Shown here: piece by piece, positions 1-60,926 of the stretch
Position numbering within the stretch: position 1 is the stretch's first letter
Layout of the letters: the number at the start of each line of letters is the position of its first letter
Source: Candidatus Woesearchaeota archaeon
GTDB taxonomy: Archaea > Nanobdellota > Nanobdellia > UBA10117 > JABICX01
NCBI GenBank assembly: GCA_018692915.1
Contig: JABHLG010000004.1
Location: forward strand, 1 to 60,926
DNA length: 60,926 nt
Direction of reading: 5' to 3'
Notes under the pieces: model-generated
The model's input: only the letters and a program-made list of their open reading frames with translations
What the model was told of the DNA's origin: nothing
The model's database searches: none
Program-made: the position numbers and the translations under genes

Positions 1-1
1 G

Positions 2-103
2 TTTAAGACAATTCAAATTGCTAAAAAAACCAAATTTGAAAAATATAAAAAACCTAAATCTTGGATAGACAAAACGGTGGGTGAATTCATAAATGAAAAC
101 TAA
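2..103 (+). CDS. C-terminal fragment of an upstream gene cut by the window edge
   Basis: Frame 2 is open from the window edge to TAA at 101-103. It overlaps the next ATG (93) by 11 nt in operon style. No motif is recognisable. Confidence 0.25.
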   Translation, partial: FKTIQIAKKTKFEKYKKPKSWIDKTVGEFINEN

Positions 104-1520
104 TCATAAAATGCTATTTGTAATTCCAAAGATATATGCTAATTATCCTGGAGCTATGCACCCACACGTTGGTGTTGCTTGTTTAGCTGCATGGTTAGAA
201 CAACATGGAATAAAAACTGAAATTATTGATATGCAATTAAATCACACTTTTGATTATCTTATTAAAAAAATAAAAACATTCAAACCAACATATATTGGTA
301 TGACTATGTTTAGTTTTGATTTTGTAAATACATATAAATTAATTAATAAAATTAAATCACAAACAAAAGTTCCACTAATTATTGGTGGTGTTCATGTATC
401 TTCAACAAGAAAAGATGTCTTAGAAAGAACTAATGCAGATATTGCAATTAAACAAGAAGGTGAATACACTCTTTTAGAATTATTTGGTGGTAAGGCAAAA
501 TCAAAAATTGATGGACTAATTTGGAGAAAAGGTAAACAAGTTATTGAAAATAAAAATAGGATGCCTATTTGGAATGTAGATGTTCTTCCATTTCCAGCAT
601 ATGATAAATTTGAATTAGAAAAATATACTTATTGTTCTGTAGATAAAAGAATGCCAATTGTAACATCTCGTGGATGTCCACATGCATGCACATATTGTGC
701 TGTAAAACTTTCAATGGGTCAAACATTTAGACCTAGAACTGCAGAACATGTTGTTGATGAAATCGAACATTGGTATAATGAAGGTTACAAAGTATTTGAA
801 ATTGTTGATGATTGTTTTAGTTTTAATTTAGACCGTGCTAAAAAAATTTGTGACTTACTAATTGAAAGAGATATTAAAATGACTTGGACTTGTGGTTCAG
901 GTATTCGCGCAGATAGAGCTGATGAAGAATTACTTGGAAAAATGAAAAAAGCTGGTTGTATATATACTGCATTTGGTTTAGAAAGTGGTGACCCTGAAAT
1001 TTTAGTAGAAATTAAAAAAGGTATTACGTTAGAAAGAGCAATTAAAACATTTAAAGCTGCTAAAAAAGTTGGATTAAAATGCTCTGTAAATTTTATGATT
1101 GGTCACCAGAAAGAAACTGCTGCTAGAGCAAGAAAAAGTATTGCTCTTGCAAAAACATTGCCAATTGCATATGCAAACTTTCACAACTTTATACCTTATC
1201 CTGGAACAGAAGCATTTGATTATGTTAAAGAACATGGAAGATTTATACTTCCTGTTGAAACATACCTAACAGAATCTGCTAGTAAAACAAGTAAACCTGT
1301 ATTTGAAACTCCTTCATTTACATACAAAGAAAGAAAACAAGTTTTACGAGAAGCTTTCAATCTTACAAGACTTATGCATCTAAGATACAGATTTGGATAT
1401 GCAAAAGGAAGTTTATTATATTACATTGCAAAAGATGATAAAAGATATCACTTAGCTAAGAAATTCTTACTTGGAACTAAGGTAGGTAGAATTATATTTA
1501 ATAAATTAAGAGCGTCATAA
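93..1520 (+). CDS. B12-binding-domain (class B type) radical SAM enzyme
   Basis: 475 aa. CxxxCxxC iron-sulfur motif 'CPHACTYCAV'. The N-terminal Rossmann-like region (PLIIGGVH) is typical of cobalamin-binding radical SAM proteins. Confidence 0.8.
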   Translation: MKTNHKMLFVIPKIYANYPGAMHPHVGVACLAAWLEQHGIKTEIIDMQLNHTFDYLIKKIKTFKPTYIGMTMFSFDFVNTYKLINKIKSQTKVPLIIGGVHVSSTRKDVLERTNADIAIKQEGEYTLLELFGGKAKSKIDGLIWRKGKQVIENKNRMPIWNVDVLPFPAYDKFELEKYTYCSVDKRMPIVTSRGCPHACTYCAVKLSMGQTFRPRTAEHVVDEIEHWYNEGYKVFEIVDDCFSFNLDRAKKICDLLIERDIKMTWTCGSGIRADRADEELLGKMKKAGCIYTAFGLESGDPEILVEIKKGITLERAIKTFKAAKKVGLKCSVNFMIGHQKETAARARKSIALAKTLPIAYANFHNFIPYPGTEAFDYVKEHGRFILPVETYLTESASKTSKPVFETPSFTYKERKQVLREAFNLTRLMHLRYRFGYAKGSLLYYIAKDDKRYHLAKKFLLGTKVGRIIFNKLRAS

Positions 1521-1521
1521 A

Positions 1522-2217
1522 ATGGTTATTCGTAAAGGTGTGTATAAGGAACGTAAAGATTATCATAAAGAGTTAGATACAAAGTGGTCTAGTTATCATT
1601 TACATATTCATAAAAGAAAAATTATTCGTAGAACAATTGAAAATATAAGTAAAAATAAAAAGATTCTAGATATTGGTTGTGGTGAAGGTGAGAATGTTGA
1701 GTTATTTGCTAAAAAGGGTTGGAACATTAAAGGATTAGATTTAAACTATTCTTCTAAATATGTTATATTAGGAGATGCAACAAAAACAAAATTTAAAGCA
1801 AATTCATTTGATGTTGTTCTTTGCTTAGATATTGTTGAACATATTGATATATCAAAACACGAGATATTAATTAAAGAACTCAAACGTATCTTAAAACCAG
1901 GTGGAACTTTAATTTTTGGTTCTCCAAACCTTGCTCATTTATTCTCAAGATTATCATTTTTATTTACAGGTAAATTAATCAGAACAGCAAAAATCAATTA
2001 CCACCCTGGAGATAGACCTTTTAATGAATACAAGCAAATTCTTAGAAAAAATGGTTTTAAACTAATTAAAACTCAAACACTACCTCTAGGCGTTCCACCA
2101 ATATTACAAAGAACATTAAATGTAAAAATAACAAAAATATTATATGAATTTTCAAATCTCATATCAATACCTGCGTTTAGTTTTGATAACATATTAACAT
2201 GCAAATTAAAAAATTAA
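1522..2217 (+). CDS. class I SAM-dependent methyltransferase
   Basis: Motif I 'ILDIGCGEGENV', downstream 'GLDLN' and 'LKPGGTLIF'. It starts 1 nt after the radical SAM stop codon. Confidence 0.75.
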   Translation: MVIRKGVYKERKDYHKELDTKWSSYHLHIHKRKIIRRTIENISKNKKILDIGCGEGENVELFAKKGWNIKGLDLNYSSKYVILGDATKTKFKANSFDVVLCLDIVEHIDISKHEILIKELKRILKPGGTLIFGSPNLAHLFSRLSFLFTGKLIRTAKINYHPGDRPFNEYKQILRKNGFKLIKTQTLPLGVPPILQRTLNVKITKILYEFSNLISIPAFSFDNILTCKLKN

Positions 2218-3422
2218 GTCTTGGAAAAACTGGAAAAATAATTAGTAAGGTATTTTTAGTAAATATTTTAATTGTAGCAATTGGTCTTTTAACAAATATA
2301 GTAATTGCTAGATTTTTCGGGAAAGAAAACTTTGGTATTTACATGTATTTTTTTAGTATAACAAATCTTATCTATATCTTTGCAAGTTTTGGTTTAGCAA
2401 ACACGTTTGCAAAATTTAACCTTAATGAATTAACTAAAACATTACTCAAAAAAGTTATTAGTTTATTAGTATTATCTAGCTTTATTTTTTCAGTAGCAAT
2501 ATATTTCTTTGGAGAATATCTTAATCTAAATCCAAACATAAAATTATTTTTTTGGTTAGTTTTACTTTACAGTTTTGGAGTAAGTTTATTTAACATTCTT
2601 GGTGGTAGTTTGAGATGTCTTGAGAAATTTAAACTTGCAATTAAATTTTCTTTGTATAATAGAATAATTTTAATCTTGTTGATTTTATTTGCAATATTAT
2701 TACGAAATTTTTGGTTTGTTTTGCTTGCTATGTCGATAGCAATTATTAGTCTTTCAATATATGAATTTAGTAAAATAAAATTTGGCGTTAAAAATATTTC
2801 AATTAAAAAATTACTGTTGATAACTTTTCCATTTTTTCTTGCATTAATTAATATGCACTCAATGTATCATATAGATAGAATTTCTATAAATTATGTTTTA
2901 GACTTTGCTCAATTAGGTTACTTTTCTGCATATTCAAATTTTATAAATATATTACGAATTGGTGCATTTACAATTCCATTTGTAATGATTACAAAATCTT
3001 CGAGACAAAAATATATGCCATTTAAATCAATTAAAAAATTATTAATTTTACTACTACCTATTGCATTATTAATTGGATTAATTACGCCATTTATCGTTCC
3101 GTTTTTATATGGTTCAGAATTTGTTGATATTAATTATTATTTAATATGGTCCATGGTTGTATCTAGCGCATTACTTGTTATATATTCTTTAATCAATTCT
3201 ATTTTCTTAGGTGAACATACATCAAATAAAACTACAAATATAATTTTAGGATTTGATGCATTTTTATCAATATGTGTAAATTTAATTTTAAACGTAATAT
3301 TAATTTCAAATTTTGGTTTAATTGGTGCTCCAGTTGCAACTGCAATTGTTTTGCTCGGTAAAATTTTCTTAAATCTTTTTGGATTAAAATTTAGCAGAAG
3401 TCGCCAAGACCTAATTACTTAG
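2199..3422 (+). CDS. multi-pass membrane protein, polysaccharide flippase-like (MOP/Wzx superfamily)
   Basis: 407 aa, highly hydrophobic with about 12 helices. Overlaps the methyltransferase gene by 19 nt. The family call rests on topology and context only. Confidence 0.5.
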   Translation: MQIKKLSLGKTGKIISKVFLVNILIVAIGLLTNIVIARFFGKENFGIYMYFFSITNLIYIFASFGLANTFAKFNLNELTKTLLKKVISLLVLSSFIFSVAIYFFGEYLNLNPNIKLFFWLVLLYSFGVSLFNILGGSLRCLEKFKLAIKFSLYNRIILILLILFAILLRNFWFVLLAMSIAIISLSIYEFSKIKFGVKNISIKKLLLITFPFFLALINMHSMYHIDRISINYVLDFAQLGYFSAYSNFINILRIGAFTIPFVMITKSSRQKYMPFKSIKKLLILLLPIALLIGLITPFIVPFLYGSEFVDINYYLIWSMVVSSALLVIYSLINSIFLGEHTSNKTTNIILGFDAFLSICVNLILNVILISNFGLIGAPVATAIVLLGKIFLNLFGLKFSRSRQDLIT

Positions 3423-3425
3423 TTA

Positions 3426-3446
3426 GAAACTTTTCACAAAAGTTTC
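3426..3446. terminator. perfect 9-bp stem hairpin (gaaactttt-caca-aaagtttc) between convergent genes
   Basis: Read directly. It lies 4 nt after the flippase stop. Two further hairpins follow, at 3455-3472 and about 3482-3499. Confidence 0.4.
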
Positions 3447-3454
3447 ATCACCGA

Positions 3455-3472
3455 GCAAATCAATAGATTTGC
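3455..3472. terminator. 7-bp stem hairpin (gcaaatc-aata-gatttgc)
   Basis: Read directly in the 109-bp convergent intergenic region. Confidence 0.3.
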
Positions 3473-3531
3473 GTGGCCAAGAAAATCAAAGATTTTATCT
3501 GGAAACGTCTAAGGGTAACAGAATATCGACT

Positions 3532-6500
3532 TTAGCAGAAGTCACCCAATCCCAACTGTTTAGTCTTATCTCTTCCGAAAACAGATTCAACTCTTTCATT
3601 CAAAAGTTGGATTGCTTGTCTAACAAAAGGTGAAATGCCATCATAACTTACTAAATTTAATGTTGCTGCTAAGTATTTCTTAACAGTTCCTTCTGCAATT
3701 GTAAAAACAATATTTCCTTTTTTACATGTAGAACAAGTTCCACTTAATGGAATTCGTCTGTAAATTGTATTACATGTTGTGCAACGATATGTTTGTTTTG
3801 TAAATTTTCTAAGATTACCTTTTATATCTCTCACAAAATGACCTTCTACAATTAATTGTGCAACTTTATCTAAATGAGATGCTCTTATCTTTGCAGCAAG
3901 TTTTAATTGTCCATCCATTTTTTCCATCATAGTTGCTAAAGATTTATATGCAGAATTTTTTACACCAACATTCATATTACTAACTGGATGAGTATAACCT
4001 AATCCCTCATATTGTTCAACTTTACCAACTCTATCTTTAATTTGTTCAATTTTAAAATCAGAAGGATGTTTAAATTCTAAAGCTCCTTCATATAATTCTA
4101 AAGGATATTTCCATACAGTATCAACATCAAAAACTTCATCATCAATCTCCTCAACATTTAATAATGTTGAAAGAACAAGTGGTGCATCCATACTTCTACC
4201 ACCCCGTCTATCTGGAAGATATTGCCTTGAGAAATTTAGAAAACCATCCATAACTAAAAATATCGCGGTTTCTTCACCATCTAAATCTCTTCTTTGTGCA
4301 TCATGCCAATAAGGATGTGCAAATCCTCCTTGTGTATGAGAAAAACCAATTATTCTGCCCACAATTCCTGCAGATGTATGTGGTGAAAGTCCAATAACTA
4401 AATGTCCAACTAAATCTTCTTTTTTCTTTACATTATAATATGGTTTTTGTTTGTAAATTGTTTGCAATTCTTCATCAATGAAGTTTGCAACTCTCGTTAG
4501 AACTTGACCTGCACCTTCATCAGCAGCATCAGTGCATAAAGGTAAAACAATATCTTGTGGAAATATTTCTATAATTTGATTTTCATCAACTAAAGGATTT
4601 CCTTTAATATCTTTTTCATATCCAAGTTCTTTTACTTTTTCTAAAGTAATTCCAATTTCTTTAATATTAAAATGAGTTATTCCTAACTCCGTCATATCAA
4701 AACGAATTGTTCCATCTTTATTTACATTTAAATTATATTTGGCTCTTAATATACCCTTACCAAAATATTCTACAAAATGATCTTTATTTGACATTCCCCT
4801 TACACCCTTTATTAATGGTTGGATTTGAGTTATGTTTACAACTTTTGATGCTGAAGAAATATATTTTCTAAGATCTATTTTTGATTTTTCAAATGGAACG
4901 GTTTCTTTATGACATTTATCTAATTTTGTTTTCTTTTTACAAATTGGACAAACTCGATACTGAACTGTATTTGTTTCGCATTTTTCGCATCTTGGATAAA
5001 TCGTTTGCTTTTCGCATTTTTCACAATAAAATACAGGCCATTGTGAAGTTATATGACCTTTATCCATAGCTGCATTAAAACTTCTAAGTCTTCCACCTTC
5101 TTCTCCAACAGGAAATAATACATGTGGTGTTCCCTTTAACTGACGGAGTTTTGCTTTCTCAGGTCTACCCATCCTGACACCAATAAATGTTCCAGACTTA
5201 TCTCTTTGTTTTATTTGAGAAATTTTATTTATACAGTCTAACCCATTTTCTCCAGAACTTTCTTGCTTCAGGAAAAAATCTAAAATCTTAATATAATCAT
5301 CTTCAAAGATAATTTTTTGGTTTTCTATTTTATGTGGGCATCCAATTATTTCTATAGTTCTTTTTAATTTATCATTTGATTCAAATTTTTTTGATAAATA
5401 CCATTTAACTAAATTATTATATTCTATTTCAGTAATATCTTTCCAATGTAATGTCCAATATGGATGAAATGGAACTTTTAATTTCAAAGAAATTTTAAGT
5501 GTGTCTTCAAAACTTGGGATTGTTTCGAAAATATTTTCTTTTAATTTTTCTGCTAAATCTCCCACAACATCTTTAAGATTAATTTTGTTTTCTTTCTCTG
5601 CTTTCTCAACTTCTAACAACCACCATTCTTCACAATAACCTGCTGGAACTAACGCTGTCCAATTTTCATAAAAATCTCCTCGTGAAATTAATATATCTCC
5701 AATAAATAAAATTTCTTTAATTTTATATTTTAATTTTATAGCTTGTTCTTCTGTTTCAATTCTAACAACAGAATCATCTTCTAATTTAACAATAGGTCCT
5801 TCAATTGAATCACACATTGTAAGTGCTGTGCTTTTACCTGGTCTTTCAACTCTTAGTTGTGTTCCTGTTGCAAGAAAATCTAAAAGAACTCTACTTGTTA
5901 CAGGTGAGATTGCCCAACTACCATCTCCAGTTAATCTACTCCGACCGTATCTTAATCTAAATCCTCCTGTTTCTAAAGGATACCCAAATACAGGTCTTCC
6001 CGCAACAATTTCAGATATATAATAATAATTAGGTACTAGTTTTGATTTAGATTCTTCTTTTTTAGTTGAGGATGCTGAATCTGTAGAACGAATTTTTTTC
6101 TTAAGTTTAAAATAATCTTCCATCCATAACCAATCAAGTCCAAAATCTGTTCCCCATTTTGAAAGTTGTCTCCAAACTTTATTATATTTAACAACACCAT
6201 CTGTAAGAACTAAAGCCAATCCACCCCTTATTTGATTTGTTTCAATTCGTGGTAAATTTTTATAATTTGAAACTTCTATTTGTGATGTTGGGTCTCCATT
6301 AATTTCAACAGGTATGTGTGGAATTATAAATTCCATTTCTTCTTTAGTTGGTTTATATTGCTTTCTTTCAAGTTTTTCATAATAATCTGTAACTTCTGTA
6401 TAATATCTAGAAATTTCATCTGGTGTCGGGTCATATTTTGGTAAGCCTTTCTTAATTCTAACATAATCTGCAATAACTAATGTAACAACTTGTTGTGATG

Positions 6501-6987
6501 AACCTGCGCCCCTAATTGGACCTGCAAAATAAAGTGAAATATAATTACCTTTTCCATCATTTCTAGGTCGAAGTTTTATTTCAGCTAAACCTTCTAATGG
6601 TGCTGAAACTACACCATTTGTAGTATAAGTAAGTCCTGTCCTTATACCAATACCAATAGCAAGTTCTTCATCTTCCATATCAAAGAATTTTCTATCAGAA
6701 ACTTCCCAAGCAATTGTTAATCCAACTCTCCAGTCACCCGCACCATATTTACCTTCAAGTTCACTTATTCTTTCAGCAACTCCTGAGTCAATAATTCTTG
6801 ATTCTATAGCACCAATAATTCCCTCAACTCTCTTTCCAACAGATTTTGCTAATAAAATATCTACTTTCTTTTCAGGATCATACCCAATTTCTCTAGCTTT
6901 GTTAGCAATATCGTATGCTTCTCTTGTTTTACTATCTATATTATCAAAATACGTTTTAATTTTAGGTGAACATACAATTTTATCCAT
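3532..6987 (-). CDS. polC: DNA polymerase II (PolD) large subunit DP2
   Basis: 1151 aa. Central zinc modules 'CEKCEKQ..CEKCE..CPICKKK', 'GLSPHTSAGIVGRIIGF', and a C-terminal 'CTTCNT...CSTCKKG'. Length and architecture match archaeal DP2. No intein is evident. Confidence 0.9.
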   Translation of the reverse strand: MDKIVCSPKIKTYFDNIDSKTREAYDIANKAREIGYDPEKKVDILLAKSVGKRVEGIIGAIESRIIDSGVAERISELEGKYGAGDWRVGLTIAWEVSDRKFFDMEDEELAIGIGIRTGLTYTTNGVVSAPLEGLAEIKLRPRNDGKGNYISLYFAGPIRGAGSSQQVVTLVIADYVRIKKGLPKYDPTPDEISRYYTEVTDYYEKLERKQYKPTKEEMEFIIPHIPVEINGDPTSQIEVSNYKNLPRIETNQIRGGLALVLTDGVVKYNKVWRQLSKWGTDFGLDWLWMEDYFKLKKKIRSTDSASSTKKEESKSKLVPNYYYISEIVAGRPVFGYPLETGGFRLRYGRSRLTGDGSWAISPVTSRVLLDFLATGTQLRVERPGKSTALTMCDSIEGPIVKLEDDSVVRIETEEQAIKLKYKIKEILFIGDILISRGDFYENWTALVPAGYCEEWWLLEVEKAEKENKINLKDVVGDLAEKLKENIFETIPSFEDTLKISLKLKVPFHPYWTLHWKDITEIEYNNLVKWYLSKKFESNDKLKRTIEIIGCPHKIENQKIIFEDDYIKILDFFLKQESSGENGLDCINKISQIKQRDKSGTFIGVRMGRPEKAKLRQLKGTPHVLFPVGEEGGRLRSFNAAMDKGHITSQWPVFYCEKCEKQTIYPRCEKCETNTVQYRVCPICKKKTKLDKCHKETVPFEKSKIDLRKYISSASKVVNITQIQPLIKGVRGMSNKDHFVEYFGKGILRAKYNLNVNKDGTIRFDMTELGITHFNIKEIGITLEKVKELGYEKDIKGNPLVDENQIIEIFPQDIVLPLCTDAADEGAGQVLTRVANFIDEELQTIYKQKPYYNVKKKEDLVGHLVIGLSPHTSAGIVGRIIGFSHTQGGFAHPYWHDAQRRDLDGEETAIFLVMDGFLNFSRQYLPDRRGGRSMDAPLVLSTLLNVEEIDDEVFDVDTVWKYPLELYEGALEFKHPSDFKIEQIKDRVGKVEQYEGLGYTHPVSNMNVGVKNSAYKSLATMMEKMDGQLKLAAKIRASHLDKVAQLIVEGHFVRDIKGNLRKFTKQTYRCTTCNTIYRRIPLSGTCSTCKKGNIVFTIAEGTVKKYLAATLNLVSYDGISPFVRQAIQLLNERVESVFGRDKTKQLGLGDFC

Positions 6988-7099
6988 ACTCTGGCCTCAA
7001 AATCTTAATTTTTAAAGAATTGTTTATTTAAAAATCATTTAATATTTTCTGTATTGAAAACATAAGTAAACTTTAAATGCTTTTAGTTGCACACATAAG

Positions 7100-7423
7100 A
7101 TGAGCAAAAAACTCGGAAGAAAACCAAAAAGTGATATACGAGATGAAATGGTAGAACTTCTTTATTTCATGAAAGAAGCTTATGGTTATGAATTATATAA
7201 AAAATATTGTAAGGTTTATGATAAAAAAATATCAATGCGTTCTGTGTATTATCATTTAAATAAAGGTGTTGAACTTGGAATTTTTAATCTTAAAGAAATT
7301 CGTGATGTAAAGGGTGATTTTTCTTGGGGTAGTGGAGTTAAGCAAGTTATATTTCAATTAAGTTCTAATGCTCAACCTAAAATTTCTAAAGATGTAATGG
7401 ATAAAATTAATGCTTTAAAGTAA
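7100..7423 (+). CDS. small winged-helix DNA-binding protein, PadR-like
   Basis: 107 aa. The pattern 'AYGYELYKKY...SVYYHLNKGVELGI' resembles the PadR-type wHTH signature (hGYEl ... lY..L..Le..Gl). Confidence 0.45.
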   Translation: MSKKLGRKPKSDIRDEMVELLYFMKEAYGYELYKKYCKVYDKKISMRSVYYHLNKGVELGIFNLKEIRDVKGDFSWGSGVKQVIFQLSSNAQPKISKDVMDKINALK

Positions 7424-7446
7424 ATTTATTCACAAATTAATATTAT

Positions 7447-7473
7447 ACTCACACCCGTTCATTTCCTTTGAAG
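7447..7473 (-). repeat. ORB-like origin recognition box (left, inverted)
   Basis: The reverse complement reads cttcaaaggaaatgaacgggtgtgagt. It has a TTCnnnGGAAA dyad followed by a G-rich tail. Confidence 0.6.
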
Positions 7474-7664
7474 CTTCTTTTTCTCTTCAATCTTTACTTT
7501 TCAAATTTCTCATTTTATTCTAATTTGTTCTTAGTGTGTTTATTTTAATTGGAAGTGTTATATATTAATAAAATCATTAGATGAAAAAGCTAAAATTTTA
7601 TTATATTCTTTTCAATATTGTATATAATATATATATTTATTAAAATATATAATAATAATAAAGA
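7474..7664. other. AT-rich duplex unwinding element of the putative replication origin
   Basis: About 190 bp between the inverted ORB-like boxes. Positions 7560-7660 are almost pure A/T with (at)n runs. Confidence 0.55.
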
Positions 7665-7693
7665 CTTTCCATTAGAAATGAAGGAGTGAGAGT
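7665..7693 (+). repeat. ORB-like origin recognition box (right)
   Basis: ctttccattagaaatgaaggagtgagagt. The TTCCAnnnGAAA dyad plus purine/G tail matches the left box at 16 of 19 core positions. Confidence 0.6.
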
Positions 7694-7769
7694 GTTCTAA
7701 AATTTGTAGATAGTGTTTTTTTAATAATTCTATTTTTTTCTATATAAATATATATAAGCAGCATTTCTT

Positions 7770-9089
7770 TTGGAAAGTATGGTTGAAGAAAATTTATCTG
7801 AATTTACTAAAGAAGAAAATATAGATAAAATTGAACAAATAGAAATTAAAGAAGATAAAGTTGAAGTTAAACAAGATGAAGTTAAGGATGAATTAAATGA
7901 TTTTTTTGAGGAGTTTTTAGATAAAGAATCTTTATTTATAGATAAAATTGTTTTACAAGTTAAATATTTACCAGATATTATATTACATAGAACAAATCAA
8001 ATGAAACAATTAGCATCAATTTTAGCACCAGCTTTGAAAAATGATAAACCATCAAATTTATTTATTTATGGAAAAACAGGAACAGGTAAAACACTTTGTA
8101 TGAAACATACAATTTCAAAGATGAATGAAATTTCAAAAAAAAGAAATATACCTTTGAGAATAATATATTTGAATTGTAAGATGAAGAAAGTAGCAGATAC
8201 AGAATATAGGATTATAGCACAACTTGCTCGTGAGATTGGTGAGGAAGTTCCAATGACTGGTTTGCCAACTGATGAAGTTTATAATATATTTATTAATAAA
8301 TTAGAATCAAAAAAACAAACTATAATTATAATATTAGATGAGATTGACCAAATTGTGAAAAAATCTGGTGATGAAATATTATATACATTAACTAGAATAA
8401 ATTCTGAATTAAATAATGCACAACTCACTTTTGTTGGTATTTCAAATGATGTTAGGTTTATGGAGAATATAGACCCAAGAGTTAAATCTAGTCTTGGAGA
8501 AGAAGAATTAATTTTTCCACCATACAACGCTCTTGAATTAAAAGATATTTTAGAGAGACGCTCAGCTTTAGCATTCAAAGACAAAGTTATAGAAAATGGT
8601 GTTTTGCAAAAATGTGCTGCATATGCAGCACGAGAGCATGGAGACGCAAGAAGAGCTTTAGATTTATTAAGAGTTGCAGGAGAGGTAGCTGAAAGAGAAA
8701 ATTGTATAATTGTTGAGCCAAAACATATTGATATGGCAGAAGATAAGATTGAGAAATCAAGAGTTTTAGAAATTATTCAAACTCAACCAAAGCAAAGTCA
8801 AATAGTTATGTATTCAATACTTCATGTTTTAGATGAGAAAAAATCAGGTGAATTTGCTGAAACAGGAGAAGTTTTTGAACATTATAAAGAAGTTTGTAAA
8901 AGAACAGGTAATAATATTTTAACTCAACGTAGAATTTCAGATTTAATTTCAGAACTTGATATGTTAGGTATTATTAATGCAAAATTAATTTCAAAAGGTA
9001 GATATGGTAGAACACGTGAAATTTATATGACAATACCTATTGATATTTTGGAAAAAATAAGAGCAACTCTTGAATCAGAGTTATTTTAA
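7770..9089 (+). CDS. cdc6: Orc1/Cdc6 replication initiator
   Basis: AAA+ Walker A 'GKTGTGKT', Walker B 'IIILDEID', 'GDARRALDLLR' and a C-terminal winged helix. The track start 7770 is TTG. The first ATG is at 7779 and is the more likely start. Confidence 0.92.
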   Translation: MESMVEENLSEFTKEENIDKIEQIEIKEDKVEVKQDEVKDELNDFFEEFLDKESLFIDKIVLQVKYLPDIILHRTNQMKQLASILAPALKNDKPSNLFIYGKTGTGKTLCMKHTISKMNEISKKRNIPLRIIYLNCKMKKVADTEYRIIAQLAREIGEEVPMTGLPTDEVYNIFINKLESKKQTIIIILDEIDQIVKKSGDEILYTLTRINSELNNAQLTFVGISNDVRFMENIDPRVKSSLGEEELIFPPYNALELKDILERRSALAFKDKVIENGVLQKCAAYAAREHGDARRALDLLRVAGEVAERENCIIVEPKHIDMAEDKIEKSRVLEIIQTQPKQSQIVMYSILHVLDEKKSGEFAETGEVFEHYKEVCKRTGNNILTQRRISDLISELDMLGIINAKLISKGRYGRTREIYMTIPIDILEKIRATLESELF

Positions 9090-9094
9090 TTCTA

Positions 9095-10414
9095 ATGGAA
9101 AAAGCAGATAAAATAAAACAAATGCTAGAAAAAGGAATTGTTCCTACTGTTGATAATATTAATAATTCTAACAAAACTGGTGTTGATATTGTACATGCAC
9201 CAGAATATATACCACATAAAGTAAATGTTAAAGAATTTCATGAAGCTAATCGTGAAAAATTTACTACCATGAAAAATTTACTAATGAATAGAAGCGAACT
9301 TCAAAATGCCGTTTCTATTAGTAGAGCACCACAAATGGAAAGCAAAGATGTTACAGTTATTGGAATGGTTTTTGAAAAAACAAAATTCCCAACTGGAACA
9401 ATTCGTTTAGAACTTGAAGACCTTTCAGGAAAAATGGTAGCAATTATTTCAAAGAAAAATGAAGAATTATTAAAAAAAGCAGAATTCATCGCAAAAGATG
9501 AAGTTATTGGTTTTATTGGCGGCTGTTCAAAAGGAATATTTTTTATTAATGATATTGTTTGGCCAGATGTTCCACAGAAAAATTTACCAACAACAAAAGA
9601 AGATGTTTATGTGGCTTTTCTTGCAGATATTCATGTTGGTTCAAAGGTTTTTCTTAAGGAAGAGTTTGAGAGTTTTTTAAAATGGTTAAATGATGATAAT
9701 GATATATCTAAAAAAGTAAAATATATTTTAATGTGTGGAGATGTTGTTGATGGTGTTGGTATATATCCACAACAAGATAAAGAATTAGAAATAACTGATA
9801 TTTATGAGCAGTTTAAAGCACTAGCAAAATATATTAAACAAATTCCAAAAGATAAACAAATAATTATATCTGCAAGTGACCATGATGGTGTAAGGATTGA
9901 AGACCCAAGACCTAGGATTCCAAAACATTTAGCACCTGATTTATATGATGTCGATAATATTCACTTAGTTACAAATCCATCAATTATTAAACTTCATAAA
10001 GTTGATAGTTATCCTGGAATAAATGTTCTAATGTATCATGGAGATAGTTTTGATTATTATATTAATAATGTTGAAGCACTAAGACTTGCTGGTGGATATG
10101 ATAAAGGTTCTGAAGTAATTAAATTCTTTTTACAACGTAGACATTTATCTCCAACATATGGCGGACAAGAAGTTTTACCTATGAAACCAGACCCACTTGT
10201 TTTACACCAAATTCCAGATGTAGTTCATACAGGACATATTCACAAGAGCGACATTGGAACATACAAAGGAACAATTATGATATGTTCAAGTTGTTTTCAA
10301 GGAAGAACAAGCTATCAAGAGAAGTTAGGACATCATCCCGACCCTGGAAAAGTAATCCTCCTTAATTTAAAAAATATGAAAATTAAAATCCTAGACTTTA
10401 ATAAAGAAGTGTAA
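9095..10414 (+). CDS. polB: DNA polymerase II (PolD) small subunit DP1
   Basis: 439 aa. OB-fold region followed by calcineurin-like phosphoesterase motifs 'DIHVGS', 'GDVVDGVG', 'YHGDS' and 'HTGHIH'. It starts 5 nt after cdc6. Confidence 0.9.
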   Translation: MEKADKIKQMLEKGIVPTVDNINNSNKTGVDIVHAPEYIPHKVNVKEFHEANREKFTTMKNLLMNRSELQNAVSISRAPQMESKDVTVIGMVFEKTKFPTGTIRLELEDLSGKMVAIISKKNEELLKKAEFIAKDEVIGFIGGCSKGIFFINDIVWPDVPQKNLPTTKEDVYVAFLADIHVGSKVFLKEEFESFLKWLNDDNDISKKVKYILMCGDVVDGVGIYPQQDKELEITDIYEQFKALAKYIKQIPKDKQIIISASDHDGVRIEDPRPRIPKHLAPDLYDVDNIHLVTNPSIIKLHKVDSYPGINVLMYHGDSFDYYINNVEALRLAGGYDKGSEVIKFFLQRRHLSPTYGGQEVLPMKPDPLVLHQIPDVVHTGHIHKSDIGTYKGTIMICSSCFQGRTSYQEKLGHHPDPGKVILLNLKNMKIKILDFNKEV

Positions 10415-10457
10415 TACTCTTTGCAAAACTATATATGTTAGAATTCATTATCATAAT

Positions 10458-11270
10458 ATGAATAAAACAAAAGTTTTAGTTTCAGAATTAACACTTTTTG
10501 CTATAATTCAATTTTTAGGAATATTTGTTGCAAGTAAATTTCTAATACTAAGACCAGAAGTTTTAGCAACGCCTCAAATATCTCTTACATATTTTATAAT
10601 GATTTTTTTAATGTCTGTAGCGTTCATATTTATAGCAATGCGTTTGTTCAAAAACAAACATGGATTTAAATTACTTTTTGTATTTCTTATTGTAATTGGT
10701 TCACGAACAGTTTTCGCAGCATTTATGTCGGAATTTTATGCAAGTATTATTGCACTAATAATTGTAGCACTTTGGGTAGCAATTCCATATGTGTTTATGC
10801 ATAATATTGCATTAATATTTGCAATATCTGGAATATCAACAGAACTTGGTTTCTCACTTTCTTTGTCAACAATTTTATTTTTGTTTGGTGTTCTTTCAAT
10901 ATATGATGTAATTGCAGTTTACAAAACAAAACATATGGTTAAGATGTTTACAGGTTTAATGGATAGAGGATTATTGTTAGCGCTTATTGTTCCAATAACA
11001 AAAAGTTGGTTTTCAAAAGTATCTGAAGTTAAACCAAAAGCCGGGTTCATGCTTTTAGGAACTGGAGATATTGCATTTCCACTTATACTTGCAGTTAGTG
11101 TTCTAAAAATTAGTTTATATTCATCTATTTTTGTTGCAGGAGGTTCAATTATCGGAGCAGCATTAGTTTTCTATCTTTTAATCAATCAACAATCTAGACG
11201 AGCAATACCCGCACTTCCACCAATCGCACTTTGCTCAATAGCAGGATTTTTACTTAGTTTAATTATATAA
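10458..11270 (+). CDS. presenilin/signal-peptide-peptidase-like intramembrane aspartyl protease (A22 family)
   Basis: Polytopic protein with the three family motifs in order: 'SIYDVIAVY' (YD), 'LGTGDIAFP' (GxGD) and 'IPALPPIA' (PAL). Confidence 0.75.
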   Translation: MNKTKVLVSELTLFAIIQFLGIFVASKFLILRPEVLATPQISLTYFIMIFLMSVAFIFIAMRLFKNKHGFKLLFVFLIVIGSRTVFAAFMSEFYASIIALIIVALWVAIPYVFMHNIALIFAISGISTELGFSLSLSTILFLFGVLSIYDVIAVYKTKHMVKMFTGLMDRGLLLALIVPITKSWFSKVSEVKPKAGFMLLGTGDIAFPLILAVSVLKISLYSSIFVAGGSIIGAALVFYLLINQQSRRAIPALPPIALCSIAGFLLSLII

Positions 11271-11300
11271 AATATTATAAATAGTGTTTAGACGAATAAT

Positions 11301-11543
11301 ATGAGAGAAAAATTATATAAAGTACCAATATATTTAACAATTTCTAAACCAACTATTGGTGGTAGCTTTCCTTTTGAGGAAGAGACAACACTAGAAGTTA
11401 AAGCAAAATCAGCTAATGATGCACTTAAAAACCTAAGAGGACGTAAAGATTATCATACTAATTATGAATTGTTACCAATTCATGAACAAGAGAAATTACA
11501 ACCATTTATGTTAAGAGTTAATGAACGTATTAGAGAAATTTAA
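11301..11543 (+). CDS. hypothetical small protein
   Basis: 80-aa ORF in its own intergenic slot. No motif recognised. Confidence 0.45.
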   Translation: MREKLYKVPIYLTISKPTIGGSFPFEEETTLEVKAKSANDALKNLRGRKDYHTNYELLPIHEQEKLQPFMLRVNERIREI

Positions 11544-13730
11544 TTATTTAAATTCCTCTTCGAAAATAGCTTTAATTTTTTCAGCTTTCTTTGGACCTAA
11601 CTTTTCAACTTCCTTAAGTTCATCAATAGATGCATTTGCAATATTCTTCGGGTTTTTGAACTTTTTTAATAAAGCAAATGCCATGTTTTCTCCAATCATA
11701 GGTAAGCCTTCTATCAAGAATTGTTGTTGTTTTTCAATTGGCCAATCTCTACGCGAGCCCCTTAAAGAAACACTTTTCTTTAAACTAATTTGTTCTCTCC
11801 GTGCAATTTGAAATAAATATTTAGCAGTTTCTTTTGGACTATCAGAGAAAATTATAGGAATTCCATAATCTAGTGAAATAGAAATAATAGCACTTCTTAT
11901 TGCGTTTGGGTCAATATTTCTTACTTTGAATAATTCATCTATCGAACCTTCAAGAATAAAAAGGGGTTTATCAAAGTTCCTTTTGATTTCAATTGCTTGT
12001 GTAAATAATCTTCTGTCAAGCAAACTATTTACAAAATCACTAACTATTTTTCTTTCAACACAGACATCATCAGATAGAATAAAATCACCTACTTCTAAAT
12101 TCTTATAAATTAATTTAGCACCCAAGTCATGTAGCTCCTCAACAATAAATCCTCTTTCGCGGTTATCTACAAAAATTATAATCTCTTCCTTATCTTTTTC
12201 TTTAATATCTGTAATCTTCATTTGTTCAGGTTTTTTAACTAAATCTTTTGAAACAGAATTAATAGCGTAATCCATACCTTGCTCTTGTCTTTTTGATACC
12301 CAGAAATAAATTTCATCCTTTGTTCCTTTAGCAATTAAAATAATTAAATTTCCAATTGATTGTCTTCCAGTTCTGCCCCGTCTTTGTATAGACCTTATTG
12401 CACTTGGAACTGGAGAGTAAAAGATAACTAAATCTACTGATGGAATATCAAGACCTTCTTCTGCAACAGATGTGCAGACTAAACCATTTATTTCACTATT
12501 TTTTAACATTTGAATTCTTTCAATTTGTTGTTTTTGTGTCATACCTTTACCAACAGTGCTAGCTTGCCCAACAAACTTTTCAACTAAAAAACCATCAAGA
12601 GTTTTTAGTATTTCATCTATATTACTACGAAATTCTGTAAAAATTAATATTTTAGCATCTCGTTTTTGACTAACAACTTTTTCAAAAACTCTACGTAAAT
12701 ATTGTAATTTTGGATGTTCAATACCTGCTTCTGAAGCTTCTTGAATCATTCTATATGCAACTCTAACATGAAAATCTGAAACAATATTTTTTACAGCTTT
12801 TACATTAGTTGTTTTTGAAGATGCCCAAATATTAGAAAAATAACTATTTACAGCAGATATTGATTCAGATTCTAATAAATCTACTGCGTGACGTAATTTG
12901 ATTATTCCCGCAGTTACTGATAATCCTTTCATAACATTAAAATCACCTTCATTTATTCTCGAACGTAAACTTCCTTGGATTCTAAGAAGGGCTTTCTTAG
13001 ATAGAGATTTGATTTCAGTTGTTTTAATAAAACCCAATTGTTTTAGAATTATTAGCCTATCTTTAATTGCAAGTTCAAGATGATGTTTAATTTTTTTAAA
13101 TTCTTGCGGAAGTTCAATAAATTCATATTTTGTTAGAATTGGTTTTACAAATGGTTCAACTTCAGGGTGCGTTTTATTTCTTAATTCAATATTACTAATA
13201 TGTAGATTTGCACAGATTTCTTTTATTTTATCTTGATCTGTACCTGGAGAAGCAGTTAGCGCTAATATTCTATTGGTTTTTATTTTAGCAAAATATTTTG
13301 CAATTGAGACATAAGCATAATCTCCTATCGCTCTATGTGCTTCATCAAAAATCAGTAATTTAAACTCTTTCAAATCAATTCTTCCTGCAAGAATATCATG
13401 TTTAATTGTTTGAGGTGTTGCAATAATTATTTTAGCATTACTATATATTTTTTCTCTATCTTTCGCAGGAGTTGTTCCCGTAATAGAAATAATTTCTTTC
13501 TTATGCTCAAAAAACTCATCAAAAGTTATCTTATGTTGGTTAACAAGTGGTTTAGTTGGCGCAACCATTAGAACTTTACCGTGCTTTAAAATAATACTCG
13601 AAAGTGCAACAGCAATGTATGTTTTTCCAAGTCCTGTAGGTATTACACAAAGAGTATTTTGATTGATTGATTTATCTAAAATCGTTTGCTGATATATTCT
13701 AAGGTTTAATTTTTCCCGCAAAAATTTCAT
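11544..13730 (-). CDS. hef: Hef (helicase-associated endonuclease for fork-structured DNA), XPF/FANCM family
   Basis: N-terminal SF2 helicase ('PTGLGKT', 'FDEAH', 'TAS', 'QRRGRTGR'). C-terminal ERCC4 nuclease ('VDNRERG', 'GDFILS', 'ERK'). Terminal HhH2 ('LGPKKAEKI'). Confidence 0.9.
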   Translation of the reverse strand: MKFLREKLNLRIYQQTILDKSINQNTLCVIPTGLGKTYIAVALSSIILKHGKVLMVAPTKPLVNQHKITFDEFFEHKKEIISITGTTPAKDREKIYSNAKIIIATPQTIKHDILAGRIDLKEFKLLIFDEAHRAIGDYAYVSIAKYFAKIKTNRILALTASPGTDQDKIKEICANLHISNIELRNKTHPEVEPFVKPILTKYEFIELPQEFKKIKHHLELAIKDRLIILKQLGFIKTTEIKSLSKKALLRIQGSLRSRINEGDFNVMKGLSVTAGIIKLRHAVDLLESESISAVNSYFSNIWASSKTTNVKAVKNIVSDFHVRVAYRMIQEASEAGIEHPKLQYLRRVFEKVVSQKRDAKILIFTEFRSNIDEILKTLDGFLVEKFVGQASTVGKGMTQKQQIERIQMLKNSEINGLVCTSVAEEGLDIPSVDLVIFYSPVPSAIRSIQRRGRTGRQSIGNLIILIAKGTKDEIYFWVSKRQEQGMDYAINSVSKDLVKKPEQMKITDIKEKDKEEIIIFVDNRERGFIVEELHDLGAKLIYKNLEVGDFILSDDVCVERKIVSDFVNSLLDRRLFTQAIEIKRNFDKPLFILEGSIDELFKVRNIDPNAIRSAIISISLDYGIPIIFSDSPKETAKYLFQIARREQISLKKSVSLRGSRRDWPIEKQQQFLIEGLPMIGENMAFALLKKFKNPKNIANASIDELKEVEKLGPKKAEKIKAIFEEEFK

Positions 13731-13794
13731 ATATTATTTTAGAAGTTTAATTTAAATTACTTTATATTGTTTGGAAATAGTGTATAAATATATA

Positions 13795-14604
13795 TTATTT
13801 ACCTACGCCACGAGAGTGTTTTGGTTCAAGATAATGATAAATAACAAAGAACATAATAATACTTCCAAGTATGCCCATACTTAATGCGAGAAATATTCTA
13901 TTAAAGTAAACTGTAAGTATGGCTGTTATAATTGTAAGTGTTAGTAAAAATGTTCCCAATAATCTTGACCCAAAGTAAATCATTTCACCTTCCATGTAAG
14001 GAATATCGTTTTTGTGCCATACGACTTTTTTTAATTTATGTGTCATAGCACGAACATCTCCTTGTCCTACCATCATTGTTAGAGGAATTACTCTAAAGAA
14101 AGGAAAAAGATTCATTGTAGCTAGCCAAAAATTGATAACCATTAATTTATGCCAAACAAATGCACCTGTTTTTATAGCCAATATCCCTGCAATTAGTGCT
14201 AGAATAAAATTACTAAATGGACCTACAGCAGCAATCTTAGCTCTTTCCCAAGGACCCATGTGTGGAAATTTATGTTTAGGTCTTAGAACATATTTTGAAC
14301 TAATAACTACAACCCAAACAGCTGCAAAAATAATATACCCATTTGTTAAAATTGTTATTAAAAGTGCAGCAAATAAAAGTGAATTCCAAGTTTTGAATTT
14401 AACTGTAGCATCATATTTTTTAGCAAAGCGTTTATGAACTATTTCATGAATTCCAATTGAAATAGCAACAAGAATTGTAGCAAGAATGAAATTTCGAATA
14501 CCTACACCTATGTTAAATTGAGATATACCCCAATCTCTGAAACTAAAACAAAATCCCAATACAATTGTCGTTATTGCTAAAAGTTTGAACTCACTTTTAT
14601 CCAT
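13795..14604 (-). CDS. membrane metalloprotease, site-2-protease (M50)-like
   Basis: Polytopic. HExxH inside a helix ('IHEIVHK') and a downstream 'NLFPF' (NxxP) motif. Confidence 0.6.
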   Translation of the reverse strand: MDKSEFKLLAITTIVLGFCFSFRDWGISQFNIGVGIRNFILATILVAISIGIHEIVHKRFAKKYDATVKFKTWNSLLFAALLITILTNGYIIFAAVWVVVISSKYVLRPKHKFPHMGPWERAKIAAVGPFSNFILALIAGILAIKTGAFVWHKLMVINFWLATMNLFPFFRVIPLTMMVGQGDVRAMTHKLKKVVWHKNDIPYMEGEMIYFGSRLLGTFLLTLTIITAILTVYFNRIFLALSMGILGSIIMFFVIYHYLEPKHSRGVGK

Positions 14605-14691
14605 AAGTTTTCTATACTTACTTTTTAAAAAACGTTTTTGTTTTCTCTAAGCTATAAATCATATTAAACCCAATTTTAGGGATTTATATAT

Positions 14692-15465
14692 ATGAAAATT
14701 CTTTGTCCAGATAAATCAGAAAAGACTATTGAAGAATGCGCAGAATGTGCTAAGTGTTTCCCAAAACCAATTATGAGTATGCTTTTGAAAGGTAGAAATA
14801 GAAAAAAGAAACTCAATTCAAAGCCACGTTATGGTGTGACAAGATTAGTAGGTAATTGCTTGAGAAAAACCTATTATGACCTTACTGAAGAAGTTGCAAT
14901 GCCTTTAGATAAACTTTGGATATTTACACGAGGAACTGCAATACATGAGTTTGTTCAAAAAGAAATACCTGAGGCAGATAATGAAATATTTAAGGAGCTA
15001 ATTTTCCCAAATTTTAATGTTCTAGGTTTTATAGATGCAGTTCATGATGGTGCTTTGTATGAATTTAAAACTACTGCAAATATTCCACAAAAGCCACAAG
15101 ATGCACATATTTTGCAAGCTCAAGCATACTATTCTATGCTCGATGAGGCGCAGAGAGCTAAGGTTGAGAAAATACTTGTTATTTATTTTAGTATGCATAA
15201 AATAAAGGTTTTTGAGGTTCCTGCAAGGAACATTATACCTTATCTTGAAGCAAGAGGTGCAATCCTCACAAATTCTATTGAAATGAAAACTCCACCAAAG
15301 CGAGAAGAAGGTTATATTTGTAGTTATTGTGAACATAAAGATATTTGCTTTGGACATAAACTCTCTACACATAATCTCTCAAGAAAATCAGAAGATTTAC
15401 CAGTCTTATCTGAAAGTTCAGCTCAGGAACCTAAAACACCAAAGCAAGCAACTTTGGACGTATAG
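14692..15465 (+). CDS. Cas4-like PD-(D/E)xK nuclease with Fe-S cysteines (no CRISPR context)
   Basis: 'GFIDAV ... YEFKT' (D...ExK), 'QAQAYY' (QxxxY), one N-proximal Cys plus C-terminal 'CSYCEHKDIC' (Cx2Cx5C). There is an extra N-terminal CxxC pair. Confidence 0.7.
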   Translation: MKILCPDKSEKTIEECAECAKCFPKPIMSMLLKGRNRKKKLNSKPRYGVTRLVGNCLRKTYYDLTEEVAMPLDKLWIFTRGTAIHEFVQKEIPEADNEIFKELIFPNFNVLGFIDAVHDGALYEFKTTANIPQKPQDAHILQAQAYYSMLDEAQRAKVEKILVIYFSMHKIKVFEVPARNIIPYLEARGAILTNSIEMKTPPKREEGYICSYCEHKDICFGHKLSTHNLSRKSEDLPVLSESSAQEPKTPKQATLDV

Positions 15466-15554
15466 AGCACTAAATCTCTAATTTTAACAAATAATATGTA
15501 CAGTTAAGCATAATGAATTTCTGGTTTATACATAGACATAGCTAAATAATCGCG

Positions 15555-15734
15555 CTATCGGAAATGAATTTCCAATAGCTTTCGATAGACTGCGCTTAAG
15601 TAGGGGTTTCTAACGGAAATAAGGGGGTATCAAATGAAACACAGTTTCCATACGAAATAGGGGGGTTAAACAGTTAACAGTGGCAAATTCACTGTGTTCA
15701 GATAAATCGGAAGTCTATCGGAAAAGGGAAATAG
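15555..15734. repeat. cluster of ORB/iteron-like repeats with G-strings
   Basis: Direct repeats gtttctaacggaaataagggggt (15606-15628) and gtttccatacgaaataggggggt (15644-15666). Near-palindrome ctatcggaaatgaatttccaatag (15555-15578). A further ctatcggaaaagggaaatag lies near 15715-15734. Inverted aacacagt/actgtgtt at 15637-15645 and 15691-15698. Confidence 0.6.
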
Positions 15735-15762
15735 ATATATATGTTTAGGTTGTAAATTTTTT

Positions 15763-16236
15763 ATGGATGTTGAGGATGTTAAAAAACAGATAGCTGAATT
15801 GCAAAGTCAAGTTGACGCTTCAAAGAAACAAACAACTGAAGAGCGTTTAGCTAATATTGAAAAAGAGCTTAACGCAATGAAAGACCGCTATATTAGACTT
15901 CTTGAACATACCATAGAATCTAACGGAAATCGGAAATCGGAAACTTCCAATAGGATTTCCAAAGGAAGTCCAAATGTTCAGCTAGATAAATTTCAGCTCC
16001 TTATATTACTTAATCAAAGCAAAGCAGATACACCTGAATTTGCAGTGTCTTCAACTCAGCTAAAGCAAGCATTCTCAATAAACAAAACTGAGAGAACAAT
16101 TAGAGATAAGTTATCCACTTTAGAAGTTATGAATTTAGTAAGTTCAAGAGGACAAAAGCCAAAGTTATATTTTTTAACTCCAAAAGGCCTTCAAATAATC
16201 TCCCAGCAACAAAGAGGCCTCATGCAAACATTATAA
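15763..16236 (+). CDS. coiled-coil plus C-terminal winged-helix DNA-binding protein
   Basis: 157 aa. The N-terminal heptad-like region is followed by 'TERTIRDKLSTLEVMNLVSSRGQKPKLYFLTPKG' (wHTH-like). The CDS itself contains copies of the upstream repeat motif at 15919-15967. Confidence 0.6.
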   Translation: MDVEDVKKQIAELQSQVDASKKQTTEERLANIEKELNAMKDRYIRLLEHTIESNGNRKSETSNRISKGSPNVQLDKFQLLILLNQSKADTPEFAVSSTQLKQAFSINKTERTIRDKLSTLEVMNLVSSRGQKPKLYFLTPKGLQIISQQQRGLMQTL

Positions 16237-16281
16237 TAATAAATTCCAAATCTTTTTATTTTCTAGAGTATATAATACAAA

Positions 16282-16956
16282 ATGAATCCAAAATTAAAAT
16301 ATTTGCTTGAAAAAGATACTGAAATTTCAGTATCTTGGATTCTTAAAATAATAATGCTGGTATCAGGTATTTATCTCTTATTCTGGCAACAAGAATATTA
16401 TTGGGCAGTTAATTGTTTTATATCTTTTACTTTAGCAATTATACCTAGTGTATTTGCAAAAAGTCATAAAGTAAATTTACCTTGGGGAATTGATTTATTT
16501 ATTACAATAACTCTTCTTACAAATGTATTGGGATATGTTCTTAATTTCTATGCAACATTGTGGTGGTGGGATATAATTGTTCATGGAACTGCTGGGATGT
16601 TAGTAGCACTATTAGCTTTTTCAATTGTATTTATTTTAAATTATCATACAACAAAAGTAAAAATTGATATTCGTATGATGTTTTTATTTATAATATTCTT
16701 TACTATTGCAATGGGTGCATTAATGGAAGTATGGGAGTGGACTATTGATTTAATCGTATTTGGTAGGATTGTTGAGCAGAGCAATCCATTACTTACTCCT
16801 TTAAATGATACAATGAAAGATATTGTTGTGGATACAATTGGTGGTATAATTGTCGCATTTATTGGTATTATTTGGATAAAGAATACCCCAAAAGAAAAGC
16901 TTCGTAGAGATTTAAATTATAAATATCTAACTAAATTTGTTGAAAAGGAGTTTTAA
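16282..16956 (+). CDS. hypothetical polytopic membrane protein
   Basis: 224 aa with about 6 hydrophobic helices. No family recognised. Confidence 0.6.
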   Translation: MNPKLKYLLEKDTEISVSWILKIIMLVSGIYLLFWQQEYYWAVNCFISFTLAIIPSVFAKSHKVNLPWGIDLFITITLLTNVLGYVLNFYATLWWWDIIVHGTAGMLVALLAFSIVFILNYHTTKVKIDIRMMFLFIIFFTIAMGALMEVWEWTIDLIVFGRIVEQSNPLLTPLNDTMKDIVVDTIGGIIVAFIGIIWIKNTPKEKLRRDLNYKYLTKFVEKEF

Positions 16957-17042
16957 ATAAATTAAATAGCATATACAATATAGTTTTTATAATATAATAT
17001 ATTATAAATTTCTTAATTTAATTAGTATTAAAGGTGAGATTT

Positions 17043-17600
17043 ATGAATAAAAATGGAAAATATGCGATAGTTTTTGCAGTAGTTGTGGCTTGCGTTTTAT
17101 TAACGAGTATTGCTGTTGCAGGCCCAAAAGGTGGCGGTGGAGGACCAAAGCCAGAATGTAACGATAAGATTGATAACGACGGTGATGGATATACAGATAG
17201 AAAAGATGATGGTTGTAATGGTAAAAAAGACAATGATGAAAGCAACTGTGGAGATGGAACTTGTGAGGGTTCAGAATCCAGTGATAATTGTGTAGCAGAT
17301 TGCGGACCTAGCACATATTGCGGTGATGGAACTTGTGATGCAGATGAAGATTGTAGTTCTTGCTCATCAGATTGCGGAAATTGCAACTCATGTACAGATT
17401 CAGATAATGGTTATAATGTAAATACAAAAGGTACAGTATCTGGATATGACAGTGGAGAAACATATACTTATACAGATTATTGCACTACAAACGCTACTCA
17501 ATTATTAGAATATTATTGTATTGGAGATGTATGGAATAGTATACCATATAATTGTAATAGCAATGATACAACCTCTTGTGTAAATGGAGCTTGCATCTAA
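17043..17600 (+). CDS. secreted cysteine-rich protein (MopE-like DxDxDGDG motif plus CGDGTC repeats)
   Basis: Signal/anchor 'YAIVFAVVVACVLLTSIAVA', Gly run, 'ECNDKIDNDGDGYTDRKDDGC', then 'CGDGTC' twice. The track start 17034 is GTG. ATG 17043 is preceded by aaggtga. Confidence 0.7.
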   Translation: MNKNGKYAIVFAVVVACVLLTSIAVAGPKGGGGGPKPECNDKIDNDGDGYTDRKDDGCNGKKDNDESNCGDGTCEGSESSDNCVADCGPSTYCGDGTCDADEDCSSCSSDCGNCNSCTDSDNGYNVNTKGTVSGYDSGETYTYTDYCTTNATQLLEYYCIGDVWNSIPYNCNSNDTTSCVNGACI

Positions 17601-17626
17601 GCTCCTTTATTTTTATTTTATATAAT

Positions 17627-18838
17627 TTAGATGTAATATAGCACAACCGGAATAACTAAAACTGCCATCAGATGAATTCTTCTAACTCCCACAAGAGGTG
17701 TAATCAAACCAATACAACTAGATATGAAAAGTATCCAAAGTCCAATTAATCCTGAAAAGAAAAATACAATAATGCTAATAAAGCAAATTACTCTGACGGA
17801 CATTTTGTGATAATTAAATCTTGAAATGTTCTTTGCAGTAAATCTGCCAATCTTTAAAGCAAGAATTACTCCAAAAATCATCGCTATAAAACAAACAAAA
17901 ATTAGAATTATGTAATCTGAAAAACTTAATTCAATAATATCCTTAAGTGCTGCAATAACTCCCGTCCTTGCTTTACCTATTAAGTAAAGCGTTGTAAGTG
18001 TAAATAAAGCAGCGGCAGTATTAATACCTCCAAGAACAACCAGAAAGTCTTCATTGTCTTTGAACTTTGTAAATGCGCGAGAAATAACTGCTGCCTGTGC
18101 AGCTCCAATTGCAGGTAAAACTGAAACAAATAATGAAGAAAGAGCTGCTTTGAAATAATCTAAAAATCGCGACTTTGTAAAACAATCAATTTTACTAGCT
18201 AAAATTTGCTTAGGAATTTTCTGTGTATTAAACAAACTTAGAAATAATGTGCTAATTCCAAACAAACCTGATAAAAGTGGAAACAGTGGTTGCTTAACTG
18301 AAATTGAATTTAGAACAACTAAACCAAGTGCTCCAGAAAGTAAAAATATTATACTTGCCCAGAATATCTTCTTAAATTTTCTTTCTTGTAAAATAAATAA
18401 TATTGAAAATATAATTAATATTGGTGCTATTATCTTGCTAAGTGTTTCATAAATATTTTCCAAAAAAACAAAAACAATTGGAATCAAAAACAAACTTAGG
18501 AAAAAAGTTCCTACACCACCAATAACTGTAAGTTTTAAAGCACGATAACCTCTACCTTGCATTAAAAGTTCATGTCCTGGCAAGATACTAAGAACTGTTG
18601 CATCTTCAGGAGCACCAAGAAAAACAGAGGGTATGAAGTCAATAAAAGAATGAACAACAACCATGGCAATTAGAAAACTTGCAACTGCAAGCGGAGAAAA
18701 CCAAGCCAACATTGTAGCACTTGCTCCAGCAACAATCAAAGCAATTGTATTTGTATGCAAACCTGGAATCAATCCCGTAACTGTCCCTGCACATATTCCA
18801 AGTAATACTGCTAGGATTAATTCTAGCATTAATAACAA
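17627..18838 (-). CDS. polytopic membrane protein, TctA/DUF112-like transporter subunit
   Basis: 403 aa with at least 10 helices. The N-terminal 'GLIPGLHTNT' resembles the TctA-family signature. The family call is tentative. Confidence 0.4.
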   Translation of the reverse strand: MLLMLELILAVLLGICAGTVTGLIPGLHTNTIALIVAGASATMLAWFSPLAVASFLIAMVVVHSFIDFIPSVFLGAPEDATVLSILPGHELLMQGRGYRALKLTVIGGVGTFFLSLFLIPIVFVFLENIYETLSKIIAPILIIFSILFILQERKFKKIFWASIIFLLSGALGLVVLNSISVKQPLFPLLSGLFGISTLFLSLFNTQKIPKQILASKIDCFTKSRFLDYFKAALSSLFVSVLPAIGAAQAAVISRAFTKFKDNEDFLVVLGGINTAAALFTLTTLYLIGKARTGVIAALKDIIELSFSDYIILIFVCFIAMIFGVILALKIGRFTAKNISRFNYHKMSVRVICFISIIVFFFSGLIGLWILFISSCIGLITPLVGVRRIHLMAVLVIPVVLYYI

Positions 18839-18879
18839 AACAAAACAAATTAATATAAAATTAGATTATTGATTAAACT

Positions 18880-19305
18880 ATGCGCATTAAAGTTGTAAAA
18901 ATTAATGAAGATATTTTGTTGCCTAAATATAAAACTGAAGGAGCCGCAGCAGTTGATTTGCATTCAACAACAGATATAATATTACCTACAAATAACGTTA
19001 TTGCTGTACCGACAGGACTTAAAGTTGAGATTCCCGAAGGATATGAATTACAGATTAGACAGCGAAGTGGTCTTGGTAAAAAAGGAATTATCATACCAAA
19101 TTCTCCAGGAACAATTGATTCAGATTTTAGAGGCGAAGTTCACATTCTTTTGCTTAATTTATCAACAGAAGATTTTGAAATTAAAAAAGGCGATAGAATT
19201 GCACAAGCCGTTTTAAATAAGTTCGAAAAAATAGATTGGGATGAAGTTAAAGAATTAACTGAAACTGAAAGAGGCGAAGGTGCTTTTGGTTCTACAGGCG
19301 TGTGA
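18880..19305 (+). CDS. dut: dUTP diphosphatase (trimeric dUTPase)
   Basis: All five dUTPase motifs: 'GAAAVDL', 'IRQRSGL', 'GTIDSDFRGE', 'DRIAQ' and 'RGEGAFGSTG'. Confidence 0.92.
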   Translation: MRIKVVKINEDILLPKYKTEGAAAVDLHSTTDIILPTNNVIAVPTGLKVEIPEGYELQIRQRSGLGKKGIIIPNSPGTIDSDFRGEVHILLLNLSTEDFEIKKGDRIAQAVLNKFEKIDWDEVKELTETERGEGAFGSTGV

Positions 19306-19330
19306 TTATTAATTTAATCAATATTTATAA

Positions 19331-21145
19331 ATGCTGAATTATATTATATTACATATGGCTCGAGATTCTAGAAAAGAAGAAAAGATTGGTAATAAATATT
19401 CTTTTAGGAGACAGTTTCAAGATTTGTGGTTTTATGCAGAAGGACAAAGAAATAAACTAGTTGTTTATTTTATTCTTACAATTATAATATCTTTAATTGC
19501 AATGGCACCACCGTATTTTTATGGAAGAATTATTGATGATTTAACAAATAATACTTTTGGAAACATATTTTTATTCTTAGGTTTAATTGCATTAAGTCAT
19601 ATAATTTATGAAACAGTTTATAATTTTGTAATATATAAAACTAAAATTATTGGAGGTATAGTTCGTAATCAATCAAGATTAAAAACATTTAATCACCTAT
19701 TTGGTCTGGATTATTCATTTTATGAAACTCATCCATTAGGCCAAATTTTTTCAAGAATTCAGACAGGGTCAAGTTCTGTAAGATTATTTATAAAATTATT
19801 ATTTAAGACAACAATAGTTAAGCTGTCAGGTATGATTTTTTCAGTAGCTATTCTTTTTACACTTAATTGGGTTGTAGCTCTAGCAGCATTAAGTGTTTTA
19901 ATGTTATTTTTAATTCATGGGATTTACACGATGAGTAAATTAGTTGAATTAGAAAATAAAGTCTATCGTGTATCTGAAAATGTTTATTCTACAGTATATG
20001 ATTTCTTTTCCCATATAAAAATTATAAAGCTGTTGAATATTAAAGATAAATTATTGAAAACTCTTAGTAGTTCTTATGAAGATATAATTAATAAACAAAA
20101 AATTACAAGAAGATATGAACGAGGAAGAAGTGCAGTTTCAAAATTAATATCTCAGTTATCTTCCGTTGCAATACTCACTTATCTAGCAATTAATGTTATG
20201 GATAGTTTAATGACTATCGGAATGGCGGTTATGATATATGGATTTTATTCTAAATTTTCTAGTTATGCAAGCACGATTTTAGGTGATTATACTACACTTA
20301 TTGGACAGCGAACTGGAATGTATAGAATGTCTTTAATATATGAAAATGTTCCAAAAATAACTGAACCTAAATCACCTAAGAGACCAGAAAACTGGCAGAA
20401 AATAAAATTTAATAATTTGTTTTTTAACTATCCTTCAAAAAAAGTTGATGTTCTTAAAGGAATTAATATAACGATTAACAAAGGAGAAAAAGTTGCTATT
20501 GTAGGTTTATCTGGATGTGGGAAATCAACTTTAGCAAAACTCTTTATGCGATTGTATCAGCCTAAACAAGGAAGTATTTGTATTGGTGATGTTGATATTA
20601 AAGACATACATTCAAATGATTTATATGAGCTTATAAAAATTGTTCCTCAAGATAATGAATTAATGAATTCATCAATTTATGATAATATGCAATTAGCTAC
20701 AAATAAGAAAGTAAGTAAAGATGACATCGTAAATGCTCTAAAGAATTCTGCATCATGGGAATTTGTAAATAAACTTCCTGAAAAACTTAATACCGTTGTT
20801 GGCCCAGATGGTGTTAAAATAAGTGGTGGAGAAAAACAACGGCTTTGTATTGCTAGAGCGCTTTTATCAAAACCTAAAATAATTGTATTAGATGAAGCAA
20901 CTTCTAATTTAGATGTTGTTACAGAGAAAAAAGTTCACAAAGATTTACACAATCTTTCAAAAAACATAACTTTGATTGCTATTACTCATAGAATATCTTC
21001 AGTATATTTATTTGATAGAATTATTGTTATGCATGATGGTAAGGTGGTTGGAGAAGGAACACACAGACAGTTATTAAAATCTAATAAATATTACAAGAAA
21101 TTGCAAGAAGCTTCAAAGAAAGATAAAACTAAGAAGTTAAAATAA
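19331..21145 (+). CDS. ABC exporter, fused permease and ATPase (MsbA/ABCB-like)
   Basis: Six N-terminal helices. Walker A 'GLSGCGKST', signature 'ISGGEKQR', Walker B 'IIVLDEATS'. An alternative ATG lies at 19355. Confidence 0.88.
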   Translation: MLNYIILHMARDSRKEEKIGNKYSFRRQFQDLWFYAEGQRNKLVVYFILTIIISLIAMAPPYFYGRIIDDLTNNTFGNIFLFLGLIALSHIIYETVYNFVIYKTKIIGGIVRNQSRLKTFNHLFGLDYSFYETHPLGQIFSRIQTGSSSVRLFIKLLFKTTIVKLSGMIFSVAILFTLNWVVALAALSVLMLFLIHGIYTMSKLVELENKVYRVSENVYSTVYDFFSHIKIIKLLNIKDKLLKTLSSSYEDIINKQKITRRYERGRSAVSKLISQLSSVAILTYLAINVMDSLMTIGMAVMIYGFYSKFSSYASTILGDYTTLIGQRTGMYRMSLIYENVPKITEPKSPKRPENWQKIKFNNLFFNYPSKKVDVLKGINITINKGEKVAIVGLSGCGKSTLAKLFMRLYQPKQGSICIGDVDIKDIHSNDLYELIKIVPQDNELMNSSIYDNMQLATNKKVSKDDIVNALKNSASWEFVNKLPEKLNTVVGPDGVKISGGEKQRLCIARALLSKPKIIVLDEATSNLDVVTEKKVHKDLHNLSKNITLIAITHRISSVYLFDRIIVMHDGKVVGEGTHRQLLKSNKYYKKLQEASKKDKTKKLK

Positions 21146-21470
21146 TTTTATCTGCAATGATTTCTAACTCACCTTGATATATTTTTACTAAACCTTGAAC
21201 TCTCACTTCTGAACCTTTTTTCAGTTTCAGCATATTACCAAAAGCAACAACTTTGATTTCTCCAGTTTTGTCTTTAAGGTCAAAGAAATTTACATCAGCT
21301 TTCTGAAAAGAGCTTGTAATCGCACCTTCAATAATTATTCTTTGTTCAACTTTGTTCTCTAGTTCAGCAACATTAACTTGCTCTAGCTCTGTAAATTCAG
21401 CTAGCACAATAAGTGAAAGTAATCCAATTAAACTAAATACAAGTGCAAAACCAAGTAGTTTCTTACTCAT
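21129..21470 (-). CDS. membrane-anchored OB-fold protein
   Basis: 113 aa. N-terminal TM helix, then a beta-rich 'IIIEGAI...GEIKVVAF...VRVQGLV..YQGELEI' pattern typical of tRNA_anti-like OB folds. Confidence 0.45.
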   Translation of the reverse strand: MSKKLLGFALVFSLIGLLSLIVLAEFTELEQVNVAELENKVEQRIIIEGAITSSFQKADVNFFDLKDKTGEIKVVAFGNMLKLKKGSEVRVQGLVKIYQGELEIIADKIILTS

Positions 21471-21547
21471 CTTATTCTAAACATGTAAACTTCAAAAGAT
21501 ATTATATACTACATAAATGTTTTTTAACTTCATTTTGATGAAGTTGT

Positions 21548-23281
21548 ATGAGTTGGAAAAATATTGAAAATAGTATTAATACTGCGTTTACAACAGTAAA
21601 CAGAAATGCGCTTGTTAAGATTGACCCTCCAACGGCAATTCTTGAAGGAAGGGACGGACTTATTGAGAAAAAAGCAGTAAGATATATTGAGAAAAAATAT
21701 GATTATTTATTAAGGGATAGTGATTTACCAACAAATTCTGATGATAGATTACTTGCACTAACTAAGTTAGCTTTAATTGATAATCAAGACCAGACTGTAT
21801 TTAACAAAGGACATTATCATTTTCGTATTAATGGAACTTTAGTTTTAAGTAATGATTATTTTAGACACCAGAGTGCAGAGTTTGCACAGTATGGCAATAC
21901 AAAAAGACTAAAAGATAATATTGAGGGAGATAATATAAATCAAATCAAATATTTTCTTCCACCCGAATGGCAAAAAGCACCACAATTAGCAGCAGAATTT
22001 CATTCAGCAATGGCTTTTGATAGTTATTTTATTAAAGAAATGATTGATGAGGGAATCCCCTCAAATCAAGCAAAACATATATTAGTAAATGCAATAACTG
22101 CTGAAATAGAATTAAGTGCAAATCTTAGGACCATATTTAACATTACAGGTATGAGAGATTGTTCTGGTGCGCAATTTGAAACAAATTATATTGGTAATTT
22201 AATTACATTAGCTACAAAAAACGCTACACCACAGTTAGCAAATTGGTTAGGTTCTCGATGTGTTCCAGATGATATTTGTAGAGAAAAATATACTTGTAAA
22301 AAAATAAAAGATAGAAAGGAAATATATACAAGTAATCTTGTAAAAGATCCATCTTCTGGGAAATTAATTGAAATAGACCATTTTGATAATTCATTATTAG
22401 AGAATATTATACATAAAAAACAAGAACAAATAGCAAATACAATTGCACCAAATTTGACTAATAATGACGCAGGATTTATACATAATATGAAGTTAGCAAA
22501 TCAAAAATATCTTCAAGCAAAAAAAGATGGCGTTTCATATGAATTTTCACCTAAAATTAAATTTAGATCTCACTTAAGAAATGAAAAAGGAGAACTTGAA
22601 TTAGAACCTATATTGGCTGAAAATGCAAATACTACATTTAAACGACTTCCATTAGAAGATATGCCAAGCAATTTTGAATTTAAAGAAGGTGAAATTGATT
22701 CTACTTTAGATAGTGTTGTTGATCAAAGACATTATGGTGTATTTGATACAGGAATTCTTGTTTATAATGTGGCAATTAGTAGAATGATGTTGCAAAGAAT
22801 TGCAAGACATAAAAATGGTTTAATGTTCTCAAGTCAACATCATACAGAACATGCGAATTTTGAATATGTTGTTCCGCCAGCAATTAAGAAAAATCCAAAA
22901 ATGTTAGAAAAATATCATACATTAATGTATTACCGTTCAGATTTATATGCTAGAGCTGTAGATGCGGGAATTGATATAAGTCAAGCAAGATATTGTATAC
23001 CAATTGCAGCAGGATGTAAGGGAACGATATCTCTGCGACCTAGAAATGCACTTACAACTGCATTACAAAGAGCTTGCTCAACCGGTTGGGCAGACAGTAA
23101 TTTTATGATGCAACTTACTGAAGAAACTAAAGATTATTATCCTCGGGCATTTAAAAAAATGGGACCAAAGTGTATGACTACACCAAATATTAGTTGTGCT
23201 AAAACATGTGATAGAAAAGATTTAGTTTTATCTGCTTACCGTGATAGAAATCCTGATGCAGTAAAAGAGTTAATGAATTAA
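21548..23281 (+). CDS. tandem (duplicated) ThyX-like flavin-dependent thymidylate synthase-fold protein, both halves divergent
   Basis: Half 1: 'FRHQSAEF..TKR' aligns with ThyX 'FRHRIASY..SGR', and 'IPSNQAKHILV...ANLRTIFNITGMRDCSGAQFE' aligns with 'VPREVARIVLP...[20 protein letters not shown]'. Half 2: 'IARHKNGLMFSSQ...FEYVVPP' and 'SQARYCIP...LRPRNALTTALQRAC'. Confidence 0.55.
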   Translation: MSWKNIENSINTAFTTVNRNALVKIDPPTAILEGRDGLIEKKAVRYIEKKYDYLLRDSDLPTNSDDRLLALTKLALIDNQDQTVFNKGHYHFRINGTLVLSNDYFRHQSAEFAQYGNTKRLKDNIEGDNINQIKYFLPPEWQKAPQLAAEFHSAMAFDSYFIKEMIDEGIPSNQAKHILVNAITAEIELSANLRTIFNITGMRDCSGAQFETNYIGNLITLATKNATPQLANWLGSRCVPDDICREKYTCKKIKDRKEIYTSNLVKDPSSGKLIEIDHFDNSLLENIIHKKQEQIANTIAPNLTNNDAGFIHNMKLANQKYLQAKKDGVSYEFSPKIKFRSHLRNEKGELELEPILAENANTTFKRLPLEDMPSNFEFKEGEIDSTLDSVVDQRHYGVFDTGILVYNVAISRMMLQRIARHKNGLMFSSQHHTEHANFEYVVPPAIKKNPKMLEKYHTLMYYRSDLYARAVDAGIDISQARYCIPIAAGCKGTISLRPRNALTTALQRACSTGWADSNFMMQLTEETKDYYPRAFKKMGPKCMTTPNISCAKTCDRKDLVLSAYRDRNPDAVKELMN

Positions 23282-23285
23282 TGAA

Positions 23286-23825
23286 TTATTTGAATTTTGG
23301 ATTATATAATTTAGTTGCGTTTTTTTCCATAATTAAACGACTGGTGCCATTTTTTTCCATACCATCACAACAAGGTTTGCAAGCCCACCAGTGACCTGCT
23401 AAATATACATCCGCACCTTCTAATTCAAACCCATGTTCTTTAGCATCAGCAATAGCTTCTTGTTCAGCATGTCGAGCATTACCACATATTTCTTCACATA
23501 AATGATATCCTTGTCCTGTTTCAAAACCTTGTTTATCTTTAGGACAATTGTCTAATCTTGTTTCTATACCTTCCAATTTTTTTGATGGAGCATCTTTTGG
23601 ACCGTTCCATCCTTGTCCAATAATTTCATTAAGTTTAACAATAACTGCCGCAGTCTGTTGTTTAAAACATCCAGAATATTCACGAAGTCTAAGTGCTTCT
23701 TTCATAAATGGATTATTTTTAGTTACATAAACAATCTTAAGATTTTCTGGTGTGTGAGGGTAAGGGATAGGTGAACTATATGTAGATTTGTTTCTAATTG
23801 TATTAATTGGAGTTTTATTAATCAT
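23286..23825 (-). CDS. dCMP (deoxycytidylate) deaminase, zinc-dependent CDA fold
   Basis: 'ARHAEQEAI' (HAE) and 'WACKPCCDGM' (PCxxC) zinc motifs. About 50-aa N-terminal extension. Confidence 0.8.
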   Translation of the reverse strand: MINKTPINTIRNKSTYSSPIPYPHTPENLKIVYVTKNNPFMKEALRLREYSGCFKQQTAAVIVKLNEIIGQGWNGPKDAPSKKLEGIETRLDNCPKDKQGFETGQGYHLCEEICGNARHAEQEAIADAKEHGFELEGADVYLAGHWWACKPCCDGMEKNGTSRLIMEKNATKLYNPKFK

Positions 23826-23863
23826 ATAATTTCTTTTAAATTAGGTTTTTAAGAGTTTATATA

Positions 23864-24442
23864 ATGGAAAAAGAAGTTCATTTAGGTGTTACCGGACCAT
23901 TTGGTGCAGGTAAAACTGCAGCAATAAATGCACTTGAAGAAGTAGGATTTACTTATCATTCATTATCTGATGAAGTTAGAAAAGAAGCAAGAGCACAAGG
24001 ACATACAGAACTTGAAAGAGACATTTTAATTAATGTTGGTAATAATACTCGTCGAGAGTATGGTCAGATGGTTTTTGCACAAAGAGTTTTAGATTCTGCA
24101 AAAGATGACGATAAAGCAATTTTTGATGGTATTAGAGCAGTAGGTGAAGTTAATTATTTTAAAGAGAATGACCCAAATTTTATATTAATAGCAATAACTG
24201 CATCTGAAGAAACAAGATATAATCGAATATTATCTCGAGGACGGGCAGGTGATCCAAAAACTCTTGATGAAATTGCTATAAAAGACAGAAAAGACAGAGG
24301 TATTGGAATTGATGAATGTGTTAAAATGGCACATCATGTTATTGTTAATGAAGGTATTACAATTGAGCAATTAACTGGAAAATTATTTGAATATATTGGT
24401 ATTGAAAGACAAAAAGTGTGTGAGGTAGCTAATATCATGTAG
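23864..24442 (+). CDS. P-loop nucleotide kinase (CoaE/dNMP-kinase-like)
   Basis: Walker A 'GVTGPFGAGKT' at the N-terminus. 192 aa, with 'FDGIRAVGEV' and 'RILSRGRAGD' lid-like segments. Substrate unknown. Confidence 0.55.
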   Translation: MEKEVHLGVTGPFGAGKTAAINALEEVGFTYHSLSDEVRKEARAQGHTELERDILINVGNNTRREYGQMVFAQRVLDSAKDDDKAIFDGIRAVGEVNYFKENDPNFILIAITASEETRYNRILSRGRAGDPKTLDEIAIKDRKDRGIGIDECVKMAHHVIVNEGITIEQLTGKLFEYIGIERQKVCEVANIM

Positions 24443-25394
24443 TTTTGTTATATTCTTTGTACCATTGAATAAAATTTTTAATACCTTGTTCTATACTCAC
24501 CTTTGGATTAAAGCCAAGCATTTTCTTAGCTTTATCTATGTTAGCAAATGTTTCAGCAATATCTCCTGCTTGCATAGGTAGAAGATTTTTCTCACCTTTC
24601 TTGCCAAGTTCTTTTTCAATAGTTTCAATAAAATAAAGGAGTTCAACTGTTTTGTTGTTTCCTAAATTAAATATTTCATATCCAAACGGTTTATCAAGAC
24701 AAGCAAGAAGTCCAGCAACAATATCATCTATGTATGTAAAATCGCGTTTCATTTTACCATAGTTGAATACATCCATCGGTTTTTCTTCAAGAATTGCTTT
24801 TGTAAATAAGAACAGCGCCATATCTGGCCGACCCCAAGGACCATATACCGTAAAAAATCTAAGTCCTGTGCAATTAATTCCATACAAATGATGATAACAG
24901 TATGCCATTAATTCATCAGATTTTTTTGTTGCAGCATAAAGTGAGATTGGTGTATCAACATTATCTGTTTCAGAAAAAGGAATAGTTTTGTTTCCACCAT
25001 AAACAGAAGAGCTAGATGCAAAAACAAAATCTTTTACTTTGTGGTGCCTAGCAAGTTCCAGCAAAACAAGAGTCCCAAGCAAATTAGCTTTCTCATAAAC
25101 AAATGGATGGTCTAAAGAATATCTAACTCCTGCTTGTGCAGCCAAGTGACAAATTTTATCAAATTTATTTTCCTGAAATATTTTTTCCATTTCTTTGTAA
25201 TCTGAAATATCTATTCTATATATTTTCAGATTTTTATTATCTTTGATTTGATTAATTCTATTCTCTTTAAATGAAACGTCATAATAATCGTTAAAATTAT
25301 CTACAATAATAACTTCATCACCTCGTTCTAATAGTGCTTTAGTTGTATGAAATCCAATAAATCCTGCACCACCGGTTACTAGAACTTTCATCAT
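24435..25394 (-). CDS. NAD-dependent sugar-nucleotide epimerase (UDP-glucuronate 4-epimerase-like SDR)
   Basis: 'VTGGAGFIGFH' Rossmann motif, 'YAATK' catalytic YxxxK, and the 'LRFFTVYGPWGRPDMA' block characteristic of this subgroup. Confidence 0.85.
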   Translation of the reverse strand: MMKVLVTGGAGFIGFHTTKALLERGDEVIIVDNFNDYYDVSFKENRINQIKDNKNLKIYRIDISDYKEMEKIFQENKFDKICHLAAQAGVRYSLDHPFVYEKANLLGTLVLLELARHHKVKDFVFASSSSVYGGNKTIPFSETDNVDTPISLYAATKKSDELMAYCYHHLYGINCTGLRFFTVYGPWGRPDMALFLFTKAILEEKPMDVFNYGKMKRDFTYIDDIVAGLLACLDKPFGYEIFNLGNNKTVELLYFIETIEKELGKKGEKNLLPMQAGDIAETFANIDKAKKMLGFNPKVSIEQGIKNFIQWYKEYNKTT

Positions 25395-25495
25395 TATTTT
25401 GCTGAGATTTTTTTAAAATGTTTGTGCTGATATAAAATAGATTTGTGTTCTACAAAACTACAAAACTTTATAAATTTGATTTATAGAGAAAATTC

Positions 25496-25636
25496 ATGCT
25501 AGTAAAAGTATATGGTCTGGCAGATTTAGCAGCAGCAGGAGTGTTGTATTTCTCAGATTTTGGTTGGTTAAATTGGCTTAAGATTATCATTATACTCGCA
25601 CTTGTGTTTAAAGGAATTCCTTCGGTGATGGCCTGA
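25496..25636 (+). CDS. 46-aa two-helix micro-membrane protein (paralog 1, below the ORF-track cutoff)
   Basis: ATG 25496 to TGA 25634-25636: MLVKVYGLADLAAAGVLYFSDFGWLNWLKIIIILALVFKGIPSVMA. It aligns with the next small ORF. Confidence 0.45.
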   Translation: MLVKVYGLADLAAAGVLYFSDFGWLNWLKIIIILALVFKGIPSVMA

Positions 25637-25687
25637 TGGAAAAAATTAAAATTTTCTACATCTTAACTCGCAAGGAGGCTCGCTAAG

Positions 25688-25819
25688 ATGCATATTTATG
25701 GAATAGTTGATTTGCTTGCAGCAATGTTTGTTCTAGCTTCAGATATTAGTACGGGATGGTTTAAGTGGAGCGTTTTAGGCATATTATTAATTAAAGGACT
25801 TCACTCTCAATTTGTATAA
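25688..25819 (+). CDS. 43-aa two-helix micro-membrane protein (paralog 2)
   Basis: ATG 25688 to TAA 25817-25819: MHIYGIVDLLAAMFVLASDISTGWFKWSVLGILLIKGLHSQFV. A ggagg lies about 12 nt upstream. Confidence 0.45.
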   Translation: MHIYGIVDLLAAMFVLASDISTGWFKWSVLGILLIKGLHSQFV

Positions 25820-25866
25820 AATATAGCTATTGTTCGGCCTGTGATAGAAAATTATTTAATATCATT

Positions 25867-26142
25867 GTGTCTTTATTCAGTATGCCAGAAGAAAAGAAGT
25901 TTTCAAGAGATATAGTTGGAAAAGTAATTGTTTCAAAATCCGGAAAAAAGTTCGGTGTTGTAGGTGATTTAGTTTTTGAGACACGTACAGGAGAGTTAAT
26001 TTATATTCTATTATCAAATGCAACGGAGTTTGCAGCAAACTTAAATCTTGAAACATCAAAAAACGGTGACTTAATGGTTCCATTTAGTTCGGTTTTATCA
26101 ACTGGCGACTTTGTTATAATTTCTGAAGAAGATATTATTTAA
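25867..26142 (+). CDS. PRC-barrel domain protein
   Basis: 'RDIVGKVIVSKSGKKFGVVGDLVFETRTGELIYILL' fits the PRC-barrel pattern. The track start is GTG; the first ATG is at 25882. Confidence 0.65.
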   Translation: MSLFSMPEEKKFSRDIVGKVIVSKSGKKFGVVGDLVFETRTGELIYILLSNATEFAANLNLETSKNGDLMVPFSSVLSTGDFVIISEEDII

Positions 26143-26156
26143 TTAAATTAATAGTA

Positions 26157-26465
26157 ATGGTGTTAAAAGAACTTATTGAGGGCTATCGTTTAGGTAGAGA
26201 TATGATTGATATAATTTTATCTATAGAAGACAAAGGATATGTTTTTCATCCAAATACTCAACAAATAGTTAATCCTGAAACACAAGAAATAGTTTCAGAA
26301 AATACTGAATATAATATTAAATGGAGTAAATTACGTAGCAATGGTTATCGCGTGATTGGTTCTTGTTTATATGATGTTATTCATTCACATAAATCTACCT
26401 TATGGAGAGAATATACTTCACCAAAAAGAAATATAAATATTAGTGAAATTAGCTCAGATTTTTAA
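26157..26465 (+). CDS. hypothetical protein
   Basis: 102-aa ORF in its own slot. No motif recognised. Confidence 0.45.
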   Translation: MVLKELIEGYRLGRDMIDIILSIEDKGYVFHPNTQQIVNPETQEIVSENTEYNIKWSKLRSNGYRVIGSCLYDVIHSHKSTLWREYTSPKRNINISEISSDF

Positions 26466-26893
26466 TTTTCTAAAATTGATCTATTTTGTATTACATATTC
26501 TTTAATAGGTCTTACTGTATCTCGTTCTATAGCTTGATCTAAAGTAATATATTCAGCTAGTTGACCTTCAGTAAGAATTATTTCATCTATTTTTGCAACA
26601 GTTTCTCCGTAATACCAATAAACATCTTTGTGAATTGGAGCATTATGTTCATCTTTAAGAATTAATGTCTTTGAAAGAAATCTAAATCTATCTAACTCTA
26701 GTCCTATTTCTTCTAATGTTTCTCGTTTTATTGCATCAATCGGTTTTTCATTAATATCCACATAACCACCCGTTATTGTCCAAGTGTTTGGATAAACTAT
26801 TGTTGATATATCATCTCTTAATATAAATAGAAATTTTCTATGTATAGAGTTCTTAATAAATACATGAACTGATTCAGGTGCTTCTTTTATCAT
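26462..26893 (-). CDS. NUDIX hydrolase
   Basis: Nudix box 'GGYVDINEKPIDAIKRETLEEIGL' (Gx5Ex7REUxEExGU). Confidence 0.85.
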   Translation of the reverse strand: MIKEAPESVHVFIKNSIHRKFLFILRDDISTIVYPNTWTITGGYVDINEKPIDAIKRETLEEIGLELDRFRFLSKTLILKDEHNAPIHKDVYWYYGETVAKIDEIILTEGQLAEYITLDQAIERDTVRPIKEYVIQNRSILEN

Positions 26894-27975
26894 TTTCCAC
26901 TCTCTAATTTTTTTCTATGTTTAAGAATCATTTCTCTTGTTCTTGGATATAATTTCTGTTTTAGTACTTGGTCAAGAGCCCAGAATTTTGCAGCAGGACC
27001 TTCCATTACAATTATATCTTTCAAACTTGCATCAGTTTTAGCAATATAAACATAAGCAGTTTTCTTACCTCGAATGCCAAACTTTTCAACAGCATAAATT
27101 CGTTTTTCTATAAGTTTAATATCATAAATCTTTACGCCAATCTCATGATCTACCTCGCGTTTAAGAGCTTGTAAGGGCGTCTCACCTTTTTTTATTCCTC
27201 CACCCACATTTGCCCAAGTATCTGGATGGTTTAAACTTGGTTTATTATCTCTATAAAGGAAAAGAAACTCACCTGTTTTTGAGTTCTTGATAAACGTTTT
27301 AGCAACGTTGTGTATCTTTGGATTTAACATAAAATTAATATCTTTCTCATGTCCAGCACCAACAACTGCAATTATATTATCATCTGGATTGTCTTTAGAA
27401 ATTTTCTTTAGTTGATTAGCCATATAGACATTTCTATCATCCAACAAAACCTTGAATAACTTTGGAAATCTTAATCGCATTTCTGAAATTATTTGATCAA
27501 TAACTTTTTGTGCAGGAACTTTGTTTAAATCAAAGTGTTTAGTTAGTTTACGGTTTTTCAAAGAAAGTGGACTGAAAATAATATAAAAAACTAATTTCAA
27601 TTTTTCCCAAAGAGGAACTTCTTTTGATAATTTAAATAGTGTTTTCTGAATTGGAATATCAATTAAATAGATTTTTGCTTTAACTTCTCGAGCAGCAAGA
27701 ACTGCTGTTTTCATATCTGCACCAGGCATTATTCCTACTTGGTCCCCAAGTTTTTTCTGTAGCCAGCGACCAACAATCATAAAAAGCGCACCAAATCCAC
27801 CAACCTTTAAATCACCAATTCTGAGTTTTCTTTGCTTCTGAAATAAACTCACAAATCTATTTTTATCTAATTCTACACAAACAATATCTGGTTTTTCTAG
27901 CAAAATATCTTTTCTTATTTCATTTACAGATTCTCTTGCTACATGACTTGAACCGATGATTTTCACGTTTTTCAT
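26890..27975 (-). CDS. TraB/PrgY/GumN-family domain fused to a C-terminal NUDIX hydrolase domain
   Basis: N-terminal 'IIGSSHVARESVNEI...PDIVCVELDKNRF...VVGAGHE' (TraB signature). C-terminal Nudix box 'GGGIKKGETPLQALKREVDHEIGV'. 4-nt overlap with the downstream Nudix gene. Confidence 0.75.
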   Translation of the reverse strand: MKNVKIIGSSHVARESVNEIRKDILLEKPDIVCVELDKNRFVSLFQKQRKLRIGDLKVGGFGALFMIVGRWLQKKLGDQVGIMPGADMKTAVLAAREVKAKIYLIDIPIQKTLFKLSKEVPLWEKLKLVFYIIFSPLSLKNRKLTKHFDLNKVPAQKVIDQIISEMRLRFPKLFKVLLDDRNVYMANQLKKISKDNPDDNIIAVVGAGHEKDINFMLNPKIHNVAKTFIKNSKTGEFLFLYRDNKPSLNHPDTWANVGGGIKKGETPLQALKREVDHEIGVKIYDIKLIEKRIYAVEKFGIRGKKTAYVYIAKTDASLKDIIVMEGPAAKFWALDQVLKQKLYPRTREMILKHRKKLESGK

Positions 27976-28047
27976 TGTTTAATAGGATGGTGGAGAGAAA
28001 TGCTTATATTCTATAAGTCTTTCGTAAAGATGAAAAGGTGATATTAA

Positions 28048-28314
28048 ATGCTACAGATGAAAGATTTAAGTGAAGTTCGTGACTTAAAGGTTTATACTGA
28101 CTCAGGTGACTTTTTTGGCGAAATTGAAGAAGCTATAATTAAGAGAAATAGAATTGATGCATGGAAAGTTCGCTCAGCAAAGGACTCTTTCTTATCAAAG
28201 ACTATGCCAAATGCAAAAGGTGTAATTATTCCACACCAACTTGTAAAATCAATTGGAAACATAATGATTGTTGCTAGAGCAGCAGCACCAAGTTATGGCG
28301 AATCTGTAGAGTAG
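28048..28314 (+). CDS. PRC-barrel domain protein
   Basis: The 88-aa 'VRDLKVYTDSGDFFGEIEEAIIKRNRIDAWKV' pattern is PRC-barrel-like. Confidence 0.6.
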   Translation: MLQMKDLSEVRDLKVYTDSGDFFGEIEEAIIKRNRIDAWKVRSAKDSFLSKTMPNAKGVIIPHQLVKSIGNIMIVARAAAPSYGESVE

Positions 28315-28379
28315 AACTTTACTTGTTTAGTTTTAAACAACAATATTCTTAAAATAGCTAGCTTTAGGTATTAATAAAT

Positions 28380-30176
28380 ATGAAATCAACAGCAGATGTT
28401 AAAGTTCCAAAGAAAATAGTTGACCAAATTATTGGACAATCTTCAGCAGTTGAAATTATTAAAAAAGCTGCAAAGCAAAGAAGGCATGTTTTACTTATTG
28501 GAACTCCTGGAACTGGAAAATCAATGCTTGGACAAGCATTAGCAGAATTAATGCCTAAGAGCAAGCTTCAAGATATATTAGTTCTTCCAAATCGGCGAGA
28601 TGAAAATGAACCTATTATTAAATCTCTTCCCGCAGGTAGGGGTAGAGTTATTTATGAAAAGGCAAAATTGAAAGCAGCATATAGTATGAGAAATCAACAA
28701 ATGTTTTTCTTTATATTGGCATTAATTTCAATTATGATTCCTTGGTGGATTAGAAGCCATTATGGAGATATTATGGCAGCAGCGTCATTAATTGCAGGTA
28801 TGATGTTTATTGTTGCTTTAGCAATTTCTATGAATTTAGGAAGTCGAAAGCACAAAACAATTGAACCAAAATTACTTGTTGATAATTCAAATATTGAGAA
28901 TGCGCCATTTATTGATGCTACAGGTGCTAAATCAGGTTCATTATTAGGAGATGTTAGACATGACCCCTTTCAGTCGGGAGGTTTAGGAACACCACCACAT
29001 CTTAGGGTTGAATCAGGGATGATACATAAGGCAAATGAGGGAGTTTTGTTTATTGATGAAGTAGCTACTCTTGATCCAAAAACTCAACAAGATTTGCTTA
29101 CAGCTCTTCAAGAAGGAACATATTCAATAACTGGTCAGTCTGAGAGGTCTGCTGGCGCAATGGTAAGAACAAAACCTGTGCCATGCAGTTTTGTTCTTGT
29201 AGCTGCAGGAAATACTGAGACGGTTCAAAAGATGCATCCAGCTTTACGCTCTAGAATTCGTGGATATGGGTATGAAATATATATGAATGATATGATGGAT
29301 GATAATAAGAAAAACCGAGAACTTCTTCAGATATTTGTTGCTCAAGAAGTTTCTAAAGATAAAAAAATACCTCACTTTTCTAAAAGTGCCATTGATGAAA
29401 TTATCAAAGAAGCACAAAAGCGTGCAGGTCAAAAAGGAAAACTTACTTTGAAACTTAGAGATTTGGGCGGGCTTGTTAGAGCGGCGGGAGATTTGGCATT
29501 TGAACAAGGAGCAAAACTTGTTGATGGAAACCATGTTATGTCTGCTAAAAAATTATCCCGAGGTTTAGAACAGCAAATTGCAGACAAATATATTGAAAGA
29601 AAAAGAGAATATGAGGTTATTAGAATAACTGGAAAAGAAATTGGAAGAGTAAATGGACTGGCAGTTTTAGGAAGTTCAGACCATTTCTCAGGAATTGTTC
29701 AACCAATTGAAGCAGAAGTTACAGTTGGAAATGGTAAAGAGAAAAGAACTTTTGTAGCAACAGGAAGTCTAGGAGAGATTGCTAAAGAAGCAATAACAAA
29801 TGTTTCAGCAATAATAAAAAAGAAATATGGTAAAGATATTAACAAATATGATGTTTATGTTCAGTTTCTTCAAACTTATGAGGGACTAGAGGGAGATTCA
29901 GCATCAGTTTCAGTAGCAACAGCAATTATCTCTGCGCTGAAAAAGAAACCAATTAGACAAGATACTGCAATGACGGGCTCACTTTCAGTTAGAGGAGAAG
30001 TTTTACCTGTTGGAGGTGTTTCAGCAAAAGTTGAAGCAGCCATAGAAGCAGGATTAAAACGCGTTTTAATTCCACATGCAAATTTAAATGATGTAGTTCT
30101 TAGTAAGAATAAGCAAAACAAAATCAAAATAATTCCAGTTAAAACCATTGATGATGTTCTTAAGAATGCATTCTAA
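28380..30176 (+). CDS. lon: archaeal membrane-anchored Lon protease (LonB)
   Basis: Walker A 'GTPGTGKS'. Two TM helices are inserted in the AAA+ module ([29 protein letters not shown]). Walker B 'LFIDEV'. Protease Ser 'GDSASVS' and Lys '[10 protein letters not shown]'. Confidence 0.92.
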
Positions 30177-30385
30177 TCTTTAATGTAAAAACCACAGCGA
30201 ATACATCTTATCTTTTCAAGAGGTTCGGTAGTTTTACTATTGGGTTTTTCAAATTTAGAAATTTCTAATCTTTCGATAGAGGGGATAATAATTATCTCTG
30301 ACTTTTCAGACCCACACCTAGGACATTTCATATATAATGATACTATTAAAACATAAAAAGGTTTGTTTAGTTTAAAAATAACCAC
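30173..30385 (-). CDS. small zinc-ribbon protein
   Basis: 'CPRCGS' ... 'CIRCG'. The likely true start is the internal Met of MKCPRCGS (about 52 aa). Confidence 0.45.
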
Positions 30386-30417
30386 AACTGTTTTAACACC
30401 AAATTAAAAAGTAAGAT

Positions 30418-31404
30418 ATGGCAACTGCGATTACAGTTCGTGGTTTGAAAAAGAATTATAAGACTTACAAGCGAGAAGAAGGATTAGGGGCTACGATTAA
30501 AGCACTTTTCAAAAGAGAGTTTAGTATTAAACAAGCACTAAAAGGTATTGAGTTCGAAGTTGAGAAAGGAGAAATTCTTGGATTTATTGGACCTAATGGT
30601 GCAGGAAAATCTACTGCAATTAAGATACTTTGTGGAATACTTTTCCCAACAGAAGGAAAAGTAGAATCTTTTGGATATGAACCATGGACACAGCGAATAA
30701 AATATGCAATGGACTTTGGCGTTGTATTTGGACAGAAATCTCAACTTGAGTGGGACCTACCACCAAATGATACTTATCATTTGATTAAGGTTTTGTATAA
30801 TGTGCCTGACGCTACGTTTAACAAACGATTAAAATATATGATTAAATTATTAGATGTTGAGCATATTTACAAAACACCAACTAGAGATTTAAGTCTTGGA
30901 GAAAGAATGAAGTGCGAAGTTATTGCAGCACTTTTACATAATCCTAAATTAGTTTTACTTGATGAGCCAACAATTGGAATGGATGTTGTTGCAAAAAAGA
31001 AACTTCATGGATTTATTAAGAAGATAAATGAAGAACATGGAACAACATTTATTATAACAACACATGACATGGGTGATATCGAGAAACTTTGTAAACGAGT
31101 TATAATAATTAATACAGGTGAAATTGTTTACAATGGACTTCTTAGTGATTTAACTAAAGAATATATCAAGAAAAAATTTATTGAAGTTAAATTTGAAGAA
31201 AAGACACATGTTAATCTTCCAAAAAGAGCGTGTTTAATATCAAGAACGCCATATGTTACAAAGTTTGAAATACCGATTAAGAAAAAAGGAATGGACGACT
31301 TTATTGTTGAATTAATAAAAGAGTATCCCGTTGAAGACATTATAATCTCAGACCCTCCAATTGAGGAAATCATAAGAGATATTTATGAAAATGATAAATG
31401 TTAA
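30418..31404 (+). CDS. ABC transporter ATP-binding protein (ABC-2 type system)
   Basis: Walker A 'GPNGAGKST', signature 'LSLGERMK', Walker B 'LVLLDEPT'. Confidence 0.9.
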   Translation: MATAITVRGLKKNYKTYKREEGLGATIKALFKREFSIKQALKGIEFEVEKGEILGFIGPNGAGKSTAIKILCGILFPTEGKVESFGYEPWTQRIKYAMDFGVVFGQKSQLEWDLPPNDTYHLIKVLYNVPDATFNKRLKYMIKLLDVEHIYKTPTRDLSLGERMKCEVIAALLHNPKLVLLDEPTIGMDVVAKKKLHGFIKKINEEHGTTFIITTHDMGDIEKLCKRVIIINTGEIVYNGLLSDLTKEYIKKKFIEVKFEEKTHVNLPKRACLISRTPYVTKFEIPIKKKGMDDFIVELIKEYPVEDIIISDPPIEEIIRDIYENDKC

Positions 31405-32194
31405 GCGTTTTCTTGGTATAGGAAAGTTCACATTCAAAGATCACAGTGCATATAGATTTGATATGTTTGTTTGGATAATTTTAGTCCCGTTTTTTCTTAT
31501 AGTGGAATATTTTTTATGGAAAACACTTTTTGCAGCAAGTGGAGAAACCGTAATTAGAGGTTTTACATTTAGTGCAATGATTACGTATTATATGATGTCG
31601 CATGTAACAATGTCTATAACACATAGTAATTTTGATCAGAGAATTGCTAATTTAGTTAGAAGTGGAAAACTTGTTAGATATATTACTAAACCCATAACAT
31701 ATTTTAGATTGTGTTTATTTAGAAATATATGGAATAGTGCATTTAGGGCAATTAAATATGCCACACCAGTTTTAATTGTAGGGTATTTTTTAATACCTAA
31801 TTTAGATGTTAATTATATTAATGCTGGATTGTATTTAATTTCACTAATTCTTGCTATGTTTTTAAAATTTGCATATATATTTTCATTTGGTTTAATATCT
31901 TTTTGGACTAAAGGATATGCAGGAATTAGAATTGTTAGAAATGGTGTTGATGGATTATTGCGAGGAATGCTTATTCCATTGATATTTTTCCCAGTAATAT
32001 TTCAGAAAGCATTTTTCTTTTTGCCTTTCCAATATATGTTATATGTTCCAATACAGATATTTTTAGGTGCATATTCATATAGCGAGGTTTTAGTTATGCT
32101 TGGAATGCAATTATTATGGACCTTAATTTTTATGGCAATTGCATTAACCGTTTGGAAAAAAGCATTTGCTAAATTTATGGCGGTGGGAACATGA
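31385..32194 (+). CDS. ABC-2 family transporter permease
   Basis: 269 aa with 6 helices. Overlaps the ATPase gene by 20 nt. Confidence 0.7.
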   Translation: MKMINVKRFLGIGKFTFKDHSAYRFDMFVWIILVPFFLIVEYFLWKTLFAASGETVIRGFTFSAMITYYMMSHVTMSITHSNFDQRIANLVRSGKLVRYITKPITYFRLCLFRNIWNSAFRAIKYATPVLIVGYFLIPNLDVNYINAGLYLISLILAMFLKFAYIFSFGLISFWTKGYAGIRIVRNGVDGLLRGMLIPLIFFPVIFQKAFFFLPFQYMLYVPIQIFLGAYSYSEVLVMLGMQLLWTLIFMAIALTVWKKAFAKFMAVGT

Positions 32195-32985
32195 CAATAT
32201 CACAGTCATGGAAATTGTATAAGAAATGCTTTAATGTAGAATTAGCTTCGTGGATGGCATATCGATTAAGTTTCTTTTTGTTCTTAATTGGAACAGCAAT
32301 TTTTAGTTTATTTGGTCCTGTTGTGGTTTTTTTAATATATTCAAATAATCTTTCTTTTCCAGGGTGGACTTTTTATGAAGCACTTTTACTTTTAGGTTCA
32401 TTTAGTTTAGTTGCAGGTATTGAGCACTATGCATTTAGTGCAATTGGGTGGTCTACATCTGAACTTGTAAGGCGCGGAAGGTTTGATGGGTTTTTAATTA
32501 GGCCTGTTTCACCACTAAAATTCGCAATTCTACGAACACCCGACATCGATGGTTTAGCAGAACTTGCTATGGGAATTATAATTGTAACTTATTCAATTAT
32601 AAAATTACAACTTGTAATACAACCAATTAATGTTTTAATGTATTTATTGATTGTTCTAGCAGGAGTTATGTTCTTAACTTCTATTGATATAATTGCAGCA
32701 TCAATGAACTTTATATTTGTTAAGGCTCACGCAATTATTGATTTTTTTACACAGCTTAGAATGTTTGGTAAGTATCCAATTAGTATTTTCGGACCAATGG
32801 GACATATAATTTTTACATTCTTTTTACCTATGGGATTAGTTGCATTTTATCCTGCACAAGCATTTTTAGGAAGACTTGAGTGGATAGGTGTTATTCAATT
32901 GCTTTTAGTTGCGTTATCTTTCTTTTTAATTAGCTTATTATCTTGGCGATACGGGTTAAGGCATTATACTAGTGCAGGAGGGTAA
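32191..32985 (+). CDS. ABC-2 family transporter permease (second subunit)
   Basis: 264 aa with 6 helices. 4-nt ATGA overlap with the previous permease. Confidence 0.7.
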   Translation: MTISQSWKLYKKCFNVELASWMAYRLSFFLFLIGTAIFSLFGPVVVFLIYSNNLSFPGWTFYEALLLLGSFSLVAGIEHYAFSAIGWSTSELVRRGRFDGFLIRPVSPLKFAILRTPDIDGLAELAMGIIIVTYSIIKLQLVIQPINVLMYLLIVLAGVMFLTSIDIIAASMNFIFVKAHAIIDFFTQLRMFGKYPISIFGPMGHIIFTFFLPMGLVAFYPAQAFLGRLEWIGVIQLLLVALSFFLISLLSWRYGLRHYTSAGG

Positions 32986-33085
32986 TATTCGTTAGTGGAA
33001 ATGTAGCTTTGTTTTATTTAATATAACTATTTGAAACTAAATATTGGAACATAAATTTTAAAACAGCGAATTTTATTTAAACAAC

Positions 33086-33260
33086 TATGGAAAAAAAGAA
33101 AATGGAGATTTCTCTACCAAAAGAACTTGTAGAAAAAATAGAAAAATACGTTGAGCAAGGACGTTTTAAATCTATGGAAGAATTTATTGAACATGCAACT
33201 AATCTTCTTCTTTATGCAGAAGACAACAAAGATTTATTCACACAAGCTCTAGGTAATTAA
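33086..33260 (+). pseudogene. ribbon-helix-helix (CopG/ParD-like) gene interrupted by a 1-nt frameshift
   Basis: ATG 33086 encodes MEKKKMEISLPKELVEKIEKYVEQGRFKSMEE, then TGA at 33188-33190. From 33183 the next frame reads FIEHATNLLLYAEDNKDLFTQALGN and stops at 33258-33260. The junction is gaagaaattt. Confidence 0.45.
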
Positions 33261-33269
33261 GTAATCGAT

Positions 33270-33650
33270 TTATAACCCTAAATTTTTAATATTGTAATGC
33301 ACTTGCCTTACAGCTAATTCAAGGTCAGTAACATAATCAATAAGTTTTGCTATCTTTTTTGGAGATCGATACATGATAGGGTTTAATGCCCTAATTACAA
33401 ATGCACATCTAAAAAGAATTTTTACTGTACTCGTATCACTATGTTGTATTTTTTTACCTTGGTTTTTTAATATATTTATTATTATTTTCTGAACATCATA
33501 TGCGTGCGTTAGATTTGGTCTAATGACTTTTAAATTTCTAATACTTCCAATTATATCTCCGGTTTTAATATTATTTTTAATGTTTTCTAGTGCTTTAAAA
33601 TCTAATAATAACTCTTTATCTCCCTGTTCTAGTTGTAAGTTTTTTGACAT
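33270..33650 (-). CDS. hypothetical alpha-helical protein
   Basis: 126-aa ORF. It contains 'IRPNLTHAY' (an Rx4H string) but no confident family assignment. Confidence 0.5.
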   Translation of the reverse strand: MSKNLQLEQGDKELLLDFKALENIKNNIKTGDIIGSIRNLKVIRPNLTHAYDVQKIIINILKNQGKKIQHSDTSTVKILFRCAFVIRALNPIMYRSPKKIAKLIDYVTDLELAVRQVHYNIKNLGL

Positions 33651-33680
33651 AATATATAAATACCTACAAGTATAAAATAC

Positions 33681-34709
33681 TTATTGTGTTATATTTACAA
33701 CATTTGTTGTTTCATTAATATTTATGCTCACTTTTGGTAAAAATTGTTGAATAACCCACGCATTTGTTTTAAGATGATTTGAAATGCGAGATGTTCTGAA
33801 CTTGCCACCATTTCCAAGAGCTAAGAATAATATAATTTGGTCTGCCATTCGGTGATCAACTGTTGCACCACTTTCAATTTCTTCTTCAAGCATTTCGGCA
33901 CATATTGCACCAACTTCTTCTGCTTTAACTCTGCGTTCTCCAATTTCAACAACTCCAAGCTTACAATTCTTAAAGTGTGCATGTGCATGAACAGATGTTC
34001 CATTGCTAAGTGAAGGACCATAAATTACTTTTTGCTCAAGTATTTTATCCCTATAAGGTTTTGATAGTTCTTCTTTAAATCCAGCTAATTGCCTTTCAGC
34101 AACTTGCGAATTTCTTAATCCATCTGAGCAAATTGAATGAACATCAATATGTTCTAAGTTTTTTTGTGAAATTGCATCAAAAGCAGTTCTATCTTTCCAA
34201 GGATAGACTACAATTCTAACTTTTCCATTACCTTTTGGATAAAATCCTCGCTTAACTTCATCAACTGAAATATTTAAACCAATAATCTTCATGTTCCTTC
34301 CAAAAACATGCTCAAAATAATCTATTGTCGGTGCAAATTTTACATCTGTGCCACCGATAATTTCAAAAGTAGATACATCCTTGCCAAAAGCTGCAATAGG
34401 CACAAGAGTTTGCAATACTAATGTCACAGACCCTGCTGTCCCGACGTTAAATTGGAACTTGCCATGTATGTGTGCACCTGGAGTAAATTCTAATTCCATT
34501 GAACCTAATCGATTTCCTGTAACGTTTGCACCACAAATCTTTGCAGCAGCATTAATTCCAGTCAAATGCTGAGCGCTTAAACCTGGCTTACTTCGACCTC
34601 TTCGTATATTAATAATTCTAACGGGTTTGTTAGTGATGCAAGATAATGTAATTGCCGTTCTAAGAATTTGTCCGCCACCTTCTCCTTGTGCTCCGTCAAT
34701 TTTAATCAT
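33681..34709 (-). CDS. rtcA: RNA 3'-terminal phosphate cyclase
   Basis: 'DGAQGEGGGQILRTA' N-terminal signature, 'GLSAQHL' and 'TVDHRMADQIILFLAL'. 342 aa. Confidence 0.9.
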   Translation of the reverse strand: MIKIDGAQGEGGGQILRTAITLSCITNKPVRIINIRRGRSKPGLSAQHLTGINAAAKICGANVTGNRLGSMELEFTPGAHIHGKFQFNVGTAGSVTLVLQTLVPIAAFGKDVSTFEIIGGTDVKFAPTIDYFEHVFGRNMKIIGLNISVDEVKRGFYPKGNGKVRIVVYPWKDRTAFDAISQKNLEHIDVHSICSDGLRNSQVAERQLAGFKEELSKPYRDKILEQKVIYGPSLSNGTSVHAHAHFKNCKLGVVEIGERRVKAEEVGAICAEMLEEEIESGATVDHRMADQIILFLALGNGGKFRTSRISNHLKTNAWVIQQFLPKVSININETTNVVNITQ

Positions 34710-34738
34710 AACTTATTTTAATATGCAGATATAAAAAT

Positions 34739-35275
34739 ATGATGCTTGCAACAACACATGTAATTATTCCTCTTGTTATAGCAGATTTAATTAGGGATTA
34801 TTTTCTAAAACACAAACATCGAAGACTTATTCCACGAAGATATATTTTCTTTGTAGGTGTTGGTGGAATTTTACCAGATATTGATATTGCGTTAGCTTAT
34901 TTGTTTAACTTCCTTTCAATTGAGTTGCCCCGTTTATTACGTCATGGAAGAATTACACATTCTATTTTTCTAGTGCTTGCTTTACTTATTGCATCAGCAT
35001 TTCTTTGGAGTGGAACAAAGTTTAGTAAAGGACCTTCAAAAAAAGAACATCATAGTTGGTTTTTAATTAGCATATTAGTTGCAATAGGTGTTTTAGCACA
35101 TATTTTATTAGATGGATTTGCAGGAGATACAACACCTTATTATCCTCTTTCTCAAGCAGTAGCATTTGGAGCACAAAGAATTAATCAACAATTAATGATA
35201 TCAATTGATGCAGTTATCCTTCTTGCTTGGCTCTTCCATGAAGAATGGCATCATAATATTAAGAAATTTTTCTAA
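34739..35275 (+). CDS. membrane-bound metal-dependent hydrolase (YdjM/DUF457-like)
   Basis: 'ATTHVIIP', 'GGILPDIDI' and 'HRxxTHS'-like 'HGRITHS' motifs in a 4-helix protein. Confidence 0.55.
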   Translation: MMLATTHVIIPLVIADLIRDYFLKHKHRRLIPRRYIFFVGVGGILPDIDIALAYLFNFLSIELPRLLRHGRITHSIFLVLALLIASAFLWSGTKFSKGPSKKEHHSWFLISILVAIGVLAHILLDGFAGDTTPYYPLSQAVAFGAQRINQQLMISIDAVILLAWLFHEEWHHNIKKFF

Positions 35276-35286
35276 ATTTCTTAAGC

Positions 35287-35307
35287 TAGCTAATTTTCAA
35301 TTAGCTA
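35287..35307. terminator. perfect 9-bp hairpin (tagctaatt-ttc-aattagcta)
   Basis: First of three consecutive hairpins in the convergent intergenic region 35276-35373. Confidence 0.4.
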
Positions 35308-35313
35308 TATCCG

Positions 35314-35331
35314 AAAGTTCTTCTGAACTTT
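35314..35331. terminator. 7-bp hairpin (aaagttc-ttct-gaacttt)
   Basis: Read directly. Confidence 0.35.
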
Positions 35332-35337
35332 AGGAGC

Positions 35338-35358
35338 TCGCTAATCTTTGATTTGCGA
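35338..35358. terminator. 9-bp hairpin with one mismatch (tcgctaatc-ttt-gatttgcga)
   Basis: Read directly. Confidence 0.3.
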
Positions 35359-35373
35359 TATAAAGAAGTTCTT

Positions 35374-35706
35374 CTAGTTCTTTTTCCAGGCTATTTGTTG
35401 AACTATTTTTTCAAGTTTTCTAGAGTTGATGCGAACTTTTTGATAAAGGTAAAAGACAATTCCTGTTAGAAACATAAAACCTGCAATTGTGAAAAATGGA
35501 ATTGGTCCGCCACCAATACCTAAAACTAATCTAAATTTATTAATCCAATCTGTAAACATTAGTGCAAATATGAAACCTAGCCATGCAGCTGACCAAATAT
35601 AAAAATCTCCTCGAGTTAAATGATGACGCTTCCAGCTATCAAATGCTAAATAAAGCATTCCTGCACCATAAGCAATACCAATTAGTTGTATGAAAATCAA
35701 ATCCAT
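35374..35706 (-). CDS. small 4-helix membrane protein (DUF2304-like, GT2-associated)
   Basis: 110 aa. 10-nt overlap with the upstream GT2 gene, the usual partner arrangement. Confidence 0.5.
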   Translation of the reverse strand: MDLIFIQLIGIAYGAGMLYLAFDSWKRHHLTRGDFYIWSAAWLGFIFALMFTDWINKFRLVLGIGGGPIPFFTIAGFMFLTGIVFYLYQKVRINSRKLEKIVQQIAWKKN

Positions 35707-36362
35707 CCTATCTTTACCTCTAACATTTTTATAAAGAATCCCATACCTACCAATACACTTGTGCCTTTGTAAGCATCGTGATAAAATGTTTCAACAGGAA
35801 TTTCTGTGAATGCGATGTCGTTCTTTAATGTATTAATAATCATTTCAGTTTCAACAAAATATCCATGTGAGTGCCATTTGATTTTCGGATATATTTTAGA
35901 TTTAAATGCTCTAAAACCATTTTGCGTATCATCTATTTTAGCACCAAACAAAACTCTAAAAATATTGTTTAATCCCCAATTACCTAAACGAAATACGCGT
36001 GGAGAGTTTTCAGGCATCTTACGTGTTCCAAAAACAATATCTGATTTGTTTAATTTTTTCAGTAGTTTTGGAATTTCTTTTGGATTATGCTGACCATCTG
36101 CATCAATTAAAACAATTGTATCTGCTTTGTTTTTGATTGCGTATTCAATACCTGTTTTCATTGCAACACCTTTACCCATATTTACAATATGCTTCAAAAC
36201 TATTGCTTTGGATTTTTTTGCTTCTAAATATGTTTTATCTTTAGAGCCATCATCAACAACAATTACTTTATCAACATACTTAGAAACTTTTTGAGCAGTT
36301 TTTCTAATATGTTTATCTTCATTAACTGCTGGAATAATTGCAAATGTTTTCATTTTAGACAA
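35697..36362 (-). CDS. family 2 glycosyltransferase (dolichyl-phosphate hexose synthase-like)
   Basis: 'AIIPAVNE', 'VVDDGSKDKT' and 'LIDADGQH' (DxD) motifs. Confidence 0.8.
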   Translation of the reverse strand: MSKMKTFAIIPAVNEDKHIRKTAQKVSKYVDKVIVVDDGSKDKTYLEAKKSKAIVLKHIVNMGKGVAMKTGIEYAIKNKADTIVLIDADGQHNPKEIPKLLKKLNKSDIVFGTRKMPENSPRVFRLGNWGLNNIFRVLFGAKIDDTQNGFRAFKSKIYPKIKWHSHGYFVETEMIINTLKNDIAFTEIPVETFYHDAYKGTSVLVGMGFFIKMLEVKIGWI

Positions 36363-37362
36363 ACCATATAAGTAAAGAGAATGCTAGTTCAACTAGCATT
36401 AATTGATAAACAATTTGCTTTTCAGTAAACCTTCCTGTTCTCATCCATATATGTGGAAGCGAGTGAATTCCCTTCCATTTAGAATGAACTTTATTTTTCT
36501 TATCAACAAAACCAATTGTATCTTTTTTAAATTTACTTCTAGACTTTAACGCGAATTCAATAAAAAATGGAATCGAACAGATTGCTGCTGCTCTTTCAAT
36601 GTTACCAAGAATTGCAATACAAGCAAGACTTGCACCTAAGAAATATGTTAAAGAATCTCCTGCCATTATTTTAGCAGGTGCTTTATGGAACTTCCACAAA
36701 GCAAGAAGTGAGCCAAAAACTGCAAAAGATAAAACTGCACCTAAATAACTTTGATGAACAATTGAATATAATCCCAACATACCTGTATAAATTATTCCCA
36801 TACCAGAACCTAAACCATTTAACCCTTCTAACATATTGACCATGTTTGCAGCACCAAAAATCCCAATTGGCACTATCATTAAAGGATATAGAATTCCAAA
36901 GTTTATGTTTCCGAAAAAAGGAATATTCATTGTAGAAGTTCCTGCAGATATTATCATCAAAGGAATAATTGCAGGAAGAATAAGAAGAGGTTTTTGCCAT
37001 TGTTTTAATCTTCCACCTGTTTCAGTTGATTTGTAATCTGCTTTATCTTTAATAGTTGTAAGATCATCCATAAAACCTGCAATTGTAATTATTAGAAGCG
37101 TTGTAATTGCAGCAAAAATATGTAGTATTTGAATATTACTATTATTATAAATAAACGTTTGAATAAATATTAATGCACTTAGTGCTACAAAAGTCCCTGC
37201 AAAAGCAATCCAACCAGCACTTCTTGGAACTAATGGTTTGTTTATTTTGTGCGCGTCTGGAACAGTCATTCCAATACTTCTTAGAAATTTAATAATTGGA
37301 GTTGCAGAAATATAACTAATTAGAAAGCTTACAATAGTTATGAACAGTATTGTTTTTATCAT
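36355..37362 (-). CDS. dolichyl-phosphate GlcNAc-1-phosphate transferase (MraY/WecA/AglH family)
   Basis: Polytopic. 'FMDDL' and 'NMVNMLEGLNGLGSG' motifs of the polyprenyl-phosphate sugar-phosphate transferase family. Confidence 0.75.
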   Translation of the reverse strand: MIKTILFITIVSFLISYISATPIIKFLRSIGMTVPDAHKINKPLVPRSAGWIAFAGTFVALSALIFIQTFIYNNSNIQILHIFAAITTLLIITIAGFMDDLTTIKDKADYKSTETGGRLKQWQKPLLILPAIIPLMIISAGTSTMNIPFFGNINFGILYPLMIVPIGIFGAANMVNMLEGLNGLGSGMGIIYTGMLGLYSIVHQSYLGAVLSFAVFGSLLALWKFHKAPAKIMAGDSLTYFLGASLACIAILGNIERAAAICSIPFFIEFALKSRSKFKKDTIGFVDKKNKVHSKWKGIHSLPHIWMRTGRFTEKQIVYQLMLVELAFSLLIWFV

Positions 37363-37376
37363 TCTTCAATACTCCT

Positions 37377-39971
37377 TTATCCGTAAATACTCTTTTCTAA
37401 GTATTTATCATCCACCTTAGCGGTTGAAGGATATTCAATTTCCCAAATTCTAATTGGACCTATAATACTACCTTGGTATATTCCAAGAGGTGTTCCATCA
37501 TCATATACTTTATTAAATCCCGGAATTTTTTCATCATAAAAATATAGTCTTGCTAAGTTACCATCTTTAACTTTTGATGATGCAAATAACATCGCACCAA
37601 TTGGGTTTATATTTTCATTATCAATATAATATGGAAGTAAGACAACGCACGCATCTATTGATGGTTCTTCAACAATTATGTTTTGAATAACACCCTTATT
37701 AACAACACAATTAATGTTCATAGAAAGTTGCTGTCCATTTCCAACTACGAAATATGCTACGGGTGGTTCAAATGACCCATCTTCATAAACCATCATACTT
37801 ATTCCTGCAAGAGCCGTTCCTTGTGGAAGAACGCGATTATCAATAATTAAATCCTGGTCTAATCCCCAATATCCTTGGTAAAGATTTTCAACGCCTCCTC
37901 TAATTTCATTTTGGCCTTGCAGTGCGAACATACCTATTGTGCTTCTTCTGTCAAAATCTTCATCAGAACCAATTGTTGCAAAAGCATGATATTTTCCAAT
38001 TTCTTCATTTGAGATTAATAAATGTGTAACTTCATGAGTTTTAAAATAATCAAATGTTTCTGTGAGATTATTATGTGTCAATCCATAGCGACCCATTCCA
38101 TGGTCCCATGCCATAGCATTTCCACCATCAACAACTGTTGCTCGTTCTCCAATTGTTTGTGTCCAATAACCATAATCCCACCAATGCGCAATTACTGCAT
38201 CCTCCGCAGTATTATCTCTAATCCATGTCATTGAATTTTCCCATTTTCCAGGTAAACCTGAACCAGAATTTGAATTTACATATGTTGCTGTAACAGTATT
38301 TGAGTAAAAGCAAAATGCAGCAAAAATAATTAAAATTATTGCCAGTACTTTTTCAGTCTCGCTGTGTTTGAATAAATCTTTAGCTAAATTAACTGTAAAA
38401 TATGCCGCTACTATTGCAACGGTTGGACCAAATGCAAATATTGTTCTTACTGCTCCACGTGCGATAATTGCAGTAAATAAGAACCAAATGAAAATCAAAA
38501 GTAAACTCCAATCTACATTAAATATTTCAGAAAAAGCATGTTTGTCTCTGTTATAATAATAAATATAAAATCCAAAAAATGCTGCTACGAAAAATCCAAA
38601 CCACCATAGATATGTTGATGTAGAAAATTCAGCAATTTTAGCATATTTTGCGTCTGGTGAAAATCTACCAAATATGAATATGATAAAAAATATTGAATAA
38701 CTTGCAGCAATTGAAAGTCCAACTTTTAATGATTTAAACATTTTAATTACCATATAAATTGAGCCAAAAAATGCTAATAAGAACGTCCAACCAAATCCAG
38801 ACCACCAACCATTACCACCAATAAAATAAGGTTGTTGGTTCTCTGAAACTGTAAATGCAAATCTACTTGTTCCTCCAGGATGTAGAAGTCTGCTTATAAC
38901 AAAAGAAGGGTCGGTTAATCCTAAAGCCCATCCTACAATAAATGCGATTATAGCAATTCCACCGAGAATGATTAATTCTCCAGGAATTTTGTATGGAAGA
39001 GCATCACCAATATTATCAGCTAGATTTTTAAGAGGCTTAATTTTATTTGCTAAAAGAATTACAACTGAAAGAAGTAACGCCAAGTTTTCTAATTCTTTGA
39101 TAAAATTTATATTACCAAGAGCTATTGCGCTTAAAATTACAAATGATGCAAACCAACTTAAATAGCCAATCAATTGATTTTTTGATAATTTAGTTAAAAT
39201 TGTTGAAAGTATTGCTAATCCCACAAGTGAAACAATTAAGAAACGATATCCTCCCGGCCAACTAAAATACATAAATGCAGAAATAATTCCTGCTGAACTT
39301 CCAAATATAATTGATTTAATTGTTTTTTTAGATTGCCACATTAATGCAAATAGCCATAGTGCTGCGAACATGAAAACCATAGCAATTGCTTCGTGGTCTG
39401 CAAATCCTGCGCCGGTTCTGTAAATATAACCAGGAATAACTGCTAAAAATGCAGTTGCAACAAGTGCAACTCTTTCGCCAAAAATTTCTTTTACAAATAA
39501 GAATAAAAATACTAAGCTAATAACTGTAGCAACTACGGGATATATTATATGCCATTCTATTTGTGTTACTGATGGCATAATCAGATTAATTATTTTGTAA
39601 GCATATGCTAAAACATAACTAACAAATCTATAGTCCATTCTTAAATTATAACCTAGTGGAACATAACGCATCATATCATGTGTTACCATAGTTCCAGTTT
39701 GAACTATTTCTTGAGAATATCTAAAGAACGCATAGGGGTCTAATCCTAATAAATATTTACTTTGTAAGTGAGAGAGGTTTCTTGTTCGCACAAAATAAGC
39801 AAGTGCTAAAATTGGAAGAAGTAAAATCCAATAAATATTATTAGTTTTTAGGAATTTAATAACTTTTTCTCTGTCTATAGATATTGTTTCATCAGATTTA
39901 TCTTCACTTTTAATAAGACCTTTAAATTTACTCACTATTTGTTTCCTTTTATCAGAAATATCATCCATCAA
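37377..39971 (-). CDS. aglB: archaeal oligosaccharyltransferase AglB (STT3)
   Basis: 864 aa. 13-helix N-terminal region and the catalytic 'WWDYGYW' motif. Confidence 0.92.
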   Translation of the reverse strand: MMDDISDKRKQIVSKFKGLIKSEDKSDETISIDREKVIKFLKTNNIYWILLLPILALAYFVRTRNLSHLQSKYLLGLDPYAFFRYSQEIVQTGTMVTHDMMRYVPLGYNLRMDYRFVSYVLAYAYKIINLIMPSVTQIEWHIIYPVVATVISLVFLFLFVKEIFGERVALVATAFLAVIPGYIYRTGAGFADHEAIAMVFMFAALWLFALMWQSKKTIKSIIFGSSAGIISAFMYFSWPGGYRFLIVSLVGLAILSTILTKLSKNQLIGYLSWFASFVILSAIALGNINFIKELENLALLLSVVILLANKIKPLKNLADNIGDALPYKIPGELIILGGIAIIAFIVGWALGLTDPSFVISRLLHPGGTSRFAFTVSENQQPYFIGGNGWWSGFGWTFLLAFFGSIYMVIKMFKSLKVGLSIAASYSIFFIIFIFGRFSPDAKYAKIAEFSTSTYLWWFGFFVAAFFGFYIYYYNRDKHAFSEIFNVDWSLLLIFIWFLFTAIIARGAVRTIFAFGPTVAIVAAYFTVNLAKDLFKHSETEKVLAIILIIFAAFCFYSNTVTATYVNSNSGSGLPGKWENSMTWIRDNTAEDAVIAHWWDYGYWTQTIGERATVVDGGNAMAWDHGMGRYGLTHNNLTETFDYFKTHEVTHLLISNEEIGKYHAFATIGSDEDFDRRSTIGMFALQGQNEIRGGVENLYQGYWGLDQDLIIDNRVLPQGTALAGISMMVYEDGSFEPPVAYFVVGNGQQLSMNINCVVNKGVIQNIIVEEPSIDACVVLLPYYIDNENINPIGAMLFASSKVKDGNLARLYFYDEKIPGFNKVYDDGTPLGIYQGSIIGPIRIWEIEYPSTAKVDDKYLEKSIYG

Positions 39972-40064
39972 ATTCTTTTAATATTACATATAAAAGCATT
40001 ATGTAAAATAAGTCGTTATATAGCAGCATATAAATATTTTTATACTCAAAATCTTGCGAGTTAT

Positions 40065-40670
40065 ATGGAAATAATACCAAGATTTCACTGTATAAATTGT
40101 GGAGATAAATTACCTACTGATATGAAAAGTAAGCGTCGCTCTGGTGAGCTTGGCACATATTATAAAGATGTAGAACATTTTACTCTTGGAACAAATAGTT
40201 GGCATGTTGGAATTATGAATGAAAATGATTTTAATCCAATTTATGATGTGTTAGATGACGCTAAGATTAGAAAATTAGCAGAAAAAACATTTGAAATTAA
40301 TAATTTACCTTTAGATACTAATCGAAAGGCGATTTTATCTAAAAACGAAATGCCCGAAGTAGCAAAACCTTTTGATGAAAGAATGGAAAAAATAAAGAAT
40401 TTTGTAGCTGCATCTAAATTTGATGGTTCTTATGGAAAAGCATTTGCAGTTCATGGTGATTGTATGGATTTAGATAAATATTTAGGCGATGTAATTAAAT
40501 CTATTTTAGACCATGGAGAGAACGAAATATTGCAAGCTGAAATCGCGATGCCATATAGTGCGTATACAAAACTTTTCAAATTTGCAACAGAAGAACTTGA
40601 TTTACCTCTAACACCAGAACTTGGTGATATTATTATTCATTTAGAAGTACATTCTTTTAATGATCGTTGA
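40065..40670 (+). CDS. hypothetical protein with N-terminal CxxC
   Basis: The track ORF starts at 39939 inside aglB. The first ATG outside aglB is 40065 (MEIIPRFHCINCGDKL...). No family recognised. Confidence 0.5.
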   Translation: MEIIPRFHCINCGDKLPTDMKSKRRSGELGTYYKDVEHFTLGTNSWHVGIMNENDFNPIYDVLDDAKIRKLAEKTFEINNLPLDTNRKAILSKNEMPEVAKPFDERMEKIKNFVAASKFDGSYGKAFAVHGDCMDLDKYLGDVIKSILDHGENEILQAEIAMPYSAYTKLFKFATEELDLPLTPELGDIIIHLEVHSFNDR

Positions 40671-40683
40671 TTAAATCACAAAA

Positions 40684-41541
40684 TTATATTGGAACCATAG
40701 GACTTACAAATGTTTCTAGAACACCTGCGACTAAAAGTAATCCAATTGCAAGTAGAATTAAATTAGAACAATCATATAACACTCTATTAAATTTCTGATC
40801 CATAAATTCATGACGTAGCACTGCAACAGATATCATACCACCCGCAAGACCACCTACAAAGTAAGCACCAATTTCAGGTATACCATGTATCATATATCTA
40901 AGGAGACCTAAAGAAAATCCTGCAAAATAAGCAGAAACTCCAGTAATTCCTGCAGAGCCAGCATAACCTGCTATAGCTTTTCTAGCTGTGTTTCCAATTG
41001 CAACTGCAACAACACTTGCATTCCAAGTTAGTATGAAAATAGCACCTGCACCATAAATAAATGAGAATAACAAGACAAAAAGTAAGACTTTGAGATTATT
41101 TACTAAAACTGCCATGAAATAAGAACTAACACTAATTGCATTCGCAGTTACTTGATTAATATTATTATTGATTGCTTGTATTGTATTTATTTGAACACTA
41201 AAGAGATTATTAACTAAACTTTGTGGAAATGCTACAAACCATAATGAATACGCGAGAACCATTCCTAAGAACATCCATACAAAAAAAGGCATAGCTCGTT
41301 TATGATTTACATCATAATCTACATTTTTTTTAAACACACTTTCTTCTTCAAAGCGCATTAAAGAAACCATTAAGGGCAATAGTGCCATAACTGTAAAGAA
41401 AACAGTTGTTAAGCTAGCATGATTTGGAAATATCCATAGCGCAATAAAAATTGCAAGACTTGCGTAAAGAAACGCGAGTGGCAACATCTCAATTGGCTTT
41501 CTCTCAGCTAACCGAACAGGAATTAATGATTCTAAGACCAT
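40684..41541 (-). CDS. SpoIIM-like (DUF95) membrane protein
   Basis: 'VLVNNLKVLLFVLLFSFIYGAGAIFILTWNASVVA' matches the NN...G.G...NG/NA core of the family. 6 helices. Confidence 0.6.
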   Translation of the reverse strand: MVLESLIPVRLAERKPIEMLPLAFLYASLAIFIALWIFPNHASLTTVFFTVMALLPLMVSLMRFEEESVFKKNVDYDVNHKRAMPFFVWMFLGMVLAYSLWFVAFPQSLVNNLFSVQINTIQAINNNINQVTANAISVSSYFMAVLVNNLKVLLFVLLFSFIYGAGAIFILTWNASVVAVAIGNTARKAIAGYAGSAGITGVSAYFAGFSLGLLRYMIHGIPEIGAYFVGGLAGGMISVAVLRHEFMDQKFNRVLYDCSNLILLAIGLLLVAGVLETFVSPMVPI

Positions 41542-41575
41542 AACTAAATAATCTTATGAATTATATAATGATTTC

Positions 41576-43114
41576 CTAGTCATTAAGTAGAATTTCTATA
41601 ATCTTAGCAAAGGCAGGTCTTGTTATGAAAACACCAATTGATACTCCTGCGATTGTTGTAAGTGCGAATCCTTTAAGCATTCCAGCACCCATTATTAGAA
41701 GTGGTGCCATTGCAACAACTGTTGTGAAATATGCTGCCATGATAATAAAGAAAGCGCGTTTAATTCTTTCTTTCCAATTGCCCATTGCTTCAGCTCCTTT
41801 TAGAACTTCGTCGGTTATGACAATCTGATGGTCTACGCCAGTTCCAACTGCTGCAAGTATACCTGCAATTGCAGCTAAATCAAGATTCCATTTAATTAGT
41901 GCAGCAAATCCAAGAATTATAATTATCTCGCTTGTTCCTGTAATTAAAATCGGAATAGCAATTTTTAATTTTCGATATCTTATGAAAATAACTACCCCTA
42001 CAGCAAGTAATGCACCAGCAAGAGCTAATATTGCAGATGTAAAGAACTGCTCTCCAAGTGTTGGAGATACAATATCAATTTTTTCAATGTCTAATTTAAC
42101 TGGAAGTGAACCTGTAATTAATAGTGTCTGGAATTGTTTCATGTTTTCTAATCCAGCAGTTATTGCAGCTTCTTTTGTTTGTCCTTGTCCTGGACCTTGA
42201 ATTACAAAACTTGTAGAAACTTTTCCTTGTAAATCCTCTGAGATATAAAGACTATCAAATAATTCATCATCTAAATAAAGGTCTAATTTTTCACTTAAGT
42301 ATCTTTCACCATTATTTGTTACAATATCTAACTTAGATGTTATTTCTGAATGTTTTTGTGCACTTTCTTGAGATACATCAACTCTAAAACTGAATCGACA
42401 TTGCCAAATTCCACCCTCTTGAGATTGTCCACAAGTTCTTAAGTCAATACCTGAACAATCTGCAGACCTACATACAGATTTAATATCTTGGCCACCAACA
42501 AAAACAGTTTCTCCGCCAATCTGAGCTTCAAACTTTCCTTGTTGTCCAATTAGTTTTTCAACATCCTCTCTAGTTGCACCAGCTAATTCAACAATAATAT
42601 ATTTATCTCCTTCAATACTTCTTGTTTGACTGATTGCAACATCACTTAAACCATATATATTTAATCGCTTTGATATAATATCCATAGCATCTATAAATTG
42701 CTGTTCGGTTACTTCTCCATCAGGTTTTAGAATAACTCTTGCCCCTCCAACTAAATCAAGACCCTTTTTTAAATTTGAAGTTGGAACTTCTTTAATATTA
42801 ATTCCTAACCCATCTTCTTGATAAACAATTTTGTAATTTCCTTTGTTTGTTTCTAAAGTTGCAACACTACCTATTTCTAATTCTGAAACAATATTTGCAT
42901 ATGCATTTAATGTTTCAATTTCTTGACCATTAATATTTGTTATTATGTGACCTGTATCAATTCCTGAAATTTCTGCAGAACTATTTTTATTAATTGTATC
43001 TACATATGCGCCAGATGATGAAAATCTTGGTTGTATTGTCCAAATAGATAAAAGTAAAAATATTATTAATAGAATAACTTTCCAATCAAATAATATTTTC
43101 TTTAGCTTATCCAT
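41576..43114 (-). CDS. secD: protein-export membrane protein SecD (with an extra PDZ-like segment in the extracytoplasmic loop)
   Basis: N-terminal TM, a large loop, and a C-terminal 5-helix bundle 'GILAAVGTGVDHQIVITDE'. Loop segment 'AEISGIDTGHIITNINGQEIETLNAY...IGSVATLETNKGNYKIV'. Confidence 0.85.
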   Translation of the reverse strand: MDKLKKILFDWKVILLIIFLLLSIWTIQPRFSSSGAYVDTINKNSSAEISGIDTGHIITNINGQEIETLNAYANIVSELEIGSVATLETNKGNYKIVYQEDGLGINIKEVPTSNLKKGLDLVGGARVILKPDGEVTEQQFIDAMDIISKRLNIYGLSDVAISQTRSIEGDKYIIVELAGATREDVEKLIGQQGKFEAQIGGETVFVGGQDIKSVCRSADCSGIDLRTCGQSQEGGIWQCRFSFRVDVSQESAQKHSEITSKLDIVTNNGERYLSEKLDLYLDDELFDSLYISEDLQGKVSTSFVIQGPGQGQTKEAAITAGLENMKQFQTLLITGSLPVKLDIEKIDIVSPTLGEQFFTSAILALAGALLAVGVVIFIRYRKLKIAIPILITGTSEIIIILGFAALIKWNLDLAAIAGILAAVGTGVDHQIVITDEVLKGAEAMGNWKERIKRAFFIIMAAYFTTVVAMAPLLIMGAGMLKGFALTTIAGVSIGVFITRPAFAKIIEILLND

Positions 43115-43994
43115 TTTTCTTCTTTAACCACCATGTTATTATTGATGCATTCATAATCCAAGTGTTAATAAAATCAAACATCAGTCCTAGCAAAAGAACT
43201 AATGCAATTTGTTGCAAAATCTTTGAAGGACTAATAACATAAATTGTTGTAAGTGCAACAAGTGTTGTTACGCTCATAGTTATACCTGTCTTTAGTGCAT
43301 TTGCGACTCTATCTGAGACAGAACCTTCATGTTGCTTAATTGTTCTAACCGATAATAATATATTTGAATCTACGGAATATCCAATGAGCATTAAAAGTGC
43401 AGCGATACTTGCAGTTGATAATTTAATTCCTAATAAATTTATTGCAGCTAATGTGCATAAAAAGTCAGAGAATGCAGCTAAAACAATTGCACCACTTGGG
43501 ACTAATTTCCTAAAGTAAAAGAAAATAACTCCAGCCATAAATATGAAAGCAAGGAATAGTGCTTGAACTGTATTATTCCAGAATGTTGTGCTAAGTGAAG
43601 AACTAGTTTCTTCGATTGTGTATTTGCCTTCGATTACCTCGAGCCCTGTAGAATCTGAAATAGCCTTTTTTATACCATCAATATCAGACGTTTGCTCAAC
43701 CTCAAAAGTATAACCAAGATTTCCCGAAGAGCCAAAGCTTCTCAATTCCTTAACTCTTGAACTTAATCCAAGTTGGTTGGATATTGCTTTTTCCGCACTT
43801 GCAATATCAATCTGTTCTCCAGTCTCAACTGTAATCATAATTCCACCAGTAAGAGTTATATCTTTACTGACAAATTCACCTGTATTGACCTTCCAAAATC
43901 CTAAAATTAATATTGCACATAATAAAATCACAATAGGTAATATTATTATTTTCTTATACTTATGCTCGTAAATCTTCCCAATCCAATCAGTCAT
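43107..43994 (-). CDS. secF: protein-export membrane protein SecF
   Basis: 295 aa. 'LLMLIGYSVDSNILL' core. 8-nt overlap with secD. Confidence 0.85.
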   Translation of the reverse strand: MTDWIGKIYEHKYKKIIILPIVILLCAILILGFWKVNTGEFVSKDITLTGGIMITVETGEQIDIASAEKAISNQLGLSSRVKELRSFGSSGNLGYTFEVEQTSDIDGIKKAISDSTGLEVIEGKYTIEETSSSLSTTFWNNTVQALFLAFIFMAGVIFFYFRKLVPSGAIVLAAFSDFLCTLAAINLLGIKLSTASIAALLMLIGYSVDSNILLSVRTIKQHEGSVSDRVANALKTGITMSVTTLVALTTIYVISPSKILQQIALVLLLGLMFDFINTWIMNASIITWWLKKKNG

Positions 43995-44043
43995 AAGTTT
44001 GCAGTCACAGTAATGTTTTAAATCTTACGATAATAGAAGATAT

Positions 44044-45234
44044 ATGCGTAAAGTAAGTATGCTTTTACTTGTGCTATTAATTATGCCTTTGTCTATTGCA
44101 ACAAGCGAGGATATTGCTAAACATGATTTAAAAGCACTATACCAAGAAGAAGGTATTTATGCCGGACCAAATCAGTTTTCAGATTATTGGGCAAGAGATG
44201 CATTATTTGCAACCCTTGGAGCAAATTCAATAGGTGATTATGATATATCAAAAAAACAACTAGAATTATTTATCAAATATCAAAACATTGATGGACAAAT
44301 ACCTATGCGCGTGGGTGATTATGATATTACACTTAAACTTTTGGGAATAAATATAAATCAAGGACAAAGACCTAGATATGAACAAGATAAGCTTTTCAGT
44401 AACCCTCGAGATCAAAATTGTTTATTTGTAATTGCTGCAGAAGATTATATTGTAAAATCTGGCGATATACAGTTTGCTAGAGAAAATTTCCATAATTTTG
44501 AAAATGCAATTACGTGGTTAGCTAGTAAAGATGATTCTAATAATTTCTTAATAGATGAAGGAGAATATGCTGGCTGGACAGATTCTGTGAAGAAAAATGG
44601 CGAGGTTCTTTATACAAATGTTTGTTATTATCGTTCTTTGAAAGCAATGTCAAATATTGCCCATATTGTTGAAAATGAGCCTGAAGCACAGCTTTATGAT
44701 TTATGGGCCAGATTAGTTCATAAAAGAATTAATGATAATTTTTGGTTAGATGACGGATATTATGCAGATTGGATACATGATGGAACAACATATACTTATT
44801 TTTCAACAGATGGAAATGTTTTAGCAATTCTTTGGGGCGTTGCAGATGAGCAGAAAGCAAAAAGCATATTGTCATATGCAGAGTCAAATAAAATTTCAGA
44901 GGGTTTTGGTGTTAAAACAACATATCCTGAATATAAAACAGCACTTATTTCCCCAGTAAATATTTTCGCAGGAATTCCTGATTATCATACTGAAATGCGT
45001 TGGCTTTGGGTATCTTGTTTTTATGCAAAAGCCCTAAATGAAAATGGATTTGAAAATCGAGCAACAGATGAGCTAGCTGAAATCAATGCAGGTATTGAAA
45101 AACAAGGCGAGGTTTACGAAGTTTACGATTCTGACGGAGAGCCAATTAACCGTCTTTTTTACAAAGCAGAGCATCCTTTTGCATGGTCTTCAGGAGTTTG
45201 CACTTATGTTACTCAAGATTGGCAAAGTAATTAA
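44044..45234 (+). CDS. secreted (alpha/alpha)6-barrel glycoside hydrolase, glycogen-debranching/GH15-63-like
   Basis: Signal peptide. 'YWARDALFA', 'GWTDS' and 'WLWVS' blocks typical of amylo-alpha-1,6-glucosidase-type domains. Confidence 0.55.
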   Translation: MRKVSMLLLVLLIMPLSIATSEDIAKHDLKALYQEEGIYAGPNQFSDYWARDALFATLGANSIGDYDISKKQLELFIKYQNIDGQIPMRVGDYDITLKLLGININQGQRPRYEQDKLFSNPRDQNCLFVIAAEDYIVKSGDIQFARENFHNFENAITWLASKDDSNNFLIDEGEYAGWTDSVKKNGEVLYTNVCYYRSLKAMSNIAHIVENEPEAQLYDLWARLVHKRINDNFWLDDGYYADWIHDGTTYTYFSTDGNVLAILWGVADEQKAKSILSYAESNKISEGFGVKTTYPEYKTALISPVNIFAGIPDYHTEMRWLWVSCFYAKALNENGFENRATDELAEINAGIEKQGEVYEVYDSDGEPINRLFYKAEHPFAWSSGVCTYVTQDWQSN

Positions 45235-45255
45235 ATTAAAAGATTTAAAAATAAA

Positions 45256-45426
45256 ATGATAACTAAAAGACACTTATTGATTGCGTTTATTCTAGTGATA
45301 GGAGTAATTATAACAATTGCTTGCTTTGTATTTGGATATGAACCTTTACTACTTGCTAATATTTTTCTAGCTTCAACTACGCTTTTAGCAGCAGTTACAA
45401 TTGCAGCGAGGATAATAATGCAATGA
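45256..45426 (+). CDS. 56-aa two-helix membrane protein (below the ORF-track cutoff)
   Basis: ATG 45256 to TGA 45424-45426: MITKRHLLIAFILVIGVIITIACFVFGYEPLLLANIFLASTTLLAAVTIAARIIMQ. The stop overlaps the trmI ATG (ATGA-type). Confidence 0.4.
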   Translation: MITKRHLLIAFILVIGVIITIACFVFGYEPLLLANIFLASTTLLAAVTIAARIIMQ

Positions 45427-46139
45427 AATTAATAATTGATCCGAAAGGGAAGAAGTATTTGATGAAGAAAGGAGAGAAAGAGTTTCACACACAGCACGGT
45501 GTAATTAAAATTCAGAAGAAGGATGGTCTGATAGAAACACATAAGGGAACTACTTACTTACAAGTTGAAGCTAACTTTACAGATAAGCTCTTGCAGTGTG
45601 GTAGAGGACCACAGGTTGTTCTGCCAAAAGATGCAGCTGCAATTGTCGCACACACTAATTTGCAACCTGGAGCAAAGGTAGTTGATGCTGGTGCAGGTAG
45701 TGGTTGGTTATCATCGTTTATTTCGCACTATATTGGACCTGAAGGTAGGGTTACGACCTATGAGATACGTAAAGAATTCGCTAAAATTGCAAAAGATAAT
45801 TTTAAGTTCTTAGAGCTAACAAACATCAAACTAAAAAATGCAGATATAACAAAAGGAATTAAAGAAAGAAAATTAGATTTAATTACACTTGATTTACTTA
45901 CTCCAACAAAAGTTCCAAACATTCCAGCTGCTTTGAAAAAAGGTGGATATGTTGTTGCATATGTTCCACATTTAGAGCAAGCAGAAGATTTTGTAGCATT
46001 TGCAAAAAAACAGGGTCTTTATTTTGAGCGAACAATTGAAGTCATTGAGCGAGAATGGGGTTTAAAATGGGACTCACTTAAAGAAAAAATGGGCGCTATT
46101 GGCCACACAGCATATTTAGTGTTCTGTCGAAAAATATAA
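45423..46139 (+). CDS. trmI: tRNA (adenine-N1)-methyltransferase TrmI/Gcd14 family
   Basis: 'PQVVLPKDAAAIVAHTNLQPGAKVVDAGAGSGWLS' substrate and SAM motif block. 238 aa. Confidence 0.8.
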   Translation: MKLIIDPKGKKYLMKKGEKEFHTQHGVIKIQKKDGLIETHKGTTYLQVEANFTDKLLQCGRGPQVVLPKDAAAIVAHTNLQPGAKVVDAGAGSGWLSSFISHYIGPEGRVTTYEIRKEFAKIAKDNFKFLELTNIKLKNADITKGIKERKLDLITLDLLTPTKVPNIPAALKKGGYVVAYVPHLEQAEDFVAFAKKQGLYFERTIEVIEREWGLKWDSLKEKMGAIGHTAYLVFCRKI

Positions 46140-46162
46140 ACTCTTAAAAGCTTTTACTACTA
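46121..46162 (+). repeat. direct repeat copy 1 (trmI 3' end plus TATA-containing promoter)
   Basis: gttctgtcgaaaaatataaactcttaaaagctttt matches 46484-46518 at 33 of 35 positions. Confidence 0.8.
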
Positions 46163-46171
46163 AAATATAAA

Positions 46172-46468
46172 ATGCGTATAACAAAAATAATTGAGAATAA
46201 TCCTAGAGCAGTTAAAGTAGCATGTGTTTTAACTACAATTGTTACAAGTTATGCTGTTATTAAAAATCAACCAATTGAAGCAATAGAAACTGGTATTGAA
46301 TATATTTCTCAAGCATTTAATAATATTAATTTAGTTGGAAGTGCTCAAGCTGCAAATGATACAGCAGCTAATACTGATGGTGATGATACGTGTTATGCTG
46401 GAACAAGTAGCGCTGCAGTATTAACAACATTGGTGGGATATCAAAGAGTTGCTCGTAAGAGAAATTAA
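46172..46468 (+). CDS. hypothetical protein with a C-terminal hydrophobic anchor and basic tail
   Basis: 98 aa. '...AAVLTTLVGYQRVARKRN' C-terminus. It is bracketed by the 35-nt direct repeat. Confidence 0.5.
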   Translation: MRITKIIENNPRAVKVACVLTTIVTSYAVIKNQPIEAIETGIEYISQAFNNINLVGSAQAANDTAANTDGDDTCYAGTSSAAVLTTLVGYQRVARKRN

Positions 46469-46483
46469 AACTCCTCTAAATAT

Positions 46484-46525
46484 GTTTTGTCGTAAAATAT
46501 AAACTCTTAAAAGCTTTTCTTACTA
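46484..46525 (+). repeat. direct repeat copy 2
   Basis: gttttgtcgtaaaatataaactcttaaaagctttt. It retains the last trmI codons (FCRKI-stop) in a non-genic context. Confidence 0.8.
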
Positions 46526-46533
46526 TGTAGTGT

Positions 46534-47097
46534 ATGGTAAATACTCTTACTTACTTAACAAAATACTCTTTGAAAGATAGTAATATTAGTAGTATTGAGA
46601 ATTTGATGAAAAAAAATGGATTTTCACCAAAAACTCCAGAAGTAATTAAGAGAGATATGTTTAATACAAGAGATACTTTTGCTTTAGATTATATTTTAGA
46701 TGTGGATAATAAACTATTAGAAAATAAAGATTTATGGACAGAATTATTATTTGATTTTAGTAATAATCGATTCAATTCTTATGGTTCTTTATTAATTCTT
46801 AGTTTAGATAATGCTTCTAAAGGAATTAATATACATTTATCTGGAAAAAATAATGTTGTTGCTATATATTCTTCTGAAAATTCAGAAGTATTTAATGCAG
46901 AATCTGTTTTTATAAATGTAAGTAGTTTTTATACAGATAAACCATTAACAATTATAATTGGTGAAGATAGTAGAGATATATATTTGAAAATGCTACCAAA
47001 AGAAATACGTGATGATATTTGTGGTCGTGCTACATATGCTTTTGAATATGCTAAAGAGTTTTTAAGATTAGTCAAAGAAAAAGGAATTGATATTTAG
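46534..47097 (+). CDS. hypothetical protein
   Basis: 187-aa ORF. No motif recognised. Confidence 0.5.
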   Translation: MVNTLTYLTKYSLKDSNISSIENLMKKNGFSPKTPEVIKRDMFNTRDTFALDYILDVDNKLLENKDLWTELLFDFSNNRFNSYGSLLILSLDNASKGINIHLSGKNNVVAIYSSENSEVFNAESVFINVSSFYTDKPLTIIIGEDSRDIYLKMLPKEIRDDICGRATYAFEYAKEFLRLVKEKGIDI

Positions 47098-49268
47098 AAT
47101 TCATCTAAATCTCTATCTAATTCTCTATCGGGGTGAGCTTCTTTCTTTTCATTTGATAATTGATTCCAGATATTATCAGCGATTTTTGCAGAATGGAGAA
47201 TCATTGCTAGTTTTTGAGGAGAGCTCTTTTTGATATCAGATGGTTTTTTCCAGCCAGCATTCCAAAGTAATCTTGCTCTGTATCGACCAATTCCTCGTAA
47301 CTTGACAAGAGCAAGTAGCTCTTCTTTAATTCCATGTTTTACTCTAAATCTTGTTTTGTTTGATAAACTTCGCATTTCTTCCATATCTAGCAAGCGAGCA
47401 AGTTCAGAACAGGCATAGAGCAACCAGTCTGCAGTCATTAGTTTTGAGCGAATCTCTCCTGGACGAACATTAAATTTCTCAAGTAAATATTCCTCACTAT
47501 GCTCACTCATCCAGTCCATAAATAGCAAAGAAGTTTTTATTGTATCTAAAAATCGAGAATATTCGTAATCCCATTCTTTTGGAATATCTATAATTATTTT
47601 TTCTTTGTAAGTTACAATTGCATCGTCAATTAAATCGCCATCAGATTTACGACTAGGTATTAATGGATACATTTTAGATGAGTTTGAAACTAAATGAACC
47701 ATAGAAAATTCATCTTTTTTAACAACTTTATTTAATCCCAGTATCATTTTCCAAGCATCCATAGGGTCAAGATATAATTCAGATATTCTTTTACCAACTT
47801 TTGTTGGTTTTAAATCCTCACCTTTTACAATGATAAACTTGTATTTTTCAAGCAAATCTAACATGTCTTCAATTTTTAGCTCAAAGCTCCAGTCATTACC
47901 ATATTGGAAACCATAGAACGTTTCTCTGAAAAATTCCATAATTTCGTTTTTTGTTCTAACAAAACCTGAAGAAATCAAACTTAGCATGTAAGTTCGTAAG
48001 ACAGGTTCAACTGCAAGTTTAGATGTAATTGCTTCTGGCTTGCCAAGAATATAATTTTCATAAATATAGTCTTGGTCTTTTTCAGAATTAGCAATTGATA
48101 TTGCAAGTCCTTCTTCTACACCTCGTCCAGGTCTGCCTGCTCTACCAGTCATTTGATGATATTCTAAAACAGGTATCCAATTAGAGCCACGCCCATCAAA
48201 ACGCTTTAGTGATTTCATAATAGTCCTATCTGCAGGCATGTTTATTCCCATAGCAAGCGTTGGTGTGCAACAAATAATTTTTATATTACCCTCACGGAAA
48301 TTGTCTTCAACTAATTTCTTCTGCTTTGCAACAAGTCCTGCATGATGAAACGCAACAGTTTTCATAAAAACATCATAAAGTTTTTGACATTGTTTTGTTG
48401 GCCTGCCAAGTGATTTAATTATTTTCTCAGCGTCACTTTTTAGGTCCTCATCAACCTTAAGTAAATTAGCAATTTTCATTGAAGTTGATTCAGCAGCGTT
48501 TTTAGTCGGACAAAATATCAAAGCTTGTTGATTGCGTTTTATTGTATCGATTGCAAGCTGAAGTGTTGGGTCAGAAATATCTGAGATAACTTCATGGTTA
48601 TCTTTTTTATTATGAAAATTAACTTGCTTATCAAAAAATGTTCCTTGATATAGTGTTATAGGTCTCCAATTATCTATAATCAGTTCTGCATTCATCCATG
48701 TTTTTAATTCTTCAGGATTACCTACTGTTGCAGAAAGAGCAATTAACTGCATTTTAGGAAGTAGTTTTCTAAGTAATGTTATTAGGATTTCAAGAGTTGG
48801 ACCTCTATGGTGAGAATTAAGTAGGTGAACTTCATCAACAACAACTGTCGATATATCTTTTACCCATTTTGCTTGATGGCGCAGAATGGAATCTAATTTT
48901 TCGGCAGTTACAATAATTAAATCATAATTTTCTAGCCAAGGGTCTGACGAATCTAAATCTCCAATTGAGATAGCAACTTTTACACCTAACGGTTCATATT
49001 TTTCTTTAAATTCTTTAAATTTTTCACTTGCTAGACTTTTCAGTGGAACAATATAAACTGCCTTACCTTTTTTTTCAAGAATAGAATTAATTGCACCAAT
49101 CTCTGCAACAAGAGTTTTACCTGAAGCAGTTGGTGTGCAAACTAGTAAGTTCTTTCTTTCAAGCAAACCTGCTTCAATAGATTTTGCTTGACACGGTCTA
49201 AATTCTTTGAATTCTAACGTTGGATATAACTTCGGATGCACTTTATTCTTAATTTCAGAAACAAGCAT
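47094..49268 (-). CDS. hel308: Hel308/Ski2-like DNA helicase
   Basis: 'TPTASGKT', 'VVDEVH', 'SAT', 'FHHAGL', 'QMTGRAGRPG', then winged-helix, ratchet and HhH C-terminal domains. 724 aa. Confidence 0.9.
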   Translation of the reverse strand: MLVSEIKNKVHPKLYPTLEFKEFRPCQAKSIEAGLLERKNLLVCTPTASGKTLVAEIGAINSILEKKGKAVYIVPLKSLASEKFKEFKEKYEPLGVKVAISIGDLDSSDPWLENYDLIIVTAEKLDSILRHQAKWVKDISTVVVDEVHLLNSHHRGPTLEILITLLRKLLPKMQLIALSATVGNPEELKTWMNAELIIDNWRPITLYQGTFFDKQVNFHNKKDNHEVISDISDPTLQLAIDTIKRNQQALIFCPTKNAAESTSMKIANLLKVDEDLKSDAEKIIKSLGRPTKQCQKLYDVFMKTVAFHHAGLVAKQKKLVEDNFREGNIKIICCTPTLAMGINMPADRTIMKSLKRFDGRGSNWIPVLEYHQMTGRAGRPGRGVEEGLAISIANSEKDQDYIYENYILGKPEAITSKLAVEPVLRTYMLSLISSGFVRTKNEIMEFFRETFYGFQYGNDWSFELKIEDMLDLLEKYKFIIVKGEDLKPTKVGKRISELYLDPMDAWKMILGLNKVVKKDEFSMVHLVSNSSKMYPLIPSRKSDGDLIDDAIVTYKEKIIIDIPKEWDYEYSRFLDTIKTSLLFMDWMSEHSEEYLLEKFNVRPGEIRSKLMTADWLLYACSELARLLDMEEMRSLSNKTRFRVKHGIKEELLALVKLRGIGRYRARLLWNAGWKKPSDIKKSSPQKLAMILHSAKIADNIWNQLSNEKKEAHPDRELDRDLDEF

Positions 49269-49329
49269 CCTAAAACTTTAAAGAACGAGTTATAATAAAT
49301 TATATAATGGAGTAAATTGATTAGATTAT

Positions 49330-49818
49330 ATGCACAAAATAAGACGAGCTGAACCAAAAGACGCAAAACAAGTAAGACAGATGAGTATTGATTTAGAGGA
49401 AGCTATGTTTGATTTGCACAAGAAAAATAAACAAACTATATTTGCGCAGAAACCCGTTATTGCTTCGAAGCATTCAGTTAAAGATCATGCTGAATGGTTC
49501 GCAGGTATGGATGGCAAAAAAGATATTGATTTGACGCATATGTGGTATGTATTAGAAGTTGATGGAAATGTTGTTGGTTATATCAATGGACAGCTCGAGA
49601 AAGAAAATGTAGGTCATTTAGATTCATTATATATTCTTAAGTCATATCGTGGCAAAGGTTATGCAACTGCAATGGTCAAGAAAATTAAAAAATGGTTCAA
49701 ACTAAAAAAAGTAAAGTTTATTGATATATCTGTAGATGCTCCAAATAAACCTGCTCAGAAGTTGTACGAAAAATTAGGTTTTGTTAAAAAGACACACATT
49801 TATGGTTTGAAAGTTTAA
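49330..49818 (+). CDS. GNAT family N-acetyltransferase
   Basis: 'LYILKSYRGKGYATAMVKK' acetyl-CoA binding motif (Q/RxxGxG/A). Confidence 0.75.
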   Translation: MHKIRRAEPKDAKQVRQMSIDLEEAMFDLHKKNKQTIFAQKPVIASKHSVKDHAEWFAGMDGKKDIDLTHMWYVLEVDGNVVGYINGQLEKENVGHLDSLYILKSYRGKGYATAMVKKIKKWFKLKKVKFIDISVDAPNKPAQKLYEKLGFVKKTHIYGLKV

Positions 49819-50429
49819 GAGATATCTACATTTATTACTTGGATGTAGCTGGTGTTAATACAATCATTTGTTGTATTAGTATGTGAATAAGTTAGAAGAA
49901 CTTTATGTGAGCCTTTTCCTGCTGCAGCATTTCCACTAGGTTTAAACTGAACAGAATAGCATTTGTTTGTTAAAGTATCATTTAGCATAATGTAATTAAC
50001 TGAAATATCTCTACCTTTTTTCATCACACAGCTACTTCTTTCTTCCCCAAGCGTTCCAAGAATCGTGTAATTAAAACAAGAACCATTTATACTAGCATTA
50101 CCAAGAATTGCAGTTCCCTTACTTAGAAATGCATCAGGTGGATTCCTTTCAAAAGTAAAAGTTATTGTATGATTATTGTCAATAAAAAGATAACCTTCAT
50201 CAATATCAAAATTAACACTTCGCTGTGATTGTTCGTTTGCAACTTCTCTTATAGCTTTGTCTAATTCAATCATTCTATTTTCAATGCGAGAAATTTCATT
50301 AACTTGATTTGAATCATCTAGAAATTCTTTAGCCCAAAAGAAAGTTCCACTTACAACAACAATTATAATTAGTGTTATAATTAAAAATCCAGTTATATTT
50401 GATTGAGCTTTTTTATTTATCATTGACAT
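49815..50429 (-). CDS. type IV pilin-like protein (class III signal peptide), minor-pilin candidate
   Basis: 'MSMINKKAQSNITGFLIITLIIIVVVSGTFFW' has a basic leader plus a hydrophobic helix. 10-nt overlap with the upstream pilin gene. Confidence 0.6.
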   Translation of the reverse strand: MSMINKKAQSNITGFLIITLIIIVVVSGTFFWAKEFLDDSNQVNEISRIENRMIELDKAIREVANEQSQRSVNFDIDEGYLFIDNNHTITFTFERNPPDAFLSKGTAILGNASINGSCFNYTILGTLGEERSSCVMKKGRDISVNYIMLNDTLTNKCYSVQFKPSGNAAAGKGSHKVLLTYSHTNTTNDCINTSYIQVINVDIS

Positions 50430-52120
50430 TCACATGTGCCTGTATCTAAATCTGAAGTGCATGTTCCAGAGTCACAAGTTCCTATTGAACAAGACCAATC
50501 TGGCGGAACACCACCACAAGTTTCAGCAGCCATACATTCACATTCATGACCATATGTTATTGCACAATCACCTCCACTTGAGCACGCACCATTGCAAAAT
50601 GGATAAGTATATTCACATAAACTATTTTCATTTGAAGTTTCAACAAGACCTTTATCAAATCTACCTGAAACAGATGCTTCGCTACCAAAATTTATTCTAA
50701 AACTATATTCACTTCCAGTTCCATATTTAGCTAAATCACAATTAGTATCTGAAAGTTGTAATTCAATTAATCGTGTCTCACCTGCAACCATATCTGTGCC
50801 ACAACCTTGAATACATTCAACACGATTATTTGAACAATAAGAATAATTAATAATACTACTAAATCCCTTACCCTCTGCTTCATAAGCTTGTTGCCAAGAT
50901 GTGCCATCTATTGAACTAAGTATAACTCCACCATTTTCACTATATACTGTAGCAAATAATTTATTATTAAATACAGCAAATCCAGATACAGAATCGTTGT
51001 TGTTTGTAGATTTTTTACCCCAACCACCTACCCAACCACCTAAGTTTGGGTCATATCTCCATATTGATGCGCCACCTGTTTTATTTGTTCCAGCAAAAAA
51101 CGTATCATTAACAAATAATCCAAAACTAATAACTGCATCATCTCCAGTACTTAATATTCTTGAGCCAAAATTTTCACCATCTGCTGTAGCCCATATTTCT
51201 CCACCATTAAAACCTACATATAATTTATCATTATATACTTTAATAGCAGTTATATTTCCAAAATAATTACTTGAAACTGTCCAATTATCACCATCATCTG
51301 TTCTAATTAATCTACCTCCATTCATTGTGCTAACATATAATTGATTATTAAATATTTCCATATCTGTAATATCATCTTGTTCTGAATCATAAACTTCTGT
51401 CCATGTTTGATTTGATTCTCTTCTAAATACCTTACCATCTCCTTCACCTGCATCAGATGTAGTAGATGCATATAAATTACTCTTGAATTCAATTAAATCA
51501 GTTATTTTTCTTGCATTGGGTATGTCATTATCTAAACTCCAACTGTTAAAATTACAACTTTTAAATATACCTGCTCCAACTGAACTTATATCTATTAATA
51601 CACTAGTTCCTCCAAAATAAATACTATCATTATATTCTGCACTAGCAGATATTTCAGATGCTCCAACCTTACTATCTCTTGCTGTCCAAGATACGCCATC
51701 TATTGAATGAATGATGCTAGAATTTCCATCTGAATTTTGTATTGTTGCAAATATACCACTTTCTTCTGTAATACATGTTCCTTTAAATGTACTTAAACAA
51801 ACTACGTTATCGTTTGAATCAGAAATCATAATTTCTGTGCTATTAGCAATCTTTACTTTTTTCGCTCCCGAGTTTTGTATTAACATTTTTATAGATGTTG
51901 GGATGCATTGTAAATCATCTGCGAGTGTATTATAAATAGGTTCATCTACAATTTTAACTTCAGTTATAATACTGGAAAGTGTTTGCTCATGATATTGTGT
52001 TCCAATTTCTTGTGATTCGGTTTGTATTCGTGCAAACCATAAATACATAGCACTAGCAATTGCAAATGTAATTAATATTATAATAAGTATATTAATTATT
52101 CCTGTCATACCTTTCTTCAT
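50420..52120 (-). CDS. pilin-like protein with an inserted six-bladed beta-propeller-like domain and a Cys-rich C-terminal tail (tip-adhesin candidate)
   Basis: Class III leader 'MKKGMTGIINILIIILITFAI'. Pilin-core blocks 'SDSNDNVVCLS' and 'CIQGC..CDLAKY..YSFRINF..SGRFDK' align to the 203-aa pilin. Six 'N[DN]x[LI][YF]' blades lie between them. Confidence 0.7.
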   Translation of the reverse strand: MKKGMTGIINILIIILITFAIASAMYLWFARIQTESQEIGTQYHEQTLSSIITEVKIVDEPIYNTLADDLQCIPTSIKMLIQNSGAKKVKIANSTEIMISDSNDNVVCLSTFKGTCITEESGIFATIQNSDGNSSIIHSIDGVSWTARDSKVGASEISASAEYNDSIYFGGTSVLIDISSVGAGIFKSCNFNSWSLDNDIPNARKITDLIEFKSNLYASTTSDAGEGDGKVFRRESNQTWTEVYDSEQDDITDMEIFNNQLYVSTMNGGRLIRTDDGDNWTVSSNYFGNITAIKVYNDKLYVGFNGGEIWATADGENFGSRILSTGDDAVISFGLFVNDTFFAGTNKTGGASIWRYDPNLGGWVGGWGKKSTNNNDSVSGFAVFNNKLFATVYSENGGVILSSIDGTSWQQAYEAEGKGFSSIINYSYCSNNRVECIQGCGTDMVAGETRLIELQLSDTNCDLAKYGTGSEYSFRINFGSEASVSGRFDKGLVETSNENSLCEYTYPFCNGACSSGGDCAITYGHECECMAAETCGGVPPDWSCSIGTCDSGTCTSDLDTGTCECQ

Positions 52121-52172
52121 AGTATATTAATTGTATACTTACTTATATAATTTATTAGAAATAACAATAAAA

Positions 52173-52784
52173 TTATTTTACGAACTTGCCGCCCGTTCCA
52201 GTTATACCACTGAAGTCAATTGTAAATGAAAATATCGTATTATTATTATATTCAGCAAGGTCATCACAAGGGTCCCCAAGATTAAGTGTAACTTTTTGTA
52301 TCTCACCAATTTCTAAATAATTATTACAACCACTTATACAATCAGCAGGAGAATCTTCCCAATCACTATTACATACAACATCATTATCGGAGTCATATAA
52401 TATCCATGTTGTTGTCGGAGCATCATTGGAACTCGATATTGGAATATTTGAGTTACCATGATTAATTAAATAAATATCAAGGTCTCCACCAACATATTTT
52501 GCAGTCATAACATCAACGTTGGAACTTATTTTTTCAGATAATTCTTGTTGATATGCTTCAGTTCCACCTTGTGCTTCAGATTGAATTCTAACAAACCAGA
52601 AAAATGCAGCTCCGGCAGCAGCAACAGTCATCATAAGTAATAGAACTACAGCTATAACTGGTGTGATACCTTTTTTACTCATTCTAGAGTGCCGATAAGG
52701 TACACTTTTTGCCAACTTTTTGTGCGAAGCAGAAAAAGCTGCTGGAGTGATACCTTTTTTATTACGTCTAATCTTAGCGTGCAT
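52173..52784 (-). CDS. archaeal type IV pilin (PF07790-type N-terminus) with a 34-aa duplicated leader
   Basis: 'KKGITPVIAVVLLLMMTVAAAGAAFFWF' is preceded by 'MHAKIRRNKKGITPAAFSASHKKLAKSVPYRHSR'. An internal Met (MSKKGITPV) is an alternative start at 52682. Confidence 0.8.
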   Translation of the reverse strand: MHAKIRRNKKGITPAAFSASHKKLAKSVPYRHSRMSKKGITPVIAVVLLLMMTVAAAGAAFFWFVRIQSEAQGGTEAYQQELSEKISSNVDVMTAKYVGGDLDIYLINHGNSNIPISSSNDAPTTTWILYDSDNDVVCNSDWEDSPADCISGCNNYLEIGEIQKVTLNLGDPCDDLAEYNNNTIFSFTIDFSGITGTGGKFVK

Positions 52785-52808
52785 AATCTAATTTATATCT
52801 TTTAGAAT

Positions 52809-52820
52809 ATATATAGTTTT
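52809..52820 (-). promoter_or_regulatory. BRE/TATA-like promoter 12-mer (aaaactatatat on the coding strand)
   Basis: Identical 12-mer 25-36 nt upstream of the ATG at 52784. The same 12-mer occurs at 53963-53974 and 57321-57332. Confidence 0.5.
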
Positions 52821-52888
52821 TGAACTATTGTGAAAAAACTGTATGCTAGCAAAACATTTGTTTTGATTTGTATAAAATTATGGTCTAG

Positions 52889-53512
52889 TTATGTTTCAAA
52901 AGTCCCTGATGTTGTTGCTTCACCACTAAAGAATACTGTTGCACGCATTAATGTATCATCTGAGTAACCAGAAATATCACACTTTGTATCTGATAAATTT
53001 AAGTAAATCGCAGTGCTAGCAGAAGACTGAAGATTTGTAGATGGACCGCAACCAGAATAACAATCAACACTTGTAACTGAAAGAACTGTTGTTCCATCAA
53101 ACTTTGATTCACAAACAGTTATTTGCTCACTATCTTTGAGAATCCACGTTGTTGTCGGGTCTGTTGTAGAATTATCTAATGGAATATCTGTTGTACCAAC
53201 GTTTTGTAAGTAAACGGTTATTGTTTCTGATGTTGCATTATAATCTGCATCAAGCCAGTTTACGCTAGATGCTAATCTATCAAATACATTTTCTTGATAT
53301 TGTTCTGTTCCGCCCTGCATCTGGCTTTGAATTTTAATTAACCAGTAGAAGCTTGCGCCTGCAGCAGCAACAGTCATCATTAATAATAAAATAATTGCTA
53401 TAATTGGAGTAATTCCTTTTTTGTTTTTAGGGTAGCGCTGATAAGGTGCTCTTTTTGCCAACTTTTTGCGCGAAGTGGAAAAAGCTGTTGGTGTGATACC
53501 TTTTTTATTCAT
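52889..53512 (-). CDS. archaeal type IV pilin with a 30-aa duplicated leader
   Basis: 'MNKKGITPTAFSTSRKKLAKRAPYQRYPKN' is followed by 'KKGITPIIAIILLLMMTVAAAGASFYW'. There is no internal Met before the second KKGITP. Confidence 0.8.
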   Translation of the reverse strand: MNKKGITPTAFSTSRKKLAKRAPYQRYPKNKKGITPIIAIILLLMMTVAAAGASFYWLIKIQSQMQGGTEQYQENVFDRLASSVNWLDADYNATSETITVYLQNVGTTDIPLDNSTTDPTTTWILKDSEQITVCESKFDGTTVLSVTSVDCYSGCGPSTNLQSSASTAIYLNLSDTKCDISGYSDDTLMRATVFFSGEATTSGTFET

Positions 53513-53940
53513 TATTTTTTTCTCCTATATTTTACTGGAATACCGCTAGGCAACCGTCTAAATGCAGTAAATGTTTCGTTTGAATTTAAACTCTTAAATG
53601 CACGAGTTAAGTGGTCATGTTTGTCATGTAAACCATCAATTTTAGAATGTAATTTTTTAAATTCATGACCAGAGTCATCTTCTAATTCAATTTCTCTAAT
53701 TACATTAATGAATTTTTGCAAATGTGTTTTGATTTCCTCAAGTTTGTAATTTTGTTCAATAATTTTTTGTTGTGTCTGTAAGTTTGAATTTAGTAATTTA
53801 ACTAAAAGTCTTTCAGCATTATTTTCTTTTTCCATACCCTTGCGTAAACTTCTTACTTCTCTTTTCAAGTCATGCAAAGGCTGAATCGGAATAAGTTCGT
53901 ATTCATCAATACTACTAGAGCTACTTTTCTTCCTACTCAT
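53512..53940 (-). CDS. coiled-coil protein, first gene of the pilin operon
   Basis: 142 aa. Ser-rich N-terminus, long heptad-like helices and a basic C-terminus. Its stop abuts or overlaps the pilin ATG. Confidence 0.55.
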   Translation of the reverse strand: MSRKKSSSSSIDEYELIPIQPLHDLKREVRSLRKGMEKENNAERLLVKLLNSNLQTQQKIIEQNYKLEEIKTHLQKFINVIREIELEDDSGHEFKKLHSKIDGLHDKHDHLTRAFKSLNSNETFTAFRRLPSGIPVKYRRKK

Positions 53941-53962
53941 TTTAAAATATATAGTTTAGATA

Positions 53963-53974
53963 ATATATAGTTTT
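53963..53974 (-). promoter_or_regulatory. BRE/TATA-like promoter 12-mer (aaaactatatat)
   Basis: Lies 23-34 nt upstream of the ATG at 53940. Confidence 0.5.
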
Positions 53975-53995
53975 CTGACTGCGTCAGGAAACTCT

Positions 53996-54019
53996 ATTGA
54001 AAATCTATAGATTTTCAAT
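53996..54019. promoter_or_regulatory. perfect 24-bp palindrome attgaaaatcta/tagattttcaat in a divergent promoter region
   Basis: Read directly. It is preceded by the imperfect palindrome tttctgactgcgtcaggaaa (53972-53991). Confidence 0.45.
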
Positions 54020-54151
54020 CCCGCAAATTGGTTAATCAATTGGCGTTATCTAAAAAACTTGTTTTTGATTCATTTAATATATATTCGATTATATAAATAA
54101 TTTATCACCATTTTCTAGAAACTTTTTAATAAAAGCACATATAATTAAATT

Positions 54152-54829
54152 ATGGCATCAAATTATAATGAAATGAGATTATCTGAAACTGAGCTAGGTT
54201 ATGTAGATAAAGAAGCAATATTAATCAGTAAAATCGGTAAAGAAGTTACATATTTATCTAGAGATATTATTCACGTTTTCTCAAACATATCACTCGCATC
54301 AAGGAAAAAACGTGAAGCAGATGCTACTATACCTGCTATGAATTATGTTCAAACAGCAAGATGGGAATCTGAAAGACTCATAAAGAAAATAGAAAATAAA
54401 TCTCCAAAAATACAAAGCGCAATAAAACAATTAATTCTTCTTATTAAACATAATGAAAAAATAACTAAATATTTAGAAATAGAAGATAAATCAATTAAAG
54501 AACTTTTAGGTTTAGAAAAAAATCTATTTAGCATTCTTAGGTTGTATGACAGTAAGTTAACTAAATTAAATTCTGTTTTTAATACTAGAACATTAAGAGC
54601 TGTTGTTGTAGCAAGAGCAATTAATTTTAATTGTAAAAAAATAATGGATAAGGGTGCACATTCAGTTAAATATGATATTTTATCTAATGCTAAATTCGAA
54701 AAAGACGTTATTGTATTAGAACGTTATTTTGCTTCACTTCCTCTTGCATTTGAAAGATTATCTGAAATATTTAGACATATGAGAAATTTAGAAGTAAAAT
54801 TAGAACAATTAGAAAAAATTAAAAAATAA
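54152..54829 (+). CDS. hypothetical all-helical protein
   Basis: 225-aa ORF divergent from the pilin operon. No motif recognised. Confidence 0.5.
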   Translation: MASNYNEMRLSETELGYVDKEAILISKIGKEVTYLSRDIIHVFSNISLASRKKREADATIPAMNYVQTARWESERLIKKIENKSPKIQSAIKQLILLIKHNEKITKYLEIEDKSIKELLGLEKNLFSILRLYDSKLTKLNSVFNTRTLRAVVVARAINFNCKKIMDKGAHSVKYDILSNAKFEKDVIVLERYFASLPLAFERLSEIFRHMRNLEVKLEQLEKIKK

Positions 54830-56452
54830 TTACATCATTCCAGGAGGCATGCCTTGTGGATGCATTTGTTGTTGATTTGATTTACCTGAGCTAATGATAT
54901 CATCAATGCGTAAGATTAGGATTGCTGCTTCTGTTGCAGATTGAATTGCCTGAGTTTTAATTTTAAGTGGCTCAATAACTCCGGCTTGCCACATATCTTG
55001 AGCCTGACCTGAAAAAACATTTAATCCAGACCATTTCTTTCCACTATCATGTTCTGCTTTTAATGCAGTTAACATATCAATTGGGTCTAAACCTGCATTT
55101 TCTGCAAGAGTTCGAGGAATCATTTCAAGTGCTTCTGCAAAAGCTTGAACAGCTAGTTGTTCTCTTCCACTAAGACTGTCTGCATATTTTCTAAGTTCTT
55201 TTGCTAGCTCAACTTCAACTGCACCACCTCCTGCAACACATTTTCCATTTGATAATGCTGCAGATAGGTCACCAATTGCATCTTTTAGTGCTCTTTCAAC
55301 TTCATCAACAACATGTGCAGTTCCACCGCGGATTATTGCAGTAACTGCTTTTGGATTAAGGCATTTTGTAACATATGTCATATTTTCATCGCCCAATTTT
55401 TTCTCTTCAACAAGCCCAGATTTACCTAAATCTGTTGGTTTAATTTCATTTATTTTAGAAACTATTTTTGAACCTGTTGCTTTTGATAATTTAATTATAT
55501 CACTTTGTGTAACTCTTCGCACAGTATAAATTCCTTTTTGCGCTAAAAAGTGTTGAGCAAGGTCATCAATACCTTTTGAGCAAAAAACAACACTTGCTCC
55601 AGCATTAGAAATTGCATCCACATATGCTTTCAATGTTTTTTCTTCAGAATCTAAAAATGCTTGTAATTGATTTGGGTCAGTTATTTGAATCTTTGCTTCA
55701 ATTTCAGTATTTTTAACTTCAATGGCAGTATCAAGCAAAGCAATTTTTGCATTTGCAACACGCTTTGGCATATCACTATGAATTCGTTCTTTATCTAAAA
55801 CCACACCATCAATTAATTCAGTATCTGCACTACCACCACCTTCTTTCTTTTCAATTTTAATATTATCCATATCTACCTTATTATTTTCAGCAACGTGAAG
55901 AACTGCTTTAACTGCAATTTCAGCTAATTTACCTTTAGCCCATTCTACATTTTTTCCAGTCATAGCCGTCATAGCAATGTTTTTAAGAGTTAATTTATTA
56001 GTTATATCAATATCCATACCAATTGCTTGTAATATTGATTGTGCTCTTTGTGCAGCAAGTTTATATCCATCTGCAATTACAGTTGGATGAATATTTTTAT
56101 CTAGGAGAGATTCAGATGCATGTAATAGTTCACCTGCAATTACAACGGCAGTAGTTGTTCCGTCACCAACTTCTTCTTCTTGAACTTTTGCAACTTCAAC
56201 AATCATTTTTGCAGCAGGATGTTCTATTTGCATTTCATCAAGAATTGTAACACCATCGTTTGTTATTGTTACATCATTGTTTGCACTTACTAACATTTTA
56301 TCCATACCTTTTGGACCTAATGTTGTTCTAACTGTATCGGATATTGCTTTTGCAGCAGCAATGTTTGCTTTTTGTGCTAATTTACCAGTGTTCCTTGAAG
56401 AACCTTCAGGAAGAATAAAAATTGGTTGAACTTGATCATTCATAATATACAC
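54830..56452 (-). CDS. ths: thermosome subunit (group II chaperonin)
   Basis: '[10 protein letters not shown]', 'VGDGTTT', 'GGGAVE' and a C-terminal 'GMPPGMM' tail. The probable start is the 4th codon (MNDQ). Confidence 0.95.
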
Positions 56453-56500
56453 CTATCACTAGGATAGGATAAAAAGCTTTTAAGTGTTATGAATTCCAGT

Positions 56501-56752
56501 TCATCTTGATAGTGCTTTTCTAATATCTGCAAGAATTACTGCAATTACAATTAAAACTATGCTAATAATTCCTGAAAAAAATGTAGTTAATGAGGTCCAA
56601 CTTAGTAAATAATTACCTGTGCTTATATCTGCAGCTTGCTGTAGCAGTATAAAGGCACTAACAGACCAAATAACTAACGCTCCTATTAAACCTATTTCTA
56701 TAAAATCGGGGCTACTTGTCTTTGTTCTTTCAAATATACTTTTTTTTATCAT
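56501..56752 (-). CDS. small two-helix membrane protein downstream of a pilin gene
   Basis: 83 aa. It starts 1 nt after the stop of 56754-57299. Confidence 0.5.
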   Translation of the reverse strand: MIKKSIFERTKTSSPDFIEIGLIGALVIWSVSAFILLQQAADISTGNYLLSWTSLTTFFSGIISIVLIVIAVILADIRKALSR

Positions 56753-56753
56753 T

Positions 56754-57299
56754 TTAACTATTAGCAGGATCTTTAATAAACTGACTTCCAGTTCCTGTTA
56801 CACCTGCGAAGTCCATCTTAAAATAAAATACAGAGTTATTTGTATATGTTCCTAAATAACAATTGTGTGATGTGTTACTTATGTTTAATATAATTGTACG
56901 AGTGCTTCTAACATCAATATTAGAATCACAACCACTTTGGCAATAAGTATTTTCATTATTACCTGTTCCCGATGCATTAAATGGTTGGTTACAAACAATA
57001 TTTTGTTTATTATCTTTTAATATCCACGTTACTGTTGATGTATCTGTTAACGGCACCTCTGTATTGCCTATGTTTCTAATTATTATTTTAAGAGATTCAT
57101 CATACATAACATCAACTTCAGATACATCCGCCTTTGCAGCAATTTTTTCAGATAGTTGTTCAGAATAAGATTCTGTACCGCCTTGCATTTCAGATTGAAT
57201 TCTAACAAACCAGAAAAATGCAGCTCCGGCAGCAGCAACAGTCATCATAAGTAATAGAACTACAGCTATAACTGGTGTAAGACCTTTCTTATTATTCAT
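56754..57299 (-). CDS. archaeal type IV pilin (no extended leader)
   Basis: 'MNNKKGLTPVIAVVLLLMMTVAAAGAAFFWFVRIQSE'. 90 nt of the N-terminal helix coding sequence are identical to 52575-52664. Confidence 0.85.
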   Translation of the reverse strand: MNNKKGLTPVIAVVLLLMMTVAAAGAAFFWFVRIQSEMQGGTESYSEQLSEKIAAKADVSEVDVMYDESLKIIIRNIGNTEVPLTDTSTVTWILKDNKQNIVCNQPFNASGTGNNENTYCQSGCDSNIDVRSTRTIILNISNTSHNCYLGTYTNNSVFYFKMDFAGVTGTGSQFIKDPANS

Positions 57300-57320
57300 A
57301 ATTTGATTGTATGTTAGATT

Positions 57321-57332
57321 ATATATAGTTTT
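57321..57332 (-). promoter_or_regulatory. BRE/TATA-like promoter 12-mer (aaaactatatat)
   Basis: Lies 22-33 nt upstream of the ATG at 57299. Confidence 0.5.
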
Positions 57333-57390
57333 TTCTTCAAAATAGCTGAGGAAACATTTATATTAATGAGTATACAATACTAATATAACA

Positions 57391-57906
57391 ATGGTCAAGT
57401 ATGATATCTTCAATGAAGTAAAGATAGATTTAACAGGGCAGTTATTTGATGTTAAAGAGGTATATAAACACGCACATGATTGGTTAGATTGGAGACGATT
57501 TGATGTTGTCGAAAAAAAATATAAAGAAAAATCAAAACCCGCAGGACGAGAGATTAAAATAGAATGGGAGTGCACACGAGATATTGATGAATATTCTAGA
57601 TTTGAGATTAAAGTTAAATGGGAAATGTATGGTATTAATGATGTTAAATTAAAGCAAGAAGGTAAAGACATAAAGCTTCAGACAGGTAATATTGTTATGC
57701 GCGTAACTGCACTTCTTGTTATGGATTATGGTGCAAAGTGGGAGACTAACAGAATAAATAAATTTTTACAATCTTTTTTTGAGAAGTATCTTTATGCAGG
57801 AACTTTCGAAAGATTAAAAACCGAGCTTTGGAAAGAAGGTTGGGATTTCTATAACGAAATGAAAGCATATCTTGACTTGTATCATTTTGGTGATTATATT
57901 GAATAG
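57391..57906 (+). CDS. hypothetical protein
   Basis: 171-aa ORF. No motif recognised. The antisense ORF 57363-57671 is judged a shadow. Confidence 0.5.
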   Translation: MVKYDIFNEVKIDLTGQLFDVKEVYKHAHDWLDWRRFDVVEKKYKEKSKPAGREIKIEWECTRDIDEYSRFEIKVKWEMYGINDVKLKQEGKDIKLQTGNIVMRVTALLVMDYGAKWETNRINKFLQSFFEKYLYAGTFERLKTELWKEGWDFYNEMKAYLDLYHFGDYIE

Positions 57907-57916
57907 TAATTTTAAA

Positions 57917-58036
57917 ATTCTGAAATTCAGAAAATACGTAAAATCAGAAATTCAGAAAATACGTAAATTCTGATATTCCGAATATACGTAAATTCAGAAA
58001 ATACGTAAATTCTGATATTCCGAATTTCAGAAAAAC
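57917..58036. repeat. tandem/inverted TTCnGAA repeat array upstream of an AbrB-type regulator gene
   Basis: The 33-nt unit ttcagaaaatacgtaaattctgatattccgaat occurs at 57951-57983 and 57993-58025 (period 42). The 17-mer ttcagaaaatacgtaaa occurs 3 times. Palindrome ttctgaaattcagaa at 57918-57932. Confidence 0.85.
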
Positions 58037-58063
58037 TTAAATAAGAATATAATATTATAAATT

Positions 58064-58270
58064 ATGAGTAATCATCTTAAGATATCTCAAATTGATAATC
58101 GTGGTCAAATTGTAATACCTAAAGAAATAAGAGAAAAACTAAAAATCTCTCCCGGAACAGGATTTTATATTTATAATATATCTAGTGACGGTATTCTTCT
58201 AAAGAAAATACCTAATATTTTACCTGATATTGAGCTAGCAAAAAAAGAACTTCGGAGGTTTAAGAAATGA
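58064..58270 (+). CDS. AbrB/SpoVT/MazE-type DNA-binding protein
   Basis: 'ISQIDNRGQIVIPKEIREKLKISPGTGFYIY' matches the swapped-hairpin AbrB domain signature. 68 aa. Confidence 0.75.
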   Translation: MSNHLKISQIDNRGQIVIPKEIREKLKISPGTGFYIYNISSDGILLKKIPNILPDIELAKKELRRFKK

Positions 58271-60926
58271 AATATCTTAAGTTTGCATTGATTCTTATAC
58301 TTGTTTTAGGTATGGGTCAAGCTTGGGCCATCGATAATCACATAATTTTTGAAACAACTAATGAATATGATGGTAATTTAGGTGGAAAAAGTGGTGCGGA
58401 TGGAATCTGTATGACTGAAGCAGAGAGTTTGGGATTAAATGGAGAATTTATCTCATATTTAGATTATACTACTGAAAAAGCATTAGATTATCTTAATCTT
58501 GACATGATTTATGAAACACCTGCTGGTGAAATAAATTTTAGAGAAGATAGTATAGACGCACCATTTAGGGCATTTAATGGAGAATATTGGTATGGTGAGG
58601 GTTGTAATGATTTTTCTACAAATGCTGTAGATGTTGATGGTAGATATTATATTAATGATGGAACAAGTTTAGTATCAAATACGGATGATTGTAGTAATAC
58701 ACACAAATTACTTTGTGCAACGCTTAAAGCATGTGGTAATGGTTTAATTGAAGATGGTGAAGTTTGCGATGATGATGATATTATAACTGAAACTGCTTGT
58801 GATTATGGAACTCAAGAATGTACTCTTTGTAATGCAGATTGCACAGCAGAGTTAAGCTTAATTGGGTCATATTGTGGAGATGGAACTATTGATACAGGAG
58901 AAGTTTGTGATGATGGCAATAATGTCGATGAAACTGCTTGTGAATATGGTAATATAAGTTGCACATCTTGTAATTCAGATTGTTCAGCAAATCTTACATT
59001 AAATGGATTATATTGTGGTGATAAAATTTTGAATTTAACTTTGGGAGAAGAATGCGATGATGGTAATAATCTCACAAAAGATGGATGTAATGCAATGTGT
59101 CAGAATGAAACAACATTTATGCTTCGAGTTCATTTATTTGATTATGCTAAGAATTTAGTTACTTCAATTAAGAATATCGGATATACAATGGTAGAAATTA
59201 CTGTTGATAATTTAGATTCAGCAGAAACAACTGTTAATGCTTATATTTATACAGGCAAGGCAGTTCCTGCCGGAATTGTAGGTCATAATATTTATTGTGA
59301 TATGCAGGGAGTATTATGTTGTATTTCTTCTACAGGTTACTGTAAAGATTATTATGTGCCTGAAACTGGAGGAGCATTTACTGGAAGCCCTTGTGTATGT
59401 AATAGTACTGCAGGGTTTAATGAGAAAATGCCTTGGATGAGCGTCTATCCAGAATCTTTTGAAACAATATCTTTAGAAAAATCTGGAGCAAAATATACAT
59501 CTCTTCTAGATGAAAAAGAATATAGATACTCTGATTGTAAGCGTAAAGGCGAACATTCTGTTTGCTATATTAAAGCTTATTTTGAAGATCCAGAAGGTAA
59601 TATCTTTGACGAACTTTATACTTTAGAAATAGAGCGAGATTCATCAAGCAAGCCGATTATAAACTACACTATTGCAGGTGACCCTGAAGCTAATAAAGAT
59701 GTATATTATATTGATGTGGAAACATTTGAAACTGCTAGTGAAGATCCTTATCCCGTAGTATTTGATGCATCATTAAGTCAATTTAAATCACCTACATGTT
59801 ATGGTGGAGAAGAATGTTACTTCTTAGATAGTAATTTCTTAGAATACAAATGGTATATTGAAATACATAATAAACCATGGGGAAAAGTAGAGAATTTCCT
59901 TTGCACAAATGGAACAGATTCTTGTGTAAATCCTGTATGTGAGACTCAATGTGCAGATAAATTACCATGTACTTGCTTACAATTTGATACAGATGGTGAA
60001 GTTTATGATGGATATGTTGATAATCGCAAGACTTTCTCATATGACTTTGCTAATTCAAATGTTTGTGGTCCAGAAAAAAGCTGTGCAGTAACTCTTACAG
60101 TTACAGATAAAACAACTCTTGCTTCAAGCACAAAGCAATTTGGTATAATTCTTTCAGGAACTGCAACAGGAGATAGTCCATATGGAAATTACAGTCAGCT
60201 ATGCAGTGTTGGTGGAGAACAAATTGGATATACAGGTTATTGTTGTAGAACAGGATATATGGTAAATCCTAAGTTTAATAATTTTAATGAATTGTTCAAA
60301 AACAGAATGGATGCTTGTGTTGAAGTTCCGAATAAAGCACCAATTGCTAGAATTTCTTTTCCTGAAGATGATGAGATTTACAAAGCAGGAAATAATAAAG
60401 ATATTTACTTTAGAGCAGAAGGTTCTGATTCAGATGGTAACATAACTGCTTATTTATGGGATTTTGATGATAGAACCGAGCCATGGGGTTATCTTGAAAC
60501 TAATGAATATGATGAAATTGTTTGCGAAGCTGTAAAAGGAAGCAAATCTTGTGGTGAAGAAGAAGCGGTTTCTCTAGATGATTATGATGAAGAAGAGCAA
60601 ATTCCATGTTCTTGTAATCTAAAATATAGTGAGGATATTCTTAATATATATCCAGAATCTGCATCAACAAAGCAAAAGACTGTTCATACATATGAAAATA
60701 AATATGCTTGTTCTGAATATGATGAAGAAAAAGAATCAGAGTGTGAGATTACTTTATGGGTATTTGATGAAGAAGATACTGCTGGAAAAACAAAAATAAC
60801 TATAGAACTTACTGATGAATCTTCTGGTGATGGAATTGATGGTGATTTAGATATTGATTTCTACTGTGGTGATGGATTAGTTACTGGAACTGAAGAGTGT
60901 GATATTGGTGAAGTAAGTGCTTGTGA
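58267..60926 (+). CDS. large secreted cysteine-repeat/PKD-like surface protein, 5' part (over 886 aa, continues beyond the window)
   Basis: ATG 58267 overlaps the AbrB stop (ATGA). Frame 1 was read open to the window end. Signal peptide MKYLKFALILILVLGMGQAWA. 'CGDGTIDTGEVCDDGNN' type repeats occur at least 4 times. 'GSDSDGNITAYLWDFDD' is PKD-like. The ORF is absent from the track because it has no stop in the window. Confidence 0.85.
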   Translation, partial: MKYLKFALILILVLGMGQAWAIDNHIIFETTNEYDGNLGGKSGADGICMTEAESLGLNGEFISYLDYTTEKALDYLNLDMIYETPAGEINFREDSIDAPFRAFNGEYWYGEGCNDFSTNAVDVDGRYYINDGTSLVSNTDDCSNTHKLLCATLKACGNGLIEDGEVCDDDDIITETACDYGTQECTLCNADCTAELSLIGSYCGDGTIDTGEVCDDGNNVDETACEYGNISCTSCNSDCSANLTLNGLYCGDKILNLTLGEECDDGNNLTKDGCNAMCQNETTFMLRVHLFDYAKNLVTSIKNIGYTMVEITVDNLDSAETTVNAYIYTGKAVPAGIVGHNIYCDMQGVLCCISSTGYCKDYYVPETGGAFTGSPCVCNSTAGFNEKMPWMSVYPESFETISLEKSGAKYTSLLDEKEYRYSDCKRKGEHSVCYIKAYFEDPEGNIFDELYTLEIERDSSSKPIINYTIAGDPEANKDVYYIDVETFETASEDPYPVVFDASLSQFKSPTCYGGEECYFLDSNFLEYKWYIEIHNKPWGKVENFLCTNGTDSCVNPVCETQCADKLPCTCLQFDTDGEVYDGYVDNRKTFSYDFANSNVCGPEKSCAVTLTVTDKTTLASSTKQFGIILSGTATGDSPYGNYSQLCSVGGEQIGYTGYCCRTGYMVNPKFNNFNELFKNRMDACVEVPNKAPIARISFPEDDEIYKAGNNKDIYFRAEGSDSDGNITAYLWDFDDRTEPWGYLETNEYDEIVCEAVKGSKSCGEEEAVSLDDYDEEEQIPCSCNLKYSEDILNIYPESASTKQKTVHTYENKYACSEYDEEKESECEITLWVFDEEDTAGKTKITIELTDESSGDGIDGDLDIDFYCGDGLVTGTEECDIGEVSAC

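Follow-up and report, generated by a model that had tools for sequence, protein, structure and literature searches.

In the Thermococcales, dp1 contains a conserved cluster of ORBs and mini-ORBs to which Cdc6/Orc1 binds, as seen by ChIP and gel shift; TTCC and GAA are the conserved motifs of the 13-bp mini-ORB core (Matsunaga et al. 2007, PMC1904270). In Haloarcula hispanica, the genetically tested oriC2D, an ORB-rich region downstream of cdc6E with 11 ORBs in the 722 bp directly after the gene, restrains oriC2 (Wu et al. 2014, PMC3936714). The array described here likewise consists of ORB and mini-ORB boxes that lie outside oriC, a few kilobases from cdc6, in a conserved organisation. It was found in a stretch of 60,926 nt from a Candidatus Woesearchaeota archaeon, which was analysed as a whole and is called the window below, and it stands upstream of and inside the gene of a small winged helix-turn-helix (wHTH) protein of 157 aa. 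To our knowledge, Thermococcales and Haloarcula are the only archaea whose non-origin ORB clusters have been investigated, and we know of no experimental work on the control of replication initiation in DPANN.

Like the dp1 cluster, the array lies partly in coding sequence, has an organisation conserved among relatives and is not the origin itself. It differs from the dp1 cluster in that Cdc6/Orc1 binding is here a prediction, in that it extends over the promoter and the first part of the coding sequence of a dedicated wHTH gene that Thermococcales lack, and in that it includes palindromic half-boxes. Similarly to oriC2D, and functionally to E. coli datA, it is an additional, probably non-initiating cluster of initiator boxes near the origin and a proposed initiator sink; unlike oriC2D, it has two full boxes plus half-boxes, lies 6.5 kb beyond cdc6 and sits on the promoter of another gene. 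The TTCC...GAA dyad, the fixed spacer and the G-run are those of a canonical archaeal oriC, with 66% identity to the ORBs of the clade, whereas the array boxes are direct, the core is GC-rich, and neither a conserved unwinding element nor an adjacent initiator gene is present.

Small wHTH genes downstream of promoter-overlapping repeats of 10–11 bp also characterise TubR/tubC, pNOB8 AspA and the MarR-type autorepressors, and the likeness to TubR extends to a similar fold and to array repeats that are both direct and inverted. In contrast to these systems, the present locus has no partner NTPase gene, the wHTH domain follows a 50-residue N-terminal helix and a disordered linker, the protein belongs to no sequence family, and some of the boxes carry ORB G-runs. 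WhiP and Cdt1 contain tandem winged helices, WhiP being Cdt1-related. The sole feature in common with WhiP at Sulfolobus oriC3 is a winged-helix protein gene beside repeats; the protein studied here has one generic winged-helix domain, and none of the searches matched it to Cdt1 or WhiP.

The array and its genomic setting

The window is a chromosomal replication island with PolD, oriC, Cdc6, Hef, a Cas4-like nuclease, dUTPase and ThyX. The array lies ~8 kb from oriC, in a gap of 297 bp (15466–15762), and the entire module comprises ~420 bp of DNA and the gene of the 157-aa protein (Table 1). The earlier note had called this intergenic region GC-rich, which is true of the array core (15551–15730, 41% GC) but not of the entire gap (33%, as against ~30% in the window and 19–35% in other gaps). 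The flank directly before the array (15466–15550) is 76% AT.

At oriC, the stretch between ORB-L and ORB-R (7476–7665) is 85% AT. These cdc6-proximal boxes belong to a conserved inverted pair, found around a stretch of 85–95% AT, from which the clade ORB consensus derives; the claim that the array boxes fit the ORB layout better than they do did not hold. The mini-ORB of the cdc6 promoter has the same half-box word as the array, and ATTTCTAATGGAAG stands at the equivalent place in L002 and L005. Orc1/Cdc6 is the presumed reader of full ORB boxes.

Table 1. Features of the box array, of the wHTH gene and of the reference elements at oriC (positions in the window)
Feature	Position	Strand	Sequence and remarks
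oriC ORB-L (reference, outside array)	7449–7474	−	GCTTCAAAGGAAATGAACGGGTGTGA; homologues in L002, L005, L013, L016, L025
oriC ORB-R (reference, outside array)	7666–7691	+	TTTCCATTAGAAATGAAGGAGTGAGA; inverted relative to ORB-L
Mini-ORB	7763–7777	+	ATTTCTTTTGGAAAG; between cdc6 TATA box and likely ATG at 7779
Orc1/Cdc6 gene	7770–9089	+	Pfam Cdc6_C 5e-29, Cdc6_lid 6.8e-23, AAA_22
Palindromic half-box pair	15555–15578		CTATCGGAAAT-GA-ATTTCCAATAG; −208 and −194 from ATG
Degenerate inverted half-box	15580–15591	−	TTTCGATAGACT; conserved TTTCG..TA.AC block
Box A, full ORB-type	15606–15628	+	23-mer GTTTCTAACGGAAATAAGGGGGT; dyad TTTCTAACGGAAAT, AAG, GGGGGT
Box B, full ORB-type	15644–15666	+	23-mer GTTTCCATACGAAATAGGGGGGT; dyad TTTCCATACGAAAT, AGG, GGGGT
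Conserved block	15686–15694		AATTCACTG; TTCACT invariant; between box B and promoter-proximal boxes
Promoter-proximal boxes	15704–15732	+	AAATCGGAAGT-CTATCGGAAAA-GGGAAAT; nearly invariant in A1
TATA-like element	15731–15742	+	~21–32 bp before ATG; from sequence
wHTH gene	15763–16236	+	157-aa ORF including NGNRKSETSNRISKG
Regions of the wHTH protein	residues 3–53, 55–68, 74–156		Long coiled-coil-like helix; disordered linker; C-terminal winged helix-turn-helix
Intragenic box cluster, codons 53–69	15919–15968		CTAACGGAAAT (+), CGGAAAT, CGGAAAC, CTTCCAATAG, dyad ATTTCCAAAGGAAG

The repeats listed in the earlier note were all found again where it had placed them. Each full box is laid out as a TTCC/GAA dyad, 3 nt and GGGGT, with GAAAT-N3-GGGGT in boxes A and B and their homologues; the two 23-mers are 78% identical, lie in the same orientation and are 38 bp apart. 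The half-boxes (CTAWYGGAAAT) have no G-run, and the array holds at least five half- or mini-boxes, namely the palindromic pair, the −48 box and the set in codons 53–69. The arms of the palindrome, 15554–15565 and 15568–15579, pair at 11 of 12 positions. In the adjoining block at 15580–15591, TTTC is invariant in alignment A1; the complementarity of this block to 15712–15723 is seen in the window only. CTATCGGAAA is present again at 15715. The TTCACT block coincides with the invariant columns T159–T164 of alignment A1 and is not accounted for by the box motif.

A degenerate 23-mer pattern with up to three mismatches occurs at two places in the 60.9 kb, which are boxes A and B, and matched in none of 100 shuffles. 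All four copies of CTAWCGGAAA lie inside 375 bp, where 0.08 would be expected. The repeats of the array are thus real and non-random, and chance is excluded. A G-quadruplex built from the G-runs was also considered and was dropped because its loops, at 18–60 nt, are too long.

Putative promoter and intragenic boxes of the wHTH gene

We infer that the TATA-like element is the promoter TATA of the wHTH gene, and an equivalent ATAAAA stands at the same offset in alignment A1. Since no Shine–Dalgarno sequence is visible before the gene, its mRNA probably has either no leader or a short one. The −48 half-box abuts the TATA-like element in the window. A half-box at −47 to −60 is present in the window, L013, L016, L002, L004, L017, L022, L023 and L024, while the promoter half-box of L005 and L008 is the variant GTATTGGAAA, missed by the pattern.

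As the earlier note had observed, words of the motif recur inside the ORF: TCTAACGGAAAT lies at 15919–15930 and AACTTCCAATAG at 15942–15953, CTTCCAATAG is the minus-strand half-box CTATTGGAAG, and ATTTCCAAAGGAAG is a mini-ORB-like dyad. The intragenic boxes stand at +157 and +181, at the same offsets as in the orthologues. Identity at third codon positions is 0.80 in codons 53–69 as against 0.49 in the rest of the gene, and this stretch uses rare codons (CGG, 2.0% of Arg; TCG, 1.8%, and TCC, 1.4% of Ser). In L022, the intragenic boxes are kept although the peptide differs. Judged by these comparisons, the motif words inside the ORF are evidently under selection at the nucleotide level.

Conservation of the module across lineages

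The array and the wHTH gene occur together as a conserved module in ~10 Woesearchaeota-type lineages, even where the protein identity falls to ~25–35%, and always 1–8 kb from PolD/Cdc6. The mean pairwise identity of the array DNA is 0.71, as compared to 0.49 at the third codon positions of the adjacent gene, and box positions are shared across lineages (−208, −194, −153, −48, +157 and +181). The palindrome is found at the same offset in L001, L002, L007, L008, L013 and L016 and in variant form in L004, L005, L017, L022, L023 and L025. The array accompanies the wHTH gene whatever lies upstream, be it a Cas4-like gene, a cupin gene, an isochorismatase gene or an ORF on the opposite strand. Around the distant homologues in L022, L023, L024 and L025, the neighbours are rearranged and the module is kept near PolD, the Cas4-like gene and cdc6.

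In the window, L013, L016, L005, L017, L022, L023 and L025, the two full boxes are direct repeats, as they are in L024, where both lie on the minus strand; an inverted pair of full boxes was found in the array of no lineage examined. The ORB pairs of oriC, by contrast, are inverted in all six oriCs examined.

L024 also has a different half-box, CTATTGGACA, and its putative recognition helix reads RTIMRRL, as against RTIR[D/N]KL elsewhere; its boxes are paired 11 bp apart, i.e. on one helical face. L025 (P0049), the closest PolD relative of L024, uses GGAAA boxes. The joint change of box and helix, seen in this one lineage, hints that the wHTH protein is the reader. The lineage of P0044/P0047/P0037/P0046 bears on the same question: oriC ORBs with TGTCCAATAG would mean that the array motif tracks the ORB, and oriC ORBs with TTCCATTAG that it tracks the wHTH protein.

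Comparison with the origin boxes of the clade

With a matrix built from 10 oriC ORBs of the clade, L025 being outside the training set, boxes A (13.2 bits) and B (12.5 bits) rank third and fourth in the window after the two oriC ORBs, scores equal to the best chance match per 61 kb (random 61-kb sequences reach maxima of 11–14 bits). The ORB status of the window boxes is assigned because of their pairing, their conservation and their much better homologues in other lineages. The positional homologues of box A score 13.9–33.6 bits in L013, L016, L005, L017, L022 and L025 and fall under the listing thresholds in L002, L004 and L008; those of box B reach 9.8–21 bits in other lineages. Array boxes score 20–34 bits in L022, L024 and L025, and the L025 box with 33.6 bits exceeds the oriC ORBs of its own genome (25.4 and 22.4). 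The array boxes are the best non-origin matches in the window, L016, L002, L005, L004, L008, L017, L022, L023 and L024, and in L013 this holds for box A, one unrelated match preceding box B. The two direct repeats appear to be of ORB type, as the earlier note had maintained, with a TTCC/GAA dyad core, a G-string at a fixed distance 3′ and top or near-top non-origin matches to the matrix.

The dyads of the oriC boxes in the window are TTTCCATTAGAAAT and TTCAAAGGAAAT, and box B agrees with the former at 12 of 14 positions. An exact 14-mer, GAAATAGACGGGTG, is common to box A of L005 and oriC ORB-L of L016. The G-run follows as GAAAT-N3-GGGGT in the array and as GAAAT-N3-GGAGTG or CGGGTG in the oriC ORBs. 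The GTGAGAG tail seen in the oriC ORBs is also missing from the array boxes, which are alike at 19–20 of 26 positions among themselves, as against ~17 of 26 with the oriC ORBs. Co-variation of the array boxes with the oriC of their own genome was not detected (own 17.25, cross 17.35; 524 of 720 permutations equal or better), in a test that carries no information, the ORB core being nearly constant across the six lineages. Given the missing tail, the closer mutual likeness and the lack of co-variation, the array boxes may form a separate specificity class, read by the wHTH protein alone. Inside dp1 of the window, one dyad is conserved (TTCCAACTGGAA, encoding PTG); an internal ORB cluster as in Pyrococcus was rejected, the dyad being single.

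The winged-helix protein

An AlphaFold model from 13 close sequences was too poor for use (pLDDT 56.6). The AlphaFold2 model based on alignment A6 has a mean pLDDT of 80, with values >90 in the C-terminal domain, and contains one generic winged-helix domain. Its best Foldseek matches were TubR (4asn, E 1.9e-4, TM 0.76 over the target), MarR, SmtB and AspA, all similarities being generic winged-helix matches with E from 1e-4 to 1e-2. No Pfam family was above threshold, and Replic_Relax fell below its cut-off (19.3 vs 25.3 bits). The comparison with WhiP/Cdt1 and Rep folds suggested by the earlier note matched neither; no match to Orc1, Cdt1 or Rep appeared in Pfam, the PDB sequence search, hhalign or the 50 Foldseek matches listed, Orc1 being absent from these last as well. 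A stand-alone copy of the Cdc6 winged-helix domain found no support, as the expected stretch aligns, but with an hhalign probability of 0.14% and E = 0.43. No homology was found to the conserved 107-aa ORF beside oriC, nor any phage, plasmid or PHROG match. The distant homologues P0019, P0024 and P0028 carry GNWK linkers, for which AAT-TGG-AAA is predicted at the DNA level, so that the R/W exchange would be the C/T wobble of the box. From the model, a helix-plus-wHTH protein of the TubR/MarR/ArsR/AspA structural class is plausibly a dimeric, site-specific binder.

Possible functions of the array

In the reading that we favour, and to which we give about an even chance, the array is a non-origin ORB cluster and an operator for the adjacent wHTH gene, read by Orc1/Cdc6 and/or the wHTH dimer; which protein binds which box is predicted from sequence. 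Orc1/Cdc6 would occupy the full boxes A and B, as it would the oriC ORBs and the mini-ORB in the promoter of its own gene, and the palindromic half-boxes would be bound by the dimeric wHTH protein. Transcription of the wHTH gene would be set by whether the −48 box is occupied, possibly with a bridge to the intragenic boxes ~205 bp downstream. Through such joint occupancy, the locus would couple the wHTH gene to initiator availability. The array may also buffer free Orc1/Cdc6, and would not fire as an origin.

A simpler possibility, which we hold to be real though on the unlikely side, is a pure autoregulatory operator, in which the wHTH dimer is the sole binder and a repressor of its own leaderless promoter, possibly with looping between the upstream and intragenic palindromes, while the ORB likeness reflects shared ancestry or coincidence and Orc1/Cdc6 has no role. 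The operator array that the earlier note had listed among its options fits the promoter geometry: half-boxes are palindromic, one box abuts the TATA-like element and others lie in the gene's own coding sequence. The constant association of the array with the wHTH gene regardless of the upstream neighbour, the subclass formed by the array boxes without co-variation with oriC, the coincidence of motif change and altered recognition helix in L024, and a fold class that includes the repeat-array binders TubR, AspA and MarR all agree with it. It leaves unexplained, however, the G-run at exact ORB spacing (GAAAT-N3-GGGGT/CGGGTG) in two boxes per lineage, the L025 array box that surpasses the genome's own oriC ORBs and the persistent linkage to cdc6 and PolD, and the same half-box word makes up the dyad in the oriC ORBs and in the mini-ORB of the cdc6 promoter.

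The earlier note had further suggested a second replication origin, at which the wHTH protein would act as dedicated initiator or cofactor, in the manner of WhiP at Sulfolobus oriC3. By marker frequency, an origin only 8 kb from oriC would be hard to tell apart from it. ORB-type boxes with G-runs, the island of replication genes and the AT-rich flank in the window would suit an origin, but we judge it very unlikely: the full boxes are direct in all lineages while all six oriCs examined have inverted pairs, the core is GC-rich and the best 60-bp stretch reaches an AT fraction of 0.80 as against 0.95 at oriC, and the flank is not shared by L002, L005 and others, whose Cas4-like ORF stops beside the palindrome. 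Across the lineages no conserved AT-rich unwinding element was found at the array and no initiator gene (orc1/cdc6, whiP/cdt1 or rep) adjoins it, and the single generic winged helix matched no Orc1, Cdt1 or Rep. The remnant of an integrated plasmid or virus, also proposed, is contradicted by synteny conserved across lineages and by the lack of phage, plasmid and PHROG matches. In bacterial parS systems, iterated boxes lie by the binder's own gene near oriC. An origin-proximal, centromere-like site, at which the wHTH protein would coat the boxes as a TubR/AspA/SegB-like adaptor and so segregate the origin region, would agree with the iterated boxes upstream of and inside the binder gene near oriC, with the plasmid centromere binder TubR as best structural match (AspA is also listed) and with the L024 box pairs on one helical face. 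Yet no gene for ParA, SegA, TubZ or another motor NTPase adjoins the module in the loci examined, and the structural similarities are of the generic winged-helix kind, so that we see little chance for such a site. In archaeal genomes of high AT content, GC-rich islands often prove to be RNA genes, and in the window the minus strand of the GC-rich gap folds at −44 kcal/mol (z = −5.35), a value that none of 200 shuffles reached; a structured non-coding RNA gene is nevertheless highly improbable. Over seven lineages, RNAalifold gave −9.5 (plus) and −7.1 (minus) kcal/mol with a covariation term of about zero or positive, the mismatches of the palindrome favour different strands in different lineages, and neither an Rfam match, even at E = 10, nor a tRNA (ARAGORN) was found. 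The good minus-strand fold is a result of the inverted DNA boxes. A long-range helix between 15580–91 and 15712–23 was rejected, being kept in neither L002 nor L005 and having no compensatory support.

Beyond the favoured reading of a non-origin ORB cluster that serves as an operator, we consider a broader proposal, which is speculative and in our view rather doubtful: that the coiled-coil wHTH family regulates replication initiation in Woesearchaeota-type DPANN by reading ORBs, a role not recognised before, in a feedback circuit with Orc1/Cdc6. The wHTH protein would then read that half of the ORB dyad which is distal to the G-run, a word that is repeated in its array, at oriC and in the cdc6 promoter. 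The array would be a datA-like initiator sink and a sensor setting the level of the regulator, and part of this sensor would lie in the codons for the disordered linker of the regulator itself.

The array is a clean example of presumably regulatory DNA inside the coding sequence of a disordered linker, and the choice of rare codons together with the retention of boxes despite peptide divergence is relevant to annotation and to models of codon-level selection. For the Woesearchaeota-type lineages that carry it, the module offers a compact, conserved test case of whether non-origin initiator boxes regulate genes, buffer Orc1/Cdc6 or are read by a second protein as well.

A conserved array of ORB-type boxes

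An array of origin recognition box (ORB)-type boxes is conserved along the region upstream of the 157-aa wHTH gene, where it abuts a TATA-like element, and it extends into the first third of the gene. Every string quoted in the earlier note is present at the position reported there, and its observation of the repeats was confirmed as a whole. Boxes A and B are 23-mers in the same orientation, with 78% identity and a spacing of 38 bp. A degenerate 23-mer pattern (up to three mismatches) matched only these two sites in the 60.9 kb (0/100 shuffles), and four copies of CTAWCGGAAA fall within 375 bp, as compared to 0.08 expected over the whole window. The palindrome has 11 of 12 positions paired, and upstream words are repeated within the ORF. 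The array core (15551–15730) is 41% GC, in a genome of about 30% GC.

Features of the window around the oriC and the box array
Feature	Position	Strand	Remark
PolD DP2	3532–6987	minus	
Conserved 107-aa ORF	7100–7423		
AT-rich gap	7424–7769		19% GC
oriC ORB-L	7449–7474	minus	
oriC ORB-R	7666–7691	plus	TTTCCATTAG
mini-ORB	7763–7777		ATTTCTTTTGGAAAG
Orc1/Cdc6	7770–9089		
PolD DP1	9095–10414		
ORB-like dyad in dp1	9380–9395		TTCCAACTGGAA
Presenilin-like peptidase, Hef, M50 peptidase	after DP1, before 14692		
Cas4-like nuclease	14692–15465		
Array-holding gap	15466–15762		
Palindrome	15554–15579		
Box A	15606–15628		
Box B	15644–15666		
Conserved block	15686–15694		AATTCACTG
Further repeat copy	15715		CTATCGGAAA
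157-aa ORF	15763–16236		
Intragenic words	15919–15930; 15942–15953		TCTAACGGAAAT; AACTTCCAATAG
188-aa ORF / opposite-strand 122-aa ORF	17034–17600 / 17018–17386		
TctA, dUTPase, ThyX, dCMP deaminase, LonB	beyond 157-aa ORF		
ThyX homologue	21548–23281		577 aa
Stretch without ORF of at least 120 aa	25395–26461		1067 bp, 30% GC

Gene neighbourhood and the oriC

The window is chromosomal DNA of a Woesearchaeota-type archaeon, and related contigs carry the name Candidatus Woesearchaeota. The cdc6-proximal gap forms a textbook oriC (7424–7781), with two inverted ORBs whose dyads face inward and whose G-rich tails face outward. The stretch between them is 85% AT, and its best 60 bp reach 95%. The ATG at 7779 is the likely start of cdc6, and the TTG listed as its start (7770) is probably too far upstream, since the alignment of Cdc6 orthologues begins at MxEEN, corresponding to 7779. 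The mini-ORB sits between this ATG and the cdc6 TATA box. The same oriC architecture is found in L002, L005, L013, L016 and L025, related loci from other lineages.

Every related locus has a 106–107-aa ORF at the position of the one between PolD DP2 and oriC. Neither Pfam nor PHROG gave a match for this ORF, which also shows no similarity to the 157-aa protein and may be another origin-associated small DNA-binding protein. In L025, a 156-aa acidic protein (6786–7256) with a weak histone-fold match (CBFD_NFYB_HMF, E 0.007) adjoins oriC and cdc6, replacing the 107-aa ORF of the window's clade. The Cas4-like gene encodes a stand-alone PD-(D/E)XK nuclease whose C terminus carries a Cys cluster; it is PolD-linked and nearly always the gene upstream of the array and wHTH gene (homologues in L002, L005, L023, L024 and L025). 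Within the annotated part of the window, no CRISPR array or further cas gene was seen, which suggests that this nuclease serves replication or repair. Beyond the wHTH gene, the ThyX homologue contains two Thy1 stretches and may have arisen by duplication or fusion (about 400 aa in related loci). The 188-aa ORF is rich in Cys, Asp and Gly, appears to have a signal-like hydrophobic segment at its N terminus, and overlaps the 122-aa ORF; Pfam gave no match for it, and most related loci lack it at this position. In related loci, the neighbourhood of the 1067-bp stretch holds several very small ORFs (43–46 aa) and PRC-barrel genes.

ORB character of the boxes

The description of the boxes as ORB-like is supported by their matrix ranking, their uniform grammar and the 14-mer GAAATAGACGGGTG, common to box A of L005 and ORB-L of the L016 oriC. 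With a 26-nt weight matrix from ten oriC ORBs (window, L013, L016, L002 and L005), boxes A and B ranked third and fourth in the window (13.2 and 12.5 bits), behind the two oriC ORBs; taken alone, these scores equal the best chance match in random 61-kb sequences (11–14 bits). In nearly all other loci, the homologous pair was the top non-origin match; in L013, one unrelated match ranks ahead of box B. The distant loci outside the training set reached 23.6 and 20.5 bits (L022), 27.3 and 18.4 bits (L024) and 33.6 bits (L025), the last exceeding the oriC ORBs of the same genome (25.4 and 22.4 bits).

Everywhere the grammar is TTCC...GAAAT followed, after 3 nt, by GGGGT or CGGGTG. Read from the opposite strand, one half of the ORB dyad gives the half-box CTAWYGGAAAT; in ORB-R, for example, TTTCCATTAG becomes CTAATGGAAA. 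The same word forms the cdc6-promoter mini-ORB. As caveats, the array boxes lack the GTGAGAG tail and are more alike among themselves (about 19–20/26) than to oriC ORBs (about 17/26), nor do they co-vary, lineage by lineage, with the oriC of their own genome. In L024 (4254–4606), the half-box CTATTGGACA is iterated eleven times instead of CTATYGGAAA, often in pairs 11 bp apart, and the two full boxes, which lie on the opposite strand, read TGTCCAATAGAAATCAAGGGGTGTG. The iterated word is therefore the dyad half distal to the G-run.

Conservation of the array and gene

Seventeen close homologues of the 157-aa protein were found (60–97% identity). Only 26 members turned up in a profile search against 1.84 billion cluster representatives, and thus the wHTH family is small. 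In all loci recovered, the gene lies directly 3′ of a 210–380 bp gap with the same boxes, at fixed offsets from the ATG: −208(+), −194(−), −153(+), −48(+), +157(+) and +181(−). Near-invariant blocks in a seven-lineage alignment are the palindrome, TTTCG..TA.AC, boxes A and B, AATTCACTG and AATCGGAAGTCTATTGGAAAWGGGAAAT, which directly precedes the TATA-like ATAAAA. Over the array, pairwise identity averages 0.71, as compared to 0.49 for the third codon positions of the gene next to it. Within AATTCACTG, TTCACT is invariant in the seven lineages; the ORB/half-box motif does not explain this block, to which another factor may bind.

Distant members (23–45% identity) keep the module while their neighbours differ: the order is cdc6-DP1-DP2-Cas4-like-cupin-array-gene in L023, DP2-Cas4-like-array-gene in L024, and DP1-DP2-Cas4-like-isochorismatase-array-gene in L025, where cdc6 is inverted and oriC is 8 kb off. 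L022 is a short contig bearing both parts of the module. These comparisons tie the module to the wHTH gene and to the replication gene island.

Boxes within the coding sequence

Selection acts on the box copies in the gene at the DNA level. The block 15919–15968 encodes residues 53–69, a disordered linker (pLDDT <50 at residues 55–68), and its boxes recur at identical offsets in the orthologues. At third codon positions, identity reaches 0.80 in the block and 0.49 in the rest of the gene, and the block uses the genome-rare codons CGG (2.0% of Arg), TCG (1.8% of Ser) and TCC (1.4% of Ser, twice). In L022 the peptide differs (DSIGNRKEEFPLAISNSS), yet the DNA is still CTATTGGAAAT-CGGAAA...ATTTCCATTAG-CC-ATTTCCAATAG. 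Several distant homologues have GNWK in place of this clade's GNRK, an exchange that would reflect the C/T wobble of the box (CGG to TGG).

The wHTH protein

An AlphaFold2 model from a 21-sequence alignment (mean pLDDT 80; wHTH domain >90) comprises one long helix (3–53), the disordered linker and a winged helix-turn-helix (74–156). The Foldseek matches listed from the PDB include TubR (E 1.9e-4, TM 0.76 over target), MarR-family proteins, SmtB/ArsR, AspA and STIV F93; neither Orc1/Cdc6 nor Cdt1 is among the 50 listed. No Pfam family exceeded the threshold, Replic_Relax being sub-threshold in 13 of 21 family members. A PDB sequence search gave only coiled-coil noise, and hhalign against the clade's Cdc6 was not significant.

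Function of the array

Of the readings proposed in the earlier note, a second origin is not supported. The two full boxes are direct repeats in every lineage (37–118 bp apart; both on the minus strand in L024), whereas the ORB pairs are inverted in all six oriCs examined. The surroundings and the inter-box sequence are GC-rich, and the sole AT-rich flank in the window (15466–15550) is not kept, being occupied elsewhere by the end of the Cas4-like ORF. An integrated-element remnant finds no support either, with no phage, plasmid or PHROG matches and a module tied to the wHTH gene and replication island. An RNA gene was also rejected: the minus strand of the window folds well (z = −5.35) because of the inverted DNA boxes, for seven lineages together RNAalifold gave only −9.5 and −7.1 kcal/mol with no covariation, and Rfam and ARAGORN found nothing.

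The operator part of the earlier interpretation is supported, as the half-box at −48 abuts the TATA-like element. From the identity of the boxes with oriC and published precedents, Orc1/Cdc6 would occupy the two full boxes, and the wHTH protein, probably dimeric via its long helix, would bind the palindromic half-boxes. Occupancy at −48 would control transcription, and may involve a bridge to the intragenic palindrome some 205 bp away. In the main rival reading, the wHTH protein would be the sole binder of the array. L024, the only lineage in which the box is altered, differs in the putative recognition helix too (RTIMRRL, versus RTIR(D/N)KL in other lineages), and this single observation favours wHTH binding. 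The precedents for Orc1/Cdc6 are a conserved ORB/mini-ORB cluster inside dp1 of Thermococcales, bound by Cdc6/Orc1 (PMC1904270), and an ORB-rich region downstream of cdc6E in Haloarcula that restrains oriC2, probably by titration (PMC3936714). Unlike that of Thermococcales, dp1 of the window has no cluster and only a single ORB-like dyad. This dyad, at about +290, encodes a conserved PTG motif, and is kept in L002 and near-conserved in L005.

The element is best read as a non-origin ORB cluster, a known kind of element. It stands apart through its fixed partnership with an unassigned coiled-coil wHTH family and the placement of boxes in the linker codons of the gene.

Follow-up and report, generated by a model that had tools for sequence, protein, structure and literature searches.

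A probable structural half of an archaeal type IV pilus system, with a beta-propeller-bearing pilin, in a marine Woesearchaeota-type DPANN archaeon

A catalogue of archaeal type IV pili (AT4P) is given in Makarova, Koonin and Albers 2016 (PMC4858521), and 'dark matter' type IV pilus (T4P) loci of DPANN archaea are also on record (PMC6393860). The catalogued systems share with the one described here a VirB11/FlaI-family ATPase, a TadC/FlaJ platform, major pilins with several minor pilin-like proteins, a large adhesin candidate bearing a class III signal, an intracellular coiled-coil protein (precedent: halobacterial arCOG07564) and pilin genes outside the ATPase operon, an arrangement that is commonplace in archaea and described as the norm (PMC4858521). 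Unlike them, the present system has major subunits that stand nearer to archaellins than to PilA/DUF1628, a two-gene platform, and an adhesin candidate that is a pilin in its own right, with a beta-propeller lodged in its head domain; its coiled-coil family, moreover, is confined to these DPANN lineages. The 'flagellar-like' AT4P of Pyrobaculum calidifontis (PDB 8fk7; Kreutzberger et al. 2023, PMC10334743) resembles the present system in its non-archaellum locus, archaellin-like subunit fold and long N-terminal helix, but a KaiC/FlaH-like ATPase is encoded in its locus, and no such gene was seen here. The archaellum (ArlB with ArlF/G/H/I/J and ArlCDE or ArlX) corresponds in the superfamily of its subunit, ATPase and platform, in its class III processing logic and in its N-glycosylated subunits, but ArlH and ArlC/D/E/X are absent here, scores with the ArlI, ArlJ, ArlF and ArlG models are far under the equivalog cut-offs, and the locus contains a large adhesin-like subunit.

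The window, i.e. the whole stretch of 60,926 nucleotides that was analysed, contains five adjoining ORFs on the minus strand, for which the coordinates in the earlier note agreed exactly with the ORF listing. They code for a 142-aa cytoplasmic coiled-coil protein (53512-53940), pilin A (207 aa, 52889-53512), its paralogue pilin B (203 aa, 52173-52784), a propeller-pilin (566 aa, 50420-52120) and a pilin-like core component (204 aa, 49815-50429). The first two genes overlap by 1 nt (TAATG), gaps of 104 and 52 nt precede pilin B and the propeller-pilin, and the last two genes overlap by 10 nt. Together with a third pilin (181 aa, 56754-57299, minus strand) these genes very probably form the structural half of an AT4P system of a tiny marine Woesearchaeota-type DPANN archaeon, and since motor genes were found elsewhere in the same genome, the system is regarded as a well-formed one of a known type. 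The five-gene order is kept in four further lineages (L007, L024 and two JGI contigs), and gene order is held across lineages at 42-71% protein identity.

The TATA-like motif AAAACTATATAT occurs on the minus strand at 53963-53974, 52809-52820 and 57321-57332; from its end to the downstream ATG the distance is, respectively, 22 nt for the 142-aa gene, 24 nt for pilin B (52784) and 21 nt for the third pilin (57299). All four exact copies in the window end 21-24 nt before a start codon (53940, 52784, 57299 and 10458), suggesting that the motif is a promoter. The five genes had been described as one operon; they do adjoin on one strand, but three promoters probably serve the group, and the third pilin had been overlooked.

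Class III (prepilin) N-termini were screened for in the first 50 residues of approximately 70 ORFs of the window, as [KR][GA] followed within at most 6 residues by an 18-residue stretch with a mean Kyte-Doolittle value of at least 2.2. Only the third pilin and four of the five genes were positive, in agreement with the earlier count of four. In pilins A and B the motif starts at residue 30 or beyond, away from the ORF start, with predicted cleavage after residue 33 in pilin A (between KNKKG and ITPIIAI) and after residue 39 in pilin B (between MSKKG and ITPVIAV). By comparison with strain L023, the leader of pilin A appears to contain an 84-nt in-frame insertion (53405-53488), and the same insertion is present in that of pilin B (52659-52742). 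The pilin A ATG (53512) is preceded by a Shine-Dalgarno-like AGGAG. The third pilin has a B-type N-terminus, MNNKKG followed by LTPVIAVV. With the model TIGR02537 (archaellin/type IV pilin N-terminal domain, cut-off 20), pilin A, pilin B and the third pilin scored 34.9, 36.2 and 35.9 bits. The Pfam archaellin and pilin models miss their gathering thresholds for the copies in the window (PF01917 E 1.2e-5 for pilin A; PF01917 E 1e-4 and PF07790 E 1e-3 for pilin B). More than 200 homologues of pilin A are known from Woesearchaeota/Nanoarchaeia, annotated as flagellin-like or as archaellin/type IV pilin N-terminal domain proteins. Pilins A and B have a pair of orthologues in each of L007, L024 and two JGI contigs.

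It could be argued that these are unrelated surface proteins, adjacent by chance, whose N-termini act as ordinary Sec signals or anchor them by a single pass through the membrane, given that the screening pattern is simple and that a prepilin peptidase was not located. This is highly improbable and is contradicted by several observations: three proteins score above the TIGR02537 cut-off, the hydrophobic N-terminus of pilins A and B extends for about 24 residues directly after K-K-G, too long for a Sec h-region, the counterparts in L007 directly adjoin T2SSE/T2SSF genes, the predicted fold matches archaellin/AT4P subunits, and the gene order is conserved across lineages at the protein identities given above.

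The AF2 model of pilin A (pLDDT 85) consists of a 48-residue helix and a beta-sandwich, and its best structural matches all belong to the archaellin/AT4P superfamily (FlaG, FlaF and archaellins). The earlier description as major-type pilins thus stands as regards pilin genes, with the correction, from the TIGR02537 scores and the fold matches, that they belong to the archaellin superfamily; the assignment of major subunits among the pilins is a putative one, by analogy. The P. calidifontis pilus 8fk7 was the best sequence-profile match (E 0.03) and among the best structural matches (E 6.8e-5), at a sequence identity of only about 13%; the comparison is one of subunits and loci and does not extend to '10-strand' filament packing.

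These matches also bear on the alternative that the locus codes for a reduced archaellum, a rotary swimming filament with pilins A and B as archaellins, the 204-aa protein and the other pilin-like proteins as stator parts of the ArlF/ArlG type, and the 142-aa protein in place of ArlX or ArlC/D/E. Consistent with it, the subunits match PF01917 (Arch_flagellin) over almost the whole of that model, FlaG, FlaF and archaellins are the nearest structures, the long predicted helix is a trait that PMC10334743 links to archaellar filaments and not to pili, FlaI and ArlJ are the best NCBIfam matches of the ATPase and the platform, and one homologue of the 142-aa protein weakly matches FlaC_arch. However, the last match is at the coiled-coil level only, ArlF and ArlG score 26.5 and 19.4 bits, far under the cut-off of 110, and a 566-aa propeller-bearing subunit fits adhesion and not a supercoiling propeller filament. 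With the assembly genes described below, this makes an archaellum unlikely.

No T2SSE, T2SSF or Peptidase_A24 domain was detected with Pfam in any non-overlapping ORF of at least 70 aa in the window, which bears out the earlier statement that no ATPase, platform or prepilin peptidase is recognisable there. As had been proposed for checking, such genes were sought elsewhere, and an ATPase (P0125), two T2SSF genes and three pilin-like genes are present on contig JABHFP010000059.1 of the MAG GCA_018672575.1, which has the pilin operon on another contig, JABHFP010000016.1; this link presupposes correct binning, with which the co-occurrence of machinery and pilin contigs in three ENA samples agrees. 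In L007, a relative with a 788-kb contig, the structural and machinery halves are contiguous, in the order 142-179-172-571-216-156-T2SSE-T2SSF-T2SSF-325-144, and the assembly genes directly follow the 204-aa homologue in a relative. The earlier claim that the module is separate from its machinery thus holds for this genome, where the machinery is on another contig, but it reflects a break specific to this lineage, and in L007 the locus is contiguous.

The ATPase belongs to the FlaI/GspE family and the platform, of the TadC/FlaJ type, is split into two genes, which also argues against an archaellum. Although FlaI is its best NCBIfam match, the ATPase scores 426.9 bits with that model against a cut-off of 550, and it is nearer to GspE of A. 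fulgidus (2oap, 391 bits) than to FlaI (325 bits); assignment to one of the clades of PMC4858521 was not achieved. No archaellum-specific genes accompany the system, and the contiguous L007 locus has no ArlH/KaiC-like gene. The 234-aa P-loop protein encoded nearby in L013 is RadB (233.6 bits, cut-off 172.4).

The propeller-pilin starts with a class III N-terminus, MKKG followed by MTGIINIL. In BLASTP with pilin A, its residues 2-116 aligned with residues 31-142 (E 2e-12) and its residues 434-489 with residues 149-206 (E 3e-8), so that an insert of about 310 residues (approximately 117-433, nt 50822-51772) splits the pilin head domain. The propeller region was modelled by AF2 at a pLDDT of about 80-90 and matched Kelch-type and 7-bladed propellers in Foldseek (E 1e-11 to 1e-12); a DUF6242 match was below threshold. 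The split alignment, the AF2 propeller and the Foldseek matches support the name given to this protein in the earlier note. Judged from its sequence, it is a pilin paralogue with a propeller in a head-domain loop and an appended Cys-rich tail (12 Cys in residues 502-565, nt 50426-50617); the insertion topology rests on the alignment because the pilin-like parts (residues 31-75 and 459-548) were modelled with low confidence (pLDDT <50). All seven full-length homologues found are at the same position of the locus.

PilY1 of Pseudomonas is a beta-propeller adhesin which is not a pilin, while PilB and PilC of Streptococcus sanguinis are modular pilins with an extra module appended within the pilin polypeptide. 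Their likeness to the present proteins, with which they share no sequence homology, is one of design principle only: a type IV filament displays a binding module (a beta-propeller in PilY1), which in S. sanguinis, as here, is part of the pilin polypeptide. The module here is inserted inside the head domain, whereas those of the modular pilins are appended. The built-in propeller probably binds a target, and adhesion to a surface or a host cell is the probable role of the system. T4P mediate host binding in ultrasmall episymbiotic bacteria, the Saccharibacteria (PMC9894109, PMC11623550), and attachment of the filament to a host is plausible here.

The 204-aa protein has a class III-like N-terminus, KKA followed by QSNITGFLIITLIII, and contains 8 sequons for N-glycosylation as well as 4 conserved Cys. 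What it has in common with pilins A and B is limited to the N-terminal 33 columns (hhalign 80%), and a DUF7289 match was weak. In Aenigmatarchaeota loci a full-length homologue is found directly upstream of the ATPase (hhalign 97%, E 1e-10), and the protein is a conserved component of the locus. Its sequon density is 3.9 per 100 aa, compared with 1.8 in the propeller-pilin (10 N-X-S/T sequons) and 0.56 window-wide, and an AglB/STT3 gene is present in the window at 37377-39971.

Pilin-like processing without a long filament, in a short pseudopilus or envelope-anchored complex (a bindosome or secretion system) that shows the propeller protein on the cell surface or exports cargo, is another explanation, and an improbable one. 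Class III signals are also used in non-filament systems such as the Sulfolobus bindosome, the locus has many pilin-like proteins with dissimilar head domains, genes for giant Cys-rich secreted proteins adjoin the module, and BasE was a secondary match of the ATPase; but the scores with BasE (210.8 bits, cut-off 1000) and BasF (27.9, cut-off 1300) fall far short of the cut-offs, the locus has no substrate-binding proteins with class III signals, and two or three conserved, closely similar archaellin-fold subunits of the major type typify filament formers.

For an AT4P, the following assembly may be proposed. A PibD/FlaK-type peptidase would cut after the K-K-G/A motif, a processing step that is assumed because Peptidase_A24 was not found in the window or in any locus retrieved. 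The ATPase and platform would pull the hydrophobic helices out of the membrane, and pilins A and B, and the third pilin, would polymerise into a filament, putatively glycosylated because of the AglB gene in the window and the enriched sequons. By analogy, the propeller-pilin may enter the filament in low copy, most likely at the tip, and present its propeller and Cys-rich tail as a binding module. The 204-aa protein would be a minor or priming pilin, as would the pilin-like proteins encoded beside the ATPase, and the cytoplasmic 142-aa protein may work at the ATPase and platform, either as a scaffold or as a regulator.

No transmembrane segment or signal peptide was found in the 142-aa protein, and family searches gave generic coiled-coil matches only. 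Its N-terminus bears a conserved (D/E)YEL-P-KPL motif and its C-terminal tail is basic, with Y-R-R-K; the family is a narrow one, with 16 representative clusters in a set of 1.84 billion proteins. In L007, L024 and two JGI contigs a homologue is likewise the first gene and overlaps or abuts that of the pilin, to which the 142-aa gene is probably translationally coupled. In Aenigmatarchaeota a probable homologue (hhalign 60%, E 8e-5) is encoded at the equivalent place, beside the ATPase. As a conserved first gene in five Woesearchaeal lineages, and probably also in Aenigmatarchaeota, it fits the accessory component that it had been suggested to be. The same suggestion for the divergent 225-aa gene (54152-54829) is unsupported because the gene is missing from this position in relatives.

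Just past the thermosome gene, the 181-aa pilin is paired with a gene for an 83-aa small membrane protein (56501-56752, minus strand), a pair that was absent from the earlier note. Family searches gave no assignment for the membrane protein, which is always paired with the third pilin. In L007, where there are two copies, in L024 and in the JGI contigs the third pilin is likewise encoded past the thermosome gene, and in these as well as in L001 the pilin is followed by a partner gene of 77-97 aa.

The pilin module comprises five ORFs on the minus strand, coding for a 142-aa coiled-coil protein (53512-53940), pilin A (207 aa, 52889-53512), pilin B (203 aa, 52173-52784), a propeller-pilin of 566 aa (50420-52120) and a 204-aa pilin-like protein (49815-50429); the ORF listing reproduced exactly the coordinates reported for them earlier. 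The 142-aa gene and the gene for pilin A share one base (TAATG), the propeller-pilin and 204-aa genes overlap by 10 nt, and the remaining intergenic gaps are 104 and 52 nt. Class III signals were screened for as [KR][GA] followed, at most 6 residues on and within the first 50 residues, by an 18-residue stretch with a mean hydropathy of at least 2.2. Only five of the approximately 70 window ORFs were positive, those of 207, 203, 566, 204 and 181 aa. The pattern and hydropathy screen thereby recovered the four module genes to which the earlier note had assigned a class III N-terminus, and added a third pilin gene (181 aa, 56754-57299, minus strand), which that note had missed. The archaellin/type IV pilin N-terminal domain TIGR02537 matched the 207-, 203- and 181-aa proteins with 34.9-36.2 bits (cut-off 20), while the 566- and 204-aa proteins were placed among the class III proteins by the pattern screen and paralogy only.

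A Pfam scan of every non-overlapping window ORF of at least 70 aa found no T2SSE, T2SSF or Peptidase_A24 domain, confirming that no assembly ATPase, platform protein or prepilin peptidase is recognisable in the window. The prepilin peptidase family PF01478 also had no match in the window ORFs or in the precomputed annotations of the fetched loci L001-L024. The remaining window genes are of the archaeal housekeeping kind, coding for Orc1/Cdc6, both PolD subunits, Hef, Hel308, LonB, ThyX, the thermosome, SecD/F, AglB/STT3 and a presenilin-type (GxGD) signal-peptide peptidase (SPP, 10458-11270). The G+C content is approximately 31 %, and no tRNA genes or Rfam families were detected in the window with the tRNA and Rfam scans.

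A contiguous version of the locus was found in a relative, on a 788-kb JGI contig (L007) which encodes a homologue of pilin A (P0018) with 64 % identity. The gene order there is 142-aa protein, pilins of 179 and 172 aa, propeller-pilin of 571 aa, proteins of 216 and 156 aa, T2SSE ATPase (565 aa), two T2SSF proteins (293 and 410 aa) and proteins of 325 and 144 aa; the 156-, 325- and 144-aa proteins have class III-like N-termini. From this order, the complete locus has eleven genes, of which those in the window are the first half. With the L007 ATPase as query, four loci were obtained from GTDB genomes (Nanoarchaeota, Aenigmatarchaeota and Hadarchaeales), none of them from the window organism. 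Looking up the contigs of its protein homologues then identified an ATPase, P0125, which is 64 % identical to that of L007 and is encoded on contig JABHFP010000059.1 of the MAG that contains the pilin operon. It is also present in three ENA samples that contain the pilin operon. The P0125 locus, flanked by the genes for SerRS and TopA, codes for a 171-aa pilin-like protein, the ATPase (591 aa), two T2SSF proteins (292 and 383 aa) and pilin-like proteins of 308 and 149 aa. The machinery was identified by matches to PF00437 and PF00482, with A. fulgidus GspE and FlaI as the best PDB matches. The proposed separation of the structural module from its machinery thus holds, the ATPase and platform being located on another contig of the same MAG. 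Comparison of L007 with the window and P0125 loci places the break after the 204-aa gene, ahead of the 156/171-aa gene, and the break is repeated in three other lineages, in which Hel308 follows the 204-aa homologue.

The association of a VirB11/FlaI-family ATPase with a TadC/FlaJ platform, by which an archaeal type IV pilus is recognised, was thus present. The best NCBIfam model for the ATPase was FlaI (NF058587), with 426.9 bits against the equivalog cut-off of 550 for ArlI, and in the PDB its match to A. fulgidus GspE (2oap) was stronger than that to FlaI. Of the two T2SSF proteins of the P0125 locus, one matches the N-terminal and the other the C-terminal half of ArlJ, and their scores fall far short of the cut-off. 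For ArlF and ArlG the scores were 26.5 and 19.4 bits (cut-off 110), ArlC/D/E and ArlX had no family match, and no KaiC-like ArlH was found in the contiguous L007 locus. The nearest P-loop protein in the machinery locus of the same organism (L013), of 234 aa and encoded 8.5 kb upstream, was RadB. Judged by the component criteria of PMC4858521 and PMC10334743, the system is an archaeal type IV pilus and not an archaellum.

Archaeal type IV pilus loci with the same list of parts have been described (Makarova et al. 2016, PMC4858521), and in most archaea pilin genes also occur outside these operons (PMC4858521). The same survey contains large adhesin candidates with class III signals and, in one halobacterial system, an intracellular coiled-coil component (PMC4858521), while DPANN type IV pilus loci are rich in unrecognisable pilins (Makarova et al. 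2019, PMC6393860). In the light of these precedents it is ordinary for the structural genes to lie apart from those of the motor. The pilin gene set is genuine; it agrees with what is established for archaeal type IV pili, has few variant features and would not surprise a specialist. Compared with the systems described, the less common features are a propeller inserted into the head domain of a pilin, a platform split in two, archaellin-like subunits without archaellum accessories and the DPANN-specific coiled-coil family. The platform is encoded by two genes in L013 (11785-13811) and, at the same position, in L007 (15710-17805), and in L010, an Aenigmatarchaeota locus, two ORFs (11395-13356) match the platform genes in size and position.

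Pilin A has more than 200 homologue clusters, with lengths of 170-200 aa, and its named homologues, from MAGs of Candidatus Woesearchaeota and Nanoarchaeia, are annotated as 'flagellin-like protein' or 'archaellin/type IV pilin N-terminal domain-containing protein'. Matches of the window copies to Arch_flagellin (PF01917) gave 26.2 and 23.1 bits, below the gathering threshold of 29.5, with alignments spanning nearly the full model, and a PF01917 match is precomputed for many close homologues. For the haloarchaeal PilA-type family Pilin_N/DUF1628 (PF07790), the 203-aa protein scored 20.4 bits, below the threshold of 25.2, and the other proteins had no match to it. The profile of the pilin family had only marginal sequence matches in the PDB (E 0.03-0.2), so that comparison of folds was required. 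The AlphaFold2 model of pilin A, built from 121 sequences (pLDDT 85), has a 48-residue N-terminal helix (residues 6-53) followed by a beta-sandwich of eight strands, and its Foldseek matches were FlaG, FlaF, 8fk7 and archaellins. Pilin A is thus predicted to have the fold of the superfamily, an Ig-like beta-sandwich head after an N-terminal helix. The length of the predicted helix leaves a small probability for an archaellum-like filament. Four cysteines are conserved, which suggests two disulfides. The N-terminus of the third pilin is nearly identical to that of pilin B. Its gene is paired with a gene for an 83-aa membrane protein (pair at 56501-57299, minus strand), across the thermosome gene from the operon, and the pair is kept in all related loci examined, with the pilin duplicated in L007.

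The genes of pilins A and B contain 84-nt in-frame insertions in the region coding for the signal peptide (53405-53488 and 52659-52742, respectively, minus strand), flanked by two copies of an 18-mer coding for KKGITP. The insertion is present in all six public contigs of the window strain and absent from a 98 % identical strain (L023), in which pilin A begins MTRNKKG|ITPIIAI. As a result of the insertions, the predicted leaders are 33 residues long in pilin A and 39 in pilin B; translation of pilin B could alternatively begin at an internal ATG located five codons ahead of the cleavage site. The insertion in pilin B is a diverged copy of that in pilin A, and the differences between the two, counted by hand, are mostly non-synonymous. 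No copy of the insertion core was found in the window beyond the two pilin genes, and no exact match among JGI metagenome contigs. The insertion as a structured RNA or intron was unsupported (fold z-score -0.9).

Residues 2-116 of the propeller-pilin align with residues 31-142 of pilin A (E 2e-12) and residues 434-489 with residues 149-206 (E 3e-8), and on these alignments the 566-aa protein is a paralogue of pilins A and B. The approximately 310 residues between the two pilin-like segments form a beta-propeller in the AlphaFold2 model (pLDDT ~80-90), resembling Kelch-type and seven-bladed propellers, with a sub-threshold match to DUF6242. Since pilin-aligned segments lie on both sides, the propeller is inserted within the pilin head domain rather than appended to it, a topology which rests on the sequence alignment because the pilin-like parts of the model are of low confidence. 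The tail of the protein contains 12 cysteines in 64 residues. An identical 566-aa sequence was found in 19 public contigs, including JABHFP010000016.1 (GCA_018672575.1) and contigs of several ENA assemblies, and the propeller-pilins of the three other lineages with the break are 42-50 % identical to it. The propeller-pilin is likely to be the binding subunit.

The 204-aa protein has only its N-terminal 33 columns in common with pilins A and B (hhalign 80 %). It contains 8 N-X-S/T sites in 204 residues, the highest density in the window, where the overall density is 0.56 per 100 aa. Genes for AglB/STT3 (864 aa), a GT4-family phosphosugar transferase, a GT2 glycosyltransferase and a DUF2304 protein are clustered on the minus strand (35374-39971), and this N-glycosylation cluster could be the source of glycans for sequon-rich pilus proteins. 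The 142-aa protein has neither a signal peptide nor a transmembrane segment, and belongs to a narrow family (16 representative clusters in a set of 1.84 billion proteins). Profile searches of the PDB and Pfam returned designed or generic coiled coils only, which were not accepted as evidence for homology with FlaC, MCP or similar families. Its conservation across loci bears out the suggestion that it is a component of the system. The same suggestion for the 225-aa protein encoded by the divergent gene (54152-54829) was not borne out: it has no family match and the position of the gene is not kept in relatives.

The sequence AAAACTATATAT occurs in four mismatch-free copies in the window, each ending 21-24 nt upstream of an ATG: at 53963-53974 before the 142-aa gene (ATG 53940), at 52809-52820 before pilin B (ATG 52784), at 57321-57332 before the third pilin (ATG 57299) and at 10425-10436 before the SPP gene (ATG 10458). 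This spacing suggests that the copies may be TATA boxes driving leaderless or near-leaderless transcripts. Their positions indicate at least two promoters in the module, one before the 142-aa gene and one before pilin B, and an AT-rich candidate promoter precedes the 566-aa gene. A search of the machinery locus and of the loci of relatives gave no copy of the sequence, which points to a local promoter feature rather than the signature of a regulon. The ATG of pilin A (53512) is preceded by AGGAG and overlaps the stop codon of the 142-aa gene, an arrangement suggesting that translation of the two genes may be coupled.

In two Aenigmatarchaeota loci, a thermosome gene, identified by eye, is followed further along by genes for proteins of 136, 203 and 148 aa, the ATPase, two TadC halves and two pilin-like proteins. 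The 204-aa protein of the window is homologous over its full length to the 203-aa protein (hhalign 97 %, E 1e-10), and the 142-aa family has the region of its EYEL-P-P motif in common with the 136-aa protein (hhalign 60 %, E 8e-5). With these counterparts in Aenigmatarchaeota, the coiled-coil protein and the 204-aa protein seem to belong to an old core, and in the comparison of these two phyla the propeller-pilin and pilins A and B seem to have been added in Woesearchaeota. The thermosome gene (54830-56452 in the window) lies beside or within the pilus cluster also in the Woesearchaeal relatives L007 and L024 and, as judged by eye, in the two Aenigmatarchaeota loci (L010 and L011); this synteny of a chaperonin with a surface filament is unusually deep, and may be coincidence.

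Host recognition and attachment in DPANN archaea are largely obscure, and almost no Woesearchaeota have been cultivated. The locus provides a concrete, conserved set of candidates, consisting of two to three filament subunits, the propeller-pilin, a core protein resembling pilins and a cytoplasmic coiled-coil partner specific to the lineage, and together with the motor locus identified in the same genome it makes targeted experiments possible. Connections that resemble pili have been described in DPANN archaea (discussed in PMC11329633), and a role of the module in host attachment would be a reasonable hypothesis. On a wider reading, which as a whole we regard as possible but doubtful, the module would be the Woesearchaeal version of a filament apparatus of at least two DPANN phyla, serving as an organelle for finding and holding the host. 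Its core would comprise the EYEL-P coiled-coil protein, the 204-aa-type protein, the ATPase, the split TadC and further pilin-like proteins, encoded next to the thermosome gene in Woesearchaeota and Aenigmatarchaeota. The archaellin-like subunits A and B and the pilin with the inserted propeller would be Woesearchaeal additions, and the propeller and the Cys-rich tail would determine host specificity. If true, this would parallel the episymbiosis of Saccharibacteria, which is driven by type IV pili (PMC9894109, PMC11623550).

Beyond the third pilin and divergent from it, a gene for a 171-aa protein without family assignment (57391-57906, plus strand) is kept in this position in all relatives and duplicated in L007. 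An intergenic tandem repeat array (57913-58042; period 17 or 25 nt, ~3.5-7 copies) separates it from a small AbrB/MazE-like gene, which overlaps the start of a gene for a secreted Cys-rich protein (pair at 58062-60926, plus strand). The latter protein, with a Sec-type signal and a weak match to DUF4215, has at least 886 aa and runs off the end of the window. In all relatives the pair adjoins the pilin cluster, the large protein there being 1075-1871 aa long and, in L007, containing PKD domains; it could represent a second adhesin system.

Follow-up and report, generated by a model that had tools for sequence, protein, structure and literature searches.

A pilin with a seven-bladed β-propeller inserted into a Cys-bounded loop, encoded in a Candidatus Woesearchaeota genome

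Introduction

DPANN archaea are mostly uncultured, and how they find and hold on to hosts and surfaces is largely unknown. A contig of Candidatus Woesearchaeota archaeon (JABHLG010000004.1, assembly GCA_018692915.1; 60,926 nt, analysed as a whole and referred to as the window) encodes on its minus strand a 566-aa protein (50420..52120, with the stop codon at 50420-50422) directly downstream of two small pilins. As the protein had been predicted to be a pilin with a folded domain grafted into one of its loops, the locus raises the question of whether a pilin has indeed been opened to accommodate a second domain and, if so, what this domain is and what such a protein would do at the cell surface.

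Results

Pilin similarity on both sides of a single insertion

In a BLASTP comparison with the neighbouring pilin ORF (52173..52784, minus strand), the 566-aa protein gave two separate matches, residues 2-108 being aligned with residues 37-138 (E = 4e-7) and residues 435-490 with residues 148-203 (E = 3e-8) of the pilin. An equivalent two-sided match was obtained with the 207-aa pilin (E = 2e-12 and 3e-8). Likewise, an HMM constructed from 119 small pilins only, with the large proteins left out, aligned its positions 5-131 with residues 2-131 (62.5 bits) and its positions 105-171 with residues 422-489 (36.9 bits, E = 2e-7 at Z = 1e6), while all of the 20 shuffled versions of the 566-aa protein scored below 5 bits. 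The MAFFT alignment of 126 sequences placed one contiguous insertion of approximately 325 aa between the first and second Cys residues (Cys1 and Cys2) of a conserved frame, and homologues matching the protein over its full length were found at 42-71% identity, together with further clusters at approximately 25-35%. The similarity originally predicted for both flanks was thus reproduced by BLASTP and by the HMM, and the predicted insert coordinates, 50816-51772, correspond exactly to residues 117-435. That a folded domain has been grafted onto a pilin fold, within a loop bounded by Cys residues, was supported on every testable point, and these analyses confirmed that the 566-aa protein matches the small pilins on both sides of one insertion in this loop.

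The pilin scaffold

The pilin ORF 52173..52784 was originally read as a 203-aa protein. This ORF appeared to be over-extended; since its homologues (179 in number) measure 168-196 aa, the true start is likely Met35 at nt 52682 and the true length probably 169 aa. Its product passed the TIGR02537 cutoff of 20 bits with a score of 36.1 bits, as did those of two further genes on the minus strand, namely, the syntenic second small pilin (207-aa ORF including a 32-aa leader, 52889..53512; 34.9 bits) and a third small pilin paralogue (181 aa, 56754..57299; 35.9 bits). The two neighbouring small pilins are 46% identical to each other, and the third, separated from the operon by a thermosome gene, showed 35-48% identity in tblastn to the small pilins of two distantly related loci, L004 and L005.

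An AlphaFold2 (AF2) model of the small pilin (pLDDT 83.5) matched most closely, in a Foldseek search, the Pyrobaculum calidifontis pilus (8fk7), FlaF from Sulfolobus acidocaldarius (4p94), the archaellin of Halobacterium salinarum (9eq7), and the S. solfataricus pilus (6w8x), with E values of 3e-7 to 1e-3, TM scores of 0.45-0.62, and sequence identities of only 13-16%. In this model, the insertion site is the loop of the β5-β6 hairpin, Cys1 lying in β5 and Cys2 in β6; the loop between them measures 9-19 aa in the small pilins and is among their most variable segments. The conserved frame of the small pilins, C-x9-19-C-x3-C-x~20-C, is represented in the 566-aa protein by C108, C436, C440, and C461, which were invariant across the family members compared.

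Residues 1-50 of the 566-aa protein (51971..52120, minus strand) comprise a putative class III-type signal peptide, MKKG/MTG (the stroke marks the predicted cleavage point), and a long hydrophobic helix spanning residues 3-48 in the AF2 model. This N-terminus aligned with the KKG/ITPVIAVV segment of the small pilins and scored below the curated thresholds of both TIGR02537 and Pilin_N (PF07790). The N-terminal half of the predicted β-sandwich (β1-β5; residues 51-116, 51773..51970, minus strand), which contains C72, C108, and C116, was delineated by the HMM and by strand order, and the C-terminal half (β6-β10; residues 436-490, 50651..50815, minus strand), which contains C436, C440, and C461, by BLASTP and the HMM. 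The AF2 run of the full-length protein, for which an alignment of seven sequences was used, gave pLDDT values below 60 for the tail and of 30-60 for the pilin flanks. Hence, of the originally predicted sandwich with a protruding propeller, the propeller was modelled well, as described below, and the flanks only at low confidence; the presumed integrity of the sandwich therefore rests on homology and on the strand order of the flanks, which is the same as in the small-pilin model.

The insert is a seven-bladed propeller

The insert (residues 117-435, 50816..51772, minus strand) was modelled with a pLDDT of about 75-94 as a β-propeller of the DUF6242/BNR-like class, in agreement with the original prediction of a propeller. 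The six blades then proposed turned out to be seven, at residues 117-153, 154-202, 203-248, 249-287, 288-326, 327-373, and 374-417; the one overlooked was the first (GIFATIQN...SIDGVSW, residues 117-153), whose missing first strand is filled in by a C-terminal strand at residues 418-429. Seven loops of the DGxxW type were located at residues 141, 190, 236, 276, 314, 357-363, and 405. Blade 2 contains C189, and C429 is located at the propeller exit. Foldseek matched the insert to hundreds of solved propellers as well as to phage BNR-like and DUF6242 proteins; 'BNR repeat-like' was the label of the phage structure that came closest (TMt 0.71). A six-bladed, Kelch-like reading was ruled out by the seven sequence repeats together with the better fit of seven-bladed structures (1ri6 and 3fgb, TMq 0.42-0.43, rmsd 4.4-5.3) than of six-bladed Kelch domains (TMq 0.34).

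At the sequence level, Pfam DUF6242 scored 27.8 bits in the 566-aa protein (gathering threshold, 29 bits) and 33-39 bits in four homologues (P0003, P0004, P0011, and P0014), and precomputed DUF6242_C matches were graded 'weak' or 'faint'. No BNR family of Pfam matched the protein, and the canonical Asp-box, S-x-D-x-G-x-T-W, was absent from the propeller, the loops of which read S-x-D-G-x-x-W and are one residue shorter. A PDB sequence search with the 566-aa protein gave only weak propeller matches, and a word-indexed homologue search with the propeller alone as the query returned nothing beyond the protein itself.

Paired Cys residues and the Cys-rich tail

Besides the four frame residues, two pairs of Cys residues showed concerted patterns: C116 and C429 were both present in 12 family members and both absent in 1, and C72 and C189 were both present in 10 and both absent in 3. 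As the members of each pair are kept or lost together, these patterns, which comprise two or three independent loss events, suggest one disulfide between C116 and C429 that staples the stalk and another, between C72 and C189, by which the propeller is tied to the pilin body.

The C-terminal tail (residues 491-566, 50423..50650, minus strand) is Cys-rich as predicted, with 12 Cys residues counted rather than the proposed 15. They form two short repeats that both follow the pattern C-x3/4-C-x4/5-C-x7/8-C-x-C, and no Pfam family matched the tail. Evasin matches in a PDB sequence search (E = 0.05 or worse) were dismissed as chance-level hits reflecting Cys composition. In three relatives (P0014, P0018, and P0025) the tail is longer by hundreds of residues. 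The eight Cys residues of the body were all retained, as was almost every Cys of the tail.

Different modules in the same loop

A search for homologous insertions, a check proposed with the original prediction, identified other family members (P0059, P0041/P0070, and P0084/P0107) holding different inserts in the same Cys1-Cys2 loop. Conversely, the same propeller, together with its flanking Cys residues, was found at 37% identity in a non-pilin cohesin/CARDB surface protein (P0016), and further copies of the propeller were identified in phage proteins and in hundreds of multi-propeller proteins. Divergence has been faster in the propeller than in the pilin scaffold: the respective identities were 60% versus 79-86% among close relatives, and 35% versus 51-67% among more distant ones.

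Operon context and filament machinery

The gene is the fourth of a five-gene operon running from 53940 to 49815 on the minus strand, which encodes a 142-aa protein, the two small pilins, the 566-aa protein, and a 204-aa protein, and which is syntenic in relatives at 43-50% identity. The first gene product (53512..53940, minus strand), a helical or coiled-coil protein without a match in family searches, was 30-38% identical to its L004 and L005 copies, and its position is conserved in L001, L002, L004, and L005; its stop codon overlaps the start of the next gene in the sequence TAATG. The 566-aa gene shares a 10-nt overlap with its downstream gene (49815..50429, minus strand), whose pilin-like product has a class III-type N-terminus, NKKA/QSNITGFLI, and is 38-46% identical to the syntenic proteins of L004 and L005, which start with MKRG/QASVVGF. 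Its match to DUF7289 was weak (E = 0.018), and that of a relative was likewise marked 'weak'.

In L004 (approximately 30% identity), the operon is extended by genes for further class III-type proteins, a T2SSE-family ATPase, and a platform protein divided between two genes; L005, which holds a different insert in the same loop, has a T2SSE ATPase and a split platform (two T2SSF genes) before the locus ends. Such a split platform is a hallmark of the archaeal type IV filament (TFF) 'system 1' of methanogens and DPANN (bioRxiv 10.64898/2026.04.22.720090). The ATPase, the platform, and several pilin-like genes sit in L004/L005 between the approximately 205-aa gene and Hel308, and are missing from the window. 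Neither an assembly ATPase nor a platform protein nor a prepilin peptidase was found in the 61-kb window, and the close relatives L001, L002, and the P0005 contig likewise had none of the three at the corresponding locus. A prepilin peptidase was detected at no locus examined, L004 and L005 included. The window contained no tRNA or Rfam family. The genome of Ca. Woesearchaeota SI048_bin60 has a truncated version of the locus.

Discussion

Proposed role of the 566-aa protein

We consider it probable that this Woesearchaeota-like (DPANN) archaeon makes a type IV pilus-like filament in which the 566-aa protein serves as a minor, modular subunit with an adhesin role. As judged from homology, the protein retains the β-sandwich of the neighbouring small pilins along with their core helix and signal peptide; the β5-β6 hairpin has been opened for a whole seven-bladed propeller, and a Cys-rich repeat tail has been added at the C-terminus. 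Upon cleavage after Gly4 by a prepilin peptidase, the N-terminal helix would place the protein in a filament made mainly of two or three small pilins, and a two-stranded stalk would hold the propeller out in a rigid position, with the putative C116-C429 disulfide stapling the stalk and that between C72 and C189 tying the propeller to the pilin body. Most likely, the propeller serves in binding and is displayed on a filament at the cell surface, its adhesin role and its position being what we infer; a ligand on a host cell or on a surface may be bound by the propeller and probably by the tail too. Given how bulky the protein is and that it is encoded in a single copy, it is probably a subunit of low abundance, located at the tip or sparsely along the shaft; bulky add-ons on bacterial pilins have been linked to adhesion and tip location (PMC8179133).

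For the wider family, the same hairpin may act as a docking site for various display modules. Its extension into a general scheme, in which the β5-β6 hairpin is an exchangeable display socket on a disulfide-stapled stalk, receives a seven-bladed propeller, larger β-rich domains, or a Cys-rich domain from the pool of modules on which the giant surface proteins also draw, and decides host or surface attachment, is a tentative and somewhat doubtful idea. If true, a pilus-borne module would set the choice of host cell or surface in these ultrasmall, probably episymbiotic archaea.

Alternative explanations

The pilin-like helix might instead serve as a membrane anchor or form a short pseudopilus/bindosome-like stub, so that the propeller would be exposed at the cell surface without any filament. 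Such an arrangement would fit the lack of assembly machinery in the window and at the locus of the closest relatives, the N-terminus of the 566-aa protein, which diverges more than those of the small pilins, and the occurrence of class III signal peptides on non-filament bindosome substrate-binding proteins as well (bioRxiv 10.64898/2026.04.22.720090). It appears unlikely, however, given that the two genes immediately upstream of it always encode canonical small pilins and the one downstream is again pilin-like, that its operon adjoins the ATPase and split platform genes in more distant relatives, and that the complete sandwich and the four frame Cys residues, neither of which a simple anchor would need, are conserved. 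There is rather little to favor a propeller that degrades a polymer on the filament, like a glycoside hydrolase or sialidase, instead of just binding it: weak sequence matches to GH74 xyloglucanases (6p2m, E = 6e-4; 2cn2, E = 0.013), a score of 19 bits for an NCBIfam glycosylhydrolase model (cutoff 175), the Asp-box-like S-x-D-G-x-x-W loops, and the fusion of a DUF6242 relative (P0035) to a glycosyl hydrolase core all point this way, but the hydrolase matches are far below threshold and located on the repeat motif, no catalytic family was significant, and the best structural matches, Kelch and lactonase-type propellers, are uninformative on function. Moreover, GH74 enzymes require two propellers that form the cleft, whereas only one is present here.

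It is very improbable that the protein is an archaellum accessory component of the ArlF/ArlG (FlaF/FlaG) type, with a propeller that contributes to a stator by binding to the S-layer. The JGI label of P0007 is 'archaellum component FlaG' and others are labelled 'flagellin-like', FlaF was the second-best structural match of the small pilin, and weak matches to Arch_flagellin and ArlF were obtained; yet ArlF and ArlG scored only 19-26 bits against cutoffs of 110, ArlH, ArlCDE, and ArlX were absent from the relatives' loci, the ATPase of the relatives scored 447 bits against the FlaI cutoff of 550, and their platform is encoded by two genes and not by a single arlJ. Nor does the operon look like a relic that has been in decay since the pilus machinery was lost, with an insert devoid of current function, a scenario to which we attach almost no weight. 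Although the ATPase, platform, and several pilin-like genes of L004/L005 are missing from the window, the five genes are intact with several overlapping junctions, their order and sequence are conserved (43-71% identity) across lineages that also lack adjacent machinery, and the body and tail Cys residues have been kept as described above.

Comparison with known systems

The modular minor pilin proposed here offers a concrete and testable candidate for how a DPANN archaeon may attach, namely, a pilus subunit that presents a propeller rigidly and ends in a Cys-rich tail, encoded in a conserved operon that is linked to a pilus motor in relatives. The loop-insertion design has been described for bacterial pilins; for archaeal pilins we found no such case, and our literature searches returned no loop-inserted propeller in an archaeal pilin, an absence that is in itself no proof. 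The structures matched by the small-pilin model (8fk7, 6w8x, 4p94, and 9eq7) share its N-terminal helix and Ig-like β-sandwich; however, the matched chains, with 116-183 residues, are too small for such an inserted domain, and the four-Cys frame is peculiar to the present DPANN family. This scaffold may serve as a natural display framework. Bacterial flagellins carry hypervariable D2/D3 insertions, enzyme-bearing flagellins included, with the insert in every filament subunit. As in the 566-aa protein, a conserved polymerisation scaffold is split in them by an outward-facing variable domain that can differ entirely from lineage to lineage, although the fold and assembly system are unrelated.

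Among type IV pili, the PilC/PilY1 tip adhesins place a β-propeller on the pilus for adhesion, and their binding parts are modular (PMC8179133, PMC10191384). PilY1 is, however, a non-pilin that docks on minor pilins, whereas the propeller of the 566-aa protein lies within the pilin chain and is of the DUF6242/BNR-like class; no Pfam match of the protein to the PilY1/PilC propeller family was found at E ≤ 1. Closer in architecture are the GspK/PilK-type minor (pseudo)pilins, in which a domain is likewise inserted within the pilin module, in its β-sheet, and which occupy a tip site with other minor pilins (summarised in PMC8179133). Their differences are that the GspK insert is α-helical and not a propeller, and that GspK occurs in bacteria, as one component of a conserved I-J-K tip complex; a PDB sequence search detected no relationship of GspK to the 566-aa protein.

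The modular pilins of Streptococcus sanguinis, PilB with a vWA module and PilC with a lectin module (PMC8179133, PMC10191384), combine, like the 566-aa protein, a small pilin module with a bulky module that has no specific tie to pilus biology; the propeller, too, is found outside pilus proteins, in P0016, in multi-propeller proteins, and in phage proteins. Both are minor pilins encoded beside major pilins, and in both the type of module is swapped between lineages. The bacterial modules mediate binding, as we propose for the propeller. They are joined to the pilin C-terminus by a short linker, a mode of attachment shared here by the Cys-rich tail alone, whereas the propeller sits inside the β-sandwich, in the hairpin loop between β5 and β6, and the scaffold is of the archaeal pilin/archaellin type in a DPANN archaeon. 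The 566-aa protein would thus extend the 'modular pilin' idea from bacteria to archaea, with the graft being a loop insertion on a putatively stapled stalk instead of a C-terminal fusion.

Split pilin homology and insertion site

The 566-aa protein (50420–52120, minus strand) was aligned by BLASTP with each of two small pilins on either side of an approximately 320-residue gap, with E values of 4e-7 and 2e-12 on the N side and 3e-8 for both on the C side. As an independent test, an HMM built from 119 small pilins only was run against the large protein: HMM positions 5–131 matched residues 2–131 (62.5 bits) and positions 105–171 matched residues 422–489 (36.9 bits, E 2e-7 even at Z = 1e6), while all 20 shuffled controls scored below 5 bits. 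The two-sided alignment read from the sequence in the original prediction was thus substantiated. In an alignment of 126 sequences, the extra residues formed a single block between the first two (Cys1 and Cys2) of four conserved frame cysteines, and the insert proposed at 50816–51772 corresponded to residues 117–435. Several counts required correction: the 203-aa pilin (52173–52784) is an over-extended ORF, since its homologues span only 168–196 aa; the C-terminal tail contains 12 Cys rather than 15; and seven repeats were counted instead of six blades.

A small pilin of the window, modelled with 126 sequences (pLDDT 83.5), displayed a helix (residues 6–53) followed by ten strands. Its best Foldseek match was the type IV pilus of Pyrobaculum calidifontis (8fk7, E 3e-7), and S. 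acidocaldarius FlaF (4p94, about 1e-5), an H. salinarum archaellin (9eq7, about 1e-5 to 1e-4) and the S. solfataricus pilus (6w8x, about 1e-3) were also retrieved. The curated archaellin/type IV pilin N-terminal model TIGR02537 was passed by all three small pilins of the window, including a 181-aa paralogue beyond the thermosome gene (56754–57299, minus strand), which has a longer Cys1–Cys2 loop of 16 residues and no Pfam match. Cys1 belongs to strand β5 and Cys2 to β6, which places the insertion in the β5–β6 hairpin loop; this loop measures 9 to 19 residues in small pilins and is among their most variable stretches, as expected of an exposed loop.

Predicted structure of the insert

AlphaFold2 with a seven-sequence family alignment modelled residues ~116–431 as an all-β repeat structure (block pLDDT 75–94), and the pilin flanks and tail at pLDDT below 60. 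The predicted propeller was therefore obtained with confidence and the flanking sandwich was not, though the strand order of the flanks was that of the small-pilin model. The seven units share the consensus I....F-N.-LYAG-..GG.I..S.DG..WT; blade 1 lacks its own first strand, which appears to be supplied by segment 418–429 in a 'velcro' closure. Among more than 1300 Foldseek propeller matches, the seven-bladed structures 1ri6 and 3fgb fitted best (TMq 0.42–0.43, rmsd 4.4–5.3), six-bladed Kelch domains fitting less well (TMq 0.34). Among viral models, a phage protein labelled 'BNR repeat-like' fitted best (TMt 0.71), and phage proteins of the DUF6242 class were also matched; for Pfam DUF6242 the target scored 27.8 bits, just below the cutoff of 29, and its homologues 33–39 bits. 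Ten N-x-S/T sequons lie within residues 93–427 and the AglB oligosaccharyltransferase gene is in the same window (37377–39971); judged from sequence, the displayed domain may be N-glycosylated.

The small-pilin frame C-x9-19-C-x3-C-x~20-C is represented in the target by C108, C436, C440 and C461, all invariant among 13 aligned full-length family members. Two further pairs vary together: C116 at the insert's entry and C429 at its exit are present in 12 of the 13 and are both Thr in P0012, while C72 of the pilin body and C189 of blade 2 are present in 10 and missing together from P0015, P0018 and P0025. From two or three independent co-loss events overall, we infer that a C116–C429 disulfide would staple a two-stranded stalk and a C72–C189 disulfide would fix the propeller onto the pilin body.

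Different inserts within the family

An exhaustive search over 1.84 billion representatives recovered eight more clusters (at 50% identity) with the full architecture; in P0014, P0018 and P0025 the Cys-rich tail is longer by hundreds of residues. The suggested search for homologous insertions was also answered by pilins carrying different inserts at the same loop of the same split scaffold: a Cys-rich one of ~140 aa (P0059), a β-rich one of ~375–390 aa (P0041, P0070) and one of ~460–485 aa (P0084, P0107). The propeller inserted in the pilin loop is a real, conserved feature. Outside pilins, the propeller and its flanking Cys recur in a surface protein with cohesin and CARDB domains (P0016, 37% identity), whose gene may share one 28,355-nt contig with a close small-pilin homologue. 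A Cys-rich ORF of the window (17034–17600, plus strand) has repeats matching the Cys-rich linkers of P0016 (tblastn E 2e-7). Identity was 60% for the propeller versus 79–86% for the scaffold in close relatives, and 35% versus 51–67% in more distant ones; such faster divergence would fit a ligand-facing module, but could also reflect weaker constraint.

Genomic setting

The window is a low-GC (~30%) archaeal chromosome segment encoding PolD, Cdc6, Hef, Hel308, a thermosome subunit, SecDF and AglB. Among species-representative genomes, a relative of the target was found in only one, a Candidatus Woesearchaeota MAG, and several homologues also bear this name. Five genes form a tight minus-strand row (49815–53940): a 142-aa helical protein (53512–53940), the small pilins of the 207-aa (52889–53512) and 203-aa ORFs, the target, and a 204-aa pilin-like protein (49815–50429), with overlaps at the first junction (TAATG) and the last (10 nt).

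In their 5' leaders (52683–52784 and 53423–53512, minus strand), the small pilin genes of the 203-aa and 207-aa ORFs have in common a ~75-nt stretch that is ~90% identical, versus 46% identity between the proteins. Ahead of the real KKGITP start, this stretch specifies a duplicate, pseudo-N-terminal copy, NKKGITP[A/T]AFS...KKLAK; it also includes a 9-bp hairpin (CAGCUUUUU / AAAAAGUUG) and is absent from most homologues elsewhere. Because no other start codon lies close to the second KKG in the 207-aa gene, a leader of 32 aa would result there; the stretch could be a regulatory leader, a product of gene conversion or a signal peptide of unusual length. An ORF of at least 887 aa running past the window end (~58200–60926, plus strand), with a signal peptide and Cys-rich repeats, probably encodes a giant surface protein; the 69-aa AbrB/MazE-like ORF preceding it adjoins the pilin locus together with it in the relative's locus L004 and the P0005 contig.

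Proposed role and alternatives

The target is most likely a minor, modular pilin of a type IV pilus-like filament, which would hold the propeller rigidly, with the Cys-rich tail, out on the filament for binding. The T2SSE ATPase and split platform genes are not in the window, which speaks for a membrane-anchored adhesin working without a filament; this reading is nonetheless rather unlikely: the five-gene order is kept between the thermosome and Hel308 genes in relatives at 43–50% identity, and in L004 (~30% identity) the operon runs on into class III-type proteins, a T2SSE ATPase and a platform split in two genes. L005, with another insert type, is arranged likewise as far as its locus extends, to the second platform gene. 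A split platform has been given as the hallmark of archaeal TFF 'system 1', which occurs in methanogens and DPANN (bioRxiv 10.64898/2026.04.22.720090). An archaellum accessory protein, to which the FlaF and archaellin matches might point, is very improbable; the L004 ATPase scores below the FlaI cutoff, and archaellum-specific genes were absent from the L004 and L005 loci. That the pilus displays an enzyme is unlikely, as the insert matched no catalytic family and its GH74 matches were weak and confined to the repeat motif, and a relic is hardly credible in a family with invariant frame cysteines. The propeller insertion can be interpreted mechanistically, and its interest for the biology of pili and of DPANN archaea is moderate to high.

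In L004 (12921–20139) and L005 (10784–14798), ~7 kb separate the ~205-aa pilin-like gene from Hel308; this stretch encodes a T2SSE ATPase, two T2SSF platform proteins, a Cys-rich protein resembling MopE and additional class III-type proteins. The window (49330–49818) and its closer relatives have, in its place, a single acetyltransferase-like gene on the opposite strand, or no gene at all.

Comparison with known systems

Surveys of archaeal type IV systems describe adhesin-like and PilY-like proteins, as well as proteins that combine a class III signal with binding domains (bioRxiv 10.64898/2026.04.22.720090), and make no mention of a pilin loop that houses a propeller. In bacteria, the modular pilins PilB and PilC of S. 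sanguinis carry modules grafted at the C-terminus (PMC8179133, PMC10191384), whereas that of the target lies in a loop; GspK, at the tip, has an α-domain rather than a propeller inserted into the pilin β-sheet (PMC8179133); and PilY1 is a tip-located propeller adhesin that is not itself a pilin (PMC8179133, PMC10191384), whereas here the propeller lies within the pilin chain. With these bacterial precedents, and with the loop-inserted propeller missing from the surveys, we rate the design of the target as a new form of a known principle.
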